The translations under genes were made by a program, and so were the position numbers. Positions 1 through 64,000 of a DNA stretch of 64,000 nucleotides are shown here, one piece after another. How positions within the stretch are numbered: the stretch's first letter is position 1; every line of letters begins with the position of its first letter. A model generated the notes under the pieces. That model did not search any database. It worked only from the letters and a program-made list of their open reading frames with translations, and was not told where the DNA came from. Source of the stretch: Candidatus Fermentithermobacillaceae bacterium (GTDB lineage: Bacteria; Bacillota; Sulfobacillia; Fermentithermobacillales; DUSS01); NCBI GenBank assembly GCA_012842495.1, contig DUSS01000009.1:98646-162645 (forward strand). Reading direction: 5' to 3'.

Positions 1-1674
1 TTTGGGAACTGAGATGGGTATCGTCCGGACGTTCGGCGCTGGACCCGTCCCCAGTGACACCGCAACGATTATCTCCGTCCCTACAGGCACCTCTGTCCCG
101 GGTACGTGCGATTGGCTCATCACCGTTCCGGCAGGTTGTTCGCCCGGGAGCAGCAGGAACTTGGGCGTGAGAAGAGCTTTTTCCAGCTCATCCTTAGCCT
201 GATCCCGCGTCATACCGACGACGTTGGGGACGATCGCAGTTGTAGGCATAGGGCCTTTGGATACCTCGATATCGACGGTGGTTCCCTTCGGCACCTCTAT
301 GTCGGCCTTGGGATTTTGACTTACCACTTTGCCGGCGGGAATCGCGGGATGGAAGACATAAACGGAATTTCCGAGGACGAGGTTAGATTCCTCCAACATA
401 ACCGAAGCTTCCCTGACGTCCTTACCGATAAGATCGGGGACTTTTACCATCTCCCTCCCTTTTGAAACCACCAGACGAACTTCTCGCCCTTGTTTCACCG
501 TATCTCCGGCCTCCGGAGCCTGGTTGATGACACACCCTCGAGGTACTTGCGGGTCATACCTCTCCGCCGCCATCACTGGTACAAGCCCTTTCTCCATCAG
601 GATAGCTTGTGCTTCGAGGAACGGTTTCCCTTCGACGTTTGGGACCTCGACGAGAGGAACTTCCATCCATTTGTTGAAGGCATATATTCCAGCTGCGACC
701 AGTCCCAGAAACAAGACCATGGCGGCAAGAAAAATCTTGACCGCCAAACTCATCCTCCGCTTCGGTCGCCTTCTCTTTCTTGCCAAATCTTCGTCTCCTT
801 CCAACGGTGCTTCTTCGATTTGCAGACCATCCGGTTTCATCTGCTCACCGGTTCCGGCTTGAACCGGAAAGCTCATCTTTATGGCCCTCAATAGGTCTTT
901 CGCCGACGAGAACCTGTCCACTGGTTTCTTAGCAAGACACTTCATCACCAGAGCTTCCACAGCCGGCGGGACGTCCGGCCGGAACTGCCTTATCGAAGGC
1001 ACTTCCCCTTCCAGGTGGCGCATGGCCATGCCCACCGTAGACTCGGCTTGAAACGGGGGACGCCCCACAAGCATTTCAAAGAGAACTACCCCGAGCGAGT
1101 AGATGTCTGTCGCTGCCGAAACCTCGCCGTTGGATACCTGCTCGGGGGACATATAAGGCAACGAACCCACCACGAGGTCACCGGTGGTGGAGACCCCGCC
1201 GACCGCCCTCGCGATGCCGAAATCGGTCACCTTTACGAGCCCTGTCTCGGTTATGAGGATGTTCTGGGGTTTTATATCCCGGTGGATGATCCCCCGGGCA
1301 TGCGCTTCGTGAAGGCCACTTGCAACCTGAGCCGCTATATCCAGAGCTTGGGCAACCGGAAGGCGGCCCGCTTGCTTAAGTTTTTGCCTGAGGGTCATGC
1401 CCTCCACCAGTTCCATCACGATGTAGTAGAGCCCGTAATCCTCGCCTACATCGTAAATGGCGACTATGTTAGGGTGGGACAATCGGGCGGCAGCCTGGGC
1501 CTCCCTACGGAAACGAGCCACGAACTCTTCATCTTCGGCCATTTCCTGGCGGAGAAGCTTTACGGCGACGTTCCTCCCGAGAACCGTATCGAACGCCCTC
1601 CATACGACGGCCATGCCCCCTCCGCCCAGTCTTTCCTCTATCTGATACCTGTTTGAAAGCTTCCGCCCTATCAT
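1..1674 (-). CDS. prkC: Ser/Thr protein kinase, PrkC-like (C-terminal PASTA region truncated by window edge)
   Basis: Minus-strand translation from ATG (rc of 1672-1674) gives MIGRKLSNRYQIEERLGGGGMAVVW...GLHEAHARGIIHRDIKPQNIL...DFGIA kinase motifs. A TM helix is encoded around 690-760 and PASTA-like sequence continues to position 1. Plus-strand ORFs 490..894 and 1015..1656 are antisense shadows. Confidence 0.8.
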   Translation of the reverse strand, partial: MIGRKLSNRYQIEERLGGGGMAVVWRAFDTVLGRNVAVKLLRQEMAEDEEFVARFRREAQAAARLSHPNIVAIYDVGEDYGLYYIVMELVEGMTLRQKLKQAGRLPVAQALDIAAQVASGLHEAHARGIIHRDIKPQNILITETGLVKVTDFGIARAVGGVSTTGDLVVGSLPYMSPEQVSNGEVSAATDIYSLGVVLFEMLVGRPPFQAESTVGMAMRHLEGEVPSIRQFRPDVPPAVEALVMKCLAKKPVDRFSSAKDLLRAIKMSFPVQAGTGEQMKPDGLQIEEAPLEGDEDLARKRRRPKRRMSLAVKIFLAAMVLFLGLVAAGIYAFNKWMEVPLVEVPNVEGKPFLEAQAILMEKGLVPVMAAERYDPQVPRGCVINQAPEAGDTVKQGREVRLVVSKGREMVKVPDLIGKDVREASVMLEESNLVLGNSVYVFHPAIPAGKVVSQNPKADIEVPKGTTVDIEVSKGPMPTTAIVPNVVGMTRDQAKDELEKALLTPKFLLLPGEQPAGTVMSQSHVPGTEVPVGTEIIVAVSLGTGPAPNVRTIPISVPK

Positions 1675-1684
1675 TTCGTCCCGC

Positions 1685-2518
1685 TCACGCAAGGGAATTC
1701 ACCTCCGGGTCTCCTCTGGTATCGACCCAGAAGACTACGAGTGTAATGTTATCGTATCCGCCTCTAGAGTTGGCGAGATCCACGAGGAAACTCGAAATTT
1801 CCGACCTGGGCTTGGTCTTTACAGCTTCGAGGATTTCCGAAGAGCTCACCAGGGTCGTAAGACCGTCGGTGCACAGAACCACCACGTCGCCATCTTTCAG
1901 CCTTTCGCGGTAGGACGATACTGGAAGATCCGCTTCCGTGCCCAAAGCAAGGGTGAGTATATGGCGCTGGGGATGACGCATCGCCTCATCTTCGGAAATG
2001 GCCCCATTCTTCACTAATTCGCCCACAATGGAATGGTCTTCGCTGACTTGCTTGATGACGCCGGACGAAATCAGGTATGCCCGGGAGTCGCCTACGTGCG
2101 AAACGTAAAGATCGTTCCCGTGGATGAGAGCAGCCGTTAGAGTGGTCCCCATGCCCGGGTAACCGAAAAGTTCGAGAGCTTCTTTATAGACCACTTCGTT
2201 AGCTTTCTTGACTCCGTTTTCTAGGGCTTCCGGCAAACTCCGGAGCGCACGATCTTCTACCTCAACCTCCTGCGCAGGGGTCTTCGCGCCTTTTTCGCCG
2301 CCGTCACATCCAGCTGCGGTGCGTACCAGGTATTCGTAGCAAGTCTGGATGGCAAGTTTGGACGCAAACTCTCCTCCCTCAAATCCGCCCATACCGTCCG
2401 CCACGGCCAGAAACCACACATCCGGCTTCTCTCGTATCCGTCTTACGAGCCACGCATCTTCGTTTTTGCTCCTCACCAAACCGGGCAAGCTCTTAGCGTC
2501 CCAATGCAACCCTATCAC
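1685..2518 (-). CDS. stp: PP2C-family Ser/Thr protein phosphatase (Stp/PrpC)
   Basis: 277 aa with PP2C motifs (NEDAWLV, VADGMGG, LCTDGLT); directly upstream of the kinase as in conserved stp-prkC pairs. Confidence 0.85.
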   Translation of the reverse strand: MIGLHWDAKSLPGLVRSKNEDAWLVRRIREKPDVWFLAVADGMGGFEGGEFASKLAIQTCYEYLVRTAAGCDGGEKGAKTPAQEVEVEDRALRSLPEALENGVKKANEVVYKEALELFGYPGMGTTLTAALIHGNDLYVSHVGDSRAYLISSGVIKQVSEDHSIVGELVKNGAISEDEAMRHPQRHILTLALGTEADLPVSSYRERLKDGDVVVLCTDGLTTLVSSSEILEAVKTKPRSEISSFLVDLANSRGGYDNITLVVFWVDTRGDPEVNSLA

Positions 2519-2616
2519 CTCCGGGAGCTTGGCCGTTCCTACATTTTCGCTCCGTCACCCATCCCGTCCTTTTTTACGGAATGAACAGATCTTTTGCAAA
2601 TCGACATCTCCTCGAT

Positions 2617-3987
2617 TTAATGGCATCGAACGGCCCTCGCTATGAAGAACCCGTCTGTTCCATGAACATGTGGCAACAAAAGAACGGTTCCCGGCCCGGT
2701 CGAAAGCCGGTATCTCGGTTCTGGAGGAACTTCGTCCTTGAACATGCTGGCCGGAAGGAAGGGTCGCGGGTCCGAGGGAGAGAATTCGGGATGATCTTCA
2801 AGAAACTCCGAGAAAACCCCCTGGTTTTCTTCCTCCGTGAGCGTGCATGTGCTGTAAACCAGTACTCCACCGGGTTTTACCAAAGGCGCAACAGCATTCA
2901 GGATCTTTTTCTGGATATCCGTCATCGCGCTTACGTCTTTTTCTCTGCGACGCCAGCGCAGATCCGCACGGCGTCTCAAAACTCCCAATCCGGTGCAAGG
3001 CGCATCCACCAGCACACGGTCGAACGGCCCCTCGAATTTCCCTGCGACGCTTCCCAGGTCAGTCACGTCCATGTAGACGATTTGAATGTTTCGTAAACCA
3101 AGCCTCGTTACCGAATGCCTGAGAAGGCCCAGTCCTTCTTCGTGCTTGTCGGTAGCCACGACCAGCCCTCTGTCCCCCATGAGTTCGGCCAGGTGTGTGG
3201 TTTTTCCGCCGGGCGCCGCGCACGCATCCCAGACCACTTCGCCAGGTTGCGGATCGACCACGAGCGACACGGCCATAGCCCCTTCGTCCTGGATGGAAAA
3301 CAAACCATCGTGATAACCGGGAAGATCCGTCACCGGTCCCGCTCTACTCACCTCGACGGCCATATCAAGGTACCTTCCGGGCCGGGCTTGTACCCCCGCT
3401 TTGCGCAACAGGTCAACGAGGGAATCCCGGGTCGTCTTCAGAACATTAGTCCGCAACGTTACGGGTGGCACCCTCTGATCGAAGGAAGCCAGGGCTAGAG
3501 CCCCCCTCTCGCCAAAGGTGTCTATGAACCGCCGGACTATCCACCTGGGATGGGAAAACCGCGTCTCGATGTAAGATTCCAGGTCCTCAATGGGAGGCAT
3601 CTCGATGTGCCCCGAGTGTTCCGCCACCCGCCTCAGCACCGCGTTAACCAGAGCTTTTTGACGGGAGGCTTTTCCGACTGCATCAACCGTGATCGAAACC
3701 GCTGCCGGCGCGGGCATACGAGTGAAGAGGATCTCATAGACTCCTAGCCGGAGCGCCTCCCTTACCCTGGTCTCCAATCGTTCCACGGGGTACCTTGACC
3801 ATGAGGCGATGACGCTATCCAGAACGTTCCGCCACCTCCAGGTCCCCATCACCAGCTCCTCACAGAGCGCGCGGTCGTCCGGGGGCAACGCCCGGAAGCT
3901 TTTGCCCTGAAAAGGGCTGGCCCGGAAAGCTCTTTTCTCTCCGATACAAAGAATATCGAGAGCGACTTTCCGGGCCGCCAGTCCCAT
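2617..3987 (-). CDS. rsmB: 16S rRNA (cytosine967-C5)-methyltransferase RsmB/Sun
   Basis: 456 aa; NusB-like N-terminus plus SAM-dependent m5C methyltransferase core (DACAAPGGKT, PCTG motifs). Confidence 0.85.
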   Translation of the reverse strand: MGLAARKVALDILCIGEKRAFRASPFQGKSFRALPPDDRALCEELVMGTWRWRNVLDSVIASWSRYPVERLETRVREALRLGVYEILFTRMPAPAAVSITVDAVGKASRQKALVNAVLRRVAEHSGHIEMPPIEDLESYIETRFSHPRWIVRRFIDTFGERGALALASFDQRVPPVTLRTNVLKTTRDSLVDLLRKAGVQARPGRYLDMAVEVSRAGPVTDLPGYHDGLFSIQDEGAMAVSLVVDPQPGEVVWDACAAPGGKTTHLAELMGDRGLVVATDKHEEGLGLLRHSVTRLGLRNIQIVYMDVTDLGSVAGKFEGPFDRVLVDAPCTGLGVLRRRADLRWRRREKDVSAMTDIQKKILNAVAPLVKPGGVLVYSTCTLTEEENQGVFSEFLEDHPEFSPSDPRPFLPASMFKDEVPPEPRYRLSTGPGTVLLLPHVHGTDGFFIARAVRCH

Positions 3988-3991
3988 CTAG

Positions 3992-4681
3992 TCAGTCCCG
4001 CCTCGGCCTCAAAAGTAACAGCCTCAGGAACTGAGCTATTGCCATGGCGGTAGCAGCCACATAAGTGAGAGCGGCGGCGTTAAGCACTTCCCCGACGGGC
4101 CTTACCTCGTCCTGGGAGATGTACCCGCTACCCTCCAGCATCTCCATGGCTCTTCTGGAAGCGTTGTATTCCACAGGGAGGGTGATAACCTGGAAGACTA
4201 CCGCGCCCCCGAAAAGGAGGAGACCCAGATCCATAAGGAAACCGCTGTTCGTGAAGAGTCCCATGATGAAAAGGGGAAACGCCGCCATCGACGCGAATTG
4301 GGCGACCGGAACCAGCCCGTTCCTAATCTGCAATCCCGCGTATCCCACCGCATGCTGAACGGCGTGCCCGACCTCGTGAGCCGCTACGGCCAGGGCGGCT
4401 ACGGACGAGCTGTCCATGGTTCCCGCGGAAAGCCTCAGAGTCCTGCTCCTGGGATCGTAATGGTCCGATAAGGTTCCAGGTATCCTCTCTATCCCTACGT
4501 CGTCCAGTCCGGCCTGGCGCAGGAGACCTTTTGCCACTTCGTAGGCGGAATACCCTCTGGAAGCTCTGACCCTTGAATATTTCTCGTAGGCTGTTCTAAC
4601 TTGCATTTGCGCCCAGATGGCGAAAATGAGCGCAGGCAAAACGAATAGAAGATAGCCTGTGTCAAAGAAGAGATACGGCAT
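3992..4681 (-). CDS. membrane Zn-metallopeptidase, YugP/Zn_peptidase_2-like
   Basis: 229 aa; N-terminal TM segment, HEVGH zinc motif, C-terminal TM helices. Start overlaps the def–fmt stop (TAATG). Confidence 0.7.
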   Translation of the reverse strand: MPYLFFDTGYLLFVLPALIFAIWAQMQVRTAYEKYSRVRASRGYSAYEVAKGLLRQAGLDDVGIERIPGTLSDHYDPRSRTLRLSAGTMDSSSVAALAVAAHEVGHAVQHAVGYAGLQIRNGLVPVAQFASMAAFPLFIMGLFTNSGFLMDLGLLLFGGAVVFQVITLPVEYNASRRAMEMLEGSGYISQDEVRPVGEVLNAAALTYVAATAMAIAQFLRLLLLRPRRD

Positions 4682-6129
4682 TATTTCACCCCTCCTTCAG
4701 CGTCTCCAAAACGTCTGGGGAGCCCCGTCCGCCCCCTGAGAAAAGCCGCAGCTGGCATTGGTCGTTTCCCCGATGGCTGCACCGTGACCACAGCTATAGT
4801 CCCTTCGCCGCACGCCACGATGACCTGGTCTCCGTCCACGGAGAGGACCTCGCCCGGGGCACCCACGGTCTTTTCCGAGGACAAGACCCGGGTTTCCCAG
4901 AGTTTAATACGTTCGCCCCGGTACCAGGTCATCGCGCCGGGTTCGGGAGAAAGCGCTCTCACCAAGTTGTGAATCTGGACGGCGCTTTTATTCCAGTTTA
5001 CCACCTCTTCTCCTGGCTTCAACAGGGGGGCCTTCGTAGCCTTCGACGCATCCTGCGGGATGCGAGGCGCCGAACCCGCCTTGATAAGCAAAATCGCCTC
5101 TATGAGAGCGTGAGCGCCCAGGGATGCGAGTCGCTTCTCGAGGGTGCCGAAAGTCTCATCGGGTCCGATCTCCACCGCCTTTTGAACGCAAATGTCACCC
5201 GCATCCATTTCTTCGGACATCCACATTATGGTCACGCCAGTGGTGTCGCGCCCGTCCATGATCGCCCTTTGAATGGGATTGGCACCCCGGTACGCCGGCA
5301 AGAGCGAAGGATGCACGTTCAGCGCCCCCATCTTCGGAAGCGCCAGGATCTCGCCGGGAATCTTCTGACCGTACGCGGAAACAACTATTAGATCGGGTGA
5401 TGCTTCCTCAATCGCCTTAACGCTTTCAGGAGAGCCCACTTTCTCGGGGGTTATCACGGGTATGCCGAGTTCCCGCGCCCGGACCTCTACCGGGGTGGGA
5501 GTGAGCTCACGCCTTCGCCCTTTGGGCCTGGGAGGTTGCGTTACCACGAGCTTTACCGGGAAACCGGCCCCCACCAGTTCGTCCAGGGAGGGAATCGCGA
5601 ACTCGGGACTGCCCATGAAAACAACCGCCGGCAGCGCCAACGTTTCGGCGACGACTTCGCCCGCCTCCTCTTCCGGCACTTTCGTGACGGCCGAAGCGCG
5701 GTCGAGGAAGACGACCCCGTCCAGGTGGTCTATTTCGTGCTGAAGAGCTCTGGAGAGAAGCCCATCCCCGTCCATCCAGAACTCGCGGCCGTCTCGGTCT
5801 AGCGCTTTTACCGTGACCCTGGCGTACCGCTCGACCTCTCCTAAAAGCCCAGGGAAACTCAGGCATCCTTCCCAGGCGGTTTCCGTCTCGTCCGAGGTAC
5901 GGACTATCTCGGGGTTCACGAGAAAGCGGGGTCCCTCCCCCACATCCACCACCACTAACCGTTTGGATACCCCGATCTGTGGCGCAGCTAAGCCAACCCC
6001 CTGAGCTTCTCTCATGGTATCCAGCATATCGTCTAAGAGCTTCTGGATTTCCCTGGTGACTTTGCGGACGGGTTTCGCCCTTTTTCTCAAGACCGGGTCG
6101 TCGAACTTTCGGATCTCCTTCGCCGCCAC
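4681..6129 (-). CDS. def-fmt: peptide deformylase fused in-frame to methionyl-tRNA formyltransferase (Def–Fmt)
   Basis: Single ORF with no stop in any frame at the junction. Def motifs GVGLAAPQIG, EGCLSFPG, HEIDHLDG are followed by a 25-aa linker, then Fmt motifs VVFMGSPEFA, HPSLLPAYRG. Likely GTG start at 6127-6129 after GAGGTG SD; the ORF is open up to 6213. Confidence 0.75.
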   Translation of the reverse strand: MAAKEIRKFDDPVLRKRAKPVRKVTREIQKLLDDMLDTMREAQGVGLAAPQIGVSKRLVVVDVGEGPRFLVNPEIVRTSDETETAWEGCLSFPGLLGEVERYARVTVKALDRDGREFWMDGDGLLSRALQHEIDHLDGVVFLDRASAVTKVPEEEAGEVVAETLALPAVVFMGSPEFAIPSLDELVGAGFPVKLVVTQPPRPKGRRRELTPTPVEVRARELGIPVITPEKVGSPESVKAIEEASPDLIVVSAYGQKIPGEILALPKMGALNVHPSLLPAYRGANPIQRAIMDGRDTTGVTIMWMSEEMDAGDICVQKAVEIGPDETFGTLEKRLASLGAHALIEAILLIKAGSAPRIPQDASKATKAPLLKPGEEVVNWNKSAVQIHNLVRALSPEPGAMTWYRGERIKLWETRVLSSEKTVGAPGEVLSVDGDQVIVACGEGTIAVVTVQPSGKRPMPAAAFLRGRTGLPRRFGDAEGGVK

Positions 6130-6209
6130 CGGCGTCACCTCACTCGAGCTGACACTCTGATATAGGACTGTAATCCTTAGACTCTCAGCATGAAAGTCCG
6201 ACCGCAACT

Positions 6210-8213
6210 TCACACCAGCCGGACCGGGTCAACATCCAGGATGATTTTGGCTCCGGACCCGCTCTCCCGGAAAATCTCTTCCCCTTTCGATGCAAGAGCG
6301 GTCACCTTCGTGCGGTCCGGACCCTTCAGTAAAATATGCCAGTGATAGGAGCCCCGTACTCTCTCCTTAAGGCCAGGAGCCGGCCCGAGGACGGCCACCC
6401 TTCCCTCGCCGGAAACGTCCTTCTGGCCCAGGCCTATCGCCGCTTCCGCCGCGAGTCTCTCTGCGAGGCGTGAGGCGTGTTCTCTTACCTTCCGCTCACT
6501 TTTCCCCACGACCTCGATTCTGGCGAGGACGCCGAAGGGAGGATATCCCAGAGATTTCCTGTCTTCCATTTCCTCCTCGTAAAAAAGGTCTTCGTTCCTC
6601 TCCACGACCCATCTTATCGAGCGTCTGAACGGGTCGAATGCCTGGAGAACAAAGACCCCCGTCTCCTCATCGAGGAGATCCCACAGCTGGGAGAGGGTGA
6701 GAAAAACTTCCTCTTCTATTTTGAACCCGGGGAGACCGAGTCTGGAATCGGCGAAGGGCACAGCAACGAGTTCAAGCCGTTCGGTCATGACCCCCAGGAC
6801 CATCTGAGTGCCGATGAGGCACGCCGGTCTTGTGGAGAGAAACTTTCCCACGACCGTTTCGGGCTCTTCAATCCTGGCGGTGTCTGCGTCCACCCGGAAC
6901 ACGGGGACCTCCGGGAAAAGCCGGGAAAACTCTTCCTCCAGTCGCTCGGTGCCGAAGCCCCGAGGCTTGAGGGAATATCCTCCGCATTTTGGGCACGTCT
7001 CGAGGACGGGAGAGGAGTACCCGCAGACATGGCATACCGTGGATCTCGAGCCCGAATGAAACGACAGGGCCACAGAGCATCTGGGGCAAGTCGGAACGTA
7101 ACCGCAGTCCTCACAGAAGAGAGCTCTTCCGTATCCCCGCTGGTTGAGGAAGATAAAAGCTCTGCCTTTACGGCCGAAGCAGTCTTTGAGCGCGTCAGCC
7201 ATCTTCCAGGAGAGTACTTTGCCTTTCCGGCGATACTTCCGGGCTTCGATGAGCTGTACCTCGCCGGGGTACCGCGGGCCTTCATCTTTAAGAAGGCTGT
7301 ACCTTCCACTTGCCAAGGCGAACCGGGCATTCACCGACAACCGGCTAGCCCCTATGATAACCCGGGCCCCTTGAAAGCTTCCGCGCATGACGGCCAGGGT
7401 ACGCGCATCGTACCTCGGATGGTCTTCGGCCTTGTACGAATCGTCTTCTTCAAGATCCACTATTATCAGGGACAGGTCTTTCACAGGTGCAAACACGCCT
7501 AGCCTGGTACCGAGAACGAGTCTCTTCTCTCCCCGCAGTAAGCAGAGCCACTCCTCCCTTCGCCTCTTGTCGGTGATGCCGGAGTGAACTTCGGCTATGG
7601 TTTCGCCGAAAAGGGGCTCGAGCTTACCCCTAACTTTCCGGACCGCCCGCACTTCCGGCAGGAGAAACAGCACGCCCCGTCCCCGGGAGATCTCGTTCTG
7701 GATCTGCTCGAGATATACTTGGAACCTGAAAGACTCGGTGCCCCGGACTATAAACGGCTTGGACAACGCGCCGGGCCATTGGCGGACGGCCTCTTCCTGA
7801 ATCGTCCCTTCTCGGGTCACCTGTTCGCTAACCGTCTCTTGCCGGTCAGGTCGTTCTGAGCCGTCCTCGCGCGCCCCCTTGCTCTTCGCGTAGGGCACCG
7901 CGGGAGGCCACAGACATCCCCAAACGGAGGCAACGGGAACAGCGTAATATCTCGCGACTTCTTCCCCGAATTCGATGAGGTCCACTGGAGGAAGGTATCG
8001 CCGGTCGAACAGAGCGGACACGTCCTTTACGGTAACTCCCTCCGGCTCCAGACCTTCCCCGAGGATAAAACCTGTGGCCTTTCGCGGGCCGAAGGGGACC
8101 GAAACCATGAGCCCCTTAGCCGGTGTCGTCCCGGGAGGTAGATAGTACGAATATGCACGATTCCCCACGCCGGGCACATCCACCAGGACGTTTACACATA
8201 CTTTTCCGGTCAA
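6210..8213 (-). CDS. priA: primosomal protein N' (PriA helicase)
   Basis: 667 aa; 3'-DNA binding N-terminus, SF2 helicase core, Cys-rich zinc-binding region (CEDCGYVPTCPRCSVALSFH...CHVCGY...CPKCG). Confidence 0.85.
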   Translation of the reverse strand: MTGKVCVNVLVDVPGVGNRAYSYYLPPGTTPAKGLMVSVPFGPRKATGFILGEGLEPEGVTVKDVSALFDRRYLPPVDLIEFGEEVARYYAVPVASVWGCLWPPAVPYAKSKGAREDGSERPDRQETVSEQVTREGTIQEEAVRQWPGALSKPFIVRGTESFRFQVYLEQIQNEISRGRGVLFLLPEVRAVRKVRGKLEPLFGETIAEVHSGITDKRRREEWLCLLRGEKRLVLGTRLGVFAPVKDLSLIIVDLEEDDSYKAEDHPRYDARTLAVMRGSFQGARVIIGASRLSVNARFALASGRYSLLKDEGPRYPGEVQLIEARKYRRKGKVLSWKMADALKDCFGRKGRAFIFLNQRGYGRALFCEDCGYVPTCPRCSVALSFHSGSRSTVCHVCGYSSPVLETCPKCGGYSLKPRGFGTERLEEEFSRLFPEVPVFRVDADTARIEEPETVVGKFLSTRPACLIGTQMVLGVMTERLELVAVPFADSRLGLPGFKIEEEVFLTLSQLWDLLDEETGVFVLQAFDPFRRSIRWVVERNEDLFYEEEMEDRKSLGYPPFGVLARIEVVGKSERKVREHASRLAERLAAEAAIGLGQKDVSGEGRVAVLGPAPGLKERVRGSYHWHILLKGPDRTKVTALASKGEEIFRESGSGAKIILDVDPVRLV

Positions 8214-8284
8214 CGCGAGGACCCCTCTGCCATCTCACGTATGCGTTCGAGACTTCCGGTCAGAAAGAGCCGCACCCCGGTGTT

Positions 8285-9493
8285 TCAGTGTCGGCGACCT
8301 TCCTCCAGGAGAGATTTGATTCTATCGAGGATGATGTGGGATGCCTCTTTCTTGGGTACGAGGCCCAGATCCTCTTTACGCCCGTCCGGGTAAAACAACG
8401 TGAGGATATCGGTGTCGCTGCCGAAGCCGGAGTCCGGGCGATGTACGGGATTGGCACATATGATATCCAGGTTTTTTTCGGCCAGTTTCTTTCTGGCGTT
8501 CGACTCCAGGTCTTCCGTCTCCGCGGCGAAACCCACCAGAATGCGGTCGCCTTTCTGTTGACCGAGGGTTTTCATAATGTCGGGAGTGGGAACCAGAGTA
8601 ACCGTCGCCTCCGCGCCGGTCTTCTTGACCTTTTGGTCATGGTATAGAGACGGCGCGAAATCGCAGGGAGCTGCCGCCCCTATTACAACCCGGACGTGCG
8701 GAAAGATCTCGAGGCAGGCGTGAAGCATCTCCTGGGTAGTTTCAACTTTCCTCAAAACCGCCCCAGGTGGAGGGGTAAGAGCAACAGGCCCCGAAACGAG
8801 GTAGACGGCTGCGCCTCGCTCAAGACACGCCCGCGCCAGGGCGTAACCCATTTTGCCGCTGGAAGGATTAGATATGAACCTTACTGGGTCAAACCATTCC
8901 CTGGTTGGGCCGGCTGTAATGAGGAAAGACAGTCCTTCTAAGTCCCTCTTCGGACAGACCAGCTTCACGATTTCGTCTACGATTTTCTCCGGGTCGGGAA
9001 GCCTCCCTTTGCCCACCGCGCCGGACGCAAGCCTTCCGTACTCGGGCTCGAGAATGTGATATCCGAAAGAACGGAGCTTTTCGATGTTCCCTTGAACTAC
9101 CGGATTCTCGTACATGTTGTGATTCATCGCAGGGCAAAGGAGCTTCGGAGCAGTACAAGCCATCACAGTGGTCGTAACGAAATCGTCGGCTATCCCCGAC
9201 GCTATCTTCCCTATCACATTGGCCGTGCACGGTACGAGGACCATGATATCGGCGGCCTCAGCCATCGATACATGCTCCACGTTCCAGACCCGCGGTTCCT
9301 CGAACATTTCCACGACAACGGGATTACCGGATATGGTGCGGAAGGTCATCGGGGTCACGAATTCTGTGGCGTTTTTCGTCATCATAACCCTGACTGTAGC
9401 ACCGAGTTTAACTAGCCGCGAGACCACTTCTACAGCTTTATATGCAGCTATGCCGCCGGCCACGCCGACGACGACGGTTTTCCCTTTGAGCAT
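8285..9493 (-). CDS. coaBC: bifunctional phosphopantothenoylcysteine decarboxylase / phosphopantothenate–cysteine ligase
   Basis: 402 aa; flavoprotein N-domain (VVGVAGGIAAYK) and DFP/CoaB C-domain. Confidence 0.85.
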   Translation of the reverse strand: MLKGKTVVVGVAGGIAAYKAVEVVSRLVKLGATVRVMMTKNATEFVTPMTFRTISGNPVVVEMFEEPRVWNVEHVSMAEAADIMVLVPCTANVIGKIASGIADDFVTTTVMACTAPKLLCPAMNHNMYENPVVQGNIEKLRSFGYHILEPEYGRLASGAVGKGRLPDPEKIVDEIVKLVCPKRDLEGLSFLITAGPTREWFDPVRFISNPSSGKMGYALARACLERGAAVYLVSGPVALTPPPGAVLRKVETTQEMLHACLEIFPHVRVVIGAAAPCDFAPSLYHDQKVKKTGAEATVTLVPTPDIMKTLGQQKGDRILVGFAAETEDLESNARKKLAEKNLDIICANPVHRPDSGFGSDTDILTLFYPDGRKEDLGLVPKKEASHIILDRIKSLLEEGRRH

Positions 9494-9648
9494 GAGTTCA
9501 CCCCCGTCCGCTGTGAAGCCCGTACTGTCCCGGTAAGAACGGCATGAAACTTCGGCTGGTCCCGTTCAATATACACGGGAGGGCGCCGTCATACGCCCTC
9601 CCTGGCCCTGCTAACTCCAGGGCTCGTCATGTTCGAAAAGTTTTCCTG

Positions 9649-9921
9649 CTACAAACCGTCCTGTGCGCCCTGGGTTCGGTCAGCCATGTCACCATTACCC
9701 ATCCTGCCTCGTTTGTCCGCTTTGTTCGTTTCATCCGGCCGGACAACTTTGACCTTATCCTCCAAGATCTCCGTCAAAGCAACGGTCACAGCTTTCCTGG
9801 TATCGAGAAGATTCTGCCTTCTGGTCGCCACTATCTGCCTGGCTCTCTTCGCGGTCGCGATCACCAGGGCATACTTGGAGTTCACCTTTTTCACCAGGCT
9901 CTCTATAGGCGGATTGAGCAT
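9649..9921 (-). CDS. rpoZ: DNA-directed RNA polymerase subunit omega
   Basis: [30 protein letters not shown]... is a typical RpoZ N-terminus. Confidence 0.8.
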   Translation of the reverse strand: MLNPPIESLVKKVNSKYALVIATAKRARQIVATRRQNLLDTRKAVTVALTEILEDKVKVVRPDETNKADKRGRMGNGDMADRTQGAQDGL

Positions 9922-10567
9922 GGCATGACCTCCTCCTCGCCCGTGGCGTACGGGACCCCTGCAAGAGAAGCCGCTCCCCCAACACTATGGCGTAGAGCCT
10001 ATCCTGGGCGCGTTTCAGATCGTCATTGATGATAACATAATCGAAGATGCCGAGCTCCCTGACCTCTTCCTGCGCCATCCGGAATCGTCGTTCCATCTCC
10101 GCCTGCGTCTCGGTGCCCCGTGCCTTCATTCTTCGCTGGAGCTCCTCAAAAGAGGGAGCAAGCACGAATATAAAAATAGCATCGGGGCAACGCTTTTTCA
10201 AGGTTTTGGCACCCTGGACGTCTTTCTCTATTATAACGTCCCAACCCGACTTCCTTGCCCTTTCCAGATCCTCGCCGGGAGTGCCGTAAAGGTTGCCATA
10301 GACTTCGGCCCATTCGATGAACGTTCCCTGGCGCTCCAGGGCTAAGAACTCCTCTTTGGTGACGAACTTATAGTCGACTCCGTCGATTTCGCCGGGTCTG
10401 GGAGCTCTTGTAGTCACGGAAGGGCAGAACTTGAGTCCTTTGTCTCGTTCAAGCAAAGCTTTCCTCAGCGTCCCTTTGCCGCAGCCTGAGGGCGCCGATA
10501 AGACGAAAAGCAGTCCTCTTCCCCGATCAAACACGTCTTCGACTCTCCGATTCCCCTTCGTGGGCAT
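9755..10567 (-). CDS. gmk: guanylate kinase (ORF reads ~60 codons past the expected C-terminus and overlaps rpoZ)
   Basis: P-loop [16 protein letters not shown] plus GMP-binding motifs. Likely start MPTKG... at 10567. The protein-like sequence ends near ...AIVLGERLL; the ORF then continues as low-complexity sequence to 9755, which suggests a lost stop or indel. Confidence 0.75.
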
Positions 10568-10811
10568 CTTCGTCCGCTTCCACGCGCGCAGCAACGGTTT
10601 CCGGATGGACTGCGCAAAGTATGACGTGACCCGAGTCGGTGATGATCACCGCTCGGGTACGTCTGCCTTGCGTCGCGTCAACCAGCATTCCGCGGTCCCT
10701 GGCATCGGCCACTATCCTCCGCACGGGAGCGGAGTCAGGAGAAACCATTGCTACGATCCTATTGGCGTGAACTATGTTTCCAAAGCCGATGGAGACCATT
10801 CTGGGTTTCAT
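10527..10811 (-). CDS. remA: RemA/DUF370 family regulatory protein
   Basis: 94 aa, [27 protein letters not shown]...[25 protein letters not shown], the RemA (YlzA) signature; conserved position upstream of gmk. Confidence 0.8.
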
Positions 10812-10890
10812 GTTTCCGCGAGTTGACCGGCTGCCAAAGCTGCCTTATCTACTAGGCGGCATTCCTATCCGTCGCCACCCCGCTACCCTC

Positions 10891-11199
10891 TTACTTGGCC
10901 AGCCGCTCGAGCAAAGCCTCCTTCTGTCTCTTGCCCAGCCCTTGCACTCTCCTGGATTCATCGATCCCGACTTCTTCCATGATCTTCTCGGCTTTCACCT
11001 TGCCGATCCGGGGCAGAGACCTCAGGAGATATGATACCCTCATGCGACCGATAACAGGATTGTCTTTTTCGAGGATTTCCGCGAAGGAAATGTCGCCCCT
11101 CTTCAGTTTGTTCCTGAGATCGGCACGGGCCCGTCTCATTTCCTGAGCCTTCTCCAGCGCCTTTTTCTTCTGCTCCGGCGTAAGTTTGGGTAGTGCCAT
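10891..11199 (-). CDS. integration-host-factor-like (mIHF-type) DNA-binding protein
   Basis: MALPKLTPEQKKKALEKAQEMRRARADLRNKLKRGDISFAEIL...VSYLLRSLPRIGKVKAEKIM resembles actinobacterial-type mIHF, which lies upstream of gmk. Strong SD AGGAGGAGGG precedes the ATG at 11199. Confidence 0.7.
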   Translation of the reverse strand: MALPKLTPEQKKKALEKAQEMRRARADLRNKLKRGDISFAEILEKDNPVIGRMRVSYLLRSLPRIGKVKAEKIMEEVGIDESRRVQGLGKRQKEALLERLAK

Positions 11200-11311
11200 A
11201 ATTTCCCTCCTCCTTACCATCCTCTCCGTAATGTAACGAGCCAACAGTCTATGTCAACCTTTACCTGCTTATTCGCTGTAAATTGGAAAAATCCTCTTTG
11301 TGATGTCTTTA

Positions 11312-11372
11312 CCCCTTAAAATAAGCACCCTGCCGCCTGATCCCGGTTCAATGTGTGTTCAGGACGGCAGGT
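11312..11372 (-). terminator. rho-independent terminator downstream of the CBM25-like gene
   Basis: On the minus-strand RNA: CCUGCCG-(29 nt with inner CCUGA/UCAGG stem)-CGGCAGG followed by GUGCUUAUUUUAAGG. Confidence 0.6.
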
Positions 11373-11508
11373 CCGCTCGTGCCCGAGACTTGGCCGGCAA
11401 CCACCCAAGACGATGGGGGAAATTTGCTCCCGAGAGAAAGGCCGGTCCGGTTCCTTGCGTTAGTTACTATCTTGGTCAGACCCGGCGACCCGGGTCGTTC
11501 TCGGGTTG

Positions 11509-11835
11509 TTATCGCTTGACAATGGGCTGGGTCCAATTCCAGCCATTGTTATTGTCCCAGTGGTCCGCCGAATCCTTAAAGCAGAAGTTCAGGTCCCTTT
11601 CGCCTTCTACCAAGATCCTCGCGGAAAACGATCCGTCGGGCATCTTCGACATCGGAACCGTTTTGGGGTTTTTCCAGTTATCGAAGCCGTAGTGGAGGTA
11701 CGTCCGGTCGGCGCCGCTCTTGGCTAAAAGACCCCTGTAACCCACCTCGACCGTTTGACCTTTCACCGGGGGATTCGGGTTTACCCAGATTCTGTCGTCC
11801 ACGTTCACACCTCCAATCGATCTTTGTTTCACCAT
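11509..11835 (-). CDS. small stand-alone starch-binding-module-like protein (CBM25/26-like)
   Basis: 108 aa; YLHYGFDNWKN...FCFKDSADHWDNNNGWNW matches the aromatic platform pattern of CBM25-type starch-binding domains; adjacent to a GH15 gene. Confidence 0.5.
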   Translation of the reverse strand: MVKQRSIGGVNVDDRIWVNPNPPVKGQTVEVGYRGLLAKSGADRTYLHYGFDNWKNPKTVPMSKMPDGSFSARILVEGERDLNFCFKDSADHWDNNNGWNWTQPIVKR

Positions 11836-11890
11836 GGTTAGTCTCTCCCCGAGTGTCCCGGTTTAGACCCCGAGTCCGGGAGAAGAAAGC

Positions 11891-14209
11891 TCATCGTAGG
11901 GAGTTGACGAGGTCCAAGAAACACCCGTGCGACCATGCGAGCGGCATCACCGAGAGAGGTTTGAGGGTCCCGGGGTGGACCTGCTCGGGAAAGGCACCCG
12001 ACGGGGAAGCTACACTGGTAAACCACCGCAGCTCTACCGGGAGTTCGGGATTTTCCTCATGACGCCTCCGGGAGTATTGGCCATCCGTCGAAACTAACTC
12101 AATGCCCCGGAGCCTATCCGTAGCTTGAGACACATCTTCGCCTTCCTGGGTCTCGTGAGCAGTGTCTGCTCCGGCTGCTGCCGGCAAGACTGGAGACGAC
12201 ATGTACCTCGCCAGCACGTCCTCGGGCCGCAGTACTCCCAGGACCATCCCCGCCTGAAGGTACCACACGGTGGTTATTATCCAGGGGTTACCCGGGTAGT
12301 TGAAGTTTTCCTGGCGCCAGTACCAGTCGCCGGAATACCGGGCCATACCTCCCCCGGTAAACAGGGCACGCCCTACCCGGCTTCTGGTTTCCACGAGTGT
12401 TTTCCACAGCCTACCAGAGCCGCGCCTTTCGTGTTCAGCCAGTCCACTTTCTCCGAGCACCACCGGTATCAAAAAGAGGCTGGCGTCGTCCACGAGCTCG
12501 CCAGGAGAACGGAAAATGCCCTGGTTATTTCGGGAAAAATTGTTTACAAGACCTTCGAGGAGGTCCAGGGCGGCTTCCGCGAGTATCCCTGTTCCGCGGA
12601 TACCAAGGGCACGAGATATCTTCGCAGCAGACCATAGCCCGGCCGCCGTCGCCGCCTGGGTAAACGCAAAACTCCCAAGCCGCTCCTCCCATAAGTCGTA
12701 CGAAGCCAGGACCACCTGTCCGTCCGGGTGGCGGTAAGAGCAAAGGAACTCCGCCGCAGGTCTTATCAATGAGGAGTACAAACTCTGTAGAGTATCGAGA
12801 TCCCCCGTGGCATCCAGATAGAGGCCAGCTGTCATAAGGGTAAGAGCTGTCTCGTCGGCTTGGATGGGAAGACTCCCTGGCTGCTGGAACCAGGGATGCC
12901 AGCCCGAGCCCCTCGTACCGTCCGGTCTGTATCGTTGCCAGAAAAAACCCCGCTCGTGGATGCATTCGGCGGCAAACTTCAAGTACATCCGGGCTACGTG
13001 CGTGATTCCGCACTTTAACAGCGCATTGGCCACCATAGCTGCGTCCCTCGGCCAAACGTATCTGTAATGGTCCCTGTAGTCCGTCATGATGTCGTCATCG
13101 CACGAAGCCACTATGGCACCGTTTTCGCTCCAGTGAGCAGAGGCGATGAGAAGGGATGAGTTGTAAAGATATTCCAGGTTCTCGAGGCAGGCTGGCGGTT
13201 CAAATCCCTTTGTACGCCGTGTGGTCGCAGCCCACATTTCGTCCGATTCGCCGGTTCCCGCGTCACGGGGTAGCTCCGTTCCCGATGTACCGGGTCCCCC
13301 TTCGTCCGCCCGCGTGCGCTTGACGCTGGCCGCGTTCGCTTCTGCAAAAGGTCTGCCTCCGGTGGGGCAATCTTCCCGCGCTGCACCGGTCCCGGGTTCT
13401 CCCGGCAACACCTTCCAAAGGAATCCCCTTGGCAGCAGGTACCGTTTCCAGTAATGCCGTGTCCTCGCGGAAATCCCCGAAAAGCCGAGGACGAGACCTT
13501 CATCGAGAGCCCGGTCCGCGTCTTCTTTGTTCGAGCCCAGGGCTGCCACGTAATTCAGGCGCACCGGTCCCCTCAACGACCCGGAAACTCCAATGGCGCT
13601 TTCCACATAACCGTGATCCACCGGATTTCCCAGCACTCTTGGAGCGTCGGGCAGAAATCTTACGCCTCCGTCCCTCACCTTGGCCGCCACACCATGAACC
13701 TCTAGCTCTCCAAGAGAGCACGTCGATTCCGATGCCGCATCCGGTTCGAGGATAAGGGAATGAGCTATCCATATGCTTCCTTTGTAATGATATAACCTCT
13801 TTTCCTCTGGCGACCAAGCCGCGCACTCACCGACCGTAGTCTCTCCGATGGCGTATCTGTGCCGGAAGAATACGGTGATGTCTCCGGAAAAGTCGCTTAC
13901 GACAAAGGAGCGGACCCAGACGGGAACGTACGGATCCACTGCATCTTGAACCAAGTCAAAAGGTAACGATTTGCTCACAGCACGCTTCCACGTTACGACC
14001 ATGCCGCGTTCGTAACGGGCCGTGACCTCATCCTTTTCCCTGAATAGAGGCGCCCACTTCCCGCTCCACAGGAAAACTCCGGTTCCTTCCCCGTGGCACA
14101 CGTGGTTCAAAAGCCCAACCACGGGGAAAAAGAGTTCCCGCATCGTCCCCGTCTCGTCGAAGGTTACGCACAACCTTCCGTTGGAAAGTAGAACCGACCT
14201 TATCGTCAT
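11891..14209 (-). CDS. glycoside hydrolase family 15 (glucoamylase/glucodextranase-like) protein
   Basis: GH15 catalytic (alpha/alpha)6 region with YRYVWPRDAAM and WEE motifs and an N-terminal beta-sandwich domain. Probable start MTIRSV at 14209 after a GGGGG SD. Contains a low-complexity G/T/E/P-rich insertion. Confidence 0.8.
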   Translation of the reverse strand: MTIRSVLLSNGRLCVTFDETGTMRELFFPVVGLLNHVCHGEGTGVFLWSGKWAPLFREKDEVTARYERGMVVTWKRAVSKSLPFDLVQDAVDPYVPVWVRSFVVSDFSGDITVFFRHRYAIGETTVGECAAWSPEEKRLYHYKGSIWIAHSLILEPDAASESTCSLGELEVHGVAAKVRDGGVRFLPDAPRVLGNPVDHGYVESAIGVSGSLRGPVRLNYVAALGSNKEDADRALDEGLVLGFSGISARTRHYWKRYLLPRGFLWKVLPGEPGTGAAREDCPTGGRPFAEANAASVKRTRADEGGPGTSGTELPRDAGTGESDEMWAATTRRTKGFEPPACLENLEYLYNSSLLIASAHWSENGAIVASCDDDIMTDYRDHYRYVWPRDAAMVANALLKCGITHVARMYLKFAAECIHERGFFWQRYRPDGTRGSGWHPWFQQPGSLPIQADETALTLMTAGLYLDATGDLDTLQSLYSSLIRPAAEFLCSYRHPDGQVVLASYDLWEERLGSFAFTQAATAAGLWSAAKISRALGIRGTGILAEAALDLLEGLVNNFSRNNQGIFRSPGELVDDASLFLIPVVLGESGLAEHERRGSGRLWKTLVETRSRVGRALFTGGGMARYSGDWYWRQENFNYPGNPWIITTVWYLQAGMVLGVLRPEDVLARYMSSPVLPAAAGADTAHETQEGEDVSQATDRLRGIELVSTDGQYSRRRHEENPELPVELRWFTSVASPSGAFPEQVHPGTLKPLSVMPLAWSHGCFLDLVNSLR

Positions 14210-14308
14210 GACCCCCGGATAATTCTTTCTCGAATAAAACCCTTGCTTATTCCTAATATCTAGTACAGATTCAGCATCACCCGAGTACCGATTTGGCAGG
14301 AGGAAAGC

Positions 14309-15310
14309 ATGTACACCTGGATCTGGATCCCCATTGCGGCGGGGGTTTTCGTCATAGCTCTGGTAGTACTGCGGCGGCTTCTGCGCGTCCGCCGCTCGGG
14401 CGTTACTCGCCTGGTCCGTGGAAGCTCGCCCGGGCATGTCGGACGCGAAGGCGCCCGGCAAGGTGCCCGCGGCGCCTACCCCCGGTGGCTCCCGGCCGGA
14501 AAGACTCTTCGCAGCGTGATGAAGGCGAAGAGAGCTCTCCCCAAAGAAGTCGAGCTCGCATGGGAGGCTTCCGAGATCATCGATATCCAGCCGGGTGCCT
14601 ACGCTCGGACGGGCAAGGAACCTGCCCCCTGGGAGAAGCCTGGAGCATCAAGTGAGACGTCTATTCCGGAGCAAGCCATGATCTCTGACGTTCGCGTAGG
14701 CGCCGGCGCAGAAGGCACGTCCGGTGCCCAGGCGGGTGCCGGTGGAAAACGGCAAGGCACCTCCCAACCTCCTTCCGTCCCCCAAGCGCTACCGGTGCCT
14801 TCGGGTGAGCTTAAACCCGGCGACCGTCTGGGACGAGAGGAGAGGTATCAACTCCCTTCGCGCTACGGGGTTGATAGGCTGGTGCTCCTGGCGAGAGACC
14901 CGTACTGGCTTTACGCTTACTGGGAGATAACCCATCAGAAGTACGCGGAAATGCGTGACAGGCACCTGCGGGAATGGGACCTCTCCAGACCGTTACTGCG
15001 CCTGTCGGATATCACTCCCGGCGTCCCGCAGGAGCAGCGGTATCTCGACATTTACATAACGGATGAGGCCGATAACTGGTACATTCACGTGGGAAGGCCC
15101 CGTCACACGCTGTTCGCAGAAATCGGCAGGCTCCTACCGCACTCCGTTTTTGTTCCGTTGGTGCGGTCCAACGTGGTTACGCTGCCCCCCGACTCGGTAT
15201 CGGGAGAGATATCGGAAGAGTGGGCGCCTGTGGAGTGGCCGGGACGGTACCCGAGATACAGGCGGGAAATAGGATTGAGCTCGCCCTGGTTTTGGGGGCA
15301 TCGGACATGA
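14309..15310 (+). CDS. DUF4912 domain protein (N-terminal TM helix)
   Basis: YGVDRLVLLARDPYWLYAYWEI is the DUF4912 signature. The stop overlaps the GH57 start (ATGA), a co-occurrence typical for GH57 branching enzymes. Confidence 0.7.
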   Translation: MYTWIWIPIAAGVFVIALVVLRRLLRVRRSGVTRLVRGSSPGHVGREGARQGARGAYPRWLPAGKTLRSVMKAKRALPKEVELAWEASEIIDIQPGAYARTGKEPAPWEKPGASSETSIPEQAMISDVRVGAGAEGTSGAQAGAGGKRQGTSQPPSVPQALPVPSGELKPGDRLGREERYQLPSRYGVDRLVLLARDPYWLYAYWEITHQKYAEMRDRHLREWDLSRPLLRLSDITPGVPQEQRYLDIYITDEADNWYIHVGRPRHTLFAEIGRLLPHSVFVPLVRSNVVTLPPDSVSGEISEEWAPVEWPGRYPRYRREIGLSSPWFWGHRT

Positions 15311-16884
15311 CGAAAGGATTATTGTGCCTCATCCTCCACGCCCACCTGCCTTTCGTGAAGCATCCCGAGCACGACAACTCTTACGAAGAGAGGTGGCTCT
15401 ACTCGGCGGTGACCGAGTCGTACATCCCTCTTCTCAGGGTTTTTAACGACCTGGCCGAGGATGACATTCCCTTCCGGATCACCGTGTCGCTGTCGCCTCC
15501 CCTTCTCGAGATGCTCTCGGACGGATTCCTGATAGGCAGGTACGTTAAGCACCTCGATACCCTTCTTCGCCTGGCCGAAAAAGAAGTGGGACGAACCTCT
15601 TCCGACCCGACTTTGAATTCGTTGGCCCGGCGCAACCTCGCGGAGCTCCAGAGCATCCGATGGATCCTCGAGGACAGGTTCCGCTTCGACCTGGTAAAAC
15701 CCTGGCGCGACCTTGAGTGCGCCGGCTACCTCGAACTCATCACGTCGGCGGCGACTCACGGGTACCTTCCCCTCATGCTGAGAAGAGAGTCTGTGAAAGC
15801 TCAGGTGGTGACGGGGTCGAAGGTTTTCCGGCGACACTTCGGCCACGAGCCCCTCGGGTTCTGGCTTCCGGAGTGCGCCTATACCCCGGTCGCCGAGCCG
15901 TTTCTCAAGAAAGAAGGCATCCGGTACTTCGTTCTGGAAACCCACGGAGTCCTTCACGCATCCCCCCGGCCGAAGTACGGGTTTTACGCGCCCATAGTGA
16001 CCCCAGAGAGACTTCTCTGTTTCGGGCGGGACCCCGATTGCTCCAAGCAAGTCTGGAGCCAGGACGAGGGCTACCCTGGCGATCCCTGGTACCGGGACTT
16101 TTACAGAGACATCGGTTACGATTTGCCCCAAGACTACCTCGGCGAAGCGCTGCCGGGAGGCGCACGGGCGCCTGTAGGTCTCAAGTACTGGCGCATAACT
16201 GAAAAGCGCAGCGCCCATAAGGAGATCTACCGGCCTGAAATAGCAAGAGAGCGAGCATGGGAGCACGCCGGAAACTTTATGTTCTGGAGAACCCGGGAAG
16301 CTCAGTGGTGGTCGAGCGTCCTGGGACGGAGCCCGGTGATGGTGGCTCCCTATGACGCGGAGCTCTTCGGCCACTGGTGGTACGAAGGCCCCATGTGGCT
16401 TGAGTTCTTCATCCGTCGAATGTACCGGGAGCAGCGTGACGTAGTGATGATATCTCCTTCCCAATATCCCGAGTTCTACCCCATTAACCAGGTAGCTCGC
16501 CCCGCCGAATCCAGCTGGGGGTATAAGGGCTACCACGAAGTGTGGCTTGAGGGCTCAAACGACTGGATTTACCGGCACCTGCACCACGCGGAAGATCGCA
16601 TGATCGAAGTGGCCAGGCGCTGGAAAAACGCAAGAGGCCTTCGTTTCAGGGCCCTGTGCCAGGCTGCGAGGGAGCTCCTTCTCGCCCAGTCCTCGGACTG
16701 GCCGTTCATCATGAAAACGGGCACGGTGCCGGCGTACGCCAGGCACCGCTTCATCACGCACATGGGAAGGTTCCAGAGACTCCTCAAGGAAATTGAGGAG
16801 GGAGCGGTAGACCCCCTGTTTCTCAAGGTACTCGAAGAGACCGACAGCTTGTTTCCCGACGTGGACTACCGGGTCTACGCGTAA
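15307..16884 (+). CDS. GH57-family 1,4-alpha-glucan branching enzyme
   Basis: MTKGLLCLILHAHLPFVKHPE..., ERWLYSAVTESYIPLL, and the family's catalytic Glu/Asp context (WLPECAY, WSQDEGYPGDPWYRDFYRD). Confidence 0.85.
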   Translation: MTKGLLCLILHAHLPFVKHPEHDNSYEERWLYSAVTESYIPLLRVFNDLAEDDIPFRITVSLSPPLLEMLSDGFLIGRYVKHLDTLLRLAEKEVGRTSSDPTLNSLARRNLAELQSIRWILEDRFRFDLVKPWRDLECAGYLELITSAATHGYLPLMLRRESVKAQVVTGSKVFRRHFGHEPLGFWLPECAYTPVAEPFLKKEGIRYFVLETHGVLHASPRPKYGFYAPIVTPERLLCFGRDPDCSKQVWSQDEGYPGDPWYRDFYRDIGYDLPQDYLGEALPGGARAPVGLKYWRITEKRSAHKEIYRPEIARERAWEHAGNFMFWRTREAQWWSSVLGRSPVMVAPYDAELFGHWWYEGPMWLEFFIRRMYREQRDVVMISPSQYPEFYPINQVARPAESSWGYKGYHEVWLEGSNDWIYRHLHHAEDRMIEVARRWKNARGLRFRALCQAARELLLAQSSDWPFIMKTGTVPAYARHRFITHMGRFQRLLKEIEEGAVDPLFLKVLEETDSLFPDVDYRVYA

Positions 16885-16903
16885 AAGATCAGCGGCGAGC
16901 GTC

Positions 16904-17539
16904 CTAACGGGTCCCCGCAGGCGTCAACGGCTCGAAAAACACGTTGCCGCTGACCGTTTGGATCTGGATGGTGCACCCACCCCCGCCTACCCGGCCTCCT
17001 AACTCCCCACGGGCCGTTTTCGACCCGGGCTTCGATTCCACGTCCAGCCGGACATCGTATCCGGCATCCTTGAGATGGTTATAAATCTCGCCGCTCGTGC
17101 AACGGACGGATATGGTCGCGCACATCTCCGGACTCACGTGCACCTTCACGTCTCCGCCGGACATGCTCACGTCAACCACCTTTGTGCTCTCCTTCAGGAG
17201 CAGCGTCACATTGCCTGAGGTCGTGTCGCAATCGACCTCTTTTTCCGCGGGGTCAATGAAAACGTTCCCGCTCACCGTGCGCACTCTCAAATTCCCCGCG
17301 CAGCGGAGAATCCGGAGGTCGCCCGAGACGCCGTTGATATCGAGATTAAGCGACGCCGGAACCGTGATCCGGCCTTTGCCGCTGACGCTGATGTTCCTCA
17401 TAGGACCCGCGGGCGGTAATAATTCAACCGTCAGTCGCCCAACCGACCTGCGCACGTTGAAGGCGAACCCCTGGACTATCCGCCTGGCCTCTTCCTCGGT
17501 GGCCGTCCTTACATGGTATGAGTTCCCAAGCCGGTGCAC
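16904..17539 (-). CDS. DUF4097 beta-helical repeat protein (YvlB-like putative adhesin)
   Basis: Repeated VSG(D/N)V...V strand motifs of the DUF4097 family. Confidence 0.6.
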   Translation of the reverse strand: MHRLGNSYHVRTATEEEARRIVQGFAFNVRRSVGRLTVELLPPAGPMRNISVSGKGRITVPASLNLDINGVSGDLRILRCAGNLRVRTVSGNVFIDPAEKEVDCDTTSGNVTLLLKESTKVVDVSMSGGDVKVHVSPEMCATISVRCTSGEIYNHLKDAGYDVRLDVESKPGSKTARGELGGRVGGGGCTIQIQTVSGNVFFEPLTPAGTR

Positions 17540-17828
17540 CCGTTAATTCGATAGGTTGTGGGGCCAAAGCTGCCAATCCTACCCAATGGACCGGTGCGCG
17601 GCATCATGGTGTCACTGCTATAAATGCTGATTTAGCAGGTCAGGTATTCACCAGCGTTCTCCGCCCACGCAAGGTAACGCCGGCTTACACCAGGGAGGAA
17701 AACGGAAAGCTCCCGGCGTAATCGCCCTGGCGGGGCCGTATCGCCCCGCTCCTTTGCACGAGTTAAGGTCCGACGTCGCCTCCGGTACGGAGACGCCGGA
17801 TTCGAAGAACGGAAAGAGGTATCGGAAA

Positions 17829-19184
17829 ATGCCGGACGTGCTCCTTGTCACGCCTCCGCGCCCTCTCAGGCTGGTGCGAGAGGAGGTCGGGGAAAACCTC
17901 GGCCTGGGCTTTCTCGCTTCCCTCCTACGGAAGCGGGGTATCTCCGTGGAGATCCTGGATGGTTCGCTGTCAGGTTGGAGCATCAGGAAGATGGCCGGCG
18001 AAGTCCGGGCGCGCGATTTCAAGGTGCTGGGAGTCTCGCTGGTGCTTCCTTCCCTGGTCAAGCCCGGATTCCAGCTGATCCGGGCGGTCACCCGCTCAAA
18101 GTCGGGTGCAAAAACCCGCGACAGGTCTTTCTTGGTGGCCGTCGGGGGACATACGCCGTCTCTGGCGTGGAGAGAAACGCTTTCCGCATGTTCCGAGATA
18201 GACGCGGTTGTCCGGGGTGAAGGCGAGTTGACCTTCGTCGAACTCGTGGAAAAAGTGCTCGGAGGACGGGACTGGGAGGATACGTCCGGAATCGCGTTTT
18301 TGCGCGACGGGACTCCCATCGCCAACCCGCCCCGAGACCTCATCGCCGATCTCGACGAGCTTCCCCCGCCCGACCATGACCTTTTACCACAGGTACTTTC
18401 CCGGGGCGGCCATGCAACGATTTACTCATCCCGGGGATGCTACGGTAAGTGCTCCTTCTGCAGTATCAGGGCATTTTACGAGATTGGCCCCGGGCCTAAG
18501 TGGAGAGCTATGTCGCCGGGAGCCGTAGTCGACGAAATCGAGCGCCTCCACCGGGATTACGGCGCAGATGAGTTTCGCTTCAGCGACGACAACTTCATCG
18601 GTCCGGGGCGGGCCGGCAAAGAGCGGGGGTTTGAAATCGGCAGGGAGATCATCAGGAGAGGCCTCAAGGTGCGTTTCATGATTTCTGCTCGGGCCGACAA
18701 CGTCGACCGGGATCTCCTCGCGCTTCTCAAAGAAGCCGGCTTGAGGCAGGTTTTCCTCGGGGTAGAGGCGGGAGTCCAGACCATGCTCGACCGCTTCAAC
18801 AAAGGTGTCACAGTAGAAGAAAACCGCCGGGCCGTATCCATCATCCGGGAGCTCGGGATCGAGCCCGTAATCGGGTTCATTCTCTTCGACCCGGATACCA
18901 CCACCCAGGAGCTTTTCGACAACCTCACCTTCTTGAAAAGCATCGGCCTGACCGAAGGCGGTTTGAATTCCCGGCTAGACGTTTTGAACCGCCTGGAGGT
19001 CTATCCGGGAACTCCCGCGGAACAGAAGCTGAAGCTGGAAGGAAACCTCAGGGGCGATTTCACCGATTACCGTTACAGGTTCCGCGATCCGGTGGTATCC
19101 CTCATCTATCACAGCCTGCGGGCATTTCAGCGTATATCCATACCCATCAGGAGGGCCTTTATGTCCCGGTCCCGGGTATCGTGA
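17829..19184 (+). CDS. B12-binding domain radical SAM protein (class B rSAM)
   Basis: N-terminal Rossmann-like B12-binding region (VLLVTPP..., VLGVSLV) followed by CYGKCSFC (CxxxCxxC) radical SAM cluster motif. ATG at 17829 follows an AGAGG SD. Confidence 0.8.
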   Translation: MPDVLLVTPPRPLRLVREEVGENLGLGFLASLLRKRGISVEILDGSLSGWSIRKMAGEVRARDFKVLGVSLVLPSLVKPGFQLIRAVTRSKSGAKTRDRSFLVAVGGHTPSLAWRETLSACSEIDAVVRGEGELTFVELVEKVLGGRDWEDTSGIAFLRDGTPIANPPRDLIADLDELPPPDHDLLPQVLSRGGHATIYSSRGCYGKCSFCSIRAFYEIGPGPKWRAMSPGAVVDEIERLHRDYGADEFRFSDDNFIGPGRAGKERGFEIGREIIRRGLKVRFMISARADNVDRDLLALLKEAGLRQVFLGVEAGVQTMLDRFNKGVTVEENRRAVSIIRELGIEPVIGFILFDPDTTTQELFDNLTFLKSIGLTEGGLNSRLDVLNRLEVYPGTPAEQKLKLEGNLRGDFTDYRYRFRDPVVSLIYHSLRAFQRISIPIRRAFMSRSRVS

Positions 19185-19380
19185 ATCCTACGGTGGTCCC
19201 TGGCTGCCATCGTGGGTCGAGGTAATCCATAGGGTCCGATGAAATCAACCTTACGAGCCTGGCCTGTCCGTCTGTCATTTCGAGGACGAATGTTCTCGGC
19301 CCCAGGTTCACGGTGAAGTAGTGAGGTTCTTCCCCGGCCTGGAAGATGAGTTCCGTCGGGTATATCGTGTAGAGCATCAT
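19159..19380 (-). CDS. ylzJ: YlzJ-like small protein
   Basis: 73 aa, MMLYTIYPTELIF..., immediately downstream of a tepA-like gene as in the Bacillus tepA–ylzJ pair. Confidence 0.5.
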   Translation of the reverse strand: MMLYTIYPTELIFQAGEEPHYFTVNLGPRTFVLEMTDGQARLVRLISSDPMDYLDPRWQPGTTVGFTIPGTGT

Positions 19381-19396
19381 GCATCATCCTCCGAGC

Positions 19397-20167
19397 CTAA
19401 CCCGGCTTAGTGGACCCGGCCAGAGCTTTGAGCTTGGCGACGGCTTGTTCCAGCCCACCGACCTCGTCGATGAGGCCGACTTCGACGGCTTCCTTTCCCA
19501 CGAGCACAGTGCCTATGTCGTTGGCAAGTTCGCCGGTCCTGAACATGAGCTCCCTGAATTTCTCTTCCGAGATCTTGGAGTTTCCAACCACAAACCGTAT
19601 GACCCGGTCCTGCATTTTTTCAAGGTATTCGTAAGTTTGGGGGACGCCCAGCACCGTCCCGGCAAGTCTTATGGGATGCACTGTCACCGTGGCCGTATCG
19701 GTGATGAAGGACCAGTCCGCGGCTACGGCGATGGGTACACCGATGCTGTGGCCGCCACCGAGAACAAGGGAGACCACGGGTTTGGACATGCTGGCAATTA
19801 GTTCGGCGATGGCCAGGCCCGCTTCCACATCGCCTCCTACGGTGTTCAGCAGTACGAGAAGGCCCGTGACATCCGGGCTTTCCTCCACCCCTACCAGCTG
19901 CGGGAGCACGTGCTCGTATTTGGTGGTCTTATTCTGCGAGGGAAGGACGATATGCCCCTCAACCTGGCCTATGATGGGGAGGCAGAATATCCTGCTCTTT
20001 GGGGTAGGAACCTCCGGCGTACCGAGTTCACGGACATTGTCGGCACGTTCCTTTGCAGTTTCGACCGATACCACTCTCGACCTATCCCCTCTGTTGCGTT
20101 CGGACTTGGGGCCTCCTGCTTCATGAGTTCTTGGCCTTGAGTTTGAGCTCGTGAGGCACCCGGCCAC
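19397..20167 (-). CDS. tepA: ClpP-family protein, translocation-enhancing protein TepA-like
   Basis: ClpP/crotonase fold region ([22 protein letters not shown]...[14 protein letters not shown]). Confidence 0.7.
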
Positions 20168-20290
20168 TAGTATTCCCGAAACTCGACATCTCTGTGACAG
20201 CGGCGGAACGTTTATGGAGTCTCATGGGGGCTCGGGGACTCCCGAGCAGTTGGAGGTCTCAAGCGTGAGAACGAGCTCCGTTCCCCGACC

Positions 20291-20322
20291 ACATAAAACA
20301 GGGCGCTCCTTGCGGAGCGCCC
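20291..20322 (-). terminator. rho-independent terminator ending the 4-gene membrane-protein operon
   Basis: Minus-strand RNA: GGGCGCUCC-GCAA-GGAGCGCCC, a perfect 9-bp stem with a GNRA loop, followed by UGUUUUAUGU. Confidence 0.75.
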
Positions 20323-20348
20323 CGGATCGCCTTTGTATGCCGGTACTA

Positions 20349-20963
20349 CTAGCCGATAGGAATCCCCAACCAGTTCGAGAGAAGGAACGAGAGCCTCTGC
20401 AGGAACAAACTGATACGCCCCTGTATCGTATTACCGAACGCCGTCCCCAGGGCCACCATGAGAACCAGCCTGCCGACTTTGCCGCCCACCGAAACCACCG
20501 GCGATCTCTTACCGACGGTGAAGAAGAAGTACATGAACGCGGTGAGCAGCAGCAAGAAGAAGATCACGTCATTGACGTTCGTCAGCGGCCTCATGCTGTC
20601 AGCCAGCTGCTGCATGGGGCTCCTCGGAGAGACCGCTATCACTGCGCCAAGACCCCAACCTACTTCAAGAGCGATTGGGTACCGGGCGAGCCATTGTAGT
20701 TTGCCCGGCAAGTACCGGAAGTAGTACAGGAGACCCAGGAGACCGAACACGATGTAGTAGTACTGGTGCCGCTCGATTATATACGTCTTGGTCCTGGGAA
20801 TCAGGTAGTTATTCCACAAATTCGCCACCTGATACGAGGTGTACAGGGCAACGAGGGAGTACTCGGCCAGACGCCAGAAGGGGTTCTCCTTATACAGGTA
20901 GGAGTACACGGCCAGCGTGCACAAGGCCATGACCCAGACCTGAGGGTCTGTGCTTACGTGCAC
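20349..20963 (-). CDS. hypothetical polytopic membrane protein (operon gene 4)
   Basis: 204 aa, ~5-6 hydrophobic helices, Trp/Tyr-rich; no recognisable family. Confidence 0.55.
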   Translation of the reverse strand: MHVSTDPQVWVMALCTLAVYSYLYKENPFWRLAEYSLVALYTSYQVANLWNNYLIPRTKTYIIERHQYYYIVFGLLGLLYYFRYLPGKLQWLARYPIALEVGWGLGAVIAVSPRSPMQQLADSMRPLTNVNDVIFFLLLLTAFMYFFFTVGKRSPVVSVGGKVGRLVLMVALGTAFGNTIQGRISLFLQRLSFLLSNWLGIPIG

Positions 20964-21002
20964 CGAATTTCACCTCCTTTGTTCACTCCGGGCCGCTAAA
21001 CC

Positions 21003-21830
21003 TTAGCCCTTCTTCCGCAGCTTGCTGATATATCCGATGTTCCCGAGGACAATCAGGACGATAATCCATAAATGTCCCAGAGACTGAGCATCCATCTTCT
21101 TAACGGTAGGACCGCCGCCCCAGAGGAGGATCTCATACTGAGCGGCTCCAGTCATACCAAGAAGATTCCCTTTAACCTGACCGGAACGCACGTACGGGAC
21201 GACCTCGGCTGCTTGCACCGCCACGTTGCCCACGTACAGAGGCCATCCGACGAAGAAGTTGGTGTACGTGGGAAGTCCGGGAGAACCGGCTGTGAAAATC
21301 ATGACCGGCATGTCAGGAGTCCACTGCTTCACGCGCTCCATCAACGGCAGGTCCGAGAACTTGTTCCCGAGGTGATCTGTCTCAGCGCAGGCATTCCAGA
21401 AGTCGACCTGCATCTGTCGCCACGTGGTCGTCCCGCCAGCCTTATAGCCGACGTAAACCCAGTCCGTCCCGTATTCAGCAGAATAACCGTCCTGCTTGGC
21501 CTTCTCGGCGGCAGCCTGACATACTTTGTAACCCAGGCTGGCTCCGGTGTTCCACTGCGCCACTATCACAGCCTTGGCGCCCTTCTTCATGCAGTGGTAG
21601 AACCACGCAGAAAGTTGAGGGCTGAGCTCCGCATCCGAACCGCCCGCGTACGCCACATCGCCGAATACGATGTCGCCGGGCTTCAGGCTCTCGACCCAGT
21701 TGTAAACAGTCTTCGTCCCCTCGTCCATACCCAAAGCAAGCCCGACTGGCTTGAGGATGGGGATGGTCAGGAGGATCGCCATCACCAGGTAAACCCAGCG
21801 CGGGTTGATGTTTTCAAGCTTCTCCACCAA
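21003..21830 (-). CDS. hypothetical bitopic membrane protein with a large extracytoplasmic domain (operon gene 3)
   Basis: 275 aa; N-terminal TM (WVYLVMAILLTIPIL) and C-terminal TM (LWIIVLIVLGNIGYI) flanking a ~220-aa soluble domain. Confidence 0.55.
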   Translation of the reverse strand: MVEKLENINPRWVYLVMAILLTIPILKPVGLALGMDEGTKTVYNWVESLKPGDIVFGDVAYAGGSDAELSPQLSAWFYHCMKKGAKAVIVAQWNTGASLGYKVCQAAAEKAKQDGYSAEYGTDWVYVGYKAGGTTTWRQMQVDFWNACAETDHLGNKFSDLPLMERVKQWTPDMPVMIFTAGSPGLPTYTNFFVGWPLYVGNVAVQAAEVVPYVRSGQVKGNLLGMTGAAQYEILLWGGGPTVKKMDAQSLGHLWIIVLIVLGNIGYISKLRKKG

Positions 21831-21884
21831 ATTTCCCTCCTTTCACGCACGCGGTGAAAGATCCGCAACACGTAACGGAAGATA

Positions 21885-22550
21885 TTAGTCCACTCCGAGA
21901 TACCGTCTCTCAAGACCCAGAGCCACCCTCACAGCCGTCACGTAAGCACCGATGAACAGGCCGAGGTTAATCGCTCTAAAGCCAGCGCCGTTGGGAACGT
22001 TCATCAACCAGTCCCTGATGCCCTTGAAGCCTCCCAGCCAGCTTGTCTGGGACCAGATGGCGTTCCCGAGGGAAGTGTTCCCCATCATGATGATGAAGGC
22101 GACTACCATCATCAACCCCGCTTCGAGGCTCCGCACCCGGAAGGCCCTGTATGCAGCCGATGCGATGAAGAAAGCCAGGAGCGAGAAGGTCGTCGAGTCG
22201 AGGGGCACTATCACTCCGGTGTAAATCCACTCGAAGTGCTTGCCTTCCATACCCTCGACGATACCGATGATGGCATACGCATACAGCACTACAAGCAGCC
22301 AGATGCTGTACGGCCAATTCTCTCTCTTGCGCCTGATGTTCCCCACGTGGTTCCTGGTCAGGTTCCAAACTCCCATGAAGAGAGCCACGACGCTCATATA
22401 CACCACGGCGTTGGATATGCTCGTGAAGAGATTCTCCTTAGTGCCGTCGGGGAACGTGATCTGAAAGTCGTACAGCGGACCGATAAGCTCGAACAAGGCT
22501 CTTACCAACAGGAACACTATTGTGAGGATGATCGGAATCTCTCTACGCAA
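21885..22550 (-). CDS. hypothetical polytopic membrane protein (operon gene 2)
   Basis: 221 aa, ~5 TM helices; no recognisable family. Confidence 0.55.
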   Translation of the reverse strand: MRREIPIILTIVFLLVRALFELIGPLYDFQITFPDGTKENLFTSISNAVVYMSVVALFMGVWNLTRNHVGNIRRKRENWPYSIWLLVVLYAYAIIGIVEGMEGKHFEWIYTGVIVPLDSTTFSLLAFFIASAAYRAFRVRSLEAGLMMVVAFIIMMGNTSLGNAIWSQTSWLGGFKGIRDWLMNVPNGAGFRAINLGLFIGAYVTAVRVALGLERRYLGVD

Positions 22551-22585
22551 CTAACTTACACCTCCTTTCAGTCCGGGCCGGGAGA

Positions 22586-23416
22586 CTAGAACAGAACGGC
22601 GTTACGCAGCGCGTCCACCTTCAACGTGGCGAGAATCGCGCCCGCTATGATGAGGGCGTAGAAAGCGACCCTCATCAGGTCCTCCGCCACCACGCTACCG
22701 TAGATCACGGGTTCTTTGGAGAGAAGGGCCGCGCCAGCATAGTACTCCTCTCCTATGAGGGTGTAGTCGCAGGCGGCGACGAAGAACGGCATCTGGGCCG
22801 TAGCGCTGGTGGCAGCCACTTGCACCGCACCCACAAGGTTACCCGACTCGGCGATGATCAAGGCCTCGGCGTAGAAGTAACCTATGAGGAACTGAGCCGC
22901 GGGTTTTTCTCTAGCCACGATACCCGCAACACCCATTGTGTACCCGAACTGCCAGTCGGACAGGAACCGAACGTCGTCCCTGTTGAAGGCGTCCGGCCTT
23001 CCGGCCTCCAGGTACGCTTGACGGATGATCTCTTCGTTGACCACCATCGTCAGGTAATCGGAGTTGGTGTTGATGATGCGGGTGTCGTAGGAGGCGCAAA
23101 GCTTGGCTACGTGGGACAGGTAGGACCAGAAGGCGAACGTATCGTAGTCGCCCATGTACTCGTAATAGTCGGTGATGTGAACCGGCCTACCCATTTCGGT
23201 GGCCCGCCCCACCGCCTCTTCAAACGCCTCGAGGCCGGGGATGTGTCTGATCTCCGGAATCTTAAGGCCGGCCCTCGCCCTTTGAATCATGATATAAGTC
23301 AGAACGAAGAGCGCAATTCCGACCAAGAAACCGAAGACGCAGCCTTTCACGTCCCTGAAGATCCCCCACTTGTACTTGGGTGCTTCGGCCGCCAGGAACA
23401 ACAACAGATCTGACAT
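22586..23416 (-). CDS. hypothetical polytopic membrane protein (operon gene 1)
   Basis: Likely start MSDLLLF at 23416 after an AGAGGAGG SD; the ORF is open to 23476. Has a TM helix, then a ~120-aa soluble segment, then several TM helices. Confidence 0.55.
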   Translation of the reverse strand: MSDLLLFLAAEAPKYKWGIFRDVKGCVFGFLVGIALFVLTYIMIQRARAGLKIPEIRHIPGLEAFEEAVGRATEMGRPVHITDYYEYMGDYDTFAFWSYLSHVAKLCASYDTRIINTNSDYLTMVVNEEIIRQAYLEAGRPDAFNRDDVRFLSDWQFGYTMGVAGIVAREKPAAQFLIGYFYAEALIIAESGNLVGAVQVAATSATAQMPFFVAACDYTLIGEEYYAGAALLSKEPVIYGSVVAEDLMRVAFYALIIAGAILATLKVDALRNAVLF

Positions 23417-23592
23417 CTTTTCACCTCCTCTTTTTTCTGGAGCAAAAACCGGTACCCCACCAGACCATACGCGCAACTTGCTGTGGAAATGCCTGGATCG
23501 GGGTTCCAGTTTCGTGCCTCTCTGGGGTCCTGTATTCGACGCGGAGCTTTATTTTCCTTCTTGCATGAGAGGGTTATTAAAAGCTTATTTTA

Positions 23593-24483
23593 TCACAACT
23601 CATCCCCACAAGGGCTACCGTCCTGTTTGTAGCGCTCGCTACCTTCCCTTTTGCTGGTTTTTCCTTCAATGACCACCACGTGTGGGAAAGGTATCTCTAT
23701 CCCTGCCCGATCCAGCGCTTCTTTCAAACGCAATCTGAGCTCCCTTTCCACGCCCCACTGCTCCAACGGCTTTGTGCGTGCCCATACCAGGAGCGTGACA
23801 CCAGAATCTTCGAACTTGGAGACACCGAGGACCTTCGGCCCCTCTACGATGTTGGCTATTTCTCTGGCGGCCTGGTCGCACGCACCTTGAAGCACGGTTA
23901 TAGCTCTCTTTAAATCCTCACCGTACGCTACGCTGATTTCCACCAGAGCTCGAGACTCTCGCACGCTTGAGTTCGTGGTCTTATCCACCAGGCCGTTGGG
24001 GACGATGTGCAGATCTCCCGACCAATCCCGAAGTTTCGTCGTTCTCAAGCCGACCTCTTCAACGATACCTGATACTCCGGCAATGGTGATGTAATCGCCG
24101 ATATCGTACTGGCGCTCATAGATGATGAAAAACCCGTTGATTATGTCCCGAACGAGATTCTGCGCCGCAAAGCCGACCGCCAACCCCAGAATCGCCGCTC
24201 CACCCAGGAGAGCTTTCGTGTCGACTCCGAGAACCTCGAGGATGGTTATGACCGCTATTCCGCTCACCCCGTATCGTAGAGCACTCTTCAAGAGAGACGA
24301 CAGAGTACGGGTCCGGTTGTCGTCCGTCCCCAACCGGGCGATACCTTGAGGCTTTTTAAACATTCTGCCGATGAGAGCGTCCCCCACCTTCAGGGCCACC
24401 GCCCACAGAACCACCACCAGCAAGATGCGGAGGGCAGCTCCTCCCACCTGGTAAACGACTTGTGCGAGGTCCGGCAGGTTCAT
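23593..24483 (-). CDS. mscS: mechanosensitive ion channel, MscS family
   Basis: 296 aa; three N-terminal TM helices followed by the MscS beta-domain (GDYITIAGVSGIVEEVGLRTTKLRDWSGDLHIVPNG). Confidence 0.85.
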   Translation of the reverse strand: MNLPDLAQVVYQVGGAALRILLVVVLWAVALKVGDALIGRMFKKPQGIARLGTDDNRTRTLSSLLKSALRYGVSGIAVITILEVLGVDTKALLGGAAILGLAVGFAAQNLVRDIINGFFIIYERQYDIGDYITIAGVSGIVEEVGLRTTKLRDWSGDLHIVPNGLVDKTTNSSVRESRALVEISVAYGEDLKRAITVLQGACDQAAREIANIVEGPKVLGVSKFEDSGVTLLVWARTKPLEQWGVERELRLRLKEALDRAGIEIPFPHVVVIEGKTSKREGSERYKQDGSPCGDEL

Positions 24484-24686
24484 TTCCCATTACCTCCATG
24501 ATCATCTTCTGATGTTCCGCATCCGGTGTCAGAGTATCGGACGTTCACCTGTGCCAGGTATTCTCGAATCCGATTGCTTAGGAGGCCGGTGTACCCGGTC
24601 GCCGGCACCACCTCAGCAGTAGACAGTGAAGTAAACACTCTCCCCGGGCTCGCCGGCGCAGACCACGAAGTCAAGCCCGTGTTCCT

Positions 24687-25700
24687 TTACGCACCGCTCT
24701 TCGACCCGTCTTCTTCCTGTTCCCCCCGCACTGCTCCAATAGGACGGACCCGGCTAAACTCGAAGACCGGCAGGACTTCGGTCATTAGAATTCCTCCGAG
24801 AATACACGCCGCCCCGACGGTCTCCCGCAGTGTCAAGGTTTCCCCTGCCAGAAGCCACGCAAACACCGCCCCGAACACGGGCTCCGCCGAAAATATGACC
24901 GCAGTGTGGGTGGGAGACGTATACCGCTGCGCCCAGGCCTGAACCAAGAACGCAACCGAAGTGGCGAAAATGCCGGTGAAGACTATGGCGGGGACGGTCC
25001 GGAGATGGACGCGCACGGGCCTCTCGAGCAAAAGCGCCCCTGCTAGCGACCCGACGGACACCACGGCAAGCTGGATTGCCGTGAACTCCAGCGGGTCCAC
25101 GCTCGGCGAGAACACCGCGACTAGCAGTATGTGAGCGGCAAAACCCAGAGCGCACGCCATAACCCACAGGTCTCCCCACTCCACCGCAAAGGGCAATTGA
25201 AAGGACATGAAGAACAGCCCGAGAGTGGCGAGGAGCACGCCTACCCACACCCATACGTCCTGCCGGTGTCCGAATACCAGGGGGGTAACGGCAGGGACCA
25301 GTACAACTGAGAACCCGGTGATGAAGGCAGCTTTCCCGGCGTCTACCGTTAACAGCCCGATGGTTTGCGTAGCGTACGCAAAGAAGAGTACCAGACCTGT
25401 CACCAGGGCTCGGGCGGTTGTCCTCGCCTGCCTTATAGCTTCCTCATCCTGGATAAGCGAACTTCTGCCGACCTGCCGCAGCCGCGACCTCCTGGAGACA
25501 ACGAGCCACGCGAAGAGGAAACCTGACGCGACGGAAAACCTCACGAAAAGGAAGGTGAACGGAGGGGTTTCGGCGATGGCACCCTTGACTATTACGAACG
25601 TGCTCCCCCAGATCAGGGTGACAGTCAAGAGCAGGAGGTCAGCCTGGAACTCACGCAGGGGGTTCCGGGTGCGTGAACGGTCTGGATCGAGTTGTCGCAT
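24687..25700 (-). CDS. EamA/DMT-family transporter
   Basis: 337 aa; ten hydrophobic segments in two EamA repeats. Confidence 0.75.
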   Translation of the reverse strand: MRQLDPDRSRTRNPLREFQADLLLLTVTLIWGSTFVIVKGAIAETPPFTFLFVRFSVASGFLFAWLVVSRRSRLRQVGRSSLIQDEEAIRQARTTARALVTGLVLFFAYATQTIGLLTVDAGKAAFITGFSVVLVPAVTPLVFGHRQDVWVWVGVLLATLGLFFMSFQLPFAVEWGDLWVMACALGFAAHILLVAVFSPSVDPLEFTAIQLAVVSVGSLAGALLLERPVRVHLRTVPAIVFTGIFATSVAFLVQAWAQRYTSPTHTAVIFSAEPVFGAVFAWLLAGETLTLRETVGAACILGGILMTEVLPVFEFSRVRPIGAVRGEQEEDGSKSGA

Positions 25701-25701
25701 T

Positions 25702-26886
25702 TTACCGCCCGCCCCACCTCTCCGCAGATATCCTCTTCGCCGCTTCTTCCACTCGCTCGGTGGGGGCAGTCAGGGAAAACCGGACGTACCCTTCTCCGTG
25801 CTCACCGTAGGCGCGACCCGGCGTTACCAGGACTCCACACTTCTCTAGAAGCTCTTCGGCAAACCCGGCGGAATCTTTTCCCTTCGGAACCGGTACCCAA
25901 AGATAAAACGTACCTTTCGGGGCATCCGCCTCGAGTCCGGCCCTTCGCAAGGCTCTTACCACCGTATCCCGGCGGTATTTATACACCTCGCAGTTTGCCC
26001 TGATGACCTCCTCGGGAGAGCTTTCCAGGGCCTCTTCGCCTGCCTCCTGAATTGCATTCCACTGCCCCGAGTCGAGGTTGGTTTTTATGATGGAAAGGGC
26101 GTTATAAATCACTTCGGACGAACCCACGATGGCGCCGATACGCCACCCGGTCATGTTGAAGGGTTTTGACAGCGAATAGGTTTCGACGAGAAGATCTCGC
26201 GCACCGCTCACCTGCAAAAGGCTGGGTGCCGCGTAGTCATCGTAAGTGATATCCAGATACGCCCCATCGTGGAGGATCACGATTTCATACTCCCTGGCAA
26301 AAGCCGAAGCTTCCTCAAAAAACCCCAGGTCGACCACGGCGCCCGTGGGATTGTTGGGGTAGTTCAGCATCATGAGGGTCGATCTCTTCGCCACATCGCT
26401 GGGAATATCATCGAAGGCCGGCTTAAATCCCCGGTTTGACACGAGGGGCATCGGGTACGGTATGCCCCCGGCCATCTTTACCTGAGTAAGGTACACGGGA
26501 TAGGCCGGGTCAGGCACCAGAGCGATATCGCCGTCGTCCACCAGAGCCCATATGAGATGAGCGATGCCTTCCTTGGACCCGATGAGGGTCATTACTTCCT
26601 TGAGCGGATCGAGTTCGACCCCGAATCTTCGCCGGTAGTAAGAGCTTACCGCCGACCTAAACGTCTTCGTGCCCTCGTAAGGGGGATAGCGGTGATTTTC
26701 CGGTTTAGTCGCAGCTCTTACGAGTCTTTGAACGATGTGCGCGGGAGTGGGTATGTCGGGATCCCCCACGGTCATGTCGATTACGTCCACTCCCCTTGAG
26801 ACAAGCTCGTCGCGGAGAGCATTTTCCTTGGCGAAGAGGTACGGAGGAACATCGCTGATTCGCTTGGCTTTCTTCATGAAGGTCAC
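25702..26886 (-). CDS. dapL: LL-diaminopimelate aminotransferase-type class I aminotransferase
   Basis: 394 aa; PLP-lysine context SLSKPFNMTGWRIG; linked to dapF. Confidence 0.75.
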   Translation of the reverse strand: MTFMKKAKRISDVPPYLFAKENALRDELVSRGVDVIDMTVGDPDIPTPAHIVQRLVRAATKPENHRYPPYEGTKTFRSAVSSYYRRRFGVELDPLKEVMTLIGSKEGIAHLIWALVDDGDIALVPDPAYPVYLTQVKMAGGIPYPMPLVSNRGFKPAFDDIPSDVAKRSTLMMLNYPNNPTGAVVDLGFFEEASAFAREYEIVILHDGAYLDITYDDYAAPSLLQVSGARDLLVETYSLSKPFNMTGWRIGAIVGSSEVIYNALSIIKTNLDSGQWNAIQEAGEEALESSPEEVIRANCEVYKYRRDTVVRALRRAGLEADAPKGTFYLWVPVPKGKDSAGFAEELLEKCGVLVTPGRAYGEHGEGYVRFSLTAPTERVEEAAKRISAERWGGR

Positions 26887-26973
26887 CTCCGTCCATCACC
26901 GGTCAACCGGGCCGGAGCACGTACCGGCCCCGTTTGCGAAATTCCGGCGAGGGTTCTTCTCATAAACCCGTAA

Positions 26974-27825
26974 TCAGGATTCGCGGAGCAGAAACTGGCC
27001 CCGGCAGACTTCCACGGCGGGGCCGGTCTGCCACACGTGACCGTCTTCCCTCCATTCTACCAGGAGCACCCCGCCGGGAAGGTGCACCCGCACCTTGCGA
27101 CCGGTTTTTCCGTGCAGGACCGATGCCACCACCGAAGCTGAAGAACCTGTTCCGGAGGCCATCGTTATCCCGGATCCCCTCTCCCATATCCTCATATCTA
27201 TATCCTCGCGGGACCTAACCGCCACAAACTCGATGTTGGCACGGCGCGGGAAAATGGGATGGTGCTCAAGCTTGGGTCCGATCTCCTCGAGAGGCACCGC
27301 CCAAACGTCCTCCACAAAAAACACGCAATGCGGATTTCCCATGGATACTGCGGTGCCAAAATAGGTTCGCCCACCCACCTCGATCGGTTCGTCCACCACC
27401 GGTTCGGGCCCGGGCGTTGAGATTGGTATATCTTTGCGGGCAAGCCGCGGCATGCCCATGTCCACCGAGACCTCGAATACCCTGCCGTCGCGTATGCTCA
27501 AGTGCGGCCTTATGATACCCGCCAGGGTCTCGACCTCGATGATGTCTTTTGTGACGATGCCGTGCTCGTAGACGTATTTCGCCAGGCACCTGACCCCATT
27601 TCCGCACATCTCGCCTTCGAGGCCATCTGAATTGAACATCCTCATCTTCACGTCGGCGACTTGAGACGGCTCTATCAGAATAAGGCCGTCCGCGCCCACT
27701 CCGAAATGCCTGTTCGACATAAGCCTGGAAAGCTCCGGCCAACTGTGCTCAGGTGGGTAGTGAAACCTATCTATATACAGGTAGTCGTTACCGAGACCAT
27801 GCATCTTGGTAAAAGGAATTTCCAT
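26974..27825 (-). CDS. dapF: diaminopimelate epimerase
   Basis: MEIPFTKMHGLGNDYLYID, NSDGLEGEMCGNG and GNPHCVFFVED catalytic Cys motifs; the ORF is open upstream to 27897. Confidence 0.85.
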   Translation of the reverse strand: MEIPFTKMHGLGNDYLYIDRFHYPPEHSWPELSRLMSNRHFGVGADGLILIEPSQVADVKMRMFNSDGLEGEMCGNGVRCLAKYVYEHGIVTKDIIEVETLAGIIRPHLSIRDGRVFEVSVDMGMPRLARKDIPISTPGPEPVVDEPIEVGGRTYFGTAVSMGNPHCVFFVEDVWAVPLEEIGPKLEHHPIFPRRANIEFVAVRSREDIDMRIWERGSGITMASGTGSSASVVASVLHGKTGRKVRVHLPGGVLLVEWREDGHVWQTGPAVEVCRGQFLLRES

Positions 27826-27976
27826 CGCGTTTTCCCCGCTCCTCACACCGGTCTTCCTTTCGATCCTGCCGGCCCTCCCCCTGGCAAACCGCGCCAAGGC
27901 AATATGCTTCTACGGTACCGTCCCCCGGACCTCTACACCGCGCTCGTACCATCAATCGTAGCGGAGTCACTGGTGC

Positions 27977-28136
27977 CTACCAACAAAAAAGAGCTCTAAG
28001 CACGCCACCGATTACCGACAACACCGTATGTACCACCCCGACGATCAGCGCTACTATGGCCCCAAAGAAACCGCTCACCAGCAGCACGAAACCGATGAAC
28101 AGGAAGATCAACCCCAAAAGCACGGGAATGCATCCC
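27977..28136 (-). CDS. possible 53-aa hydrophobic small membrane protein (below ORF-track cutoff)
   Basis: Manual translation: MGCIPVLLGLIFLFIGFVLLVSGFFGAIVALIVGVVHTVLSVIGGVLRALFCW, two predicted TM helices. Confidence 0.25.
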
Positions 28137-28406
28137 ATATCTTATCCCTCCACGCTTGCCCATCATTAAAAGATCTACGGCATTACCAGGGTCCTGGCGC
28201 ACAAACTATAATACGAATCTCGGACCTTGTGATATCCTGACATCGCTCGCCCATCGCCAACGGTACAATACCCTCCCTCTTTTAGGGATTTACTGGAAGA
28301 GACAGGACTTCGCAGCACAGGCAAAGAAGACGAAAAAGAGAGCAAACCCGGCGTCATAGGGGTTACGGCATATTCTTGACCGCCCGGAACCGAGGAGAAA
28401 CCGTAC

Positions 28407-29720
28407 TTGAACTCGCATTTCGAGTTTCCATGGGACTTCTGCCGTGGCCTGGTCATCTTCCTCCTCATGGGGACGATGGTCTACCTGATAACCATGCCCG
28501 AGGGCGCAAGCGGCGTTGGACCGGCCACCTCACCCGGAGGCCCAGGGTACGCAAGGCCTCCGGGTGAGGCGTGTACCATCCCATCCGGGAACACCAGCTT
28601 TCCGGGCGAAAACGGCACCGGACCGGTACCTGGCAATGGCGGCGGGATAAACGGCTCTGGAGAAAACGCAAGCAACGCGGGAACTACGCGGAGCTTAAAC
28701 AGCGGCACAGACCAGCTCCTAGCGGATGTCCGGAGGGATGAAGCAAGATGGCTTAGCGCCTGCCAGCACCCGGATGGCGCCATCGCGATGGCCCCAGGAA
28801 GCGATAGGGTAGTACCGTATTTTGCCAACCTCGCAGCGATTACGCTGGTTAGGCTCGACCCCTCGAAGGCGCGACAGTATATCACATGGTATCTCGATCA
28901 CCTCAATGACCCGGACAGATGGGGACTCGCCGGCACCATCTACGATTTCCACGTCAAAGACGGAAAGCTTGTGCCGACCGGCAATTACGATTCCGCGGAC
29001 AGTTACGCGTCTACGTTTCTATCCCTGGTATCCGCATACTACCGGGAAACGAAAGATGCCAGATTCGTTAGAAACGAGCTCAACCGCATCCGCAAGGTTT
29101 CCGGTGTGGTACTCTCGTTGCAAGATAAAGACGGACTTGTAAGAGTAAAACCGGGAAGCCAAACAAAATACCTGATGGACAACTGCGAGAATTACGCCGG
29201 GTTGATGGATTGGGCGAAAACCTTGGAAGCCCTCGGCGAAACCGCTGAAGCTTCCCTGTACCGGGAGAAGGCTTCCCTCATCAAGCAAGGCATTCAGTCG
29301 GTGCTGTATGATCCTTCGACGGGAAAGTATGCCTGGTCACTGTCGCGGTTTGGTAAGAGATACCCGAAACAAGGTAAATGGTACCCGGATGGGGTGTCTC
29401 AACTCTCCTTGATATCCTGCGGCATAATAGAGCCCGGCAGCCCCGAGGCCAGGACCATTTGGGCCGATTTCAACTCGCAGTTTCCCGGTTGGGAAGAAGG
29501 AGTGAAGAAAGACTCGTTTCCCTGGGGAGTAGTGGCGATTACGGCATACACCATGTCCGATTTGCCGAGGGCAGAGCGCTATATAAAGTGGGTCCTGGAC
29601 CAATATGCATCCGCGGGCCGGGAGTACCCATGGTATGTACTGGAGTCGGCCTGCTTGATCCAGCTGTGTGACTCGGTCCCCGTCCGGAGTTCTGAGATGG
29701 TGCTGGCAGGAAGTTCCTGA
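28407..29720 (+). CDS. hypothetical exported/membrane-anchored protein with a Gly/Asn/Ser-rich linker and a large alpha-helical (possibly six-hairpin glycosidase-like) domain
   Basis: 437 aa; N-terminal TM (LVIFLLMGTMVYLI), a low-complexity linker (GPGYARPPGE...NGGGINGSGENASNAGTT), then a ~330-aa Trp/Tyr-rich domain with no recognised motifs. Confidence 0.5.
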   Translation: MNSHFEFPWDFCRGLVIFLLMGTMVYLITMPEGASGVGPATSPGGPGYARPPGEACTIPSGNTSFPGENGTGPVPGNGGGINGSGENASNAGTTRSLNSGTDQLLADVRRDEARWLSACQHPDGAIAMAPGSDRVVPYFANLAAITLVRLDPSKARQYITWYLDHLNDPDRWGLAGTIYDFHVKDGKLVPTGNYDSADSYASTFLSLVSAYYRETKDARFVRNELNRIRKVSGVVLSLQDKDGLVRVKPGSQTKYLMDNCENYAGLMDWAKTLEALGETAEASLYREKASLIKQGIQSVLYDPSTGKYAWSLSRFGKRYPKQGKWYPDGVSQLSLISCGIIEPGSPEARTIWADFNSQFPGWEEGVKKDSFPWGVVAITAYTMSDLPRAERYIKWVLDQYASAGREYPWYVLESACLIQLCDSVPVRSSEMVLAGSS

Positions 29721-29867
29721 CGGCAGTCGGGCATCCTGGTTGGTCGTTTTACTGAACGGACTTCGCGGTCGTCTAAAACCCTTAGACAAACCGGCATGCG
29801 GGTTGTCCGTATTCCGCCGCGGTTATGGTAGTATAGTCATACGCGTGAGCAGTTATGCCCGCCGGGG

Positions 29868-29894
29868 GTCGTACGCACCAGCGGTCGTACGCAT
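29868..29894. repeat. direct repeat GGTCGTACGCA ×2 (5-nt spacer) upstream of the second radical SAM gene
   Basis: gGGTCGTACGCAccagcGGTCGTACGCAtg; each unit contains the palindrome CGTACG. Confidence 0.5.
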
Positions 29895-29954
29895 GCCCCA
29901 GGTCCGACCAGTTAGTTATCCGTGCCTGAAGGCAAAAAGCGGGTGAGAAAGCAC

Positions 29955-31460
29955 ATGAACGGGTTCAAAACATTACTGATAGCCCTTTACAATTCGAAAG
30001 GCCTGGGGGTCCGGTACCTCTCTTCCGTTTTGAAGCAACGCGGCTACCAGTGTTCCCTTTTGTTTTTAAAAGGCTATCAACCGTACGACATGCGGAAACC
30101 CTCGGAGGTTGAGTATGCTCTGGTAGATCAGGTAGTTGCCCGGGAAAATCCGGATCTCATCGGAATCAGCTACATGTGCACCTTTCACCGGGAAGTAATG
30201 GTGGAACTCACCCGGCGCCTGAGAAAGCAAGGACACCGCGTGGTGTGGGGCGGAGCTGCCACAACCCTTTTTCCGGAAGAAGCTCTGGAATACGTCGATC
30301 TGGCCGTGAGGGGCGAAGCGGAAGAAGCTTTTCCAGAACTCGTTGAAGCTCTCGCCAACGGTAGAGACTATACCGGGATACCGAATGTCGCGTTTAAAAA
30401 GGACGGCCAAAAGATCATCAACGACATTCGGCCGCTGAACCGGGATCTGGATTCTATTCCTTTCCCCGACCTCGGTGGCGATGGCAAGTACTGGATAAAC
30501 AATGGAAAGCTCGCAGCGCGGGACCCGGAGCTCGACGGAATAGGTTACGAGATCATGGCTTCGCGCGGCTGTCCGTTCCGTTGTTCCTACTGCTCCAACG
30601 ATGTGATTCGAAGGATACACGCGGGCAAGGGGCCGTACGTCCGTCGCCGCAGCGTAGACAGCGTTATGCGGGAGCTCCTCATGGCCAAGGAGAAGATGCC
30701 CCGCTTAAAGATGGTTCACTTCTGGGACGATATATTCCCTACAAATCTCGAGTGGGTCACGGAGTTCGCGTCACGGTACAAGAGGGAAATAGGTCTCCCG
30801 TTCGAAATATGGCATCATCCACTCCTCGTCAAAGAGGAGATCATCCGCCCGCTAGTTGAGGCAGGACTGTCCAAAATCGTGGTGGGCATCCAGAGTGGGT
30901 CCCCATACACCAGGAACCAGATCTTCCTACGGCCCGAAAGCCAGGAGCAGATCATCGCGTGCAGCAAGGTCCTTTCGGATGCGGGGGTTCCCACGGTCAT
31001 TTACGACCTCATTTTGGACAACCCGTTTGAGACCGAGGAAAACCTCGCGGAGACTCTGGACCTCTGCTTGAAGCTTCACAGGCCGTTCTATCTCCAGCTT
31101 CACGGTCTCAGTTTCCTGCCCGGGACCAAAATCGAGGAGATGGCGCTGGAACGGGGACTTATTAGCCGGGAAAAGATGAGGGAGCTCCAGCTTAAACCCA
31201 TAAACGAGCAGTACAGGGCGATGTACTGGTGGGTGCACGGGACCGGCGTAAGACAAGACCCGATCCAAACCTACTGGAACTCCCTGATTTACTTCACCCA
31301 GTTCTCCGTGGCCGTGCCCTTCGTCAAATGGGCCAGGAAGAGTCAGTTCTTAAAGAGTCATCCCGGGGTTTTACAGGGTCTGCTCCGGCTCACCAATCTC
31401 GCGCTAATCGCCAGGAAAGCGTGGCGAAAGGTCAAGATAGCTCTGGGGGCGAGGGCGTAG
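29955..31460 (+). CDS. B12-binding domain radical SAM protein (class B rSAM), paralogous architecture to 17829..19184
   Basis: B12-binding N-domain (LIGISYMCTF...VVWGGAATT) followed by CPFRCSYC (CxxxCxxC). ATG at 29955 after a GGTGAG SD; the ORF is open from 29922. Confidence 0.8.
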   Translation: MNGFKTLLIALYNSKGLGVRYLSSVLKQRGYQCSLLFLKGYQPYDMRKPSEVEYALVDQVVARENPDLIGISYMCTFHREVMVELTRRLRKQGHRVVWGGAATTLFPEEALEYVDLAVRGEAEEAFPELVEALANGRDYTGIPNVAFKKDGQKIINDIRPLNRDLDSIPFPDLGGDGKYWINNGKLAARDPELDGIGYEIMASRGCPFRCSYCSNDVIRRIHAGKGPYVRRRSVDSVMRELLMAKEKMPRLKMVHFWDDIFPTNLEWVTEFASRYKREIGLPFEIWHHPLLVKEEIIRPLVEAGLSKIVVGIQSGSPYTRNQIFLRPESQEQIIACSKVLSDAGVPTVIYDLILDNPFETEENLAETLDLCLKLHRPFYLQLHGLSFLPGTKIEEMALERGLISREKMRELQLKPINEQYRAMYWWVHGTGVRQDPIQTYWNSLIYFTQFSVAVPFVKWARKSQFLKSHPGVLQGLLRLTNLALIARKAWRKVKIALGARA

Positions 31461-31527
31461 CATCGCCCTCACCCCATTCCACGCGGCTTCCCTATCTTTG
31501 CGGCTTTGGGCAAGAGGCACATGCAAC

Positions 31528-32919
<1,392 letters not shown>

Positions 32920-33235
32920 TCAAAAGCCCGGGCAGAAACGTTAACGTTAACATCGAAAAACCTTGGCCAGAGACTGGTACCAGTAGCCTGGACCAAAAAC
33001 TCTAGACAAGAGCTAATTTATCAGATCCCGGTCTCCAATCAAAATCGGTGGTGGGGGCAGCCGGTACCTGACTACTCATTCTGACAGTAGATCGATCCGG
33101 TGGACCCAGTTGACTGCATCAAAGCCGGCGTCAGCAGTGATAAAGAAGCTGTCCAACTCTTTACCCTGTCTACGAAAGCACCCGGGCAGCCCGCCGTGAC
33201 TGGACTGGTGCAGCATCCCGTGCTATTGTATTAGC

Positions 33236-33395
33236 CGGCGAGGGTCTTCGGGGCAAGGTGAAGCAGCGCAAGCTGCCAGTCCTGACCGGCGGTAAAGCCC
33301 GCGAGCCGCGTCCCGTTCTACAGTTGGACACGGTAGAGCTGGTGAGATTCCAGCGCCGACGGTAAAGTCCGGAAGGGAGAAGATCCTGCGGTAAC
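33236..33395 (+). ncRNA. FMN riboswitch (RFN element)
   Basis: UCUUCGGGGCAAGGUGAA...GACCGGCGGUAAAGCCCGCGAGC...GGUGAGAUUCCAG...GCCGACGGUAAAGUCCGGAAGGGAGAAGAUCC aligns with the conserved RFN segments (compare B. subtilis ribD leader GCCGACAGUGAAAGUCUGGAUGGGAGAAGGAU). Directly upstream of an ECF S-component gene. Confidence 0.8.
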
Positions 33396-33457
33396 GATAT
33401 TCCGCATCAGATATGACCCCGAGGATCCCCCTGAAACCATACCGAGGGGGAATCTTT

Positions 33458-34051
33458 ATGTACGCAACCAGGTTTAATTCTCCAACCAACCGGGTCGTTC
33501 TAACAGGCCTCATGGCTGCACTGGCGCTCCTGCTTGAACTCTTCGTGCACATCCCCATGTTCGCCGAATACCTCCTCTATTCGCCCGGTGACGTCCCGGT
33601 AATTGTCACGTCGGTAGTTCTCGGACCTGCCCCGGGTCTCATGGCTGCTTTCACCAAAGCGGCGCTCTTCGTGGTCCTTACCGGAAAGGGCGGGCCTTTG
33701 GGAGGACTCATGCATTTCGTAGCTTCGGGTGGAATGGTCCTCGTGTTGGGCCTTCTCGCTCGTAAAACAAAGGGCAAAAGCTGGGTGCTTGTCCCCGCCG
33801 CGATCCTGACAAGGGTGGCACTCATGGTCCCCATGAACCTGCTAATCACCCCCATATATACCGGACTGCCGGCATCAGTAATTGCACAAACACTGGTACC
33901 TGTGGTAATTCCGTTCAACACGGTACACGCCGGGATAAACACAGTTTTGTCTCTGATCGTCCTGAAGGTTTTTCTGGAGAACCCGCGCCGGCTAGCGCGG
34001 TTCCAGGTCGCACTCTCTGAAAAGGGATCCGGAACCGAGGCGCGGCACTGA
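33458..34051 (+). CDS. ribU: ECF-transporter substrate-specific (S) component, probable riboflavin transporter RibU
   Basis: ~198 aa, six hydrophobic helices; preceded by the FMN riboswitch and a GAGGGGG SD. Confidence 0.7.
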   Translation: MYATRFNSPTNRVVLTGLMAALALLLELFVHIPMFAEYLLYSPGDVPVIVTSVVLGPAPGLMAAFTKAALFVVLTGKGGPLGGLMHFVASGGMVLVLGLLARKTKGKSWVLVPAAILTRVALMVPMNLLITPIYTGLPASVIAQTLVPVVIPFNTVHAGINTVLSLIVLKVFLENPRRLARFQVALSEKGSGTEARH

Positions 34052-34242
34052 GTACGTAAGCAGGCTGAGCCCGCATCCACTGGGGCTGTTCCGGCTGAAT
34101 TGGGTCTCGGGGGTTCGGTATCCCCTGAGACCTCTTCGCTGGCGTATAAACACCCAAAAGCGTCGTTTACCCGGAACCGACCATCGCAGGCGCACCAGAG
34201 AACCCGAGAACGCCGGTGAATATTGCAGGATAAGCCGGGGAA

Positions 34243-34842
34243 TTGGCGAATACCCTCGTAAACTTCGCTTGTAGCCCGGGAGATGGTCCTGTTGGGGTGA
34301 CGGTTGGACTTGAAGTCATGCTAAGAGAGGGGCTTTTCAAGGACAGGTCGGTCGGGCTTCTCACCAACCACACCGGCCTGAACCGGGATCTCGTTTCCAA
34401 CGTCGACCTCATGCTCAACGCCGGATATCGTATAAAGGCCCTTTTCTCACCCTGGGTAGATGGGTATGCCCTGGCTTCGCGCCTGAAAGAGTTAAATCTC
34501 CCAGGTGTGCTCTTCCGTCCGGTGTATTTCCGCCCGGCTTTCGGCAAGTGGTCCGGCGAAGTGGCAGGCGGCGTAGCGATCCACGTAGTCAGCGCGAAAG
34601 AGGTGCGCCCGGTGGAACTTGGAGTCCAGATGCTGTTCGCTCTCAGAGATCTCTACCCCGAACACTTCCAGTTTCGCCCGCCGTCGGCCAACGGCACGTA
34701 CTTCTTCGATCTCCTGGCCGGCGGTCCGGACCTGAGAGAGTCGCTTCAAAACGGGGACCCTCCCGACAAGATACTGGGGGAATGGGATGGACACGCTCGG
34801 GCATTCGTTGAAAGGCGTCGTCGCTACCTTATCTACGATTGA
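34243..34842 (+). pseudogene. DUF1343 (NamZ/YbbC exo-beta-N-acetylmuramidase-like) remnant with internal in-frame deletion
   Basis: The 199-aa ORF joins the DUF1343 N-terminal motif (VGLLTNHTGLN...ALFSP) directly to the C-terminal region (LNLPGVLFRPVYFRPAFGKWSGE...LYPEHFQF). The ~200-aa catalytic middle part is missing. Confidence 0.5.
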
Positions 34843-34889
34843 TTCCCGCCCTTGATGCGGGGAGATCGAGTAGACGGGAGGTTTTCAAA

Positions 34890-36179
34890 GTGGGATTGGG
34901 CGGCGGACGTCTATTCCTCGGAGTCGACGGGGGCGGCACCAGCACCGAAGCATCCCTAGTACTATTTTGCGAAGATAACCTGCCCGGGCCGGGAACTGCT
35001 CCGCCGCTTTCCGCAGCCGGTGACGGAACGCGCGGGCGCAAGGAGCTGCCGGAAGGCGAAAGGCACCCTGAGAGCGTTTTGCCGCGGTTTCGGGTTGTCT
35101 CGACAGGGACCGGGGGACCGTCCAACTGCTATGCCGTACCACCTGATACAGTCTTTAATTCCATAAGGGAAGCTATCTCCGGGTGTTTGGAGAAGTACGT
35201 GAAGGAACAGTTGCGACCCCAACTGGAAGCGCGGCCCAGAGGCGACCCCTGCGTCCTCCATCAGCTTGGCTCTGGCAAAAGACACTTAGGGGAACCAACC
35301 CGAAACTTTGCCCGCACCAGCCACACGGTATACGGTCTTGACGCGGTCGAGATGACATGCCTGGCTCTGGCCGGCGCCGTAAGGCAGGAGGATCGCGACG
35401 GTCTCATAAATCTCCTCGAGCCCATCTTTCCGGAGGGGTCCCGCTTTTTCATCGTGGAAGATTCGCTGGCGGCTCTCGCCGCAGCTCACGAAGGAAAGGA
35501 CGGGATAGTGATAATCGCGGGCACGGGCTCGAACTGCCTCGGTACGTACAGAGGCAAGGTAACCAAAGCGGGAGGATGGGGATATCTCATCGGCGACGAG
35601 GGGAGCGCTTACGACATCTCAAGACGCGCTTTGAACGCAGTTTTCCGCGCCTATGACGGGCGAGGGCCCGAAACCACAATTACGTCGTTGATTCTTTCCC
35701 GCCTTTCTTCCTGGAAAGATCGACCTGGCGATGAATACTCTCCCCCGCACGAGAGTTGCGGCAGCGACGGGCGTTTTTCCCGCTGCCTCCCTCGACCGGG
35801 GTCCGCGAAACTGGGGCCTCCGGATATTCTCCGCCTCATCCACGAAATGTCCAGAAACGAGCTGGCATCCATGGCACCTCTGGTGATGCAAGCTGCAGAA
35901 GAAGGAGACGCCGTGGCCCGGTCCATACTGGTTTCCTGCGCCAGAAACCTCGTGGAGATGGCTGTGGCCGTCGCGGGAAAACTTGGTCTCAACCCGCCGG
36001 TGGTGGCGCTCGTCGGCGGTGCCCTGGGAAACCCATTATACGCAAGTTTCGTCGAGGAAGAGCTCTCCCGAGCTTTGCCTGGAGCAGCCCTGAGGAAACC
36101 CCGCCACCCTCCTTCGGTAGGTGCAGCCATTCTCGCATATATGCGGTGGAGTTCAGATCATAGCCTCTCAGAAAGATGA
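34890..36179 (+). CDS. BadF/BadG/BcrA/BcrD-type ATPase, N-acetylglucosamine/N-acetylmuramate kinase-like (MurK-like)
   Basis: LGVDGGGTST phosphate-1 motif, IAGTGSNC, LIGDEGSAY. Likely GTG at 34890 after a GGGAGG SD; the ORF is open from TTG at 34839. Contains a ~50-aa low-complexity insertion. Confidence 0.65.
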   Translation: MGLGGGRLFLGVDGGGTSTEASLVLFCEDNLPGPGTAPPLSAAGDGTRGRKELPEGERHPESVLPRFRVVSTGTGGPSNCYAVPPDTVFNSIREAISGCLEKYVKEQLRPQLEARPRGDPCVLHQLGSGKRHLGEPTRNFARTSHTVYGLDAVEMTCLALAGAVRQEDRDGLINLLEPIFPEGSRFFIVEDSLAALAAAHEGKDGIVIIAGTGSNCLGTYRGKVTKAGGWGYLIGDEGSAYDISRRALNAVFRAYDGRGPETTITSLILSRLSSWKDRPGDEYSPPHESCGSDGRFSRCLPRPGSAKLGPPDILRLIHEMSRNELASMAPLVMQAAEEGDAVARSILVSCARNLVEMAVAVAGKLGLNPPVVALVGGALGNPLYASFVEEELSRALPGAALRKPRHPPSVGAAILAYMRWSSDHSLSER

Positions 36180-36193
36180 AGGGAGTTCCGCAC

Positions 36194-38398
36194 ATGAGCG
36201 AGTGCCTTCCCAGAACTGAAAGGCAAAACCCACTTACTCGCGACATAGATACCTGGCCCGTCAGAAAAATCCTCGAGGTCATGAACGCCGAGGACCACCG
36301 GGTCGCCTCCGCAGTTGCGTTGGAAATCACCAGTATCGTTAAGGCGACGAAGATGGTGGCCGAAGCTGTCGCCGGCGGAAGACGCGTCCTGTACGTAGGG
36401 TCAGGAACCAGCGGCAGGCTCGGAGTTCTTGACGCAGCCGAATGGCAGCCCACGTTCGGAGTCGGGTCCGGAGTCATCGACGCCGTAATAGCCGGCGGCA
36501 CCGAAGCGTTGTGGAGAGCAGTCGAGGGCCAGGAGGACCGGGAGGACGCGGGTAGACAGGCCGTGAAGCAGAAAAACATCGGACGGGGAGACGTGGTTGT
36601 CGGTATCGCAGCCAGTGGTAGGACACCGTTTACCCTTGGGGCCTTGCAGGAAGCCAGATCCAGGGGCGCCTCCACCATAGCTATCGTGGGTGACCCTTCG
36701 GGGCCGCTGAGCTCCTTTGCCGATGTGGTCATATCTCCGGACGTAGGCCCCGAGGTGATCGCAGGTTCCACCAGACTAAAAAACGGCACCGCCCAAAAGA
36801 TGGTGCTCAACATGATCTCCACCGCCGCCATGATCCTCCTGGGACGTACCTATTCCAACTTGATGGCGGGAGCTTCAGCCACCAACGCTAAACTCTCGAG
36901 AAGAGCCAGGCTTATCTTGAGTGAGGCCACCGGCGCCCCCATGGAAAAAGTGGAAGAGGCGCTGGAAGATGCCGAGGGTGATGTCCCGGTGGCGTTGATC
37001 TCTCTCCTCACCGGAGCCACCGCCGAAGAAGCCAGAGGGAAATTGCGAGAATCCAAGGGTTCTATCAGACGAGCTATCGAGCTGGCAGGACAACGCCGCA
37101 CCCCTTCCCCTGGCACCGTCTCTACCCTGGGTGAACAAGCCGGAGCGGGTACGGGCAGCTTTACTCCTCGTGCGCTCTCGGGCAAAAGAGACGGCGCTGG
37201 CGACAACCGGCTTTTCTCCGAAAGCGCTGGGGGAACCGGCAGCATGGGGACAGGTGACCGGAGTTCCGTCCCTCACCTCGAATTCGCCCGCCCGGAAGAG
37301 GTGGGACTGGACCCGGTAGCTCTGGAGCGTGCTTTCGACGTGGTAAGGGACGCCGTGGGCAACGGCGAAGGAGAGATTCCGGGCGCCGTTTGCGCCGTGG
37401 TGCGCCAGGGCAAAGTAGTCGGGCCGCGGGCATTCGGGCTTGCGGTGAGAACTCCCGTGAGAATGCCGGTGACTCCGGCGACCGTTTTTGACCTGGCGTC
37501 CCTGACTAAGGTCGTGGCCACACTCCCATCCATATTGGTCCTCATGGAAATGGGAAAACTCAGGCTGGATGACAGGGTATCTTTGTTCTTGCCGGACTTC
37601 GGCGCCAATGGAAAGGAGTCCATCACCATAAGGCATCTCTTGACTCACACTTCGGGACTCCCCGCCCACGTGAAGTTCTACGAAATGGGCCTTGACCGGG
37701 CAGGGATCGTTCGCAAGATCTGCGAAATGGAAGCGTCATCCCCCGGTGAGCACGTGGTTTACAGCGACCTCGGGTTCATCATTTTGGGCGAGATAGTGGA
37801 AAGGATTACCGGGAAGCGCCTGGACGAGTTCGCCCGCGAGAACATCTGGCGGCCGCTGGGGATGAACGACACATGTTTCTTGCCTGGCGAGTCTTCCCGC
37901 CACCGGATAGCTGCCACCGAATATCGCACGGATCTCAAAAAACTCATGTGGGGCGAGGTCCACGATGAAAACGCTTACGCCATGGGGGGCATCGCAGGCC
38001 ACGCCGGCCTCTTCAGCACCATTACGGATCTGGCGAGATATGCTTTGATGTGGCTTGGGGAGGGCGAGTTCGGCCCTGTTCGAGTTTTGTCCCGGAACAC
38101 GGTCCGTTTGGCCACGAAAGAGCATGTCAACAAAGAAGACAGGCGCGGCCTGGGTTGGGCATTGAAGTCTCGGGCTTTTTCTTCAGGCGGAGACCTTCTT
38201 TCGGACGCGTCTTATGGGCACACCGGGTTCACAGGCACAAGCCTTTGGTGCGATCCGGAAACCCGAACGGGGATCATCCTTCTCACCAATAGAGTGCATG
38301 CAGGAAGAGACGGGACGGCCATCATCGAACTCAGACCGAGATTTGCCAACGCGGTAGCCGCCGCAATCGGCGTTCGAAACCGGAACAACCTCTCTTGA
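36194..38398 (+). CDS. murQ: N-acetylmuramic acid-6-phosphate etherase (MurQ, SIS domain) fused to a beta-lactamase-fold serine hydrolase (AmiE/YbbE-like)
   Basis: N-terminal ~300 aa is MurQ-like (DIDTWPV..., GSGTSGRLG, GSTRLKNGTAQK). A ~70-aa G/S/T-rich linker follows. The C-terminal ~370 aa has SxxK (SLTK), YSD and HTG motifs of class C beta-lactamase/PBP-fold hydrolases. Confidence 0.8.
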   Translation: MSECLPRTERQNPLTRDIDTWPVRKILEVMNAEDHRVASAVALEITSIVKATKMVAEAVAGGRRVLYVGSGTSGRLGVLDAAEWQPTFGVGSGVIDAVIAGGTEALWRAVEGQEDREDAGRQAVKQKNIGRGDVVVGIAASGRTPFTLGALQEARSRGASTIAIVGDPSGPLSSFADVVISPDVGPEVIAGSTRLKNGTAQKMVLNMISTAAMILLGRTYSNLMAGASATNAKLSRRARLILSEATGAPMEKVEEALEDAEGDVPVALISLLTGATAEEARGKLRESKGSIRRAIELAGQRRTPSPGTVSTLGEQAGAGTGSFTPRALSGKRDGAGDNRLFSESAGGTGSMGTGDRSSVPHLEFARPEEVGLDPVALERAFDVVRDAVGNGEGEIPGAVCAVVRQGKVVGPRAFGLAVRTPVRMPVTPATVFDLASLTKVVATLPSILVLMEMGKLRLDDRVSLFLPDFGANGKESITIRHLLTHTSGLPAHVKFYEMGLDRAGIVRKICEMEASSPGEHVVYSDLGFIILGEIVERITGKRLDEFARENIWRPLGMNDTCFLPGESSRHRIAATEYRTDLKKLMWGEVHDENAYAMGGIAGHAGLFSTITDLARYALMWLGEGEFGPVRVLSRNTVRLATKEHVNKEDRRGLGWALKSRAFSSGGDLLSDASYGHTGFTGTSLWCDPETRTGIILLTNRVHAGRDGTAIIELRPRFANAVAAAIGVRNRNNLS

Positions 38399-38410
38399 AA
38401 TAAGGAGGTC

Positions 38411-40123
38411 ATGAACTTGACAGTCTCATCTGACCTCAGAACCATGAAGGAACCCGGGACCGGTACGGATTCTTCGAAGGTCCCCGCAGGTCTTGATGCC
38501 AAAGTAGAGGCTCGCCTCCGCGGGATGAGCCTGGAAGACAAGGTTGGACAGGTGTTCATGTTCGGGTTTCCCGGGAAGGACCCGGAAAACGCCCGACCGC
38601 TCATAGAAGACCTCCGGGCGGGAGGCATCATCTACTTCGCTCGCAACACGGGACCTGTGGGCGAAGTGGCCGCACTTTCCGCGACTCTCCAGGAGATTGC
38701 CTTGAGGTCGGGACCGGGAATTCCCCTCTTTATCTCCGCCGACCAGGAAGGAGGGATCGTCTGCCGGCTGACGGAAGGTTTCCCCGTGATGCCCGGCCAC
38801 ATGGCGCTGGCGGCGGCCGGCGGCCCCGGGCTCGTCGAGAAAGTAGCGGAGGCAATCGGGACAGGTTTGAGAGCTGCTGGGATAAACATGAACCTCGCGC
38901 CGGTCCTGGACGTTAACGACAACCCCGACAACCCGGTCATCGGGATAAGGTCTTTCGGCTCAAGCCCGGAAAGGGTGGCGGAACTGGGTGCAGCGTACGC
39001 TCGGGGATTGCGCGAAAGCGGGGTCATACCCGTGGGCAAGCACTTTCCGGGTCATGGCAACACCTCTGTGGACTCCCATCTGAACCTGCCCGTCCTTCCT
39101 CATTCGTGGGATAGGCTCGAAAGGGTGGAGCTCTTCCCGTTCCGCAGGGTGATTTCCGGGGGTCTCGAGTGCATCATGTCAGCTCACGTGCTATTCGAAG
39201 CCCTCGACCCTGACCGTCCGGCAACCCTTTCGCCCAAAGTCCTCGTGGGCCTGCTGAGGGAAAAGATCGGGTTTTCCGGGCTTATCATGACCGACTGTCT
39301 TGAGATGGACGCCATATCCGAATATTATTCCGGAACGGTCAGAGGAGCCGTTGAAGCCTTTAAAGCTGGGGCGGATGTGCTCCTCATATCCCACACCTTT
39401 GAGATGCAAAAAGAAGCTTATATGGCCCTTTGCAGCGCGGTCAGAAGCGGGGAAGTACCCCAGTCGCGCCTGGACGAATCGGTCTCAAGGATACTGAAGC
39501 TCAAGTACCTTTTCTCAATTCCAAACCCGCTCGAGCCCGAAGCTTTCCCCTTGAACAATTGGGATGAATACCGGAATCTTTCCGCTCAGGCGCACCGTGA
39601 TTCGATAACAGTGGTGAAGGACGAACGCGGCGTCGTGCCCCTCAAACCCGGAGCCCGGATCCTCCTGGTGACTCCCGACGGTGCGCAAAGGTTACAGATG
39701 GAGGACCCGGCGAGACCGGGGACGACCGCGGGTACGCCGTTGGGTAACGCTCTCCGGTCCAAAGGCTTCGTGGTGAGGGAACGTACCTATTCCACCTGCG
39801 AGATCCCGGGAGCCGTTGACGAGCACTACATGATCGTCGTCACCGAGGGAGCCACCCGGAACCCGGCGCAAGCTGCCTTCGTTGGGAGAGTGCGTGGCCT
39901 TTCCCTGCAGAGCCCTGCCCCTGGAACGGTCTCCGGGTCGCGGGGGCAAGCTATCTCGGTCATTCTGGTGGCAGCTCGCGAGCCTTACGATATATCCCTG
40001 TTCCCCGAGGTGGGGACCTACATATGCACTTATGGTTCAAGACCCGAGTCGATGGAAGCGCTCAGCCAGATCTTGGCCGGAAAGTGCGTCGCGAGGGGTA
40101 AACTCCCCGTGGAACTGGAATGA
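38411..40123 (+). CDS. nagZ: GH3 beta-N-acetylhexosaminidase NagZ-like
   Basis: GH3 N-domain motifs (GQVFMFGFPG, SADQEGG, KHFPGHG) plus a C-terminal domain as in Bacillus NagZ/YbbD. Confidence 0.8.
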   Translation: MNLTVSSDLRTMKEPGTGTDSSKVPAGLDAKVEARLRGMSLEDKVGQVFMFGFPGKDPENARPLIEDLRAGGIIYFARNTGPVGEVAALSATLQEIALRSGPGIPLFISADQEGGIVCRLTEGFPVMPGHMALAAAGGPGLVEKVAEAIGTGLRAAGINMNLAPVLDVNDNPDNPVIGIRSFGSSPERVAELGAAYARGLRESGVIPVGKHFPGHGNTSVDSHLNLPVLPHSWDRLERVELFPFRRVISGGLECIMSAHVLFEALDPDRPATLSPKVLVGLLREKIGFSGLIMTDCLEMDAISEYYSGTVRGAVEAFKAGADVLLISHTFEMQKEAYMALCSAVRSGEVPQSRLDESVSRILKLKYLFSIPNPLEPEAFPLNNWDEYRNLSAQAHRDSITVVKDERGVVPLKPGARILLVTPDGAQRLQMEDPARPGTTAGTPLGNALRSKGFVVRERTYSTCEIPGAVDEHYMIVVTEGATRNPAQAAFVGRVRGLSLQSPAPGTVSGSRGQAISVILVAAREPYDISLFPEVGTYICTYGSRPESMEALSQILAGKCVARGKLPVELE

Positions 40124-40287
40124 CGTGCCCTCCGCAACGGGGGCGCGTTTTCCGGTGTGCATGGGGAAAATGTGTTTTTCGCCGCAGCACAGTGCAAAGG
40201 GAAGGCAACGGGAGCCAGCCAGCTGAGTTGGTGCGGCAGCTTGCCACGTACACCGTACGAATATATTCGCCGGGAGGGTTACCGTTT

Positions 40288-41079
40288 ATGTCATCCAACA
40301 GCTATGCCGAGGAAATTCAGCACCACCTGGTTTCCCGCCGCCGGGACGTGACCGTCCTCGCTCTGGAGGAAACGGACTCCACCAACGATGAGGCCCGCGA
40401 CCTGGCGGAAAAAGGTTTTCCCGAGGGTACACTGGTTGTGGCGAAGAGACAACGCCGGGGTAGAGGGCGCATGGGTCGGAGATGGACATCGCCCGAAGGC
40501 GGCGTATTCATGTCGATAGTACTGCGCCCACCGCGACATCTACCAGGCCTTTCAGCTCTTCCCCTCGTCGTGGGATACGGCGTAGCTAGGGCGCTTCGGG
40601 AGGAATATGACGTCCCCGCCATGATAAAATGGCCCAACGATGTCCTTGTTCGGGGAAGGAAAATCGCGGGGATCCTTTGCGAGTCAGCGCTCGGGCAGAC
40701 GAATTGCTGGGTCGTAGCGGGGATCGGCATTAACGCCACCATGACCAGTCAGGACTTTCCCCAAGAGATACAGGGCCTGGCTACATCGCTTTTCCTGGAA
40801 ACGGGAATTCCTGTCTCGATTCCCGCCCTTATAGCTTCAGTGCACGACCGCGTAATGCAATCTTATTCCGCTTTCCTTGACCGGGGGTTTGCCGCACTTT
40901 TGCCCACTATTTTGCAAATCTCGGCCTACGTCGGGGGAAGCGTGACCGTCAGCACTCCGGCAGGACCCCTTGTCGGAAAGATGCTGGGCATCGACCAGGA
41001 GGGTCTGCTCCTTTTGGAACTCCCCAACAACGACGTCCGGCGCATACCCGCTGGGGACGTGTCGCTGAGAAAAAGCTGA
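40288..41079 (+). CDS. birA: biotin—[acetyl-CoA-carboxylase] ligase (group I BirA, no HTH)
   Basis: RQRRGRGRMGRRWTSPEGG BPL motif; ATG at 40288 after a GGGAGGG SD; the ORF is open from 40120. Confidence 0.8.
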   Translation: MSSNSYAEEIQHHLVSRRRDVTVLALEETDSTNDEARDLAEKGFPEGTLVVAKRQRRGRGRMGRRWTSPEGGVFMSIVLRPPRHLPGLSALPLVVGYGVARALREEYDVPAMIKWPNDVLVRGRKIAGILCESALGQTNCWVVAGIGINATMTSQDFPQEIQGLATSLFLETGIPVSIPALIASVHDRVMQSYSAFLDRGFAALLPTILQISAYVGGSVTVSTPAGPLVGKMLGIDQEGLLLLELPNNDVRRIPAGDVSLRKS

Positions 41080-41080
41080 C

Positions 41081-42232
41081 TTACCCTGAGCCAGCAGGCC
41101 GAAGTTTCTTTACGATGTCAGGCAGGATATCCAGAACGTAGTCTACTTCTTCCCCGGTGTTTTCCTCGTCCAACGTCAGCCTGAGAGAACCCTGGGCCAT
41201 CTCGTGGGGAAGGCCGAGCGCCAGGAGGACGTGAGACGGCTCAAGGGAACCAGAGGTACAAGCCGAACCGCTGGAGGCCGAAACTCCCTTTACATCCAGG
41301 TTCAACAGCAGCGACTCGCCTTCGATGAACCGGAAGCAGAAATGTGCATTCCCCGGAAGCCTCATAATCCTGTGGCCGTTCAGCTTGACATCGGGCACCC
41401 TCTCGAGAACCCCGTCGATGAGCTTATCCCTCAACGCAGCGATCCTCGCAGCTCTCTCCTCCAGCGAAGACGTAGCAAGTTCGATTGCCGCCCCAAGCCC
41501 AACTATTCCTGCAACGTTCTCGGTGCCGGCCCGTCTGTTCCGCTCCTGACCGCCTCCGTGAATGAACGGATCGAGCCGCACCCCTTTGCGCACGTACAAG
41601 GCTCCAATCCCTTTGGGACCGTGGAACTTATGAGCCGACAAAGACAGGAGATCCACCCCGAGCTTCTCCACGTCCACCGGCACATGGCCCACCGCCTGAA
41701 CCGCGTCGGTGTGAAACAGCACACCCTTTTCCCTGCAAATCCTGGCAATTTCGGCAACCGGCTCTATCGTTCCGATCTCGTTGTTGGCGAACATGATGGA
41801 CACGAGCACGGTATTTTGTTCTATGGCTCTGGATACATCACCGGGATCTACCAGCCCATCGGAATCCACCGGCAGGTATGTCACGTGGAAACCGTGCTTC
41901 TCCAGGTACTCACAGGGTTGAAGCACGGCGTGATGTTCGATTTGGCTCGTGATTATGTGATTTCCCTTTTCGCGGCGGGCAAACGCCACACCTTTGATCG
42001 CCCAGTTGTCCGCCTCTGTTCCACCAGATGTAAAATAGATTTCCTCCGGTTGGGCGCCGAGGGCTCGCGCCGTCCGCTCTCTAGCCTGCTCGACAGCCTC
42101 CCTCGCCTCCCTACCTTCCAAATACAGAGTGGAAGCATTGCCGTATTTCCCGGTCAGATATGGCATCATGGCCTCAAGGACTTCCGGTTTGAGGCTCGTC
42201 GTGGCCGCATTATCCATGTATATCCTCTTCAT
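41081..42232 (-). CDS. nifS: cysteine desulfurase (NifS/IscS family)
   Basis: [12 protein letters not shown]..., PLP-lysine [10 protein letters not shown], catalytic SSGSACTSG. Upstream ORF extension to 42310 is translated repeat sequence. Confidence 0.8.
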
Positions 42233-42250
42233 GACGTTCCCTGGTAACGG

Positions 42251-42356
42251 TTGACCGTTTCCGTCCCCGGTCAGACTGGCCCGTAGACCGGGTCCGACCT
42301 GGTTTAGCAAGCTTGACCGTTCTTAACTCCGGTCAAGCCTGCCTCTAGACCAGGTC
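42251..42356. promoter_or_regulatory. two ~44-bp direct repeat units, each containing a TTGACCG–N10–CGGTCA(A/G) inverted repeat, immediately upstream of nifS
   Basis: Unit 1 at 42251-42294 is TTGACCGTTTCCGTCCCCGGTCAG...CCGTAGACCGGGTC. Unit 2 at 42313-42356 is TTGACCGTTCTTAACTCCGGTCAA...CTCTAGACCAGGTC. Unit 1 ends 19 nt before the nifS start. Confidence 0.5.
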
Positions 42357-42621
42357 TTCGCCTCCTTTCGGAACAGTTAATTTGCCCCTAGCACAAGGGG
42401 ACGATTGGGCTTTGCGCGCCAGCTCAATTACATAGTACATCGATTCGGGTGGCTGATGTGCCCCGCGCCGTTGGGGAATGCGGCAGCTCGTAACGAGCTC
42501 GGGCAAGCTCGCATACTGCTGGTCGCAAAGCGCGCTTGATCCACCATGCGGGGACGATCCATTTCGCCGTGGTCTCTCTGCCCGGTAGAGGCACCGGTGG
42601 AGGCAAAAGTAAGTAACAGCT

Positions 42622-42912
42622 CTAACCGACCCCTTCGCGCCTACGATTACGAGTAGATAAGGCACCTACACTTTCCGTGGAAGAGGAAATCAAGCGGGTG
42701 GATTGCCGGAGAAAGCGCCAGGGAATTGGGATTTCGGGGTAGTTTTTGGCGATCTCCCAGGCGACCTGGGGAGGCACTCCTTCTTTAACAAGAGCTTTCC
42801 TGAACCGTCCCATGGCCTTCCTCCGGCCGGCGAGAGCTTTCAAATATGACGAGAGGAGGGAAACGCACAGTCCAGCTGACCGCATAATCGCGAGCAGTAC
42901 AAACTTTACCAT
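42622..42912 (-). CDS. possible small hypothetical protein (N-terminal hydrophobic helix)
   Basis: MVKFVLLAIMRSAGLCVSLLSSYLKALAGRRKAMGRFRKALVKEGVPPQVAWEIAKNYPE... is protein-like for ~65 aa, then low-complexity; weak. Confidence 0.25.
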   Translation of the reverse strand: MVKFVLLAIMRSAGLCVSLLSSYLKALAGRRKAMGRFRKALVKEGVPPQVAWEIAKNYPEIPIPWRFLRQSTRLISSSTESVGALSTRNRRREGVG

Positions 42913-42991
42913 TACGTTCCCCTCCTCCGAGGAAGGCTCGCGAAACACTGCAAATTCGCGGGTCCGCTAAACCCCGTTTCTGGCGGTCCGG

Positions 42992-43366
42992 TCAACAGCA
43001 GCCTTCTATATCCTCGCCATGCTCGTGCTTCGAGCCTCCGCGCACACCGATGGAGCTCAACGCGTTTGCGAGACTCGACATGTATGCCTTGGCCATCGCA
43101 AGCGCCTCCGTCTCGGGGATTCCGTTATTGACGAGCTCCCTGTAAAACAGGCCTACAGATTTCCCCAGCTGGGTCCCGGCCTGCTCCGAAAACAAGGTAC
43201 CCAGCAGGTCGCTGATGAGTTTTGGAACCTTCTGTCCTACTGCGTCAAGGAGTTCTGTGATTTCCTTGACCGGGATATCACTGGAATGTTCGCCCGACAC
43301 GATCGTCCCTCCTTCCATCTGCTCGAACCCTTGTCCGCCTCGGGCACCGGACAACGGAACGGTCAT
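42992..43366 (-). CDS. hypothetical small soluble protein downstream of the anti-sigma factor
   Basis: ~107-124 aa, helical, ends in ...HEHGEDIEGCC; no family recognised; co-directional and tightly spaced with the sigma/anti-sigma genes. Confidence 0.4.
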   Translation of the reverse strand: MTVPLSGARGGQGFEQMEGGTIVSGEHSSDIPVKEITELLDAVGQKVPKLISDLLGTLFSEQAGTQLGKSVGLFYRELVNNGIPETEALAMAKAYMSSLANALSSIGVRGGSKHEHGEDIEGCC

Positions 43367-43372
43367 GCTCCG

Positions 43373-43945
43373 TTACAGCGCAGCTAATCCCCCCTCCAGG
43401 ACCCTCACAAGGCGCCTTACTGACTTACGTTCCCATCGCTCCACCACGGCCCTCAGATCTACGAAAGATTCCGGTAACCGCAGCAGCCGGACGATGGGCT
43501 TGAGGATCCCTACGAAGTTCGAAGCGGCATCGATGATCTGGACGGCTGCAGACCATGCCTCGTATCGAGGAGCTCGCGGCACAACCGCTTCGCCTGTTCG
43601 AGCACCGGTCCAGGCAGCTTTTGCGAGGTTGTCTTCGCTCAAATCTTGAACCGTTTCAAACGTTGAAGATGAGCTTATACCGGGCTCCGAAGTTCCGGCG
43701 GACTCCCGTCGCTTCTGGATCTTCTGAGCGTCAAGCTTCCTCACTTCTCGCCTGACCGCCGTGCTGATCGCCAAGCACTCCTTCAGCTCGGCGACGCACG
43801 AAGGACAGGTCATAAGGTGACGAGCGACGTAAATCCGGTCCTCGTCGGGCAGGTTACCCTGGATGAACCAGGGAAGGAGCTCAGCGACTCTTATGCAATC
43901 CGGGCACTCCCTATCGTTTTTGAACTCTCCAGTCATATTCGTCAC
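43373..43945 (-). CDS. zinc-finger (zf-HC2) anti-sigma factor
   Basis: N-terminal CPDC...H...CPSC HCC-type zinc-binding motif; start overlaps the ECF sigma stop. Confidence 0.7.
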   Translation of the reverse strand: MTNMTGEFKNDRECPDCIRVAELLPWFIQGNLPDEDRIYVARHLMTCPSCVAELKECLAISTAVRREVRKLDAQKIQKRRESAGTSEPGISSSSTFETVQDLSEDNLAKAAWTGARTGEAVVPRAPRYEAWSAAVQIIDAASNFVGILKPIVRLLRLPESFVDLRAVVERWERKSVRRLVRVLEGGLAAL

Positions 43946-44634
43946 CGTCTCTTTTCTTCGTGATCTGACTGCGACCCGGCTTGCCGCTCCTCTTCCTGGA
44001 GGAACCTCGCCAGCTGCTTTCTCGCGTGGTAAACCCGGGAACGAACTGTATCTACGGGAATCCCCAGGATCGCGCCGGTTTCGACCTGGCTGAAACCCCC
44101 GTGGAAGACGAGCAGAATCGCCTCCTGATGACTGACGGACAGCCGCCGAAAAGCTTTCCAGAACGAGGACCTTTCGACGAGCTCATCTTCGAAACTGACT
44201 GCCGCTCGATTTTTCGGGTGACCGGCGGTTCCACCTAAACCCGGTAACTCTCCCTCTGCCGTGGTAACCTGCGACTGGAACCGGTCTTCGTGCCGTCTTT
44301 CAACGGCCCGGAAATGGTCCTTCACCTTGTTTCTGCAGATCCCATACAACCAGGTTCGCAAGGAAGAGTCACCCCTGAACGAATCCGTCCGTAGCCAGGC
44401 GCCGAGCATCGTTTCCTGTACGATATCCTTGGCCGCTTCCGCGTCACCTGTGACCACCCGTGCGTAACGGTATAGCTCCGCACCGTAACGGCGGTATAAC
44501 TCGTCCACATCGATGCGGATTGCGCCTTCTCTGTTACCGCGTTCTGGGAAGGTACCAGGCTCCTGGTTTTCGGGTCCCACGCCGCTCACATCTCGCTCCC
44601 GAACAGTTACGGTTATAGCTCTTCTTTCACGCAA
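43942..44634 (-). CDS. ECF (sigma-70 family, group IV) RNA polymerase sigma factor
   Basis: Region 2 (DIVQETMLGAWL) and region 4 HTH (SQVETGAILGIPVDTVRSRVYHARKQL). The true start is probably internal (~190 aa). Confidence 0.75.
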   Translation of the reverse strand: MRERRAITVTVRERDVSGVGPENQEPGTFPERGNREGAIRIDVDELYRRYGAELYRYARVVTGDAEAAKDIVQETMLGAWLRTDSFRGDSSLRTWLYGICRNKVKDHFRAVERRHEDRFQSQVTTAEGELPGLGGTAGHPKNRAAVSFEDELVERSSFWKAFRRLSVSHQEAILLVFHGGFSQVETGAILGIPVDTVRSRVYHARKQLARFLQEEERQAGSQSDHEEKRR

Positions 44635-44661
44635 ATAGTCGCTCAGGGGAACACCAACAGC

Positions 44662-45468
44662 TCAATCGGGCGAAGGATCTCGAAAATCGCGGGAAAAGTC
44701 GCGGAGCAGGTCCGAGGGCGTTATAATTCCCAGGAGATTTTCTTCGGGTTTTCCGTTGTCCGTAATGAGAACGGCGAGCACCTGTCTCTCGGTTTCGGGA
44801 GGGCCTTCTCTGAAAATCTCCTGCGCTTCGTATATGGTAGCGTTACGTGGGAGAAACCGGGCCCTGTTACCTCGTTCGTAACCGATAATCTCTTTAACCG
44901 TCGCGGAAAGGATTTCGTCGAGACCGGCACATCCTTTTCCGCACCCACCGTGGATGCGGTCCGCCATCCAGCGGGCGACCGCGCCGTCCGTTAAAAGTCC
45001 TATATACCTTGACTCCTCATACACGGGAAACTGTGAGAAACTGGTCTTTTTGATCGTTTGCAGTACCCGGTCGGCCCGGTCGCCGATGTCGAACGATATA
45101 ACCTCCCTGGAGAAACGAGGGTACACGAGCGGCGGCTTTCTCATGAGCTGCGCTATTTCCTCTATACGCCGCACTGTCTCCTCGAGAGGAACGGCGATGA
45201 GATAATCAGGACTAATCCTTTCATGTACTATGGCATTGCGCAAGTCCGCGAACTCTTCCAGGTCGTCTTTGAATCGTCTGACTACGCTATCCCGGCTCTT
45301 CAGTACATCGACCATACGGCGAAAGCTTTCCCTACTACCGGGGTCGCCCCAGCGCCGGCGAAGCTCGTGCTCGATGACGTTGTAAGCGGCAAGAAACCTC
45401 TCTCCGCGCTCACGTTCGTTCTTAACAAGGGCAATTACCGACTCGGGCTTAGTCCTCAGAGGACGCAC
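44662..45468 (-). CDS. HEPN-like (Swt1-type, Rx4H) domain fused to a CBS-domain pair
   Basis: The N-terminal ~110 aa is helical with the motif LRNAIVHER (R-x4-H). The C-terminal ~150 aa carries two CBS motifs (VISFDIGD..., LLGIITPSDLL). Confidence 0.55.
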   Translation of the reverse strand: MRPLRTKPESVIALVKNERERGERFLAAYNVIEHELRRRWGDPGSRESFRRMVDVLKSRDSVVRRFKDDLEEFADLRNAIVHERISPDYLIAVPLEETVRRIEEIAQLMRKPPLVYPRFSREVISFDIGDRADRVLQTIKKTSFSQFPVYEESRYIGLLTDGAVARWMADRIHGGCGKGCAGLDEILSATVKEIIGYERGNRARFLPRNATIYEAQEIFREGPPETERQVLAVLITDNGKPEENLLGIITPSDLLRDFSRDFRDPSPD

Positions 45469-45699
45469 CTCCCAACCTTGAGAGCCGGAATGACTGTATA
45501 GGCCGAAACCCGCAGGAGCCGGGTTGCCTCTTCGGGAGTTACCAAACGCTCCATGGAAACATACCTCCCGTAGACACTCTATCAGACCAGCTTATGTTTG
45601 GAAATAAATAACCGTAAGAAGCAACAAGTAACCGCCGGGCTTCTGTCGCATTGCCGTATTCCGGTGTTAAGATACTCATGTTAATGACCGGAGGAGGCG

Positions 45700-46143
45700 A
45701 TGACGGTGACCGTATTCAAAGGCACGCTCACCGGAAAGGTTGTCGCAGCGCGGATTCGACCGGGCAGAGATTTGCTCGACGCCCTCGAGGAACTGGTACG
45801 CGATTCGGGCTTTAGGAACGGAGTTATCGAACTCGTAGGCTCGGTGAGAAAAGCTCGTCTTTCCTGTTACGACCAGGCAAGAAAGGAGTATATCGAGTTT
45901 TCCGTGGATGAACCTCTTGAGATCGTCACGGGGCTCGGCAATGTCTCCCTCAAGGACGGCAAGCCCTTCGTCCACATCCACCTCACTCTCTCCGACGAGT
46001 CGGGCAAATGCTACGGTGGGCACCTGGTTCGCGGAACGGAAACCTTCGTGGCGGAGGTCTTCGTCAGTGAGCTGGTCATGGACCCGCCGATGAACAGGAC
46101 AAGAGACGAAGAAACCGGCCTTATGCTGTGGCTTCCCTACTGA
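45700..46143 (+). CDS. PPC/DUF296 domain protein
   Basis: 147 aa; pattern (ELVGSV...LEIVTGLGNVS...HIHLTLSDESGKCYGGHL) matches the PCC/DUF296 fold. Confidence 0.6.
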   Translation: MTVTVFKGTLTGKVVAARIRPGRDLLDALEELVRDSGFRNGVIELVGSVRKARLSCYDQARKEYIEFSVDEPLEIVTGLGNVSLKDGKPFVHIHLTLSDESGKCYGGHLVRGTETFVAEVFVSELVMDPPMNRTRDEETGLMLWLPY

Positions 46144-46200
46144 CCTTCCAGTTGACGGTGTTGAACGAAACAGGCTTAGAGAGGCGGGAGGTGAACGAGG

Positions 46201-47394
46201 TTGTTCAACATCATCATGGCTGGCTTAACCAGTCTTTTCACCGATATCTCTACCGAAATGGTCTACCCTCTTTTACCCATGTTCCTCACTACAACGCTGG
46301 GAGCAACCCCGGCCATCGTGGGAATCATCGAGGGTATTGCCGAGAGCGTCGCCAGCATTTTGAAGGTATTTTCCGGAGCCCTGTCTGACAAACTCGGAAG
46401 ACGCAAACCCCTTGCCATCGGCGGTTACTCCTTATCCGTTTTGGGAAAGATTTTGCTTTTCCTGGCCGGGTCGTGGCCCGTTGTACTCATCGGGCGCGTG
46501 GTCGACAGGTTGGGAAAGGGCATCCGCACCGCACCCCGGGACGCTCTCATAGCCGAGTCTTCGGAGGAAGGGAAGAGAGGCGCTGCCTTCGGGTTGCACC
46601 GGTTCATGGACACTTTCGGCGCCAGCGCTGGAATCATCCTCGCTTACTACTTTCTCACCGCATATAAAGGTGACTACAAGAGCGTTTTCCTCTACTCGAT
46701 CGTCCCTGCAGTGCTCGGGGTGGCATTTCTCTTCTTCGTCCAGGAAAGAGCGCAAGGTCGCTCCAGTGAGCCTTCTGCCGCGCGAACCGGTGATTTCTCG
46801 GCCGCCAGACCTCGTCGCCACGTCAATCTCCTCGATTGGTCCAAACTTGATCCGCGGCTGAAATCTTTTCTCCTGGTGGTGTTCTTGTTCACGCTCGGGA
46901 ATTCGTCGAACCAGTTTCTACTGTTAAGAGCCGGGAACCTCGGGTTTGAGCCAGCAGCGGTGATCCTCCTGTACCTCACCTACAACTTAGTCTACACCTT
47001 GGTTTCCTACCCGGCGGGCAGACTTTCTGACCGCATTGGACGACGCACCCTTCTCGTTCTGGGATACCTGGCTTACGGCATTGTGTATCTCGGATTTGCG
47101 CTGGCCACCAAAGCCTCGACGTTGTGGTATCTGTTTGCAGCTTACGGAATCTACATCGGGTTTACGGAGGGCGTGGAAAAGGCGCTGGTCGCCGACATAG
47201 CACCGCCAGATCAACGGGCAACGGTTATCGGGCTCCATGCCACCCTGGTGGGCATAGGCTTGCTTCCCGCTTCGGCGCTGGCCGGATTCCTCTGGAATAC
47301 GCTGGGTCCGCGTGCTCCTTTCTTCTTCGGAGGCGCTACCGGCGTAGCAGCTGCGCTCGGGCTCAGCTGGGTGCTGCGGGAAAACAGGCCGTAG
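46201..47394 (+). CDS. MFS transporter
   Basis: 397 aa, 12 predicted TM helices, MFS motif GALSDKLGRRKP. Confidence 0.8.
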   Translation: MFNIIMAGLTSLFTDISTEMVYPLLPMFLTTTLGATPAIVGIIEGIAESVASILKVFSGALSDKLGRRKPLAIGGYSLSVLGKILLFLAGSWPVVLIGRVVDRLGKGIRTAPRDALIAESSEEGKRGAAFGLHRFMDTFGASAGIILAYYFLTAYKGDYKSVFLYSIVPAVLGVAFLFFVQERAQGRSSEPSAARTGDFSAARPRRHVNLLDWSKLDPRLKSFLLVVFLFTLGNSSNQFLLLRAGNLGFEPAAVILLYLTYNLVYTLVSYPAGRLSDRIGRRTLLVLGYLAYGIVYLGFALATKASTLWYLFAAYGIYIGFTEGVEKALVADIAPPDQRATVIGLHATLVGIGLLPASALAGFLWNTLGPRAPFFFGGATGVAAALGLSWVLRENRP

Positions 47395-47554
47395 TCCGCG
47401 ACCTGGCGCCACAAGCAGGGCAGTGCTGAACTTGCTGCGGGCGAAATAAGCCATAACCCCACCCGTCTCACCGGGCTACGAAACGGCCCACCCTAGGCAT
47501 TCGTGGGAGCCTCTCCGCGTATGTTTCATTGACCCCGTGGGGTGACTTCCGGAC

Positions 47555-49066
47555 TTGGGCCAGCGTGCGGCGAGACACCAAACGTTTGATACTATCGGCG
47601 GGAAAAACAGGAGAACTTCCCGGAGCTTCCCGCTTCTCTTCATCGTTGTAGCAGCGCGACAGTGGAAGCCGGTTGTTTTGCTACTCGCCGCTCTATTAGT
47701 CATCCTTGCGCTGGCCGATTTAGTAGTCATTTCGATCCCCGATCCCCAAGTATCGAAGCCTCTTGATGACCCTGGGAATTCCCCACCGACGGAAGTACGC
47801 CTCGCCGAGTTCGCCCGGTCCCTGATAGAGTCCAGACATCGAGCGCTCCTGTCCGGGGACGTAACCCCGCTGGAGATTTTCTATGACCTCGATTCTACCG
47901 GCGGGATATACGCCTGGGAAAACGATCGCAGGCGGACCGCCTATCTCCAGAAGTGGGCCCAAGAAAGAGGAATAGAAATCGTCCAGGTCAGCGGGTTTGT
48001 TGAAATCGACCACATTTCCCCTGAAGAACCCGGAGGGAAGCGCTACTGGATGGAAATCACCGAGCACGTGCGATTCGAGTATCGATACTCTCGCAGTTCT
48101 CAGACGGCGGAAATGACATCCACCCTCGGACCGATGGGTAGCGGGGCAACAGAACCCGGTCTCACGATGGTCGAAAAAACCTTTAATCCAGCCGGTTCTG
48201 ACACTTCCGAACCAGGCGAAGGTAAATATGCTGGCGGAGAGTTCGGAGCCAGAGCTATTCAGGTCCTGGAGGTGGTAGCTGACGGGCAGAGCTGGAAGGT
48301 GATAACCAACTGGTACTGCGACCCACTGGGTACGTATTGGGACCCTCCGGCGTTCCCGACCCGGGCAGATGCAACTTTCCGGAACCCAAGCTGGCGCTCA
48401 GGAAAAGGCCAGCAGGCAGCCCCAGCACCAACGATAAGGTCAACTACGGGTTCTGCGAGCGATCCGTCCCATCTTTCAAGCAAACCATCTGCCTCCCTTG
48501 CGACGGGTAGCTCGTCTCCGGCCGGCTACGATCGGAAAAAAGCTGTTGAATACGCCGTTCACCATTCGGGCGTGCGATCCCTACAACAAGGCGGGCGCTA
48601 TAATCTGGAGTACAACGTTTATTCGTTTCCCGGAGGAGATTGCGCGAACTTCGCATCGCAAGTCCTGGCCGCCGGGGGCTTGCCACAGGAAGGCGGCTGG
48701 CGTTACGACCGGAGACGGGATGAAGGCAGCACTGCCTGGGTGCGCAGCGATAGTCTGGTGTGGCATCTTTTATCGTCCGGAAGAGCTGAGTGCACGTTTA
48801 AAGGTGACTTTCGCGACCTGTTTGAAAAGCGTTGGCCGGAGAAAGAGGACACCCCACTTTTCGCCTTCACCAGATCTCTCATATCCGAGGGTGACATCAT
48901 CGCCTACACAAAAGAAGGGGAAATCTGCCATGTAGCCGTCGTAGTGGGCTTCGATCCCCTCGGCTATCCTCTCATAGCTAGTCACACTTCGGACCGTTTG
49001 TTCTTCCCCTTCGACCTAGGCTGGACCGATACTACGCTGTTCTGGTTTGTTCACGTCACTTATTGA
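47555..49066 (+). CDS. membrane-anchored protein with C-terminal putative amidase domain (papain-like Cys/His fold, PF12671-like)
   Basis: N-terminal TM helix (VVLLLAALLVILALADLVVI), a central domain, and a C-terminal GGDCANFASQVLAAGG...ICHVAVVVG...ASHTSD motif arrangement typical of the 'putative amidase domain'. Confidence 0.55.
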   Translation: MGQRAARHQTFDTIGGKNRRTSRSFPLLFIVVAARQWKPVVLLLAALLVILALADLVVISIPDPQVSKPLDDPGNSPPTEVRLAEFARSLIESRHRALLSGDVTPLEIFYDLDSTGGIYAWENDRRRTAYLQKWAQERGIEIVQVSGFVEIDHISPEEPGGKRYWMEITEHVRFEYRYSRSSQTAEMTSTLGPMGSGATEPGLTMVEKTFNPAGSDTSEPGEGKYAGGEFGARAIQVLEVVADGQSWKVITNWYCDPLGTYWDPPAFPTRADATFRNPSWRSGKGQQAAPAPTIRSTTGSASDPSHLSSKPSASLATGSSSPAGYDRKKAVEYAVHHSGVRSLQQGGRYNLEYNVYSFPGGDCANFASQVLAAGGLPQEGGWRYDRRRDEGSTAWVRSDSLVWHLLSSGRAECTFKGDFRDLFEKRWPEKEDTPLFAFTRSLISEGDIIAYTKEGEICHVAVVVGFDPLGYPLIASHTSDRLFFPFDLGWTDTTLFWFVHVTY

Positions 49067-49292
49067 TTTCGGTTATTGATACAACCGGCTCAGAACCGGC
49101 CTGACGGTTGCGCGTATCCCCTCTTTGCCGGAGGCTCGTCGGTATACGGTGGCTCGCTAAGGAGGGACCCAGCCGGCGTATGCGGTGATCTGACCGGGGA
49201 TTTCCGAGGTTTGCATATGCTATGATGGTCTCGCCCGGTCTGCCGGGGAGAAACCTCGGGGATTTGGAGGAAAACTGCGGGAGGTAGAAAAG

Positions 49293-50102
49293 GTGAAGGT
49301 ATTCATCTCCGTAGACATGGAAGGCATTTCGGGAGTGGTCAACTGGAAGCAAACGGAGTATGGAAAAGAAGATTACGAACGGTTCCGAAAGCTTATGACT
49401 CAGGAAGCCAACGCCGCAATTGAGGGAGCGTTCACCGCGGGCGCCCGCGAGATACTGGTGAACGACTCCCACGGGAGTATGCGTAACCTTATCATCGAAG
49501 ACCTCAATCCCGAGGTCCGCCTGATCACGGGGTCCACGAAGTTCATGTCGATGATGGAAGGGATCGGTCCCGATTTCAACGCAGCTATCTTTATTGGCTA
49601 TCACTCACGGGCATCTTCCTTAGGTGTGCTAAATCATACTTATTCCGGAAGAGTCACCCACTACCGGGTGAACGGAAAGATAATGGGCGAGACCGGTATG
49701 AACGCGCTCGTAGCCGGATACTATCACGTCCCTGTCGTAGTCGTTACCGGCGACTCCGAGGTCACCAGGGAAGCCAAGGAGCTCCTCCCCACCGTGGAGA
49801 CGGTCACCGTAAAAGAGCCCCGCAGCCAGTTTTCGGCCTTGTGTCTGCATCCCAAGAAAGCACAGGCGCTCATCAAGGAAGCCGTCACGAAGGCCTTGTC
49901 CAATCTGGGGAACTATAGGCCGCTGGAACCGCCCGCACCGGCCACCGTTCAGGTCGAGTTCCATACATCGGGCGAGGCCGATGCGGCTTCTCTGATGCCG
50001 GGAGCCAGGCGCATCGATCCGGTGACTATGGAGTTCACGGGAAAGGATTATCTCGAAGCTTACCGGGGCGCGAGAACCATGATCAGTCTCGCATACAGCT
50101 AA
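49293..50102 (+). CDS. dppA: M55-family D-aminopeptidase DppA
   Basis: MKVFISVDMEGISGV... and the full-length M55 pattern. Confidence 0.85.
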   Translation: MKVFISVDMEGISGVVNWKQTEYGKEDYERFRKLMTQEANAAIEGAFTAGAREILVNDSHGSMRNLIIEDLNPEVRLITGSTKFMSMMEGIGPDFNAAIFIGYHSRASSLGVLNHTYSGRVTHYRVNGKIMGETGMNALVAGYYHVPVVVVTGDSEVTREAKELLPTVETVTVKEPRSQFSALCLHPKKAQALIKEAVTKALSNLGNYRPLEPPAPATVQVEFHTSGEADAASLMPGARRIDPVTMEFTGKDYLEAYRGARTMISLAYS

Positions 50103-50208
50103 ACGCCGGTACGACATCCATGGCCTTTCTAGCTTTTGGCAAGACGTAGTTGCTGCTGGCGGGCCTGGCGGGTAACCGGCGGTCCGCACCACTAAGGAGG
50201 CATGTTGT

Positions 50209-51924
50209 ATGGCTCTCTCGAATCCGGCACCTTTCCACTCCCGGTACCACCACGCTTCTCTGGCCAAGCACGGAATGGTCGCAGCCGCTCATCCCCTTGC
50301 CGTCATCGCCGGCCTTGATGTGCTCCGGGAGGGCGGGACCGCCATGGACGCCTGCATAGCTATGTCCGGCGTCACCTCGGTGGTTCTGCCCCACCTATGT
50401 GGGCTAGGAGGCGACGCGTTCCTCATCTACTACGAGGCATCGACGGGACAAGCAGTGGCCCTAAACGCCAGCGGGCCGCCGGGAGACAGATCGACCGTCG
50501 ATCACCTTCTGAAGGATGAAAGGGTGACGAGAGGAAGATCGGGTACGATGCCAGGGGAAGTACATGCGGGCAAAACTGGCAAGCTTCCCTGCATCCTGCC
50601 TCAGCATGGAATCCTCTCGGTGGCCGTCCCCGGTCTCCCCTACGCTCTCGAAGCGGCCTCAAAGCGTTTCGGGGTGCTCGGTCTCAAAAGATGCCTCGAG
50701 CCAGCTATCCGCATTGCAGAAGAAGGTTTTGTGGTCTTTCCCTCTCTTGAAAAGGCAGTATATTTGGAGCGCGAGAAGATCGCTTCTTATCCCGAGTGCT
50801 CCCGCATCTATCTTCCGGGCGGGAATCCGCCCCGAGCAGGGGAAATCTTTCGCCAGCCTGATCTCGCGCAGACGCTTCGGGAATTCATAGACGGCGGCGC
50901 TGAATGGTTCTACCGTGGTCCATTCGCTGCCGCGTTTATGCGAATGAACGATGAGCTCCAGGGGACTTTTACGGGCGAGGAGTTTCAGCGATACCTCGGG
51001 GAGCAGGCCGGGTTTTACCAGCCACTAGCCGGAACATATCGCGGATACACCGTACTGGAAACCGCCCCGGTGTCGCAGGGTTTTCTCGTAATCGAGATGC
51101 TCAATGTCCTCGAAGGCTTCGACATGCCTTCCCTGAACCCGCTAAGCTCGACGTCGTTACACTTAATCGCCGAGGCGAAGAAACTCGCCTTTTCCGACAG
51201 AAACGCATACGCGGGTGACCCAACCTTTTCCGGCTTCGATGTAAAGCGATACATTTCGAAGGAGAGGGCAGATGAGCTCCGGTCGAAGATCCACCCGGAA
51301 AGGGCCTCTGTTTCGTGTGAGCCCGGTCCCGCAACAGCGGGCGACACCACTTCCTTCGTAGCCGTAGACTCCTGGGGAAACGCATGTTCATTCATTCAAA
51401 GTATAGCGTTTTCCTTCGGTTCGGGCCTGGTGGTACCCGGCACAGGTGTCATCCTTAACAATCGGGCGGGTCGTTCTTTCTTACTGCTCGACGGACATCC
51501 CAACTGCATCGCACCTGGGAAAAAGCCCATGCATACCCTCAACTGCTACGTCGTCCTCAAAGACGGACGGTTCTTCATCGCAGGTGGGACGCCCGGCGGC
51601 GATGGGCAGCCTCAGTGGAACGTCCAGATGCTCCATCTCATGCTGGACCACGGTGCCGGACCCCAGGACGCGGCGGATTTTCCAAGGTGGATATCGTTTC
51701 CCGGAACCGACGTGAAGGACCTCTGGGAGGCGCCCGAACTCAGGTTGGAGTCGAGGTTCCCGGAGGAAGCTTTTGAAGGTCTAACTAAGCGGGGCCATAA
51801 GATCCGCAGGCTCAGCCCGTGGAGTTCCCAGGGCGCGGCTCAGATCATAATGAGAGACCCCGATAGCGGCCTTCTCCTGGGAGGTTCGGACAAAAGGGCA
51901 AACGGTCTCGCTTTAGGCTATTAG
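50209..51924 (+). CDS. ggt: gamma-glutamyltranspeptidase family protein
   Basis: 571 aa; autoprocessing threonine context TTSFVAVDSWGNA and GGT large/small subunit motifs. Confidence 0.85.
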   Translation: MALSNPAPFHSRYHHASLAKHGMVAAAHPLAVIAGLDVLREGGTAMDACIAMSGVTSVVLPHLCGLGGDAFLIYYEASTGQAVALNASGPPGDRSTVDHLLKDERVTRGRSGTMPGEVHAGKTGKLPCILPQHGILSVAVPGLPYALEAASKRFGVLGLKRCLEPAIRIAEEGFVVFPSLEKAVYLEREKIASYPECSRIYLPGGNPPRAGEIFRQPDLAQTLREFIDGGAEWFYRGPFAAAFMRMNDELQGTFTGEEFQRYLGEQAGFYQPLAGTYRGYTVLETAPVSQGFLVIEMLNVLEGFDMPSLNPLSSTSLHLIAEAKKLAFSDRNAYAGDPTFSGFDVKRYISKERADELRSKIHPERASVSCEPGPATAGDTTSFVAVDSWGNACSFIQSIAFSFGSGLVVPGTGVILNNRAGRSFLLLDGHPNCIAPGKKPMHTLNCYVVLKDGRFFIAGGTPGGDGQPQWNVQMLHLMLDHGAGPQDAADFPRWISFPGTDVKDLWEAPELRLESRFPEEAFEGLTKRGHKIRRLSPWSSQGAAQIIMRDPDSGLLLGGSDKRANGLALGY

Positions 51925-52005
51925 ATCGGTTGCACTCTGACGGACAACTGGCCTTGTCGACGCAGCAACTCCCATGTCAACTACGGGCTGGTGAGGAAAA
52001 TAGAG

Positions 52006-52082
52006 TGGTGGCCCCAACGGGAGTCGAACCCGTGTTACCGCCTTGAAAGGGCGATGTCTTAACCACTTGACCATGGGGCCAC
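52006..52082 (-). tRNA. tRNA-Glu (anticodon UUC)
   Basis: rc: GTGGCCCCATGGTCAAGTGGTTAAGACATCGCCCTTTCAAGGCGGTAACACGGGTTCGACTCCCGTTGGGGCCACCA. Cloverleaf intact, anticodon loop CTTTCAA. Confidence 0.85.
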
Positions 52083-52083
52083 C

Positions 52084-52158
52084 TGGTGCGCCCGGTGTGC
52101 ATCGAACACACGACCAACCGGTTATGAGCCGGCCGCTCTGCCGCTGAGCTACGGGCGC
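52084..52158 (-). tRNA. tRNA with CAU anticodon (Met; a lysidine-modified Ile2 cannot be excluded)
   Basis: rc: GCGCCCGTAGCTCAGCGGCAGAGCGGCCGGCTCATAACCGGTTGGTCGTGTGTTCGATGCACACCGGGCGCACCA. Confidence 0.75.
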
Positions 52159-52164
52159 AATTAA

Positions 52165-52241
52165 TGGCTCCTCGAGCAGGACTCGAACCTGCAACCCTCC
52201 GGTTAACAGCCGGATGCTCTGCCATTGAGCTATCGAGGAGC
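52165..52241 (-). tRNA. tRNA-Asn (anticodon GUU)
   Basis: rc: GCTCCTCGATAGCTCAATGGCAGAGCATCCGGCTGTTAACCGGAGGGTTGCAGGTTCGAGTCCTGCTCGAGGAGCCA. Confidence 0.85.
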
Positions 52242-52250
52242 GTCACTTGT

Positions 52251-52279
52251 AGTATACGCATCGATACGCGGTGAGTCAA
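52251..52279 (-). promoter_or_regulatory. consensus sigma-A promoter of the tRNA Asn–Met–Glu operon
   Basis: Minus strand: TTGACT – 17 nt – TATACT, ending ~10 nt before the tRNA-Asn 5' end. Confidence 0.65.
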
Positions 52280-52292
52280 GGAAATGTTGGTT

Positions 52293-54620
52293 CTAAGCCG
52301 CGTCTATTCTTACTAAGGGTACCGCTTCCGGCGCGCCGGCCTGCGCCGGCGCGGCCACCGCAATTGTAGCCGCTTCCCAGCGACCCGCACCCCCCGGTTC
52401 ACCTTCCAACTCGACCCCCGGGACTTCCCCGGCGCCGGCTCGCAGCTTGTTTCGCTTGCCTTCCCCGCTCAATACCGCTTTTTCCGCGAAAAAAGTATCT
52501 CGCCCAGCAGAGCTATAAGGGTACCCCCCCCCCCGTTTGGCAATATCTGCCATCTCTTCAGCCGGTATCCTCAAAAACGCCTCAACCACCCGCGGATCAA
52601 ATTGCCTACCGGCACACCGCCGCAACTCTTGTCTGGCCGCCTTGGCAGTAAGAGCCCGCCGGTACGGCCTGGCCGACGTCATCGCATCGTAAGCATCCGC
52701 TACCCGGATGATCCGCGCCAGGAGCGGGATCTCTTCCCCCACCAGGCCCGCCGGATAACCGCCACCACAGTAATCTTCGTGGTGGTGCCGCACCGCTTCG
52801 ATCACCGCCCCCGGAAACCTGGCCGGCTCGAGAATCCTCGCCCCCACCACAGGGTGACCCCGCACCTCCTTCCGTTCTTCATCGTCGAGATACCCCGGCT
52901 TGAGCAAGATGCTTTCCCGCACGCCAATCTTTCCCAAATCGTGCAACAGTCCGGCCAGGTACACCTGCTCCTGCTCATCGGCACTAAGCCCCAGCAGCCT
53001 GGCGCACGACCGCGCCCACCGCGCCACTCGCAGGGAGTGCCCCCGCGTGTAAACATCCCTAGCCTCCAGGGCCGCCGCCAGTGCCCGCACGGCACTCAGG
53101 TAGTATTCCCGAAGCGACGAGTACAGCCGGGCGTTTTCCAGCGCCAGCCCGGTCTGGCACGCAACGATCGCCAGGTACCCGACATCTTCCTCGCTCCACC
53201 GCCGCGGTGCGGGGGAGTAAATCTTAAGCGTGCCGAGAATCTTTTCACCCGCCCGTACCGGCACCACGGCCACCGCACGCACTTCAGCCGAGTAGTATGG
53301 GAGGTGCATGCCCGGCTCGCTGTCGCTCACGTCTTCTACGACCACCGGTTCTCCCGACTCCAGCACCTTCCCCAGCAGGGTGCCCTCAGGCCGGACGCGC
53401 CCGGCCCTGGCCCGCAGCTCCGCACCCATACCCAGGCTCCCTCTCAGGACCAGCTCGCCCGTCTCCTCATCAAGTAGCCGCAGGGCACACCTCTCTGCCC
53501 CCAGGACATCCCGGACGCTCGCCAGGGCCGACTCCACCACAACATCCACGTTCAGGCTGCCCGACACCACCCGCCCCACTTCGATCAGCCGTTCCAGCAT
53601 GGCCGCCCTTAGCTGCAGCTCGCGGAAAAGGCGGGCATTCTCAAGCGCAAGCCCCAGGCTCGTGCCCAACGTGGTAAGGAAAGCGGTCTCGTCTTCGGCA
53701 AAACCCGCCCCTTCCGGTCTGCCCGCTATGGTCAGCACCCCTGTTACCCTGGCCCCAACCATCAGGGGTAAGACTACCGCAGGCCGCCTCTCTTCGGGCG
53801 TGCCACTTCCGGGCCGGCCGTCAAAATGAGCGGCGCGCGCCTCCCGCTCAACCGCGGCAACCACTTCGCCCGGCGGTACCACGCGGAACTCGTCACGGGA
53901 CTCCACAGCGGCCGCCACTTCGGCGCCCGAGAGCCCCAACGCCTGAGGAAGCATCACCACCGATCCGCTGGTGGCACCCGTCAACTCCAACACCGACTGC
54001 AGGGCCCGCCGGGCCACTTCAGCTATCTCGAGGCTACCGGAAACGGTCTGGCCGAACTCAAACAGAGCGGCAAGCTCACCCACCTTCCTGCCGAGTTCCT
54101 GCTTCGCGTAAAGCAGCTGAGCCACCATCTCCGTTAGGTTCCGTACCACCGCCATAACCGCCCGGAGCCGCTCTTCCGTCCAGACCGGCACCACCCCGGC
54201 CGCCTCAAGGAGCTTTTCCGGATCTATGCCCGTTTCCCGGGCCAGTTGCATCACCGTCTCCTCCGGGAGCGGTCGCACGGCCACGTTGCCTCCCAGCACG
54301 ACCGCTACCGTTTCTCCGGACACCCGCAGGGGAACCGCCAGATGCATCAGCCCAGCATGGCAGGTATGAAGGATCTCCTCCCCGACAGCCGCAGCAGCCT
54401 CCGCAGAGGCCACGCGAGAAGCCGCGCACCTGGCCCGCGCTTCGGGATTGGCACCGAGCATGGCGCAGAAGGGACACAGGTTGGACGGCTCGGTCAGGGG
54501 ACGGCCGTCCGGGTATGCGAGCATAACCGCCAGTCCCAGGGCCCGGCTCATGCTCTCCTGAAGTTCGTGTAAACCTATCTGTCTGAGCTCTTCGTAGAAC
54601 GCGGACTTTTCCTTAAGCAT
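52293..54620 (-). CDS. PocR-like sensor + tandem GAF domains + HD-GYP phosphodiesterase
   Basis: N-terminal Cys/His-containing PocR-like region (CPFCAML...HTCHAGL), three GAF-like segments, and a C-terminal HD-GYP (LLHDLGK...HHEDYCGGGYP). The last ~70 codons are low-complexity and follow a G11 run. Confidence 0.75.
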   Translation of the reverse strand: MLKEKSAFYEELRQIGLHELQESMSRALGLAVMLAYPDGRPLTEPSNLCPFCAMLGANPEARARCAASRVASAEAAAAVGEEILHTCHAGLMHLAVPLRVSGETVAVVLGGNVAVRPLPEETVMQLARETGIDPEKLLEAAGVVPVWTEERLRAVMAVVRNLTEMVAQLLYAKQELGRKVGELAALFEFGQTVSGSLEIAEVARRALQSVLELTGATSGSVVMLPQALGLSGAEVAAAVESRDEFRVVPPGEVVAAVEREARAAHFDGRPGSGTPEERRPAVVLPLMVGARVTGVLTIAGRPEGAGFAEDETAFLTTLGTSLGLALENARLFRELQLRAAMLERLIEVGRVVSGSLNVDVVVESALASVRDVLGAERCALRLLDEETGELVLRGSLGMGAELRARAGRVRPEGTLLGKVLESGEPVVVEDVSDSEPGMHLPYYSAEVRAVAVVPVRAGEKILGTLKIYSPAPRRWSEEDVGYLAIVACQTGLALENARLYSSLREYYLSAVRALAAALEARDVYTRGHSLRVARWARSCARLLGLSADEQEQVYLAGLLHDLGKIGVRESILLKPGYLDDEERKEVRGHPVVGARILEPARFPGAVIEAVRHHHEDYCGGGYPAGLVGEEIPLLARIIRVADAYDAMTSARPYRRALTAKAARQELRRCAGRQFDPRVVEAFLRIPAEEMADIAKRGGGYPYSSAGRDTFFAEKAVLSGEGKRNKLRAGAGEVPGVELEGEPGGAGRWEAATIAVAAPAQAGAPEAVPLVRIDAA
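52524..52534. repeat. C11/G11 homopolymer tract inside the 3' end of the HD-GYP gene
   Basis: gtaCCCCCCCCCCCgtttgg on the plus strand, encoding the GGG of the GGGYP motif on the minus strand. Confidence 0.8.
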
Positions 54621-54736
54621 CGTTGACTTTTACGCACTAATCCACCCCTTCTCACCAACCGCCCCCGCCGGCACCCGCCGTCACGCCACCGCGCCCCGGG
54701 GGTTGCTCCGCCTCCCGCTCACGCTTGCCTCCCATT

Positions 54737-55690
54737 TTACCCAATCCTGTTTTCCATCTTAAGCCGTCCCTGAATCCCGGGCTTACGCGAGCCCTCTTGG
54801 AGAATAGAAACATCTCCCCGGGCCATCGCCCGATGCTCGGCCCACAGAAACCCCGCGGCAGCCCGCCAGCCGCCGGAGGTCCGGCCTGTCCGCAGCCGGA
54901 GCAGTTCCGGCGACCCTGCCTGTACCAAGTCGGCTCTCAGGAGTTCTCTCAAGCGCGGGTCTCTTAGACTCAGTGGTATGTTGGGACGAACCTCAACGCA
55001 CGAAGCATCTCGGGCGATCCTTTCGACCAGTTCCCGAACAGACCCCAGTTCACCGGCGGGCACGAACGTCGGACTCGTCGCCAGCGTGGTCAGGGCTACC
55101 GTGCTGTTGGGCATGTTGAAATACCCCAGGGGCACGGCCTGAAACCGCACTTTACGCCGGCGGACTGCGATACCGCGTCCCGCCTCAAACCGACCGGGGT
55201 GCCCATCCGCGGTACCAACTACGTTTTCTTCACCCCGTAAGACCGCGTTGCATTCTGGAGCTCGACTGCGTCGAACACGAACTTCGTAGCTTTCTCCACC
55301 GAAAAAGGGGATGTCCCACTTCGTCCACTCGCCGCTTCCCGGAAGCCAGTCGGGCATCACCCACACAACCTTCGAGAACATGCGCTCCTCCAGCGCCCTT
55401 CTGAGATAGTTCCCGCAGTGCAAAGACCAGGAAAAAGTATCGTAGAGATCGGAGTGAGCATCTACGTGAATCAGGGTATCCGAATGCGCCCCCCACTCCT
55501 TCCACACGAAGTAGGCTTCCTTGTGGTCGGTGAAGAGCGCAACAGGGCTTCCTTTCCATTTCAAGCCGGCTGCTTTGAGGTTTTTCAGGAGATCCTCCGG
55601 CCTTATCCAGAGCCTTTGTTTTATCAGCGTATTTCCGCTGGTTCTGGGTTTGAACATGAAATCCGCGTCGATATCGAGGAATACGGCCAT
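54737..55690 (-). CDS. UPF0489 family protein (arginase/deacetylase-like fold)
   Basis: MAVFLDIDADF... and LIHVDAHSDLYD motifs of the UPF0489 family. Confidence 0.6.
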   Translation of the reverse strand: MAVFLDIDADFMFKPRTSGNTLIKQRLWIRPEDLLKNLKAAGLKWKGSPVALFTDHKEAYFVWKEWGAHSDTLIHVDAHSDLYDTFSWSLHCGNYLRRALEERMFSKVVWVMPDWLPGSGEWTKWDIPFFGGESYEVRVRRSRAPECNAVLRGEENVVGTADGHPGRFEAGRGIAVRRRKVRFQAVPLGYFNMPNSTVALTTLATSPTFVPAGELGSVRELVERIARDASCVEVRPNIPLSLRDPRLRELLRADLVQAGSPELLRLRTGRTSGGWRAAAGFLWAEHRAMARGDVSILQEGSRKPGIQGRLKMENRIG

Positions 55691-55839
55691 TTAAACCACC
55701 CTCGATATATCCAGCACCGCCTCTCCCTGAATTTAACCTCTCTTCAACCGTAAAAGAGCTTCGTTGGCTTCCTCAAGGGGAAATACCTCCGTCGAAACCT
55801 TTACGGGTATTTCCGCCGCCAACCGTATAAATTCCCGGA
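55691..55839 (-). pseudogene. duplicated 3'-terminal fragment (~45 codons) of the alcohol dehydrogenase gene
   Basis: 55710-55839 is ~97% identical to 57231-57359, the last codons of ADH 57212..58231 (...REFIRLAAEIPVKVSTEVFPLEEANEALLRLKR...). It ends in its own stop codon abutting the UPF0489 start. Confidence 0.7.
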
Positions 55840-55902
55840 ACCGCCTAATGGAAAAATGGTTCTATCGGGAAAACCTCGCGGACCTTGGCACTGTCCTGCC
55901 GT

Positions 55903-56346
55903 TTATGCGCGATCACTCGTTCTTGACCCAAGACCTTCGCCTTCGGCGGCTGCGCGCAGCCTTTCATCGAACGTAAGGATCTTCAACTCCGGGATCTCCT
56001 TTTGGAGAGTCTTGGCTGCCGCCAAATGCCACAAGTCCGCACCTCGAAGGGGCCACGCACCGGCCAAGTCCTTGAACCTACCGTAGTCAGGCAACACGTA
56101 AATCCGCCGCCAGGGGCCTTCTTCCAGAGTCTCGTATGCCGCCTTCAACAGCACCTCTCCCAGGCATCCCTCCCGCTTCATTCTGGATATCACCGCACAA
56201 GTTTCAGCCCAGCCCAACGAAGACACGAGATGAACACCGGGTAGCTCTAGTTGTGCACGCGCCTCTTCGCTGTGAGAATCCCTAAACAGCACGGACAGGA
56301 TTGCTGAAGCATCCCAGTAGATAGCTGCAGGTTGCTTTTGACTCAT
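55903..56346 (-). CDS. vapC: PIN-domain toxin (VapC-like)
   Basis: ~147 aa from MSQKQPAAIYWDASAIL...; acidic PIN residues in the expected positions. The start overlaps the antitoxin stop (ATGA). Confidence 0.65.
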   Translation of the reverse strand: MSQKQPAAIYWDASAILSVLFRDSHSEEARAQLELPGVHLVSSLGWAETCAVISRMKREGCLGEVLLKAAYETLEEGPWRRIYVLPDYGRFKDLAGAWPLRGADLWHLAAAKTLQKEIPELKILTFDERLRAAAEGEGLGSRTSDRA

Positions 56347-56630
56347 CCCTCGCGATCCTCCCGTAAGAACCGTTGCGCCAGGTCGCCTTCCACGGGAAAC
56401 GGAGGCGGGATCCTGCTGGCTTTGTCGCCTTTGGCAGGCTCGATCCACCCTCTCCGCTCGAGCGCGGCAAGCCTATCCTCCAGTGACAGAGCCGAGGGAG
56501 ATACTCTGGTAATCTTGGCGACAGGGCGTCCTCTATCGGTTATGATGACCTCGGCGCCAGCTGCAACTTGGTCCAGAATCCGGCTCAAGTTAATCTTGGC
56601 TTCCTTGATCCCAACTGTGATATCGTGCAT
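56343..56630 (-). CDS. Phd/YefM-family antitoxin
   Basis: 95 aa; MHDITVGIKEAKINLSRILDQVAAGAEVIITDRGRPVAKI is the Phd/YefM N-terminal fold signature. Confidence 0.7.
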   Translation of the reverse strand: MHDITVGIKEAKINLSRILDQVAAGAEVIITDRGRPVAKITRVSPSALSLEDRLAALERRGWIEPAKGDKASRIPPPFPVEGDLAQRFLREDREG

Positions 56631-56761
56631 ACCCGCACCTCCCGGTTTGGGTACTATTATGATTACATTAAGATGTTACTACAGTGGTCACATAGAGTCA
56701 AGTTGTTGTACTGGGTCGGTCTTGTTAGTAGTCTTTCGGCCCGATGGTCTCCTTCGACTAG

Positions 56762-57054
56762 ACCAGCGTTAGGGGCGGCGTCATCCTGTGCTACTCGCGG
56801 GAAGGCAGCACCGGCCCAGCTTTCACGGACCTCCAGGGCTACGACTGGGCCCGCGACTCTATCGAGCTTCTCGCTTCGCAGGGCATTCTGAAGGGTGTAG
56901 GGGAAGGCCGTTTTGAACCCGGAGGTGTCGTTACGCGCGAGCAGTTTGCGGCACTCGTGGAGCGCCTATTCACGCTCAGGCCGCAGTGCTGCTCGACCAG
57001 GTGCGGGCGAGATTCCAAGACTACCTGTCAGTCAAGCAACCCGAGGCCTTTGTA
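56762..57054 (+). pseudogene. remnant of an S-layer homology (SLH) domain protein (no start codon, truncated)
   Basis: The open frame encodes ...FTDLQGYDWARDSIELLASQGILKGVGEGRFEPGGVVTREQFAALVERLF..., one complete SLH motif, then runs into nonsense and a stop. Confidence 0.55.
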
Positions 57055-57211
57055 GTCCCTGCCGAATACCTTGGTAAAGGAATCGCTTCGGCCCCTCCGT
57101 CCGTTTTCGATAATGAATTGGTTTTGACTACCTGGTGGAATGTGCACCGATGCAGATGCTGAAGGCGGGTTTGCGTTTTGCTCCCTTCGAGGCATTCATC
57201 GCGCCATCTCT

Positions 57212-58231
57212 CTATACTACTCGTGCTACCTCCAGCACCGCCTCTCCCTGAATTTGAGCTCTCTTCAATCGTAAAAGAGCTTCGTTGGCTTCCTCAAGGG
57301 GAAATACCTCCGTCGAAACCTTTACGGGTATTTCCGCCGCCAACCGTATAAATTCCCGGGCATCTTCTCGTGTGGCGTTGGCCACGCTTTTCACGGACTT
57401 TTCCCAATACAGAAGGGAGTAATCGAACGCAGGAACCCCATCGAGGTGTACCGCGTTTACCGCGAGCGTACCGCCTTTTTTCAAAGCCCTGAGAGCTGCG
57501 GGGATGACTGAACCCGCAGGCGCAAAACTCACCGCCGCATCGCACGAACCCGCCGGTCCGTCCTCTGCTCTGCCCGCCCAGCTAGCGCCGAGTTCGCGGG
57601 CTAGATTCTGGTGCGCTACGCTCCTGGTGAAAACGAGGACGTCACATCCCCAGTGACGTGCCACCTGAATCGCCAGGTGCGCCGAGGCTCCAAATCCGAA
57701 CAGCCCCACCGTATCCCCGGGTTTCACCCCGGCTATTTTCAACGACCGGTATCCGATGATCCCGGCGCACAGAAGGGGTGCCGCATCCAGGTCGGAAAAG
57801 GCTGGAGGCAGCTGGATCACAAAGTCCTTTCTGGCAATGACGTACTCGGCGTAGCCCCCATTGTAGGAATAGCCCGTAAACTGTATTCTCTCGCACAGGT
57901 TCTCTTGGCCTTTTAGGCAAAATGAGCACTGGCCGCAAGCGCTGTAAAGCCAGGGCAAGCCTACCCGGTCACCAACCCTGACCCCGGAGTCTGCGTTATT
58001 CGGGGCGTCACCCACGGCGTCAACCACGCCTACGATCTGGTGCCCCGGTACGAGGGGTAAACGGACCGGGGGTAGCTCACCCTCGACGATATGGAGATCG
58101 GTGCGGCATACGCCGCAAAACCGCACTTTGATGCGGACTTCTCCCGGCCCTGGGACGGGCTCGGGGAGGTCTTCGAGGGAAAGAGGCCGGCTTTCCACCG
58201 GCGCCGGCCTACGCAAAACCATCGCTTTCAT
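57212..58231 (-). CDS. adh: zinc-dependent medium-chain alcohol dehydrogenase
   Basis: 339 aa; GVCRTDLHIVEGE, GHQIVGVV, structural-zinc Cys cluster CGQCSFC, Rossmann fold GLFGFGASAH. Confidence 0.85.
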   Translation of the reverse strand: MKAMVLRRPAPVESRPLSLEDLPEPVPGPGEVRIKVRFCGVCRTDLHIVEGELPPVRLPLVPGHQIVGVVDAVGDAPNNADSGVRVGDRVGLPWLYSACGQCSFCLKGQENLCERIQFTGYSYNGGYAEYVIARKDFVIQLPPAFSDLDAAPLLCAGIIGYRSLKIAGVKPGDTVGLFGFGASAHLAIQVARHWGCDVLVFTRSVAHQNLARELGASWAGRAEDGPAGSCDAAVSFAPAGSVIPAALRALKKGGTLAVNAVHLDGVPAFDYSLLYWEKSVKSVANATREDAREFIRLAAEIPVKVSTEVFPLEEANEALLRLKRAQIQGEAVLEVARVV

Positions 58232-58251
58232 TCGGCATCACAAACCCCACT

Positions 58252-59244
58252 TTAAGGGCAGTCCGCTGCGGCGCTGGTCTCGGATTGCCCCCGTTTTTCC
58301 CGGGACACCCGGCCCCGTAAAATCTCCAGGATGAACCTGGCAGGCCCATCGTCGTCGTTAGAAAGCACGATATCCGATGCTTCCAGGCACAATTTAGGAC
58401 TGCCATTGGCCACCGCCACCCCAATACCGGCCTTGTTCACCATCTCGATATCATTGTCTCCATCTCCGATGGCAGCCACCTGACCCATCGAGAGATCCAT
58501 CCGCGAAGCGACGGTGGCCAGCGCTTCCCCCTTGTTCACCTTAACGCTCATGATCTCGAGAAACGTCCTGTCAGTCCTCACGCACTGAAGCCGGCCGGGA
58601 AAGCGCTTCAGCACCCTCGACTCCACCTCAGCGATGACGTCTTCGGGTCCGTCGGCGCAAATCTTGGGGATCAAAGATGAGTATTTCTCGATGGTTCCGT
58701 CCTGCAATACCTTCGGACGAACCATCGAGTATCCCCCGAACCTGGCCCAGAGAAACCGCCTGATAGAAAAGTGATTCCTAGGAAGCCTTCGGAGATTTCT
58801 CACCTCGAGGGCCAGCGTATCCTCGATGTGGACGTGGAAGTAGACATCCATGTCGCGAAGAATAGACGTGACGCCGAGCACCTCTTCTTCCCCCATGGGC
58901 ACGAATCCCCAGAGTTCGCGCTCCGTCGACCTGGGCGGCCTCCCCGAAAACACCCTCGCTCCGTTGCAGCAAATGAGAGGAGTCGTAAGACCAAGCCATC
59001 CGGCGATCCGCTCCGCCATGTCCCTCGACCTCCCCGTGGCGATCACCACGGAAAGCCCCGCTTGAGTAGCCTCCCGTATCACCCTGCGAGTAAAGAGCGA
59101 TATGGTCCCGTCGCTTCTTAACAGCGTACCATCGAGGTCCACCGCCACCAGCCGGATATCCTGTTTCACCCCGGTCTCTCCTCTCCAACCGCATAAACCC
59201 GGCTCCATTTTACCGCAGATCGAGGCGACGCCGCGCACCCTCAC
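58252..59244 (-). CDS. Cof-type HAD-IIB family hydrolase
   Basis: IRLVAVDLDGTLL motif I, and IAIGDGDNDIEM motif III/IV. The true start is probably internal (~59160). Confidence 0.75.
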   Translation of the reverse strand: MRVRGVASICGKMEPGLCGWRGETGVKQDIRLVAVDLDGTLLRSDGTISLFTRRVIREATQAGLSVVIATGRSRDMAERIAGWLGLTTPLICCNGARVFSGRPPRSTERELWGFVPMGEEEVLGVTSILRDMDVYFHVHIEDTLALEVRNLRRLPRNHFSIRRFLWARFGGYSMVRPKVLQDGTIEKYSSLIPKICADGPEDVIAEVESRVLKRFPGRLQCVRTDRTFLEIMSVKVNKGEALATVASRMDLSMGQVAAIGDGDNDIEMVNKAGIGVAVANGSPKLCLEASDIVLSNDDDGPARFILEILRGRVSREKRGQSETSAAADCP

Positions 59245-59405
59245 ACCGTTCCGCAGGTTTATACGCGACCAGTCGCCCGCAGCTGGTATGGGGTTTTAGC
59301 TATGGCATTTGCCGGCCGCCAAAGCGACTTGCCAGCCTGGCGCCTTCCGGTTGGCAACTTATCTGCCCGAAGCGGATGCACGAAGTCCCGCAAGCAATCA
59401 CATGC

Positions 59406-61694
59406 TCATGATAGGACAAGCGCTCGTAACCATGTGTCTCTAAGGGCACGCGTTTCGATGTCGAGAAGCGTCCTCACCTGCGCTCCTTCGCGAGCCCGGA
59501 CCATAATGCGGCCTCCTTTGACCCGGCCCAACACGGTCAGAGGCAAATCGAGCGACCGGGCAAGGGCCGTGAGTTCCGGAAGGTTTGACTCGGGAAACGA
59601 CACGACCGCAGCCACAACCGCTTCTCCGAAAAGCACCGCGTCAAGGCGATGATTTTCGCCTGGCGAAATCTCGATTTCCGCTCCGCTAACGGGGGAAAAC
59701 GACGTGAGGTCGCTCGACGGCCCAAAGGAGCTCTCGGCCAACGCCGCCAGGATCCCTCCGTGAGACACGTCCGTAGCTGACGAATAGAGCCCCTTCTCCG
59801 CCCCGCGCACCAGCGCCTCTACAAGGTTTCTCGCGAGTCCGAGGTCGGGTTCAGCGGGCTTTCCCCCGACCAGCCCGAAGCATCGCTCCAGGTACTCGCT
59901 TCCGGCCAGGTGCGACGGTTCTCCCGGCATCTCTCCAATGACGGCCACTATGTCTCCTTCCCGGTTAAACCAGGGCGACACTCGCTTTTTGATATCGTCT
60001 AGGAGTCCAACCATTCCCACGACGGGTGTGGGATATATGGCTTCTCCCTCGGTTTCGTTATAAAAGCTGACGTTCCCTCCGGTGATGGGCGTCCCCAGCT
60101 GCCGGCACGCCTCGGCCATTCCGGCCACGGCCTCTTCGAACTGCCAGAAAACTTCGGGGTCCTCCGGGTTTCCGAAATTCAAGCAGTTGGTTATGCCGAT
60201 GGGCCTTGCACCGGTAACCGCGACGTTCAGAGCTGACTCAACAACCGCCCACATTCCGCCGGCCCGGGGGTTCAGGTAAGTGATTCGTCCGTTGCCATCC
60301 GTGGAGACGACAACCCCTTTGCGGGTTCCTTTGACTCTGAGGACCGCCGCACCCGAACCCGGTCCCGCCACCGTATCAGTCCTTACCATGTAATCGTACT
60401 GCCTCCAGACAGGAGCTTTTGAAGCTACCGTCGGTGCGCTGATCACCTTGAACGCAGCATCGGGCAGGGGTGGCACGGGTAGAGATTCCAGTTCAAAACA
60501 AGAAGTCTCGCGAAGGTACCGCGGTTCGCTCGAAGGCGGTTGGTAAACGGGAGCACCCTCCGCCAGCAGTTTCGCGGGAATCCTCGCCACTTCTATACCG
60601 TTTTCTTTCACTACGAGATCCCCCGTGTCGGTAACTTTGCCTATCACCGCCGCGCAAAGCCCCCATTTCCTGGCGATCTCTCCCACAACCGGCGCTTTAT
60701 CAGGCGCAACTATCAGGAGCATCCTTTCCTGACTCTCGGACAGCATCACTTCGTAAGGGGTCATCCCTTCTTCCCTGGTAGGAACCTGCCGGATTTCGAT
60801 CTCCATGCCGGTGCCGGCCCTCGCAGCTGTTTCCGCACACGAAGAGGTAATCCCGGCGGCACCCATATCCTGAATACCGATGACCGCGCCGGTCCTCATC
60901 ATCTCAAGGCAGGCTTCTATCAAAAGCTTTTCCATGAACGGGTCCCCCACCTGGACGTTGGGCCTCTTGGACTCGGAGTCTTCAGCGAGCTCCTCGGATG
61001 CGAACGTGCATCCGTGGATGCCGTCACGCCCGGTGGAATGGCCGACGATCATCACCAGGTTGCCCGGCCCCGAGGCGCGTCCCCGGAAGATCTCGTCGTG
61101 CCTCAGTATGCCGAGACACATCACGTTACAGAGGGGATTGGAGCGGTAGCACCTAGAAAATTCCACTTCGCCTCCGACCGTGGGTATCCCCAGGCAATTA
61201 CCGTAAAACGATATTCCCGAAACCACTCCCTGGAACAAAAAGGCCGAACGGGGGTCGTCAGGGGGCCCAAACCTCAGTGGATCGAAAAGAGCCATGGGTC
61301 TTGCTCCCATGGCGAGAATGTCCCGCACTATGCCTCCGACGCCCGTGGCGGCGCCCTGAAACGGCTCCACTGCGCACGGGTGGTTGTGAGATTCCATCTT
61401 GAAGGCGACCGCGAGACCGTCACCGATATCCAGGACACCGGCGTTTTCTCCGGGACCCACGAGAACGCGGGGGCCTTCGGTGGGAAGCCTTCTCAGTACC
61501 GCTCTGGAATGCTTGTAGGCGCAGTGCTCAGACCACAAAACTGCGAACATCCCGAGTTCCGTATAGTTAGGCTCGCGACCGAGTTTTTCCACGATCATCC
61601 GGTACTCGTGGTCCTTGAGGCCCATTTCCCTCCAGGGACACGAAGCCACAGTGGATTCGCTCTTCAACGCAAATCCCTCCATCGCATGGGACAC
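59406..61694 (-). CDS. purL: phosphoribosylformylglycinamidine synthase subunit PurL
   Basis: 762 aa; duplicated AIRS-like domains and PurL motifs throughout. Confidence 0.9.
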
Positions 61695-61721
61695 CGCCCC
61701 AGAGATTCGAGCGGATGCGGG

Positions 61722-62417
61722 TTAACTGTAGTACCTGACTACCGACTGGAACACCCTAAGGCCGTCCTCTCCCCCGAGAATGCGTTCGGAACAGCGTTCC
61801 GGGTGCGGCATCATGCCCAGGACGTTCCCTCGTTCGTTAACGATGCCGGCTATGTTGAGGAGGGCGCCGTTAGGATTGGACTCCTTGCCAGGCCGGCCGG
61901 ACTCGTCGACGTACGTGAAGGTTATCCCCCCGCGCTTTTTGAGCGCTTCGAGGGACTCTTTCTCCAGCACGTAATTGCCTTCGTGGTGCGCGACGGGCAT
62001 CCTCACCACCTCACCCCGGCGGTATTCCAGGGTGAACGGCGTACCGGCGTTGTCAACCCTCAGGTTGACCCATCCGCACCGGAACTCGAGACAATCGTTG
62101 GGCAGCATAGCTCCGGGAAGAAGCCCGGATTCAAGCAGAATCTGAAAGCCGTTGCATATCCCGAGAACCAGGCCTCCGTCGTGGGCATACTCTTCCACCC
62201 CGCGCATGACCGGGGAAAAGCGGGCGAGCGCCCCCGCCCTAAGGTAGTCACCGTAAGAAAAGCCACCCGGCAAAACGATGCACTGGTATCTAGAGACATC
62301 GGTTTCTTCGTGCCATACGTAATCCACCGGCTGGCCGAGCACGTCGCGGATGACGTGGTAGACGTCGGAATCGCAATTGGACCCGGGAAAAACCACTACA
62401 CCGAACCTTACAGTCAC
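61722..62417 (-). CDS. purQ: phosphoribosylformylglycinamidine synthase subunit PurQ (glutaminase)
   Basis: 231 aa class I GATase; catalytic Cys in GICNGFQIL. Confidence 0.9.
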
Positions 62418-62686
62418 CGCGAAATCGGCACCTCCACCAGGGAAATCTCGTAGGTCTCCGTAACAGGATTGGCCAGAAGCCGCCGGGCCATATCCGTAAG
62501 TTTCTCCCGGGCTTCTCTCTCGTCTTGAGCTTCGACGTAAACGACGATGTGCTTACCCATACGCACTTTGCTCACAGACGAAAATCCCATGGCCACAAGG
62601 GAGTTTTTGACGGCCTCACCCTGGGGGTCGAAGATGCTTTCCTTTAAGGTCACGACCACGGTACCCCTGTACCTCACCAGCAACAC
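62414..62686 (-). CDS. purS: phosphoribosylformylglycinamidine synthase subunit PurS
   Basis: [19 protein letters not shown]... is the PurS signature. The true start is uncertain; the 5' end overlaps the tandem-repeat array. Confidence 0.75.
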
Positions 62687-62814
62687 CCCCTGTACCTCGC
62701 CGAGCGGCGTCTCCCGTATCTCACGGGCAGCACCCCATGCACCTGACGGGCGGCATCTCCTGTATCTCTTGAGCAGCGGCTTGTATGCCTCACGAGCAGT
62801 CCTGTCCCCTCAGG
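62664..62814. repeat. array of ~6 degenerate ~21-25-nt tandem repeats in the purC–purS spacer
   Basis: Plus-strand units: cccctgtacctcaccagcaacac / cccctgtacctcgccgagcggcgtct / cccgtatctcacgggcagcac / cccatgcacctgacgggcggcatct / cctgtatctcttgagcagcggct / tgtatgcctcacgagcagt. On the coding (minus) strand these are purine-rich GAGRUACAGGGG-like units. Confidence 0.6.
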
Positions 62815-63586
62815 CGGTTTGACAAACTCTTCGATAGACTTCCGCGTAAGCTTCCTCTACCTTCCCCAGGTCCCTCCGGAACCTATCCTTGTCAAGCTTC
62901 TCATGGGTGCCCACGTCCCAAAGACGGCATGTGTCCGGAGAAATCTCGTCTCCCAGGATGATCCGGGAACCGGCGGGGTACTGCTTCTCCCCCTCGACAT
63001 GCGAAGCTCCGGCCGCCTTGAACTTCCCGAATTCCAGTTTAGAGTCGACTAGCTCGAGACCGCGTTCGAGAAAATATGACCTTAAAACCGAATTGACCTC
63101 AAGCGCGAGCTCCCTCAAAGCGATACACTCGTGCGGGGTAGCGAAGCCGAACGCTATGGCGTGGTCCGCACATATCATAGGATCACCCAGCTCGTCCGAT
63201 TTGTAGTAAAACTCGACTATGGGCGAAGGCAATCTCTCTCCTTCGGGTCTTCCCAACCTCTTTGAAAGGCTTCCGGCGACTATGTTCCGCACGACCACTT
63301 CCACCGGGATTATATCCAGGGCCCGGACAAGCATTGTCCTGTCATTTACGAGCTTCACAAAGTGCGTGGGGATGCCTTGCCTCTGTAGAACCTGAAAAAG
63401 CTTCGCTGAAATTTGAGCGTTATAAAACCCTTTATCCCGGATGAGCCCCTTTTTCTTCCCATCAAACGCGGTGGCGGTGTCTTTGAAAACCATCAAGTAC
63501 TCGTCGGGCTTGTCCGTTGCAAGCACGATTTTTGCTTTACCCTCGTACAGTTTTTGAGCGTCCGTGCTCAAAAGACTCACCCCCAT
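62810..63586 (-). CDS. purC: phosphoribosylaminoimidazole-succinocarboxamide synthase (SAICAR synthetase)
   Basis: LYEGKAKIV..., full PurC motifs. Confidence 0.85.
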   Translation of the reverse strand: MGVSLLSTDAQKLYEGKAKIVLATDKPDEYLMVFKDTATAFDGKKKGLIRDKGFYNAQISAKLFQVLQRQGIPTHFVKLVNDRTMLVRALDIIPVEVVVRNIVAGSLSKRLGRPEGERLPSPIVEFYYKSDELGDPMICADHAIAFGFATPHECIALRELALEVNSVLRSYFLERGLELVDSKLEFGKFKAAGASHVEGEKQYPAGSRIILGDEISPDTCRLWDVGTHEKLDKDRFRRDLGKVEEAYAEVYRRVCQTA

Positions 63587-63768
63587 GGATGCTCCCTGTT
63601 ATCCACGCTCGGCGGTGTTCCCACCACGCCGCCCGGCCACGCCAATAGCGTCCGACGCTTCTCTCTGTTTGAGCAGTACCCGCCTACTTGAACTGGGTCG
63701 AGCCGTTCAAACCAGTCTCAGTTGCTTAACTACACGCGGTTGTCAGTTGCCACACTATACCTGACTGT

Positions 63769-64000
63769 TCAGCTAAGGCCCAGCCGCCTGAAGATCTCCT
63801 CCGCCCTGGAAGTTGCCTTTTTCAGGTCAAAACATTTCTGGATCGATTCGAAGGAAAGGCGTTCCCTGATCTCCGGAGACTGGAAAACTCTTTCCATGAA
63901 AGAGGGTGGTCCTTCCCACGCTTTCATGGCAAGGTCCTGTACGATCCGGTAGGCATGTTCTCTCGCCATGCCCGTTTCGACCAGAGCCAGCAGGACCTCC
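63769..64000 (-). CDS. purB: adenylosuccinate lyase, C-terminal part (gene continues beyond the window)
   Basis: MAREHAYRIVQDLAMKAWEG...FESIQKCFDLK matches the PurB C-terminus; purine operon context. Confidence 0.7.
   Translation of the reverse strand, partial: EVLLALVETGMAREHAYRIVQDLAMKAWEGPPSFMERVFQSPEIRERLSFESIQKCFDLKKATSRAEEIFRRLGLS

Follow-up and report, generated by a model that had tools for sequence, protein, structure and literature searches.

A conserved four-gene DUF6754 cassette as a candidate for a new kind of bacterial membrane complex

Described systems of related architecture

The database entry closest to the locus presented here is the Pfam family DUF6754 (PF20539), which describes a single protein and gives it no function. 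The entry is without the three partner genes, the helix-clamped Rossmann-like architecture and the conserved operon described below, and a full-text literature search found no paper on DUF6754, PF20539 or PF13941. Among characterised systems, the Rnf and Na+-NQR complexes (RnfA/E, RnfG, RnfC and NqrD/E, NqrC, NqrA, respectively) contain two six-helix subunits of ~200 aa inserted in opposite orientations, a subunit anchored in the membrane whose alpha/beta domain lies outside, and a peripheral partner that begins with a barrel-sandwich-hybrid domain. The partners in antiparallel pairs of small transporters (SMR pairs such as EbrAB, and dual-topology families) have four helices each, are clearly homologous and carry no soluble domains. 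The BatA and BatB proteins of aerotolerance operons consist of a von Willebrand A domain between two transmembrane (TM) helices, and are encoded in a multi-gene membrane operon beside an ATPase.

Organization of the locus

In the window, i.e., the whole 64-kb stretch of DNA that was analysed, four genes follow each other on the minus strand: g1 (22586..23416, 276 aa), g2 (21885..22550, 221 aa), g3 (21003..21830, 275 aa, with an alternative GTG start at 21827) and g4 (20349..20963, 204 aa). The first matches DUF6754; the open reading frames g2 and g4, as well as g3, are without a family. The initial annotation was right that the genes are co-directional, but the gaps it gave as 36-56 nt measure 35, 54 and 39 nt. 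Upstream lies a gene for an MscS channel, and downstream genes for a Clp-type (TepA-like) protease and YlzJ, so the searches agree with the neighbours named earlier. Between mscS and g1 there is a gap of 176 nt (23417..23592, minus strand), the AT-richer region noticed before, with a GC content of 0.465-0.48 vs ~0.57 locally. It contains a weak hairpin (23463-23449, minus strand) listed by the hairpin scan, and an Rfam search of the gap returned no match.

The strong Shine-Dalgarno sequence reported at the start of the unit is present on the minus strand at 23430-23422 (GAGGAGGTG), and a strong AAAGGAGG site, near-identical among the window's four genes, precedes each start codon by 4-9 nt. 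No sigma-70-type promoter passed the promoter scan upstream of g1. By eye, an extended -10-like sequence, TGATAAAAT, can be seen at 23595-23587 (minus strand), where it reaches 3 nt upstream beyond the mscS-g1 gap, into the mscS stop codon; on our own inspection, it is a putative promoter element, from which the unit might be transcribed independently of mscS, as the initial annotation holds. At the other end, the claimed GNRA-loop terminator was recovered as an intrinsic-terminator-like hairpin within 20291..20324 of the minus strand (GGGGCGCTCC-GCAA-GGAGCGCCCT, then TTTTATGT). Both the terminator scan and the sequence place it at 20324-20299, 25 nt beyond the g4 stop codon. Its stem of 11 bp, with 9 G-C pairs, is capped by the GCAA loop, and a T-run follows.

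Conservation of the cassette

The four genes are inherited as one unit. With the window proteins as queries, g1 was detected in 86 of the 86 loci examined, g2 in 82, g3 in 81 and g4 in 77, and in every complete locus the order 1-2-3-4 is kept on a single strand; a lack of conserved gene order, which would have counted against the initial annotation, is not seen. Six of the nine incomplete loci stop at a contig edge, and in the other three g1 was found alone. The cassette has typical sizes of ~275, 210, 275 and 205 aa for g1-g4, to which the window conforms. Its median intergenic gaps across loci are 16-29 nt, and many of the genes overlap. It spans at least 15 phylum-level lineages with differing flanks, among them Bacillota, Chloroflexota, Planctomycetota, Zixibacteria, WOR-3, Stahlbacteria, Ignavibacteria, Armatimonadota, Sumerlaeota, Latescibacterota and Poribacteria, and none of the genes neighbouring it in the window (mscS, tepA, ylzJ, eamA, dapF) adjoins it in the other loci examined. 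Relatives of g1 are encoded in at least 592 stretches of the species-representative genome collection. Each gene has hundreds to thousands of homologues (1073 for g2; ~5,500 representative clusters at 50% identity for the g3 family), and therefore the four genes are real and not chance reading frames.

In at least 15 loci, two or three whole cassettes occur in tandem or convergently, with copies 33-77% identical. The pairwise identities among the four proteins correlate (r 0.80-0.85), which partly reflects the shared species phylogeny. The conserved order, the duplication of whole cassettes and the parallel divergence support the proposal, already made in the initial annotation, that g1-g4 are the subunits of an undescribed, dedicated and stoichiometric complex; judged from these sequence comparisons, it would be an obligate hetero-oligomer of the cytoplasmic membrane. 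The same evidence (order kept across phyla, joint duplication and correlated divergence), together with a g3-like domain found inserted in one g2 homologue, refutes the alternative that four unrelated membrane proteins became adjacent by chance, the probability of which we consider negligible.

Architecture of the subunits

It was originally stated that none of the proteins could be placed in a family and that three are polytopic and one bitopic. The first statement does not hold for g1, which is a full-length member of DUF6754 (E 3.9e-86, 288.8 bits against a cut-off of 27, profile positions 14-254 of 257), a family itself of unstated function; g1 homologues from other phyla score 375-415 bits. 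Of the second, the bitopic protein stands (g3), but g1, described as polytopic, is bitopic in its AlphaFold model, so that two bitopic (g1, g3) and two polytopic (g2, g4) subunits are counted. The g1 protein is 100% identical to database protein P0001, with the same ATG start. Its model (pLDDT 89.5) shows an alpha/beta domain between one N-terminal and one C-terminal TM helix: a short outside N-terminus is followed by a TM helix at ~26-48, a Rossmann-like domain at ~63-233 and a TM helix at ~236-264. We infer that the domain is on the cytoplasmic face, because an RAR motif follows the first helix and, in other phyla, a signal peptide and an outside domain precede it. The domain is very conserved and acidic, and g1 is the most conserved subunit, with 74 alignment positions at least 90% conserved; a conserved polar residue in or at the membrane is D246. 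For the N-terminal extension that g1 carries in other phyla, the sequence pattern suggests an FN3 identity, which Pfam did not bear out; one protein weakly matches Pur_ac_phosph_N there.

The g3 protein, whose AlphaFold model has a pLDDT of 93.5, starts with an N-in TM helix and continues with an extracytoplasmic Rossmann-like alpha/beta domain of ~210 aa. A C-terminal TM helix, in which Q249, H253 and N264 are invariant, leads into a basic tail in the cytoplasm. The domain is placed outside on the basis of the positive-inside rule applied to alignments and of the CARDB inserts present in g3 homologues. One soluble domain is thus placed on each membrane face, that of g1 in the cytoplasm and that of g3 outside. 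Long g3 and g4 homologues, inspected as fusion clues, contain CARDB and HEAT inserts without other informative domains. Protein P0221 resembles g3 with an unrelated C-terminal extension.

For the polytopic g2, hydropathy and the K+R profile of alignment A4 indicate six TM helices with both termini inside; the cytoplasmic loops are Arg-rich and contain the invariant NIRRRRE and FIASAAYRAFRVR, and N63, R135 and R208 are conserved polar residues in or at the membrane. In g4, about six helices are seen (alignment A3), and the protein is probably N-out, i.e., opposite to g2; the signal is a weak K+R charge bias, whereas the orientation of g2 is clear by comparison. Near-invariant residues of g4 are N27, E34, R183 and R190, of which R183 and R190 lie in or at the membrane. 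At locus L035, the g3-like domain sits inside a predicted outside loop of g2, which argues for physical proximity of g2 and g3. The complex may have roughly 16 TM helices and would resemble two two-gene modules, each with a bitopic alpha/beta subunit and a ~210-aa polytopic subunit, in opposite orientations. The idea of an inverted duplication has this architecture as its sole basis; in profile comparison of g1 with g3 and of g2 with g4, no homology above reversed-sequence controls was found.

Relation to known families

The initial annotation had named an assignment of the four proteins to unrelated known families as an outcome that would speak against its proposal, and the profile searches made no such assignment; apart from DUF6754 for g1, nothing was found for g2-g4 in Pfam, NCBIfam (above threshold), PADLOC or the PDB sequences. 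The PDB searches, run with single sequences and with profiles, gave no match for any of g1-g4. For g4 the Pfam and NCBIfam scans covered the window protein, and for g2, 60 homologues were also scanned individually, yielding just scattered sub-threshold hydrophobic matches. None of the four proteins matches, above threshold, a Pfam or NCBIfam model of the known transporter superfamilies (ABC, MFS, RND, DMT, TRAP DctQ/DctM, TTT, ECF, PTS), nor the MotA_ExbB and ExbD/MotB Pfam profiles of the ion-driven 5:2 motors (MotAB, ExbBD, TolQR). An anti-phage defence system was rejected, since none of the four proteins hit a PADLOC family at E up to 0.1. In the AlphaFold models of g1 and g3 the secondary-structure elements follow in the same order, both models have the same neighbours in the PDB, and fold searches with them found no specific relative. 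CheY receiver-like and RCK/KTN folds are among their structural neighbours.

The cassette is like Rnf/Na+-NQR in architecture alone. In hhalign comparisons with the E. coli proteins, g2 and g4 (A4, A3) reach a probability of 0.1-1.4% with RsxA and RsxE, and g3 (A1) 0.2% with RsxG. No Rnf-Nqr or FMN_bind Pfam match exists in g1-g4, the positions of g2 and g4 that are at least 90% conserved include no cysteine, and flavin or iron-sulfur motifs are missing from the cassette. At the sequence level, a redox pump of this type was thus ruled out. The neighbour c3, encoded beside the cassette in other loci, weakly matches RnfC_N and NqrA_N. The likeness to the proton-translocating NAD(P) transhydrogenase (PntAB) is generic: there is no PNTB profile match, no glycine-rich nucleotide loop was seen after the first strand, and the g3 domain faces outside, where there are no nucleotides. 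With SMR pairs, the cassette shares two polytopic subunits of similar size and apparently opposite orientation in one operon, an arrangement that would suit alternating access; however, g2 and g4 have no detectable similarity, and g4 orientation is a prediction. BatA and BatB resemble g1 and g3 in having an alpha/beta domain clamped between an N- and a C-terminal helix.

Proposed function and alternative explanations

The best explanation, although a tentative one, is that g1-g4 form a complex with translocator function and represent a new kind of translocating membrane complex. This reading follows from the similar-sized, oppositely oriented polytopic subunits, the intramembrane polar residues and the lack of a catalytic signature, as well as from the repeated paralogous expansion, as in transporter operons. 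It is proposed that an antiparallel g2/g4 core would move a solute, an ion or a lipid-linked molecule through the membrane. The g3 domain would take up or release cargo outside, and the acidic domain of g1, docked on the Arg-rich cytoplasmic loops of g2, would bind or process it inside. However, the proteins have no sequence likeness to known transporters, the g1 and g3 models have no fold likeness to them, and the strongest conservation in the cassette falls on a soluble domain in the cytoplasm, a feature more typical of enzymes than of carriers. If this domain attached a group such as a sugar or phosphate to a lipid carrier, g2/g4 could flip the product and g3 finish it outside, but we regard such an envelope-biogenesis enzyme complex as improbable.

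The neighbourhood of the cassette has to be considered as well. In 32 of the 86 loci, a MutL-family protein (PF13941, E 1e-119 to 1e-126) adjoins it on the same strand, accompanied by a protein of 380-470 aa with weak barrel-sandwich matches (RnfC_N/NqrA_N) and by small proteins. Among the 28 loci that have 5 kb or more on each side, 15 carry this ATPase module next to the cassette, and it occurs in Bacillota as well as in PVC/FCB lineages. A literature search on MutL, glutamate mutase and ASKHA found nothing useful. In the many lineages that have it, the MutL/GlmL-type ATPase and its partners would probably act at the cytoplasmic face of the translocator, while the window carries the core alone. 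The cassette might instead serve a larger ATP-driven machine as its platform in the membrane and not transport anything itself. The MutL/GlmL-type ASKHA ATPase would be the motor and would work with the barrel-sandwich-hybrid protein, with small helical proteins and with a 2TM-bPH protein; the machine could remodel a bound cofactor or an envelope component, or maintain it, like the reactivase ATPases of B12 enzymes. The frequent adjacency speaks for such a machine, which could plausibly dock on the highly conserved cytoplasmic domain of g1. However, homologues of the partner clusters c0, c3, c4 and c5 are absent from the 64-kb window, which does not carry the extended cassette, and no partners occur within 8 kb of the cassette in its closest relatives (L007, L009, L012, L013). 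The four-gene core is thus kept without them nearby, and the partners would have to be encoded elsewhere or lost in the window's lineage. We regard this explanation as rather unlikely. A bolder reading, which we hold to be a long shot, is that the cassette is the membrane core of a new, phylogenetically widespread class of transmembrane machine that arose by an ancient inverted duplication of a two-gene module, pairing a helix-clamped Rossmann-like subunit with a six-helix one, and is powered by the MutL/GlmL-type ASKHA protein in about half of the lineages. A transmembrane sensor, in which g3 and the variable outside domain of g1 read a ligand or the state of the envelope and relay it to the cytoplasmic g1 domain, would account for one soluble domain per membrane face and for outside accessory domains that differ among lineages. 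The receiver-like (CheY) and RCK/KTN neighbours of the models would also fit; however, CheY-type matches are generic, twelve polytopic helices are an unusually large core, and no kinase, cyclase, HAMP, PAS or DNA-binding domain is in the cassette or consistently adjoins it. We consider the sensor very improbable.

Whichever function applies, the complex is present in hundreds of species from many phyla, mostly uncultured and often with several copies per genome. Three of its four subunits (g2, g3 and g4) lack a family entry, and the absence of a sequence-detectable relative among characterised systems marks a gap in the bacterial membrane parts list. If it proves to be a transporter or an ATPase-coupled machine, it would form a class of its own, and one powered by an ASKHA ATPase would couple energy to membrane transport by a new principle, with no relation to ABC, P-type, rotary and Sec systems. 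Thousands of hypothetical proteins from anaerobic digesters, sediments and Planctomycetota/FCB genomes would gain an annotation. The subunits, their topology, conserved residues and candidate partners are now defined, and cultured hosts include Symbiobacterium thermophilum. As for the substrate, no metabolic neighbour points to one, and a riboswitch or leader RNA as a clue was found neither in the cassette nor upstream of ten related cassettes. In locus L005 a cobalamin riboswitch was observed, but it belongs to an adjacent ABC importer on the opposite strand.

Conservation of the four-gene cassette

Four adjacent minus-strand genes of the window, g1 (22586-23416, 276 aa), g2 (21885-22550, 221 aa), g3 (21003-21830, 275 aa) and g4 (20349-20963, 204 aa), are inherited together, duplicated together and evolve in concert. 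The four membrane proteins that they encode expose a soluble alpha/beta domain on either side of the membrane. The initial annotation of four co-directional, tightly spaced open reading frames was confirmed, with intergenic spacings of 35, 54 and 39 nt. A scan of one genome per species revealed at least 592 stretches encoding a g1 relative. The locus set comprises 86 loci (80 kept and six from metagenomes) from Bacillota, including Symbiobacterium thermophilum and Candidatus Fermentithermobacillaceae, Chloroflexota, Planctomycetota, Zixibacteria, WOR-3, Stahlbacteria, Ignavibacteria, Armatimonadota, Sumerlaeota, Latescibacterota, Poribacteria, Eisenbacteria, Coatesbacteria and others. When six-frame open reading frames of these loci were compared with the window proteins, g1 was recovered in 86, g2 in 82, g3 in 81 and g4 in 77 of the 86 loci, and a repeat with profiles gave equal counts. 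The genes found follow the order g1-g2-g3-g4 on a single strand without exception, with median gaps of 16-29 nt and many overlaps. Nine loci are incomplete, and six of them stop at a contig edge. Three others (L050, L056 and L060, from WOR-3, Stahlbacteria and an uncultured bacterium) encode g1 without recognisable g2-g4 downstream, despite 1.6-4.5 kb of further sequence, and these may be orphan or rearranged copies.

Full cassettes occur in duplicate or triplicate, arranged in tandem or convergently, in at least 15 loci. Identity between the copies is 33-77%, and each paralogous complex thus retains its own four-gene set. Among 74 complete cassettes, the pairwise identities of the four proteins are correlated (r 0.80-0.85), although species phylogeny explains part of this. 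The flanks differ between loci, and none of the window neighbours mscS, tepA, ylzJ, eamA and dapF adjoins the cassette in any other locus; the cassette therefore moves as an autonomous block. Chance adjacency of the four genes is refuted by gene order, co-duplication and the differing flanks. The dedicated membrane complex suggested earlier is thus supported by order, co-duplication and correlated divergence, with its topology corrected as described below; a gene order not shared with related genomes, which the initial annotation named as a ground for rejection, was not observed.

Family assignment

It had been proposed that none of the proteins can be placed in a known family. This held for g2, g3 and g4, which have no Pfam or NCBIfam match above threshold, and failed for g1, which belongs to Pfam DUF6754 over its full length (E 3.9e-86). 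This is the one family membership established for the cassette, and it concerns g1 alone. PADLOC defence models matched none of the four proteins, and PDB chain sequences gave no match in single-sequence (g1, g3) or profile (g1, g2, g4) searches. Scanning 60 g2 homologues singly returned scattered sub-threshold hydrophobic matches only. The families are large: clusters of g1 relatives at the 90% identity level number more than 6,000, those of g2 more than 1,000 in a word-limited search, and the g3 profile collects 5,558 clusters at the 50% level with an E-value of 1e-3 or lower, 4,400 of them at 1e-10 or lower. Full-text literature searches found no paper mentioning DUF6754 or PF20539. No subunit is a member of a characterised family, and the searchable literature contains no description of the assembly, although a known transporter class could still be linked to the cassette through the folds of g2 and g4.

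Protein architecture and orientation

Three polytopic proteins and one bitopic protein had been predicted. This stands for the polytopic g2 and g4 and the bitopic g3. The AlphaFold model of g1 (pLDDT 89.5) has two transmembrane (TM) helices (26-48 and 236-264) around an alpha/beta domain (63-233), and g1 is therefore bitopic as well. In the g3 model (pLDDT 93.5), a three-layer alpha/beta domain built on six parallel strands lies between an N-terminal TM helix and a long C-terminal one; the two models share a common plan, with the same helix-strand order. A near-invariant arginine before TM1 and the basic tail KLRKKG after TM2 suggest that the g3 domain faces outside, and g3 homologues with CARDB inserts in the alpha/beta domain are consistent with this placing. 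Large inserts occur in the outside domain of two g3 homologues, P0414 and P0499, a CARDB domain in one and a long PBS-lyase-type HEAT repeat array in the other. The conserved g1 domain is predicted to be cytoplasmic, based on the motif RAR after TM1 and on the signal peptide and extra domain of about 90 aa (FN3-like sequence pattern), or larger domains, which precede TM1 outside Bacillota. The extra domain is seen, for example, in L065 (4500-5681), L037 (7488-8750), L042 (6297-8738) and many other non-Bacillota loci; it is of the FN3-like pattern in most and larger in some, with a weak PQQ/beta-propeller match in L042, and the common 90-aa form is unrecognised by Pfam.

Six hydrophobic segments are present in g2, where basic residues are clearly concentrated at both termini and in the second and fourth loops, pointing to an N-in/C-in orientation. 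In g4, with about six segments, the charge bias is opposite to that of g2, which makes this protein probably N-out, on a weaker signal. A planctomycete g2 homologue (L035, 1249-2595) carries a g3-like domain (E 6.9e-9) in its TM3-TM4 loop, predicted to lie outside, and is followed by a separate g3 gene, which supports both the outside location of this loop and the proximity of g2 and g3. Conserved polar residues lie in or at the membrane (D246 in g1; N63, R135 and R208 in g2; Q249, H253 and N264 in g3; R183 and R190 in g4). Many invariant acidic residues are found in g1, and the cytoplasmic loops of g2 are arginine-rich. Lengths (276/221 vs 275/204 aa), domain plans and the orientations proposed here raise the hypothesis that a single two-gene module is present twice, as g1+g2 and as g3+g4, with the copies oppositely inserted; profile comparisons of g1 with g3 and of g2 with g4 scored equal to reversed-sequence controls and give the duplication no sequence support.

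In the Rnf and Na+-NQR complexes, the nearest architectural analogue of the cassette that can be named, antiparallel six-helix subunits of about 200 aa are combined with an anchored alpha/beta subunit on the outside and a peripheral partner of the barrel-sandwich type. Membership in this family was rejected, since direct comparison with E. coli RsxA, RsxE and RsxG revealed no similarity and g2 and g4 lack the cofactor-binding cysteines. Transhydrogenase, SMR pairs and BatA/BatB-type proteins have only single features in common with the cassette.

Recurrent neighbours and possible function

In 32 of the 86 loci, and in 15 of the 28 that extend 5 kb or more to both sides, the cassette is adjoined by several extra genes on its own strand. 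They encode one or two MutL/GlmL-family proteins of about 620 aa (PF13941, E ~1e-120) from the ASKHA ATPase superfamily, a protein of 380-470 aa that weakly matches barrel-sandwich-hybrid families (RnfC_N, NqrA_N, biotin-lipoyl), with one match above the Pfam cut-off, and one or two small soluble proteins. Frequently there is also a protein with two helices and a bacterial PH domain. This module, exemplified by L020 (11133-16761), L057 (2595-5952) and L001 (5398-8641), appears to constitute an uncharacterised system of its own. None of these neighbours is present in the 64-kb window or near the closest relatives; the link to the cassette is real in other lineages, yet not required in cis.

The function tentatively preferred, as possible rather than probable, is that of a translocating complex, in which g2 and g4 would form the membrane pathway, g3 would deal with cargo outside and g1 inside, and coupling to the ASKHA ATPase would be optional. 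Transport is favoured by the apparently antiparallel polytopic pair g2/g4, the conserved intramembrane polar residues, the lack of any catalytic or signalling signature in the four proteins, and a repeated paralogous expansion of the kind known from transporter operons. Against it, no known transporter is similar to g1-g4, the best-conserved part is a cytoplasmic domain, and no substrate clue was found, neither a riboswitch nor a consistent metabolic neighbour. A cassette serving as a platform for an ATPase-driven machine, a role favoured by the recurrent MutL/GlmL-type neighbours, is unlikely. An envelope-biogenesis enzyme plus flippase is improbable, and a sensor still more so.

Expression signals and surroundings in the window

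A near-identical ribosome-binding site, AAAGGAGG, lies 5' of all four genes. The start assigned to g1 is the ATG at 23416 rather than the upstream TTG at 23476, as a database protein of identical sequence begins there and the Shine-Dalgarno sequence serves this codon; for g3, the GTG at 21827 is an equally good alternative start. The initial annotation described a strong Shine-Dalgarno sequence, an AT-richer upstream gap and a 3' terminator, and all were seen. The terminator hairpin (20324-20299, minus strand), 3' of the g4 stop codon, comprises 11 bp, nine of them G-C, capped by a GCAA loop and accompanied by a T-run. The 176-nt gap between mscS and g1 has a GC content of 0.465-0.48 vs about 0.57, and no two-hexamer promoter passed the scan there. 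By-eye inspection located an extended -10-like sequence, TGATAAAAT, overlapping the mscS stop codon. A weak hairpin followed by TTTTT (23449-23463, minus strand), 19 nt 5' of the g1 Shine-Dalgarno sequence and without an Rfam match, may represent a leader element or an inefficient terminator of mscS. Of the separate transcription once proposed, the 3' boundary is therefore well supported by the terminator hairpin, in contrast to the 5' boundary and to independence from mscS.

The unit is flanked, as previously indicated, by mscS (MscS channel) upstream and by tepA and ylzJ (Clp-type protease and YlzJ) downstream. A convergent 476-aa open reading frame (17754-19184, plus strand) overlaps the ylzJ stop region with its 3' end. 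Contigs assigned to an uncultured Bacillota bacterium, found repeatedly in biogas fermenter metagenomes, are identical in sequence to the window, and on them the gene matching this frame encodes a B12-binding radical SAM protein (PF02310 and PF04055). Outside the window, near a related cassette in L005, a cobalamin riboswitch (1347-1540, minus strand) precedes a FecCD/periplasmic-binding ABC importer encoded on the strand opposite to the cassette, to which the riboswitch is unlinked. Elsewhere in the window, an FMN riboswitch was found at 33240-33388 on the plus strand (103.7 bits vs a gathering score of 66.2), and a cluster of three tRNA genes at 52009-52239 on the minus strand.

Follow-up and report, generated by a model that had tools for sequence, protein, structure and literature searches.

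In Bacillus subtilis, the murQ-murR-murP-amiE-nagZ-namZ (ybbC) operon supports a sequential exo-degradation of muropeptides followed by the MurNAc-6-phosphate etherase MurQ (PMC8054146, PMC5061867). NagZ acts first, then AmiE, then NamZ, for which Glu92 and Arg279 are the putative catalytic residues (PMC8054146), and AmiE is a PF00144 protein of the murR regulon (PMC10653849, Table 1). These three enzymes are secreted, and MurNAc is taken up by the MurP PTS. Escherichia coli also relies on MurP rather than on a MurNAc kinase. The third gene of its murQ-murP-yfeW operon (PMC5061867) encodes a separate, exported or membrane-associated low-affinity penicillin-binding protein, YfeW (PBP4B), and its AmpG/NagZ/AmpD/AnmK/MurQ route degrades imported fragments wholly in the cytoplasm, with AmpD (Amidase_2 fold) as the amidase. 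In Clostridium acetobutylicum and Tannerella forsythia (murTKQ), a BcrAD/BadFG MurNAc (or MurNAc/GlcNAc) kinase stands beside MurQ and replaces PTS-coupled phosphorylation (PMC5790795); the T. forsythia operon encodes a dedicated transporter, MurT.

Here we describe an operon for the intracellular breakdown of peptidoglycan fragments in an uncultured Bacillota bacterium from a biogas reactor, a variation on this known pathway and not a new system. In the window, the 64-kb stretch of DNA that was analyzed, positions 34243-40123 (+) hold four ORFs whose neighboring stops and starts overlap or nearly abut. Domain calls were made by Pfam and NCBIfam profile searches, and the features are these:

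34207..34317, +, conserved non-coding leader/promoter region 5' of namZ
34243-34842, +, ORF 1, 199 aa, NamZ remnant
34318..34842, +, namZ remnant as counted from the ATG that orthologs use, 174 aa
34450..34452, +, namZ deletion junction, from BLASTN against the related locus L003
34839/34890-36179, +, ORF 2, 446/429 aa, BcrAD/BadFG sugar kinase, MurK-like MurNAc/GlcNAc type (429 aa from 34890, 446 aa from TTG 34839)
36176/36194-38398, +, ORF 3, 740/734 aa, MurQ::beta-lactamase-fold fusion
36194..37081, +, MurQ (MurNAc-6-phosphate etherase) domain (NF003915, TIGR00274)
37082..37261, +, disordered linker between the domains, ~60 aa
37262..38398, +, class-C beta-lactamase-fold serine hydrolase domain, YfeW/PBP4B-AmiE family (PF00144)
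38411-40123, +, ORF 4, 570 aa, NagZ, two-domain GH3 beta-N-acetylglucosaminidase without signal peptide (PF00933, 287 bits)
40120..40188, +, remnant of anmK (anhydro-MurNAc kinase), start codon and ~66 nt from the 3' end
40288..41079, +, birA, biotin-protein ligase (TIGR00121, 181.9 bits)

The leader lies 3' of the hairpin that terminates a riboflavin-transporter (ribU) unit and is near-identical in the alignment of the close relatives L003, L004 and L006. It is non-coding, because a 1-nt indel among relatives breaks the reading frame; the TTG at 34243 is the mechanical ORF start that yields the 199-aa version of the NamZ remnant. A scan of the leader found no sigma-70 consensus site. The first-pass annotation had likened the locus to the Bacillus recycling operon, and the likeness holds: MurQ, a PF00144 hydrolase, a two-domain GH3 NagZ with the same Asp-His signature motif and a GH171 NamZ are common to both. 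However, the hydrolase is fused to MurQ here, AnmK belonged to the ancestral operon, NamZ is truncated, and neither a transporter nor a MurR-type regulator was found in the cluster or the rest of the 64-kb window. Since none of the cluster proteins has a signal peptide, in contrast to the secreted B. subtilis enzymes, the pathway is cytoplasmic. In this, and in its ancestral AnmK, the locus resembles the E. coli AmpG route, although AmpD was not found here.

As had been noted from the sequence, a BadF/BcrAD MurK-like kinase takes the place of MurP, and the 34243-40123 cluster contains no PTS gene. The kinase matches PF01869 (BcrAD_BadFG, 114 bits, E 9.5e-33), its nearest solved relative is the MurNAc/GlcNAc kinase 8zo3 (E 8e-26), and it retains the motifs DGGGT, AGTGSN and GGWGYLIGDEGS. 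Its substrate is thus likely to be MurNAc, and probably also GlcNAc. All related loci retrieved likewise have such a kinase with MurQ and no PTS. This is not unusual, the arrangement being already known from C. acetobutylicum and T. forsythia (PMC5790795). Those systems have no fused hydrolase and no NagZ, NamZ or AnmK in the operon. The kinase here carries three lineage-specific low-complexity insertions that add up to about 110-130 aa (orthologs are 319-338 aa long), and the operon does not encode a transporter. The GH3 NagZ that was expected 3' of the fusion gene is present, with the NagZ signature KHFPGHGNTSVDSH at residues 210-223; its solved relatives include the GH3 beta-N-acetylglucosaminidase 6k5j (E 4e-115) and B. 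subtilis YbbD/NagZ (3bmx, E 1e-73).

MurQ and the serine hydrolase form a single uninterrupted ORF, and the fusion is genuine: a stop/start pair between the two parts is found neither here nor in more than 50 homologous fusions. ATG 36176, overlapping the kinase stop codon, is an alternative start. The MurQ domain scores 352.7 bits against NF003915 (cut-off 168) and 303.9 bits against TIGR00274 (cut-off 302) and is 42% identical to E. coli MurQ, whose Glu83 and Glu114 have counterparts (LDAAE, EGQED) that are invariant across 16 fusions. The first-pass annotation had placed a G/S/T linker of ~70 aa between the domains; the fusion itself stands, but the linker is shorter, at ~60 aa, and G/S/T/A-rich. 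Its length and sequence vary among fusions, and AlphaFold predicts it to be disordered (pLDDT < 50 at residues 302-357), with no fixed domain interface in the full-length model (pTM 0.54).

The search for further MurQ::beta-lactamase-fold fusions suggested by that annotation returned more than 50 clusters at 90% identity from uncultured Bacillota. Four relatives (L003, L004, L006 and L007), with fusion proteins 62-91% identical to this one, keep the order namZ-kinase-murQ::hydrolase-nagZ-anmK-birA; with L089 included, five loci share namZ-kinase-fusion-nagZ(-anmK). The fusion is not peculiar to one genome; it is fixed across a clade of uncultured Bacillota, thermophilic or from anaerobic digesters, to which Ca. 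Fermentithermobacillus is related. It is a Rosetta-stone fusion, joining genes that elsewhere stand side by side: the Bacillota MAG L067 has an unfused kinase-murQ-hydrolase-GH3 arrangement, and in Fredinandcohnia humi and Neobacillus dielmonensis a separate hydrolase gene lies immediately 3' of murQ. Elsewhere, in Acidobacteriota, Planctomycetota and others, homologous hydrolase domains (43-50% identical) are likewise joined to peptidoglycan-recycling enzymes, often near murQ: to NagZ (GH3::hydrolase, about 990 aa), to NamZ (hydrolase::NamZ, about 770-830 aa) and, in a triple fusion of amidase-family hydrolase, AnmK and MurQ, to both of the latter (1111 aa). Those with NagZ or NamZ rather than MurQ as partner are far commoner and taxonomically wider, whereas the form with MurQ at the N-terminus and hydrolase at the C-terminus accounts for just 2 among the best 150 representatives at 50% clustering. 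BadF-kinase::MurQ fusions also exist.

The C-terminal domain matches PF00144 (Beta-lactamase, 235.5 bits, residues 398-713), so that the AmiE-type fold claimed for it is fair at the family level, AmiE being a PF00144 protein as well (PMC10653849, Table 1). The motifs previously read directly from the sequence are found at residues 436-439 (SLTK), 523-525 (YSD) and 676-678 (HTG) in the 734-aa numbering. Together with VHDxNA and GHAGLF they are invariant across 16 diverse fusions 40-89% identical, the SxxK nucleophile included. Among NCBIfam profiles PBP4B is best (194 bits; runner-up 92), below its equivalog cut-off of 385, and over its full length the domain shares 33% identity with E. coli YfeW (E 1e-57). 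We propose that it acts as a cytoplasmic, AmiE-like MurNAc-L-alanine (muropeptide) amidase, a role supported by the fusions of this hydrolase family to NagZ, NamZ and AnmK+MurQ and by its adjacency to murQ. Alternatively, the domain could be a stem-peptide peptidase (DD-/LD-carboxypeptidase or D-aminopeptidase), with the amidase step performed by an enzyme encoded elsewhere. PBP4B as best curated family would fit such a role, since the only activity reported for it, as far as PMC5061867 relates in citing Vega & Ayala 2006, is a weak DD-carboxypeptidase; so would HTG as third motif and PDB matches that include a Pyrococcus PBP homolog, an alkaline D-peptidase and a D-amino-acid amidase. We nevertheless consider a peptidase unlikely. 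No other amidase (Amidase_2/Amidase_3) occurs in the conserved clusters retrieved, while the kinases need free MurNAc or anhydro-MurNAc. Moreover, recurrent fusion specifically to NagZ and NamZ, which act immediately before and after AmiE, fits an exo-amidase of the sugar-peptide bond (PMC8054146), and in the corresponding B. subtilis operon the characterized PF00144 protein is an amidase.

Comparison with the related loci indicates that two ancestral genes, namZ and anmK, have each been hit by one clean deletion in this lineage. Relative to an intact 373-aa ortholog in a relative 89% identical, namZ has lost 597 bp (199 codons) in frame at 34450/34451; in BLASTN the upstream flank (window 33200-34451) aligns with L003 2387-3633 and the downstream flank (window 34450-35180) with L003 4229-4959, with just 2-3 nt of microhomology, CC(G), at the junction. 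Compared with the intact 373-382-aa orthologs, the remnant retains the first 44 aa and the greater part of the C-terminal auxiliary domain, and it matches NamZ_N profile positions 1-35 only and NamZ_C positions 29-152. The deletion takes out everything from the glutamate of PEHG, a motif also kept in the solved homolog 4k05, to the arginine of SEGRGT; these two residues are the counterparts of B. subtilis Glu92 and Arg279. NamZ had thus been correctly recognized as an internal-deletion remnant without its catalytic region, but "decayed" overstated the case: there is no damage beyond the single deletion, and omega is about 0.04-0.14. Changes on the window lineage are 9 synonymous and 1 nonsynonymous, and pairwise omega (0.09-0.14) equals that among intact orthologs. 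Because selection is not relaxed, the remnant either is under constraint or arose by a recent deletion.

The anmK deletion, just beyond 40123, was overlooked in the first-pass annotation. AnmK is present at the corresponding position in L003, L004, L006 and L007. In the window, the anmK start codon overlaps the nagZ stop (ATGA), and about 1096 bp are missing, mapped to the base, before window 40123-40188 resumes at L003 11142-11207, the 3' end of a 390-aa AnmK gene. The deletion placed birA in frame with the orphaned start codon, giving an uninterrupted ORF at 40120-41079; the proper birA start, with GGGAGG ahead of it, lies at 40288, and the gene is a conserved downstream neighbor outside the pathway. 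No other NamZ or AnmK copy occurs within the 64-kb window. The two losses might be the first pseudogenization steps of an operon whose remaining genes are unused, given three deletions within 7 kb (namZ core, anmK, nifU) relative to three close relatives and the inserts gained by the kinase. This seems quite unlikely, however, as the remaining ORFs are intact with every catalytic motif kept, the namZ deletion is in frame and leaves the namZ stop still overlapping the kinase start, and the remaining genes are under purifying selection, with a window-branch omega of 0.03-0.18 for the kinase, the fusion, nagZ and birA, not above that of relatives with complete operons.

The structural neighbors of the C-terminal domain raise a further alternative, an esterase of the family VIII carboxylesterase type that could, for example, 6-O-deacetylate MurNAc before C6 phosphorylation. 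Foldseek assigns the AF2 model (pLDDT 95) to the class C beta-lactamase/family VIII esterase fold (TM 0.82), and the closest solved structures are esterases and DD-peptidase-like proteins, not amidases; EstG (7u1c, TM 0.82), the family VIII carboxylesterase 4ivi, EstB and EH7 are the top matches. Yet identity to esterases is just 19-28%, compared with the full-length 33% to YfeW, and known peptidoglycan O-acetyl esterases have another fold. An esterase would also leave the absence of an amidase from the clusters and the NamZ and NagZ fusions unexplained, and we regard it as very unlikely. Two further assemblies, from biogas-fermenter runs DRR066655 and DRR066656 (Logan, ENA), contain the locus with 100% identity, and the same protein occurs on 11 contigs and in one NCBI MAG; this agreement makes a one-off mis-assembly unlikely. 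That the fusion, the NamZ truncation or both are sequencing or assembly artefacts has a negligible chance of being right, for although a single project supplied the metagenome assemblies behind the sequence, three assembly pipelines agree completely over 14 kb, fused homologs occur in dozens of independent samples down to 40% identity, and the mere 2-3 nt of microhomology at the deletion junctions leave no repeat to collapse.

Taken as an amidase-containing pathway, the locus is probably a cytoplasmic operon through which imported peptidoglycan fragments are catabolized and salvaged. NagZ would remove the non-reducing GlcNAc from GlcNAc-MurNAc-peptides, and the C-terminal serine hydrolase of the fusion would then free the now exposed MurNAc of its stem peptide. 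The BadF-type kinase would phosphorylate C6 of MurNAc, probably also of GlcNAc, and the resulting MurNAc-6P would be turned into GlcNAc-6P and D-lactate by the MurQ domain at the N-terminus of the fusion. Etherase and hydrolase are tethered through the disordered linker; since the amidase and etherase steps are non-consecutive, the fusion offers no obvious channeling advantage. In the ancestral operon, NamZ may have removed non-reducing MurNAc from denuded glycans, and AnmK may have handled 1,6-anhydro-MurNAc from lytic-transglycosylase products. With namZ and anmK, this lineage would have lost the MurNAc-GlcNAc and anhydro-MurNAc branches but kept a coherent route of four activities that handles reducing-end GlcNAc-MurNAc-peptides.

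The region from 34.2 to 41.1 kb belongs to a known class of loci, the MurNAc/peptidoglycan recycling clusters, and contains five co-directional ORFs on the plus strand. The first-pass annotation, a model's reading of the sequence alone, had placed its ORFs correctly and named their domains correctly, as judged from ORF positions and from Pfam and NCBIfam assignments. Stop and start codons of successive ORFs overlap or nearly abut (TTGA at 34839-34842, ATGA at 36176-36179 and ATGA at 40120-40123).

Open reading frames of the recycling cluster
34243-34842 (+): ORF 1, NamZ remnant, 199 aa; Pfam matches to profile positions 1-35 only of the NamZ N-domain and 29-152 of the C-domain
34839-36179 (+): ORF 2, BcrAD_BadFG kinase, 446 aa; public assemblies start it at 34890, which gives 429 aa
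36176-38398 (+): ORF 3, fusion protein, 740 aa (734 aa from 36194); MurQ followed by PF00144 Beta-lactamase
38411-40123 (+): ORF 4, GH3 protein, 570 aa, assigned by Pfam/NCBIfam
40120-41079 (+): ORF 5, BirA, 319 aa when called mechanically; the birA gene itself begins at 40288

The third ORF had been proposed to carry a MurQ etherase and a serine hydrolase on one polypeptide, and we find that this fusion is real and fixed in one clade. A search of 5.8 billion proteins recovered more than 50 clusters at 90% identity with the same SIS plus Beta-lactamase architecture. These homologs are 664-748 aa long, have identities between 100% and about 40%, and come nearly all from uncultured Firmicutes/Bacillota, including Ca. 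Fermentithermobacillus carboniphilus (taxonomy of the fused clade follows NCBI names, i.e. Bacillota MAGs and Ca. Fermentithermobacillus). Since the MurQ-N/hydrolase-C form makes up 2 of the top 150 representatives at 50% clustering, the architecture is genuine but phylogenetically narrow. Further candidates among the 50% representatives were rejected as truncated GH3::hydrolase or BadF::MurQ fusions, and apparent full-length matches in a scan of genome contigs were rejected as adjacent separate genes; the matches listed from that scan were mostly stand-alone or NagZ/NamZ-fused hydrolases and not members of the fused clade. Public databases annotate the fusion proteins plainly as MurQ, and we found no paper, among the open-access papers searched, that describes a fusion of MurQ to a beta-lactamase-fold protein.

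The N-terminal half scores above the cut-offs of three curated MurQ models (NF003915, 352.7 bits against 168; NF009222, 328.2 against 255; TIGR00274, 303.9 against 302), with matches to the curated models spanning residues 12-303 of the 740-aa ORF. It is 42% identical to E. coli MurQ by BLASTP, with LDASE/LDAAE and VEGAED/VEGQED aligned. From the MurQ mutagenesis literature we take Glu83 and Glu114 of the E. coli enzyme to be the catalytic glutamates. In an alignment of 16 fusions, E83, E111, E114 and D115 are invariant (16/16) and GxGxSGR is likewise kept without exception. By every one of these sequence measures this half is a MurQ, predicted to convert MurNAc-6P to GlcNAc-6P together with D-lactate. 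The hydrolase half is equally well preserved, all 16 fusions keeping SLTK (the nucleophile motif), YSD and HTG together with the family-specific VHDxNA and GHAGLF blocks. Between the halves lies a linker of about 60 residues, rich in G/S/T/A in the window, whose length and sequence vary freely among fusions. The AlphaFold model of the full-length protein contains two well-folded domains separated by linker residues 302-357 with pLDDT below 50; it contains no confident interdomain interface (pTM 0.54) and so lends no structural support to substrate channelling.

The C-terminal domain matches PF00144 with 235.5 bits and carries the SxxK (SLTK), Y-x-[ND] (YSD) and [KH]-T-G (HTG) motifs. Modelled in isolation, it reaches an AF2 pLDDT of 95, and Foldseek superimposes it on class C beta-lactamases and family VIII esterases with TM scores of 0.72-0.82. 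Its nearest relatives of known structure, 19-28% identical, are esterases and DD-peptidase-like proteins; no structure of AmiE or PBP4B was found in the PDB. The NCBIfam PBP4B model (NF002968) scores 194.1 bits, below its equivalog cut-off of 385, and is still the best model by 100 bits, while E. coli YfeW aligns over its full length with 33% identity (BLASTP, E 1e-57), every motif block included. Judged from its sequence, the domain is a homolog, not an equivalog, of E. coli PBP4B. It is preceded by the cytoplasmic MurQ domain on the same polypeptide instead of a signal peptide, and stand-alone homologs adjoining murQ in Bacillaceae likewise begin directly at the catalytic domain. Whereas E. 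coli PBP4B and B. subtilis AmiE are exported, the domain in the window is cytoplasmic. To our knowledge, the physiological role of E. coli PBP4B has never been settled.

In E. coli, yfeW is the third gene of the murQ-murP-yfeW operon (PMC5061867). AmiE of B. subtilis is a PF00144 protein (PMC10653849, Table 1) and an exo-MurNAc-L-alanine amidase encoded in the murQ-murR-murP-amiE-nagZ-namZ operon, with NagZ and NamZ acting immediately before and after it in sequential digestion (PMC8054146). In other genomes, the hydrolase family recurs beside or within recycling enzymes, as set out below.

Hydrolase family members in related recycling loci
L067, Bacillota MAG: kinase-murQ-hydrolase-GH3 as separate genes
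L009 and L010, Fredinandcohnia humi and Neobacillus dielmonensis: murQ followed directly by the hydrolase gene
L015, Acidobacteriota: GH3::hydrolase fusion adjoining murQ
L047, Acidobacteriota: transporter-murQ-hydrolase::NamZ
L090, metagenome: hydrolase::AnmK::MurQ of 1111 aa, flanked by namZ, GH3 and BadF kinase genes
L021, Sporosarcina sp. UB5: cytoplasmic cluster with ABC-transporter genes, kinase, hydrolase, GH3, AnmK and NamZ
L012, Bacillus sp. FJAT-27225: cytoplasmic cluster with NamZ, MurQ, MurR, kinase and hydrolase

Because this family fuses recurrently with recycling enzymes, a Rosetta-stone pattern that is our main argument, we read the C-terminal domain as a probable MurNAc-peptide amidase. 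If that role is right, the triple fusion of L090 strings together amidase, AnmK and MurQ. Under a broader reading, the entire YfeW/PBP4B-AmiE branch of PF00144, E. coli PBP4B included, would consist of dedicated exo-MurNAc-L-alanine recycling amidases and not of penicillin-binding DD-carboxypeptidases; this we put forward tentatively, with rather more doubt than conviction. As an extension of it, the MurQ-fused amidase might act on 6-phosphorylated MurNAc-peptides, in which case the tethered domains would catalyse consecutive steps.

Recycling-enzyme fusions across phyla comprise GH3::hydrolase (~990 aa), hydrolase::NamZ (~830 aa), hydrolase::AnmK::MurQ (1111 aa) and BadF-kinase::MurQ (627-672 aa), in loci L015, L047 and L090 and proteins P0241 and P0250. 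The cytoplasmic clusters of cultured Bacilli also encode a conserved protein of ~317 aa between kinase and hydrolase (L012 5977-6930 and L021 5988-6944), which has no counterpart in the window; at the equivalent position in the Neobacillus locus (L010 5924-6910), Pfam identifies a GNAT-like protein.

The second ORF is a PF01869 member (114.3 bits, cut-off 31.5) that covers profile positions 1-271 and has intact ATP-/phosphate- and sugar-binding motifs (DGGGT, AGTGSN and GGWGYLIGDEGS). Its best solved relative, 8zo3, is annotated as a MurNAc/GlcNAc kinase (E 8e-26). Against the NagK_SO3507 model the protein scores 102.8, short of the equivalog cut-off of 370. BadF-kinase::MurQ fusions elsewhere tie the kinase family to MurQ, and from these fusions and the genomic context we infer a MurK-like kinase with predicted MurNAc specificity. 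The suggestion that such a kinase takes the place of the PTS transporter stands, and the feature is not new, since MurK-type kinases adjoining MurQ without a PTS have already been described in C. acetobutylicum and T. forsythia (PMC5790795). At 429-446 aa the kinase is longer than its closest relatives (371-406 aa) and compact orthologs (319-338 aa), the latter lacking three low-complexity insertions.

Low-complexity insertions in the kinase, absent from compact orthologs
about 34980-35096 (+): insertion 1
about 35199-35336 (+): insertion 2
about 35724-35843 (+): insertion 3

Insertion lengths differ even among relatives of 89-91% identity (kinases of 371, 403, 406 and 429-446 aa), and these loops are expanding and contracting rapidly.

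The GH3 enzyme expected after the fusion gene is present as described. This two-domain protein matches PF00933 with 287 bits and carries the NagZ signature K-H-[FI]-P-G-[HL]-G-x4-D-[ST]-H with its Asp-His dyad (KHFPGHGNTSVDSH, residues 210-223). Among proteins of known structure, those most similar to it (6k5j, 4zm6 and B. subtilis YbbD) are N-acetylglucosaminidases, and it scores just below the cut-off of NF003740, a model of the single-domain Gram-negative NagZ (192 against 207). Pfam, the signature motif and the solved relatives all identify it as a predicted NagZ. Read directly from the sequence, the N-termini of NamZ, the fusion protein and NagZ contain no signal peptide or hydrophobic segment, so the pathway is cytoplasmic. 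In this respect it resembles the pathway of Gram-negative bacteria and differs from that of B. subtilis, in which the counterparts of NamZ, the hydrolase and NagZ are secreted (PMC8054146).

Four related loci (L003, L004, L006 and L007) share the order namZ-kinase-murQ::hydrolase-nagZ-anmK-birA, encode intact NamZ (373-398 aa) and AnmK (385-413 aa), and have fusion proteins 89%, 91%, 89% and 62% identical, respectively, to that of the window. A more distant locus, L089, shares the first four genes and carries its anmK a little farther downstream, after a few other genes. Compared with L003, the window's namZ is shorter by exactly 597 bp, an in-frame loss of 199 codons, with the junction at 34450/34451 and CC(G) microhomology only. 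The deletion takes out the PEHG glutamate, the SEGRGT arginine and all that lies between them; these two residues are the counterparts of the putative catalytic Glu92 and of the C-domain Arg279 in B. subtilis NamZ (PMC8054146). Of the Rossmann-like N-terminal catalytic domain, 35 of the 203 NamZ_N profile positions (1-35) are left in this GH171 (DUF1343) protein. On this sequence evidence, the remnant is a homolog by descent that cannot be a functional NamZ. The loss of anmK had gone unnoticed in the first-pass annotation. About 1096 bp are missing, and what survives at 40120-40188 is a start codon overlapping the stop of nagZ together with ~66 nt from the gene's 3' end; the AnmK domain (PF03702) is gone, and the 3' tail is the sole match in a tblastn search of the whole window. 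nifU, between birA and nifS, has also been lost, which brings the gene-sized deletions of this lineage to three within 7 kb; the nifU deletion seems to clip the last few desulfurase codons. Independent Logan and ENA assemblies match the 14-kb region at 100% identity, and NCBI contains the same short NamZ.

Where the window has 41072-41099, L003 has 12019-12616, which holds a NifU_N gene; in L003 and L004 this gene (142-148 aa) separates birA from the cysteine desulfurase gene, and L006 has a shorter one (119 aa) after birA. The frame set by the orphaned anmK start (ATGA) differs from that of the anmK tail, so that it skips the tail's stop and enters birA in frame (40120-41079, +). Re-initiation after nagZ could thus extend BirA by 56 aa at its N-terminus, to 319 aa; birA retains its own start at 40288 and a GGGAGG ribosome-binding site.

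NamZ had been called decayed, which is right as to the internal deletion (597 bp, catalytic region gone) and wrong as to a decaying pseudogene. On the window-specific branch, the remnant has 9 synonymous versus 1 nonsynonymous changes, against a neutral expectation of about 1:3; its pairwise omega of 0.09-0.14 is no different from that of intact orthologs, and a test for relaxed selection on the remnant found none. It follows that the deletion is young compared with the branch, or else that constraint acts on the remnant, for instance to preserve translational coupling with the kinase gene. Kinase, fusion and nagZ genes have window-branch omega values of 0.03-0.18 and are therefore still under selection. 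A different, putative in-frame deletion, removing ~150 amino acids of the catalytic domain including the PEHG glutamate, occurs in the NamZ protein P0268 of another uncultured lineage, encoded on one short, unrelated metagenome contig (L092 2460-3152; Logan SRR13115018). Its gene heads the same operon type and likewise overlaps the kinase gene by ATGA, and on the basis of this single contig it may be that only non-polar, in-frame namZ inactivations are tolerated. Homolog searches with the short remnant are insensitive (4 matches) and uninformative as to the frequency of truncated NamZ.

No transporter or MurR-like regulator was found in the cluster or the 64-kb window when searched with homologs of the ABC, SSF and MurR components of related clusters. 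The ECF-type S-component gene at 33413-34051 (+) was considered as the missing MurNAc/muropeptide importer and rejected: an FMN riboswitch at 33240-33388 (+; Rfam RF00050, 103.7 bits) lies directly 5' of it, identifying a riboflavin transporter outside the recycling cluster, and a hairpin and a separate conserved leader precede namZ. Riboswitch and RibU-like gene, though a separate unit, are conserved beside the recycling operon of every close relative and of Ca. Fermentithermobacillus. A non-coding stretch of ~110 nt 5' of the namZ ATG (34207-34317, +) is near-invariant in four relatives whose synonymous divergence is 0.4-0.8. Neither an Rfam family nor a consensus sigma-70 promoter was found in it, and it could be a promoter/operator or a regulatory leader. 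Elsewhere in the window, three tandem tRNA genes (52009-52239, -) lie at the 2-kb bin of highest G+C (52001-54000, 0.645), which has strongly negative GC skew, and a 437-aa ORF at 28407-29720 (+), hydrophobic at its N-terminus and containing a low-complexity stretch rich in G/P/N/S, matches nothing in Pfam at E <= 0.01.

We propose that imported GlcNAc-MurNAc-peptides would be processed in four steps, with the order of steps and the uptake route conjectural. NagZ would remove GlcNAc, the tethered hydrolase domain, given its presumed amidase specificity, would remove the stem peptide, the kinase would phosphorylate free MurNAc, and the MurQ domain would convert MurNAc-6P to GlcNAc-6P along with D-lactate. 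The ancestor would additionally have taken MurNAc-terminated glycans through NamZ and 1,6-anhydro-MurNAc through AnmK. Since the main substrates of B. subtilis NamZ are MurNAc-GlcNAc as well as MurNAc-GlcNAc-anhMurNAc (PMC8054146), losing NamZ together with AnmK is consistent with abandonment of the denuded-glycan/anhydro-end branch and retention of the muramidase-product branch.

Peptidoglycan recycling is poorly mapped beyond the E. coli and B. subtilis models, and this locus and its relatives represent an all-cytoplasmic, kinase-based MurNAc pathway in spore-forming Bacillota. A beta-lactamase-fold protein encoded beside murQ in both model organisms is a stable member of the pathway. Pipelines give its family names such as 'beta-lactamase', 'serine hydrolase', 'esterase EstB' or just 'MurQ'; fusion to four different recycling enzymes in different lineages provides a testable functional assignment, one of relevance to E. 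coli PBP4B/YfeW. That NamZ and AnmK were both lost amounts to a small natural experiment on which fragment types are scavenged by such organisms. The locus leaves the known chemistry of the pathway unchanged, and its main value lies in comparative evidence on the function of the YfeW/AmiE hydrolases and on the trimming of a pathway through clean deletions.

Follow-up and report, generated by a model that had tools for sequence, protein, structure and literature searches.

The window, by which we mean the whole stretch of 64,000 nucleotides that was analyzed, carries the gene row purL-HAD-ADH-ORF317, in which HAD encodes a HAD-family hydrolase and ADH a zinc-dependent alcohol dehydrogenase. Between ADH and ORF317 lie a toxin-antitoxin (TA) pair, a remnant of an S-layer-homology (SLH) protein gene, a short piece of HAD, and a second copy of the ADH 3' end (Table 1). 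The ADH protein matches the Pfam models ADH_N (E value of 8e-31) and ADH_zinc_N (1e-10) and scores 346.7 bits against TIGR02822, for which the cutoff is 283.5. Gene callers choose an internal start, which gives a protein of 328 aa instead of 339 aa, and an exact look-up of the 339-aa form returned no match because the callers took this later start. ADH is 90% identical in amino acid sequence to the ADH of a relative with an empty site (locus L007, which is the same as L014); a genome scan with ADH retrieved this relative again, and all the other ADHs showed identities of 61% or less. ORF317 shows a weak, sub-threshold match to the arginase family and has a DAHSD motif.

Table 1. Features of the ADH-ORF317 region, with positions counted from the first nucleotide of the window
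Feature	Position	Strand	Basis or remark
ORF317, conserved partner downstream of ADH	54737..55690	-	Start abuts orphan ADH stop; 16 homologs
Left repeat copy, native ADH 3' end, now displaced (pseudogene fragment)	55691..55838	-	Translation, alignment, tblastn
HAD-family hydrolase gene debris (~HAD nt 449-491)	55839..55881	-	Alignments; intact copy of the gene lies upstream of ADH
VapC-type PIN-domain toxin gene, 147 aa	55903..56346	-	PF01850
Phd/YefM-family antitoxin gene, 95 aa	56343..56630	-	PF02604, TIGR01552
TA upstream region with promoter-like site	56631..56772	-	Promoter scan, homology limits
SLH protein gene remnant, 5'-truncated, frameshifted	56774..57162	+	Convergent with ADH; translations, tblastn, PF00395
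Spacer from ADH stop to end of SLH remnant, 49 nt	57163..57211		Homology limits
Right repeat copy, the working ADH 3' end	57212..57359	-	Repeat search and alignment
Zinc-dependent alcohol dehydrogenase gene (ADH), functional, 339 aa	57212..58231	-	ORF, Pfam, TIGR02822

The toxin matches PF01850 with an E value of 3.2e-9 (37.9 bits; cutoff, 23.6), and the acidic quartet of the PIN domain (D12, E48, D104, and D127) is invariant in 16 homologs. A total of 613 VapC homologs were found, the closest being 93, 91, and 87% identical, and no NCBIfam equivalog model matched the toxin. The antitoxin matches PF02604 (6.6e-11) and TIGR01552 (2e-9), and its gene is located directly upstream of the toxin gene, with the Phd stop codon overlapping the VapC start by 4 nt (ATGA). 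The promoter scan found a promoter-like site, TTGACT-17-TAACAT, at 56701-56673. The two genes are kept together in L094 to L098, and the same pair, at 85 to 92% nucleotide identity, is present in unrelated contexts in L096 to L099, where the homology covers the promoter and the genes only. The left limit of the homology to the pair lies at 56772 for L094 and L095, at 56725 for L096, and at 56702 for L097 and L098, and no flanking duplications were found around the pair in its other contexts (L096 and L097). The small antitoxin gene in first position, the overlap, the PIN quartet, and the pair's own promoter-like site are shared with chromosomal VapC/Phd-YefM modules, as are the patchy distribution and the occurrence of the same pair in unrelated contexts. 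The pair looks like an intact type II module and, as judged from its genes, appears to have nothing unusual in the module itself; it may be active and may now help to keep the insert in place.

The SLH remnant encodes a single SLH motif (PF00395; E value of 3.4e-11) on the plus strand at 56774-56992. Its frame changes near 56970-56990, tblastn shows two frames, and the stop codon is at 57160-57162; other stop codons are present just upstream and there is no ATG, GTG, or TTG start, and the remnant is thus not an intact ORF. In a homolog search corrected for the frameshift, its sole database relative was its own 90-aa annotation (HHY34581.1), and an exhaustive search with the 64-aa C-terminal piece gave one weak, repetitive match to an unrelated surface protein of 1,926 aa (E value of 3e-4). 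The spacer that follows shows no homology with the spacers of the relatives, and the homology with L010 and L009 stops at the ADH stop codon or no more than 3 nt from it (57212 and 57209). In annotation terms, both the 90-aa "SLH protein" and the short ADH-like ORF of these metagenome-assembled genomes (MAGs) are therefore pseudogene debris.

The final 49 codons of the ADH gene are present twice in direct orientation, at 55691-55838 and 57212-57359. The two copies agree at 136 of 148 positions (12 mismatches), and the homology between them extends up to the stop codons. The repeat search returned 55692-55838 and 57213-57359 (147 nt, 93%) at a spacing of 1,521 nt, and the stretch between the two copies measures 1,373 bp. 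A reading made from the sequence alone, referred to below as the sequence-only reading, had given an identity of 126/129 for these segments, and blastn reproduces it, with precisely 3 mismatches in 129 nt (97.7%; 55710-55838 versus 57231-57359); of the coordinates in that reading, the start at 55710 and the segment 57231-57359 hold, but the end at 55839 is one base beyond the true end at 55838. The repeat is not a chance match, because a 51-nt core of it has exactly two occurrences in the 64 kb of the window, compared with 0 expected from shuffles. The mismatches between the left and right copies are polarized, with 0 in 90 nt and then 12 in 58 nt (Fisher P = 6e-6). On this distribution, simple drift after duplication is rejected, and the polarity marks a recombination breakpoint inside the shared homology.

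The last 58 nt of the right copy form a tail designated type II, RAQIQGEAVLEVARVV-stop, which matches the ADH tails of L010 and L009, with the homology ending at the stop codon, and is unlike the tails of L007, L094, and the left copy. The tail of the left copy, designated type I, reads LDISRVV-stop, and its TAA runs straight into the ATG of ORF317. The translation of the left copy is RG-stop-IQGEAVLDISRVV-stop, with an in-frame nonsense codon at 55733-55735 that represents a CAA-to-TAA change, and in tblastn the copy covers ADH residues 281-328 (89.6%). Its TAAATG junction is identical to that of L007 and L008, and the tail LDI(S/T)(Q/R)VV-stop with TAAATG is common to the left copy, the L094 remnant, and L007. 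Because the left copy combines the L007-type tail with the TAAATG junction and the working ADH has the L009/L010-type tail, the orphan left copy is the native ADH end, and the functional ADH now bears a replacement tail. A deletion between the repeats would truncate ADH at the nonsense codon of the orphan copy. We also considered that an L010-like strain had supplied the terminal 300 nt of ADH, and this idea was dropped, because the L094 remnant is equally L010-like; for the same reason, the allele-specific part is limited to the last 58 nt or less.

The HAD-ADH-ORF317 synteny is conserved in L007, L008, L009, L010, and L100, and these five loci from four related lineages (L007/L008, L009, L010, and L100) are empty sites that lack such an insert. 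In L007 and L008, ADH ends at the base before the ORF317 ATG, with a fused TAA-ATG, and in L009, L010, and L100 just 30 to 152 nt separate ADH from ORF317; the spacers of L009 and L010 contain degenerate extra copies of the ADH tail. A metagenome scan with an ORF317 profile found one further syntenic locus only (L100), and the more distant ORF317 homologs have no ADH upstream. A second lineage, represented by the MAG locus L094, has this TA pair in the corresponding position, and the HAD and ADH debris that comes after the pair is longer there than in the window. The L094 contig, DYEQ01000059 of GCA_020725645.1, ends in an RCC1 gene upstream of the TA pair, so that an intact ADH, if present, would lie beyond it. 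These empty sites, set against the filled orthologous site, together with the truncated and frameshifted SLH piece, support the proposal of the sequence-only reading that a TA module arrived at the 3' end of a gene by insertion or recombination, with pseudogene debris left behind, and the PF01850, PF02604, and PF00395 matches agree with its description of the insert as a PIN-toxin/Phd pair plus a start-less fragment with one SLH motif.

The HAD debris in the window (43 nt) matches HAD nt 475-491 of the window at 15 of 17 positions and was placed by a four-way alignment that included L094 and the HAD gene of L007. The L094 fragment extends the same HAD piece ~150 nt (87% over 136 nt, with an E value of 1e-33; 84.5% over 155 nt), and the order in L094 is the TA pair, HAD nt ~468-619, an internal ADH piece, the ADH 3' end, and TAAATG-ORF321. 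The joint between the TA pair and HAD' is common to the window and L094 and lies somewhere in 55882-55902, where the sequence is too diverged or eroded for its placement or for a microhomology search; at the HAD'/ADH' joint (55838/55839), no microhomology was seen. The HAD' debris in the window and the longer HAD and ADH debris in L094 indicate that the duplication spanned ~1.5 kb and two genes originally, not 148 bp. The boundary at 55838/55839 is thus secondary and more likely stems from a deletion that later joined HAD' to ADH'. On its left side, the TA pair adjoins different DNA in the two lineages, the SLH remnant in the window versus an RCC1-repeat gene in L094, and because of this difference at least two events are needed. 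Between the window and L094, identity at synonymous third positions reaches 0.91 for Phd and 0.87 for VapC, compared with 0.69 to 0.76 for GGT, M55, Amidase_6, and MFS; the filled allele is younger than the genome background. The locus is also mosaic between lineages, with identity jumping from ~85% to 95 to 97% in blocks.

We consider that the locus is best explained by a homology-anchored insertion that displaced the ADH 3' end and was followed by decay, a reading to which we assign a probability of roughly 60%. The ancestral state would be the one kept in L007, that is, an ADH with a type I tail and a stop codon fused (TAAATG) to the ORF317 start. Foreign DNA may have entered by recombination anchored in the HAD/ADH coding sequence of the host, either through single-crossover (Campbell-type) insertion of a HAD/ADH-homologous fragment or through homology-facilitated illegitimate recombination, and would have brought the self-contained Phd-VapC cassette with its own promoter. 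In the lineage of the window, the type II ADH tail would have become contiguous with the 3' end of the convergent SLH gene, the two being either co-imported or joined later. ADH would have remained intact via the substitute tail, and the original HAD'-ADH' segment would have been pushed downstream as a pseudogene, where it stayed attached to ORF317 and its ribosome-binding site. Later deletions may have trimmed the displaced copy to 43 nt of HAD' and 148 nt of ADH', with other pieces surviving in L094. The perfect 90-nt block could represent a crossover or gene-conversion tract, and the diverged 58-nt tails would be two alleles; should the duplication be older than the exchange of the window lineage with L094, the 0/90 mismatch count would require a later gene conversion, which we presume. 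A donor, in which an intact SLH gene or this TA pair would come after an ADH type II tail, was not found among the sequenced relatives. We infer both the exact recombination pathway and the succession of events given here as probable ones from the sequences compared.

It is unlikely that the locus is instead what is left of an integrase-driven element (a prophage or genomic island) that targeted the ADH 3' end and carried a surrogate end in its attP, in the manner of e14 and phage 21 at icd, with attL and attR as the two ADH ends, most of the element, integrase included, having been deleted, and the TA pair having been kept by addiction. Direct repeats from the ADH 3' end do flank the insert, the incoming tail keeps the gene intact and the native tail is displaced, and the spacers of L009 and L010, with their degenerate copies of the ADH tail, point to repeated events at the site. 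The geometry is the same as that of the pseudo-icd' of e14, of which 163 bp is left behind in Escherichia coli icd (PMC6379469). At both loci, the insert lies in the 3' end of a metabolic dehydrogenase gene, a slightly different incoming tail keeps the gene functional, and the original tail (~150 to 165 bp) persists as an orphan, a direct repeat on the other side of the insert. However, the locus here has no integrase or other phage gene, and the insert, only 1.37 kb in length, holds only Phd, VapC, and the SLH remnant. No integrase or transposase was found among the called genes ~10 kb on either side of the insert, in line with the earlier observation that none remains, and no recombinase was found among the called genes of L094. 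The insert DNA matched no plasmids or phages, VapC matched nothing in IMG/VR, and the only Rfam matches were three tRNAs, all outside the feature. In addition, the duplicated segment once reached ~1.5 kb into the HAD gene, over two genes and far beyond the typical length of an att site, and the TA pair is found elsewhere without ADH tails. A transposon target-site duplication was rejected, as the repeat is too long (148 nt), its mismatches are polarized, and it comes without a transposase or inverted repeats, none of the five inverted-repeat pairs being located at the insert ends.

Also improbable is a history in which an internal tandem HAD'-ADH duplication came first, the SLH fragment and the TA cassette were captured at its junction, and the upstream tail was later swapped with an L010-like strain. 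The order of the remnant pieces in L094 follows that of the intact genes, the mosaic identity blocks imply that allelic exchange is frequent at the locus, and the short tandem tail copies in L009 and L010 could come from slippage-type duplication, all of which such a history would accommodate. It needs at least three events, however, whereas one homology-anchored import would cover both the new tail and the contiguous foreign DNA, and if a tandem duplication had extended beyond the ADH stop, the upstream ADH copy should be followed by some 5' sequence of ORF317, which is absent.

Two samples that were assembled separately yielded contigs matching the window at 100% identity in this region. These ENA contigs come from assembly at k127, and because the longest exact run common to the two copies (90 nt) is shorter than k, single k-mers tie each unique flank to the copy-specific mismatches. 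Logan k=31 contigs break at 55778, as a real repeat predicts, a 1,491-nt Logan k=31 contig whose length matches 55809-57299 was seen in several samples, and HHY34578 and HHY34581 show the same gene order in the annotation of the NCBI MAG. An assembly artifact, in which two strains or loci would have been joined via shared ADH-end sequence with the duplication not on one molecule, is rejected as very improbable: the source is a metagenome and k=31 graphs are truly ambiguous at the 90-nt block, the alternative pairing being an empty site plus a 1,521-bp circle, but the k127 assemblies span this block, samples assembled apart agree, and another study provides independent evidence with L094, a MAG in which the TA pair is likewise followed by ADH debris and an ORF317 homolog.

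Homology-anchored displacement of a gene end has a counterpart in the rhs loci, CDI, and the T6SS effector-immunity clusters of Vibrio cholerae, in which 3'-end displacement with orphan arrays is proposed to occur by homology-facilitated illegitimate recombination (PMC5361080). As in those systems, a constant gene body has a new 3' end with linked foreign genes, the old end is orphaned downstream, there is no dedicated recombinase, and repeated events leave nested remnants, which at this locus are the two tails, left and right, together with the copies of the tail in the spacers of L009 and L010. Unlike in those systems, the tips here are equivalent ADH ends and not alternative toxin domains, and so serve no diversifying function, a classic type II TA pair with no relation to the host gene makes up the cargo, and the pathway is one that we infer from sequence as a probable one.

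The locus is a scar of horizontal gene transfer, clear but ordinary in kind, in an uncultured, thermophilic biogas-fermenter bacterium, Candidatus Fermentithermobacillaceae bacterium. Recombinase-free movement of chromosomal TA pairs is rarely documented at base-pair resolution, and the locus is a clean natural example, which combines an empty site, a filled site in two lineages, a displaced gene end, a recombination breakpoint, and a filled allele that is younger than its genome background. A more speculative reading, which we regard as quite unlikely, is that the ADH/ORF317 junction repeatedly takes in recombinase-free cassettes, formerly of other DNA and here this TA pair, which copy and displace the end of the host gene as they enter and leave nested tail remnants (in the window, in L094, and in the spacers of L009, L010, and L100), with the filled allele spreading between diverged lineages via flanking homology. 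If this were true and held generally, TA cassettes would have in 3'-end displacement a means of moving outside polymorphic-toxin loci.

A repeat search of the window aligned 55692-55838 with 57213-57359 (147 nt, 93% identity, spacing of 1521 nt), and blastn recovered the core described in the sequence-only reading (55710-55838 versus 57231-57359, 129 nt, 3 mismatches). On the minus strand, the homology extends to both stop codons, giving 148 nt with 12 mismatches and a longest exact run of 90 nt, and a 51-nt core has two occurrences in the window versus 0 expected by chance. The mismatches are polarized: the first 90 nt have none and all 12 fall in the last 58 (Fisher p = 6e-6), which rejects uniform drift between the copies and indicates a recombination or conversion boundary.

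Features of the ADH-ORF317 region (window numbering)
Feature	Positions	Strand	Remark
MFS transporter gene	46201-47391		
tRNA cluster	52006-52239	minus	Glu-TTC, Met-CAT, Asn-GTT
PocR-GAF-GAF-HD-GYP-type sensor gene	52293-54620	minus	775 aa
ORF317	54737-55690	minus	16 detectable homologues
Left (orphan) tail copy	55691-55838	minus	
VapC/PIN gene	55903-56346		inside insert
Phd/YefM antitoxin gene	56343-56630		overlaps VapC gene
Promoter-like site of TA pair	56701-56673		
SLH remnant	frame change near 56970-56990, end 57162	opposite TA pair	one SLH motif, no start codon
Right (functional) tail copy	57212-57359	minus	genuine ADH 3' end
Zinc alcohol dehydrogenase (ADH)	57212-58231	minus	339 aa

The duplication is real and not the assembly artefact that the sequence-only reading had asked to be checked. 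The window is 100% identical to separately assembled contigs of two samples, both belonging to a biogas-fermenter project; these are k127 assemblies, and since 127 exceeds the 90-nt shared run, single k-mers connect each unique flank with the bases that distinguish its copy. The Logan k=31 contigs break at the points expected of a true repeat: those of ORF317 stop at 55778, 30 nt beyond the last distinguishing base, and a 1491-nt contig, matching 55809-57299 in length, was seen again in six samples. The k=31 graph taken alone is also compatible with a 1,521-bp circle alongside an empty site, which may exist as a minor form. The same gene order is annotated in the NCBI MAG of the window's own organism, Candidatus Fermentithermobacillaceae.

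Related loci provide the empty sites for the proposed comparison with the filled window. In L007/L008 (isolate Bu31, GCA_014896535.1; ORF317 identity, 78%), the last base of ADH directly precedes the ATG of ORF317, its conserved downstream partner (TAAATG), and in L009, L010, and L100 (55-65%), the gap is only 30-152 nt. The TA pair and the SLH piece are absent from all of these loci, which indicates that the window carries an insertion.

The left copy translates as ...LKRG-stop-IQGEAVLDISRVV-stop, with its TAA fused to the ORF317 ATG, and agrees with the ADH end of L007 (...LKRGQIQGEAVLDITQVV-stop, TAAATG); the right copy ends in ...LKRAQIQGEAVLEVARVV-stop. In a six-way alignment, the left tail clusters with L007 and the remnant in L094, a second filled lineage (type I), and the right tail clusters with L010 and L009 (type II), its homology with L010 ending exactly at the stop codon. 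The tail grouping and the TAAATG match indicate that the orphan copy, which carries a CAA-to-TAA nonsense change at 55733-55735, is the original ADH end, displaced, and that the working gene ends in a substitute tail. The ADH proteins of L009 (8743-9930) and L010 (8664-9848) have a loop of 55-56 residues inserted after residue 74, in which Gly, Ala, and Thr are prominent by eye; those of the window and L007 lack it.

The ADH-ORF317 spacers of L009 (9931-10000), L010 (9849-10000), and L100 (2130-2178) are built from degenerate extra ADH-tail copies (matches of 26/30 and 27/38 in L010 and 22/25 in L009), with the type I motif CGCAGGTGGTTTAAATG at their ends. The junction has thus undergone repeated duplication in several lineages, and the evidence for this is all that is mildly unusual here. 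A 54-nt non-tail piece (L010:9849-9902) weakly matches window 56771-56798, where the SLH remnant has its truncated start; the match has an exact core of 13 nt and a local score of 30 versus a shuffle maximum of 29, and the piece could be a final vestige, in L010, of the DNA inserted in the window.

L094 (GCA_020725645.1) carries the nearest VapC homologue (93%). This contig runs from an RCC1-repeat gene end with debris through the TA pair as in the window (95% nucleotide identity to 56772-55839), a 150-nt internal piece of the upstream HAD hydrolase gene, a 65-nt internal piece of ADH, and the terminal 200 nt of ADH, ending in a type I tail, to TAAATG-ORF321. There, HAD homology starts ~20-40 nt or less from the VapC stop, and the same junction is found in the window, where 55839-55881 aligns with HAD nt ~449-491. 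These observations indicate that the displaced copy once spanned mid-HAD to the ADH end (~1.5 kb), and that the 55838/55839 boundary is more likely a later deletion joint between displaced HAD and ADH pieces than an insertion edge. Synonymous third-position identity between window and L094 is 0.91 for Phd and 0.87 for VapC versus 0.69-0.76 for four flanking housekeeping genes, and the locus is a mosaic of 95-97% identity blocks in an 85% background, indicating that the filled allele was exchanged between these lineages after their divergence. Across whole loci, L001 (equivalent to the window) and L094 share ~85% nucleotide identity over GGT, M55, Amidase_6, and MFS, with blocks at 91-97% (L001 13407-13696, 18944-20060, and 20060-20953), a mosaic that indicates frequent homologous exchange.

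The incoming tail sits on an intact ADH and the native tail is orphaned downstream. This layout is shared with e14 at icd (PMC6379469) and with "3'-end displacement", a recombinase-free route for which homology-facilitated illegitimate recombination (HFIR) has been proposed in rhs and T6SS effector-immunity arrays (PMC5361080). We favour homology-anchored import, Campbell-type or HFIR-type: foreign DNA would have entered by homology anchoring, the perfect 90-nt block would be the crossover or conversion tract, and deletions would have followed. The unlike left flanks of the TA pair (SLH remnant in the window, RCC1 in L094) indicate more than one event. A transposon, an integron, and a classical integrative element are all disfavoured: gene calls within ~10 kb and in L094 include no integrase or transposase, the insert ends lack inverted repeats, the insert has no match in plasmid, phage, and viral collections, and the duplicated segment was far longer than an att site.

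Three elements occupy the 1,373 bp between the copies, the two genes of the TA pair and the start-less SLH fragment read there initially. The PIN acidic residues D12, E48, D104, and D127 are invariant among 16 homologues. No terminator-like site was found between VapC and ORF317, so read-through into ORF317 is possible. The TA pair behaves as a cassette and also occurs at 85-92% nucleotide identity in unrelated contexts, adjoining TrpP and metallophosphoesterase genes (L096) or nucleotidyltransferase and HEPN genes (L097-L099), where homology is limited to a ~70-95-nt promoter region and the two genes, and no flanking duplications were found.

ORF317 and its homologues share invariant D..H.D-type motifs (HVDAHSD), match no Pfam family above threshold, and show a weak arginase-family match (E 9e-4); ORF317 may be an uncharacterised ureohydrolase-fold enzyme whose gene is regularly associated with HAD and ADH in this family. 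The downstream sensor gene encodes 572 aa in L007 (11070-12788), with one GAF region missing, and is absent from L094 (corresponding 2990-3420), making its position a further variable spot in this gene row. The three tRNA genes lie directly downstream of it, and Rfam Plastid-ycf2 matches opposite them are sub-threshold shadows of the tRNAs. Both the window and L094 have the MFS gene, which L007 lacks (between Amidase_6 and PCC).

The insertion or recombination first proposed is supported, and the evidence refines it in four respects: tail polarity, HAD debris, shared filled allele, and recombination breakpoint. ADH would retain its full length, with eight residues near the C-terminus changed relative to the orphan copy, and ORF317 would keep its Shine-Dalgarno sequence within the orphan tail and lose direct coupling to ADH. 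The locus is a well-resolved but ordinary horizontal-transfer scar. Deletion between the repeats would now truncate ADH by 14 residues, which, together with TA addiction, should stabilise the insert.
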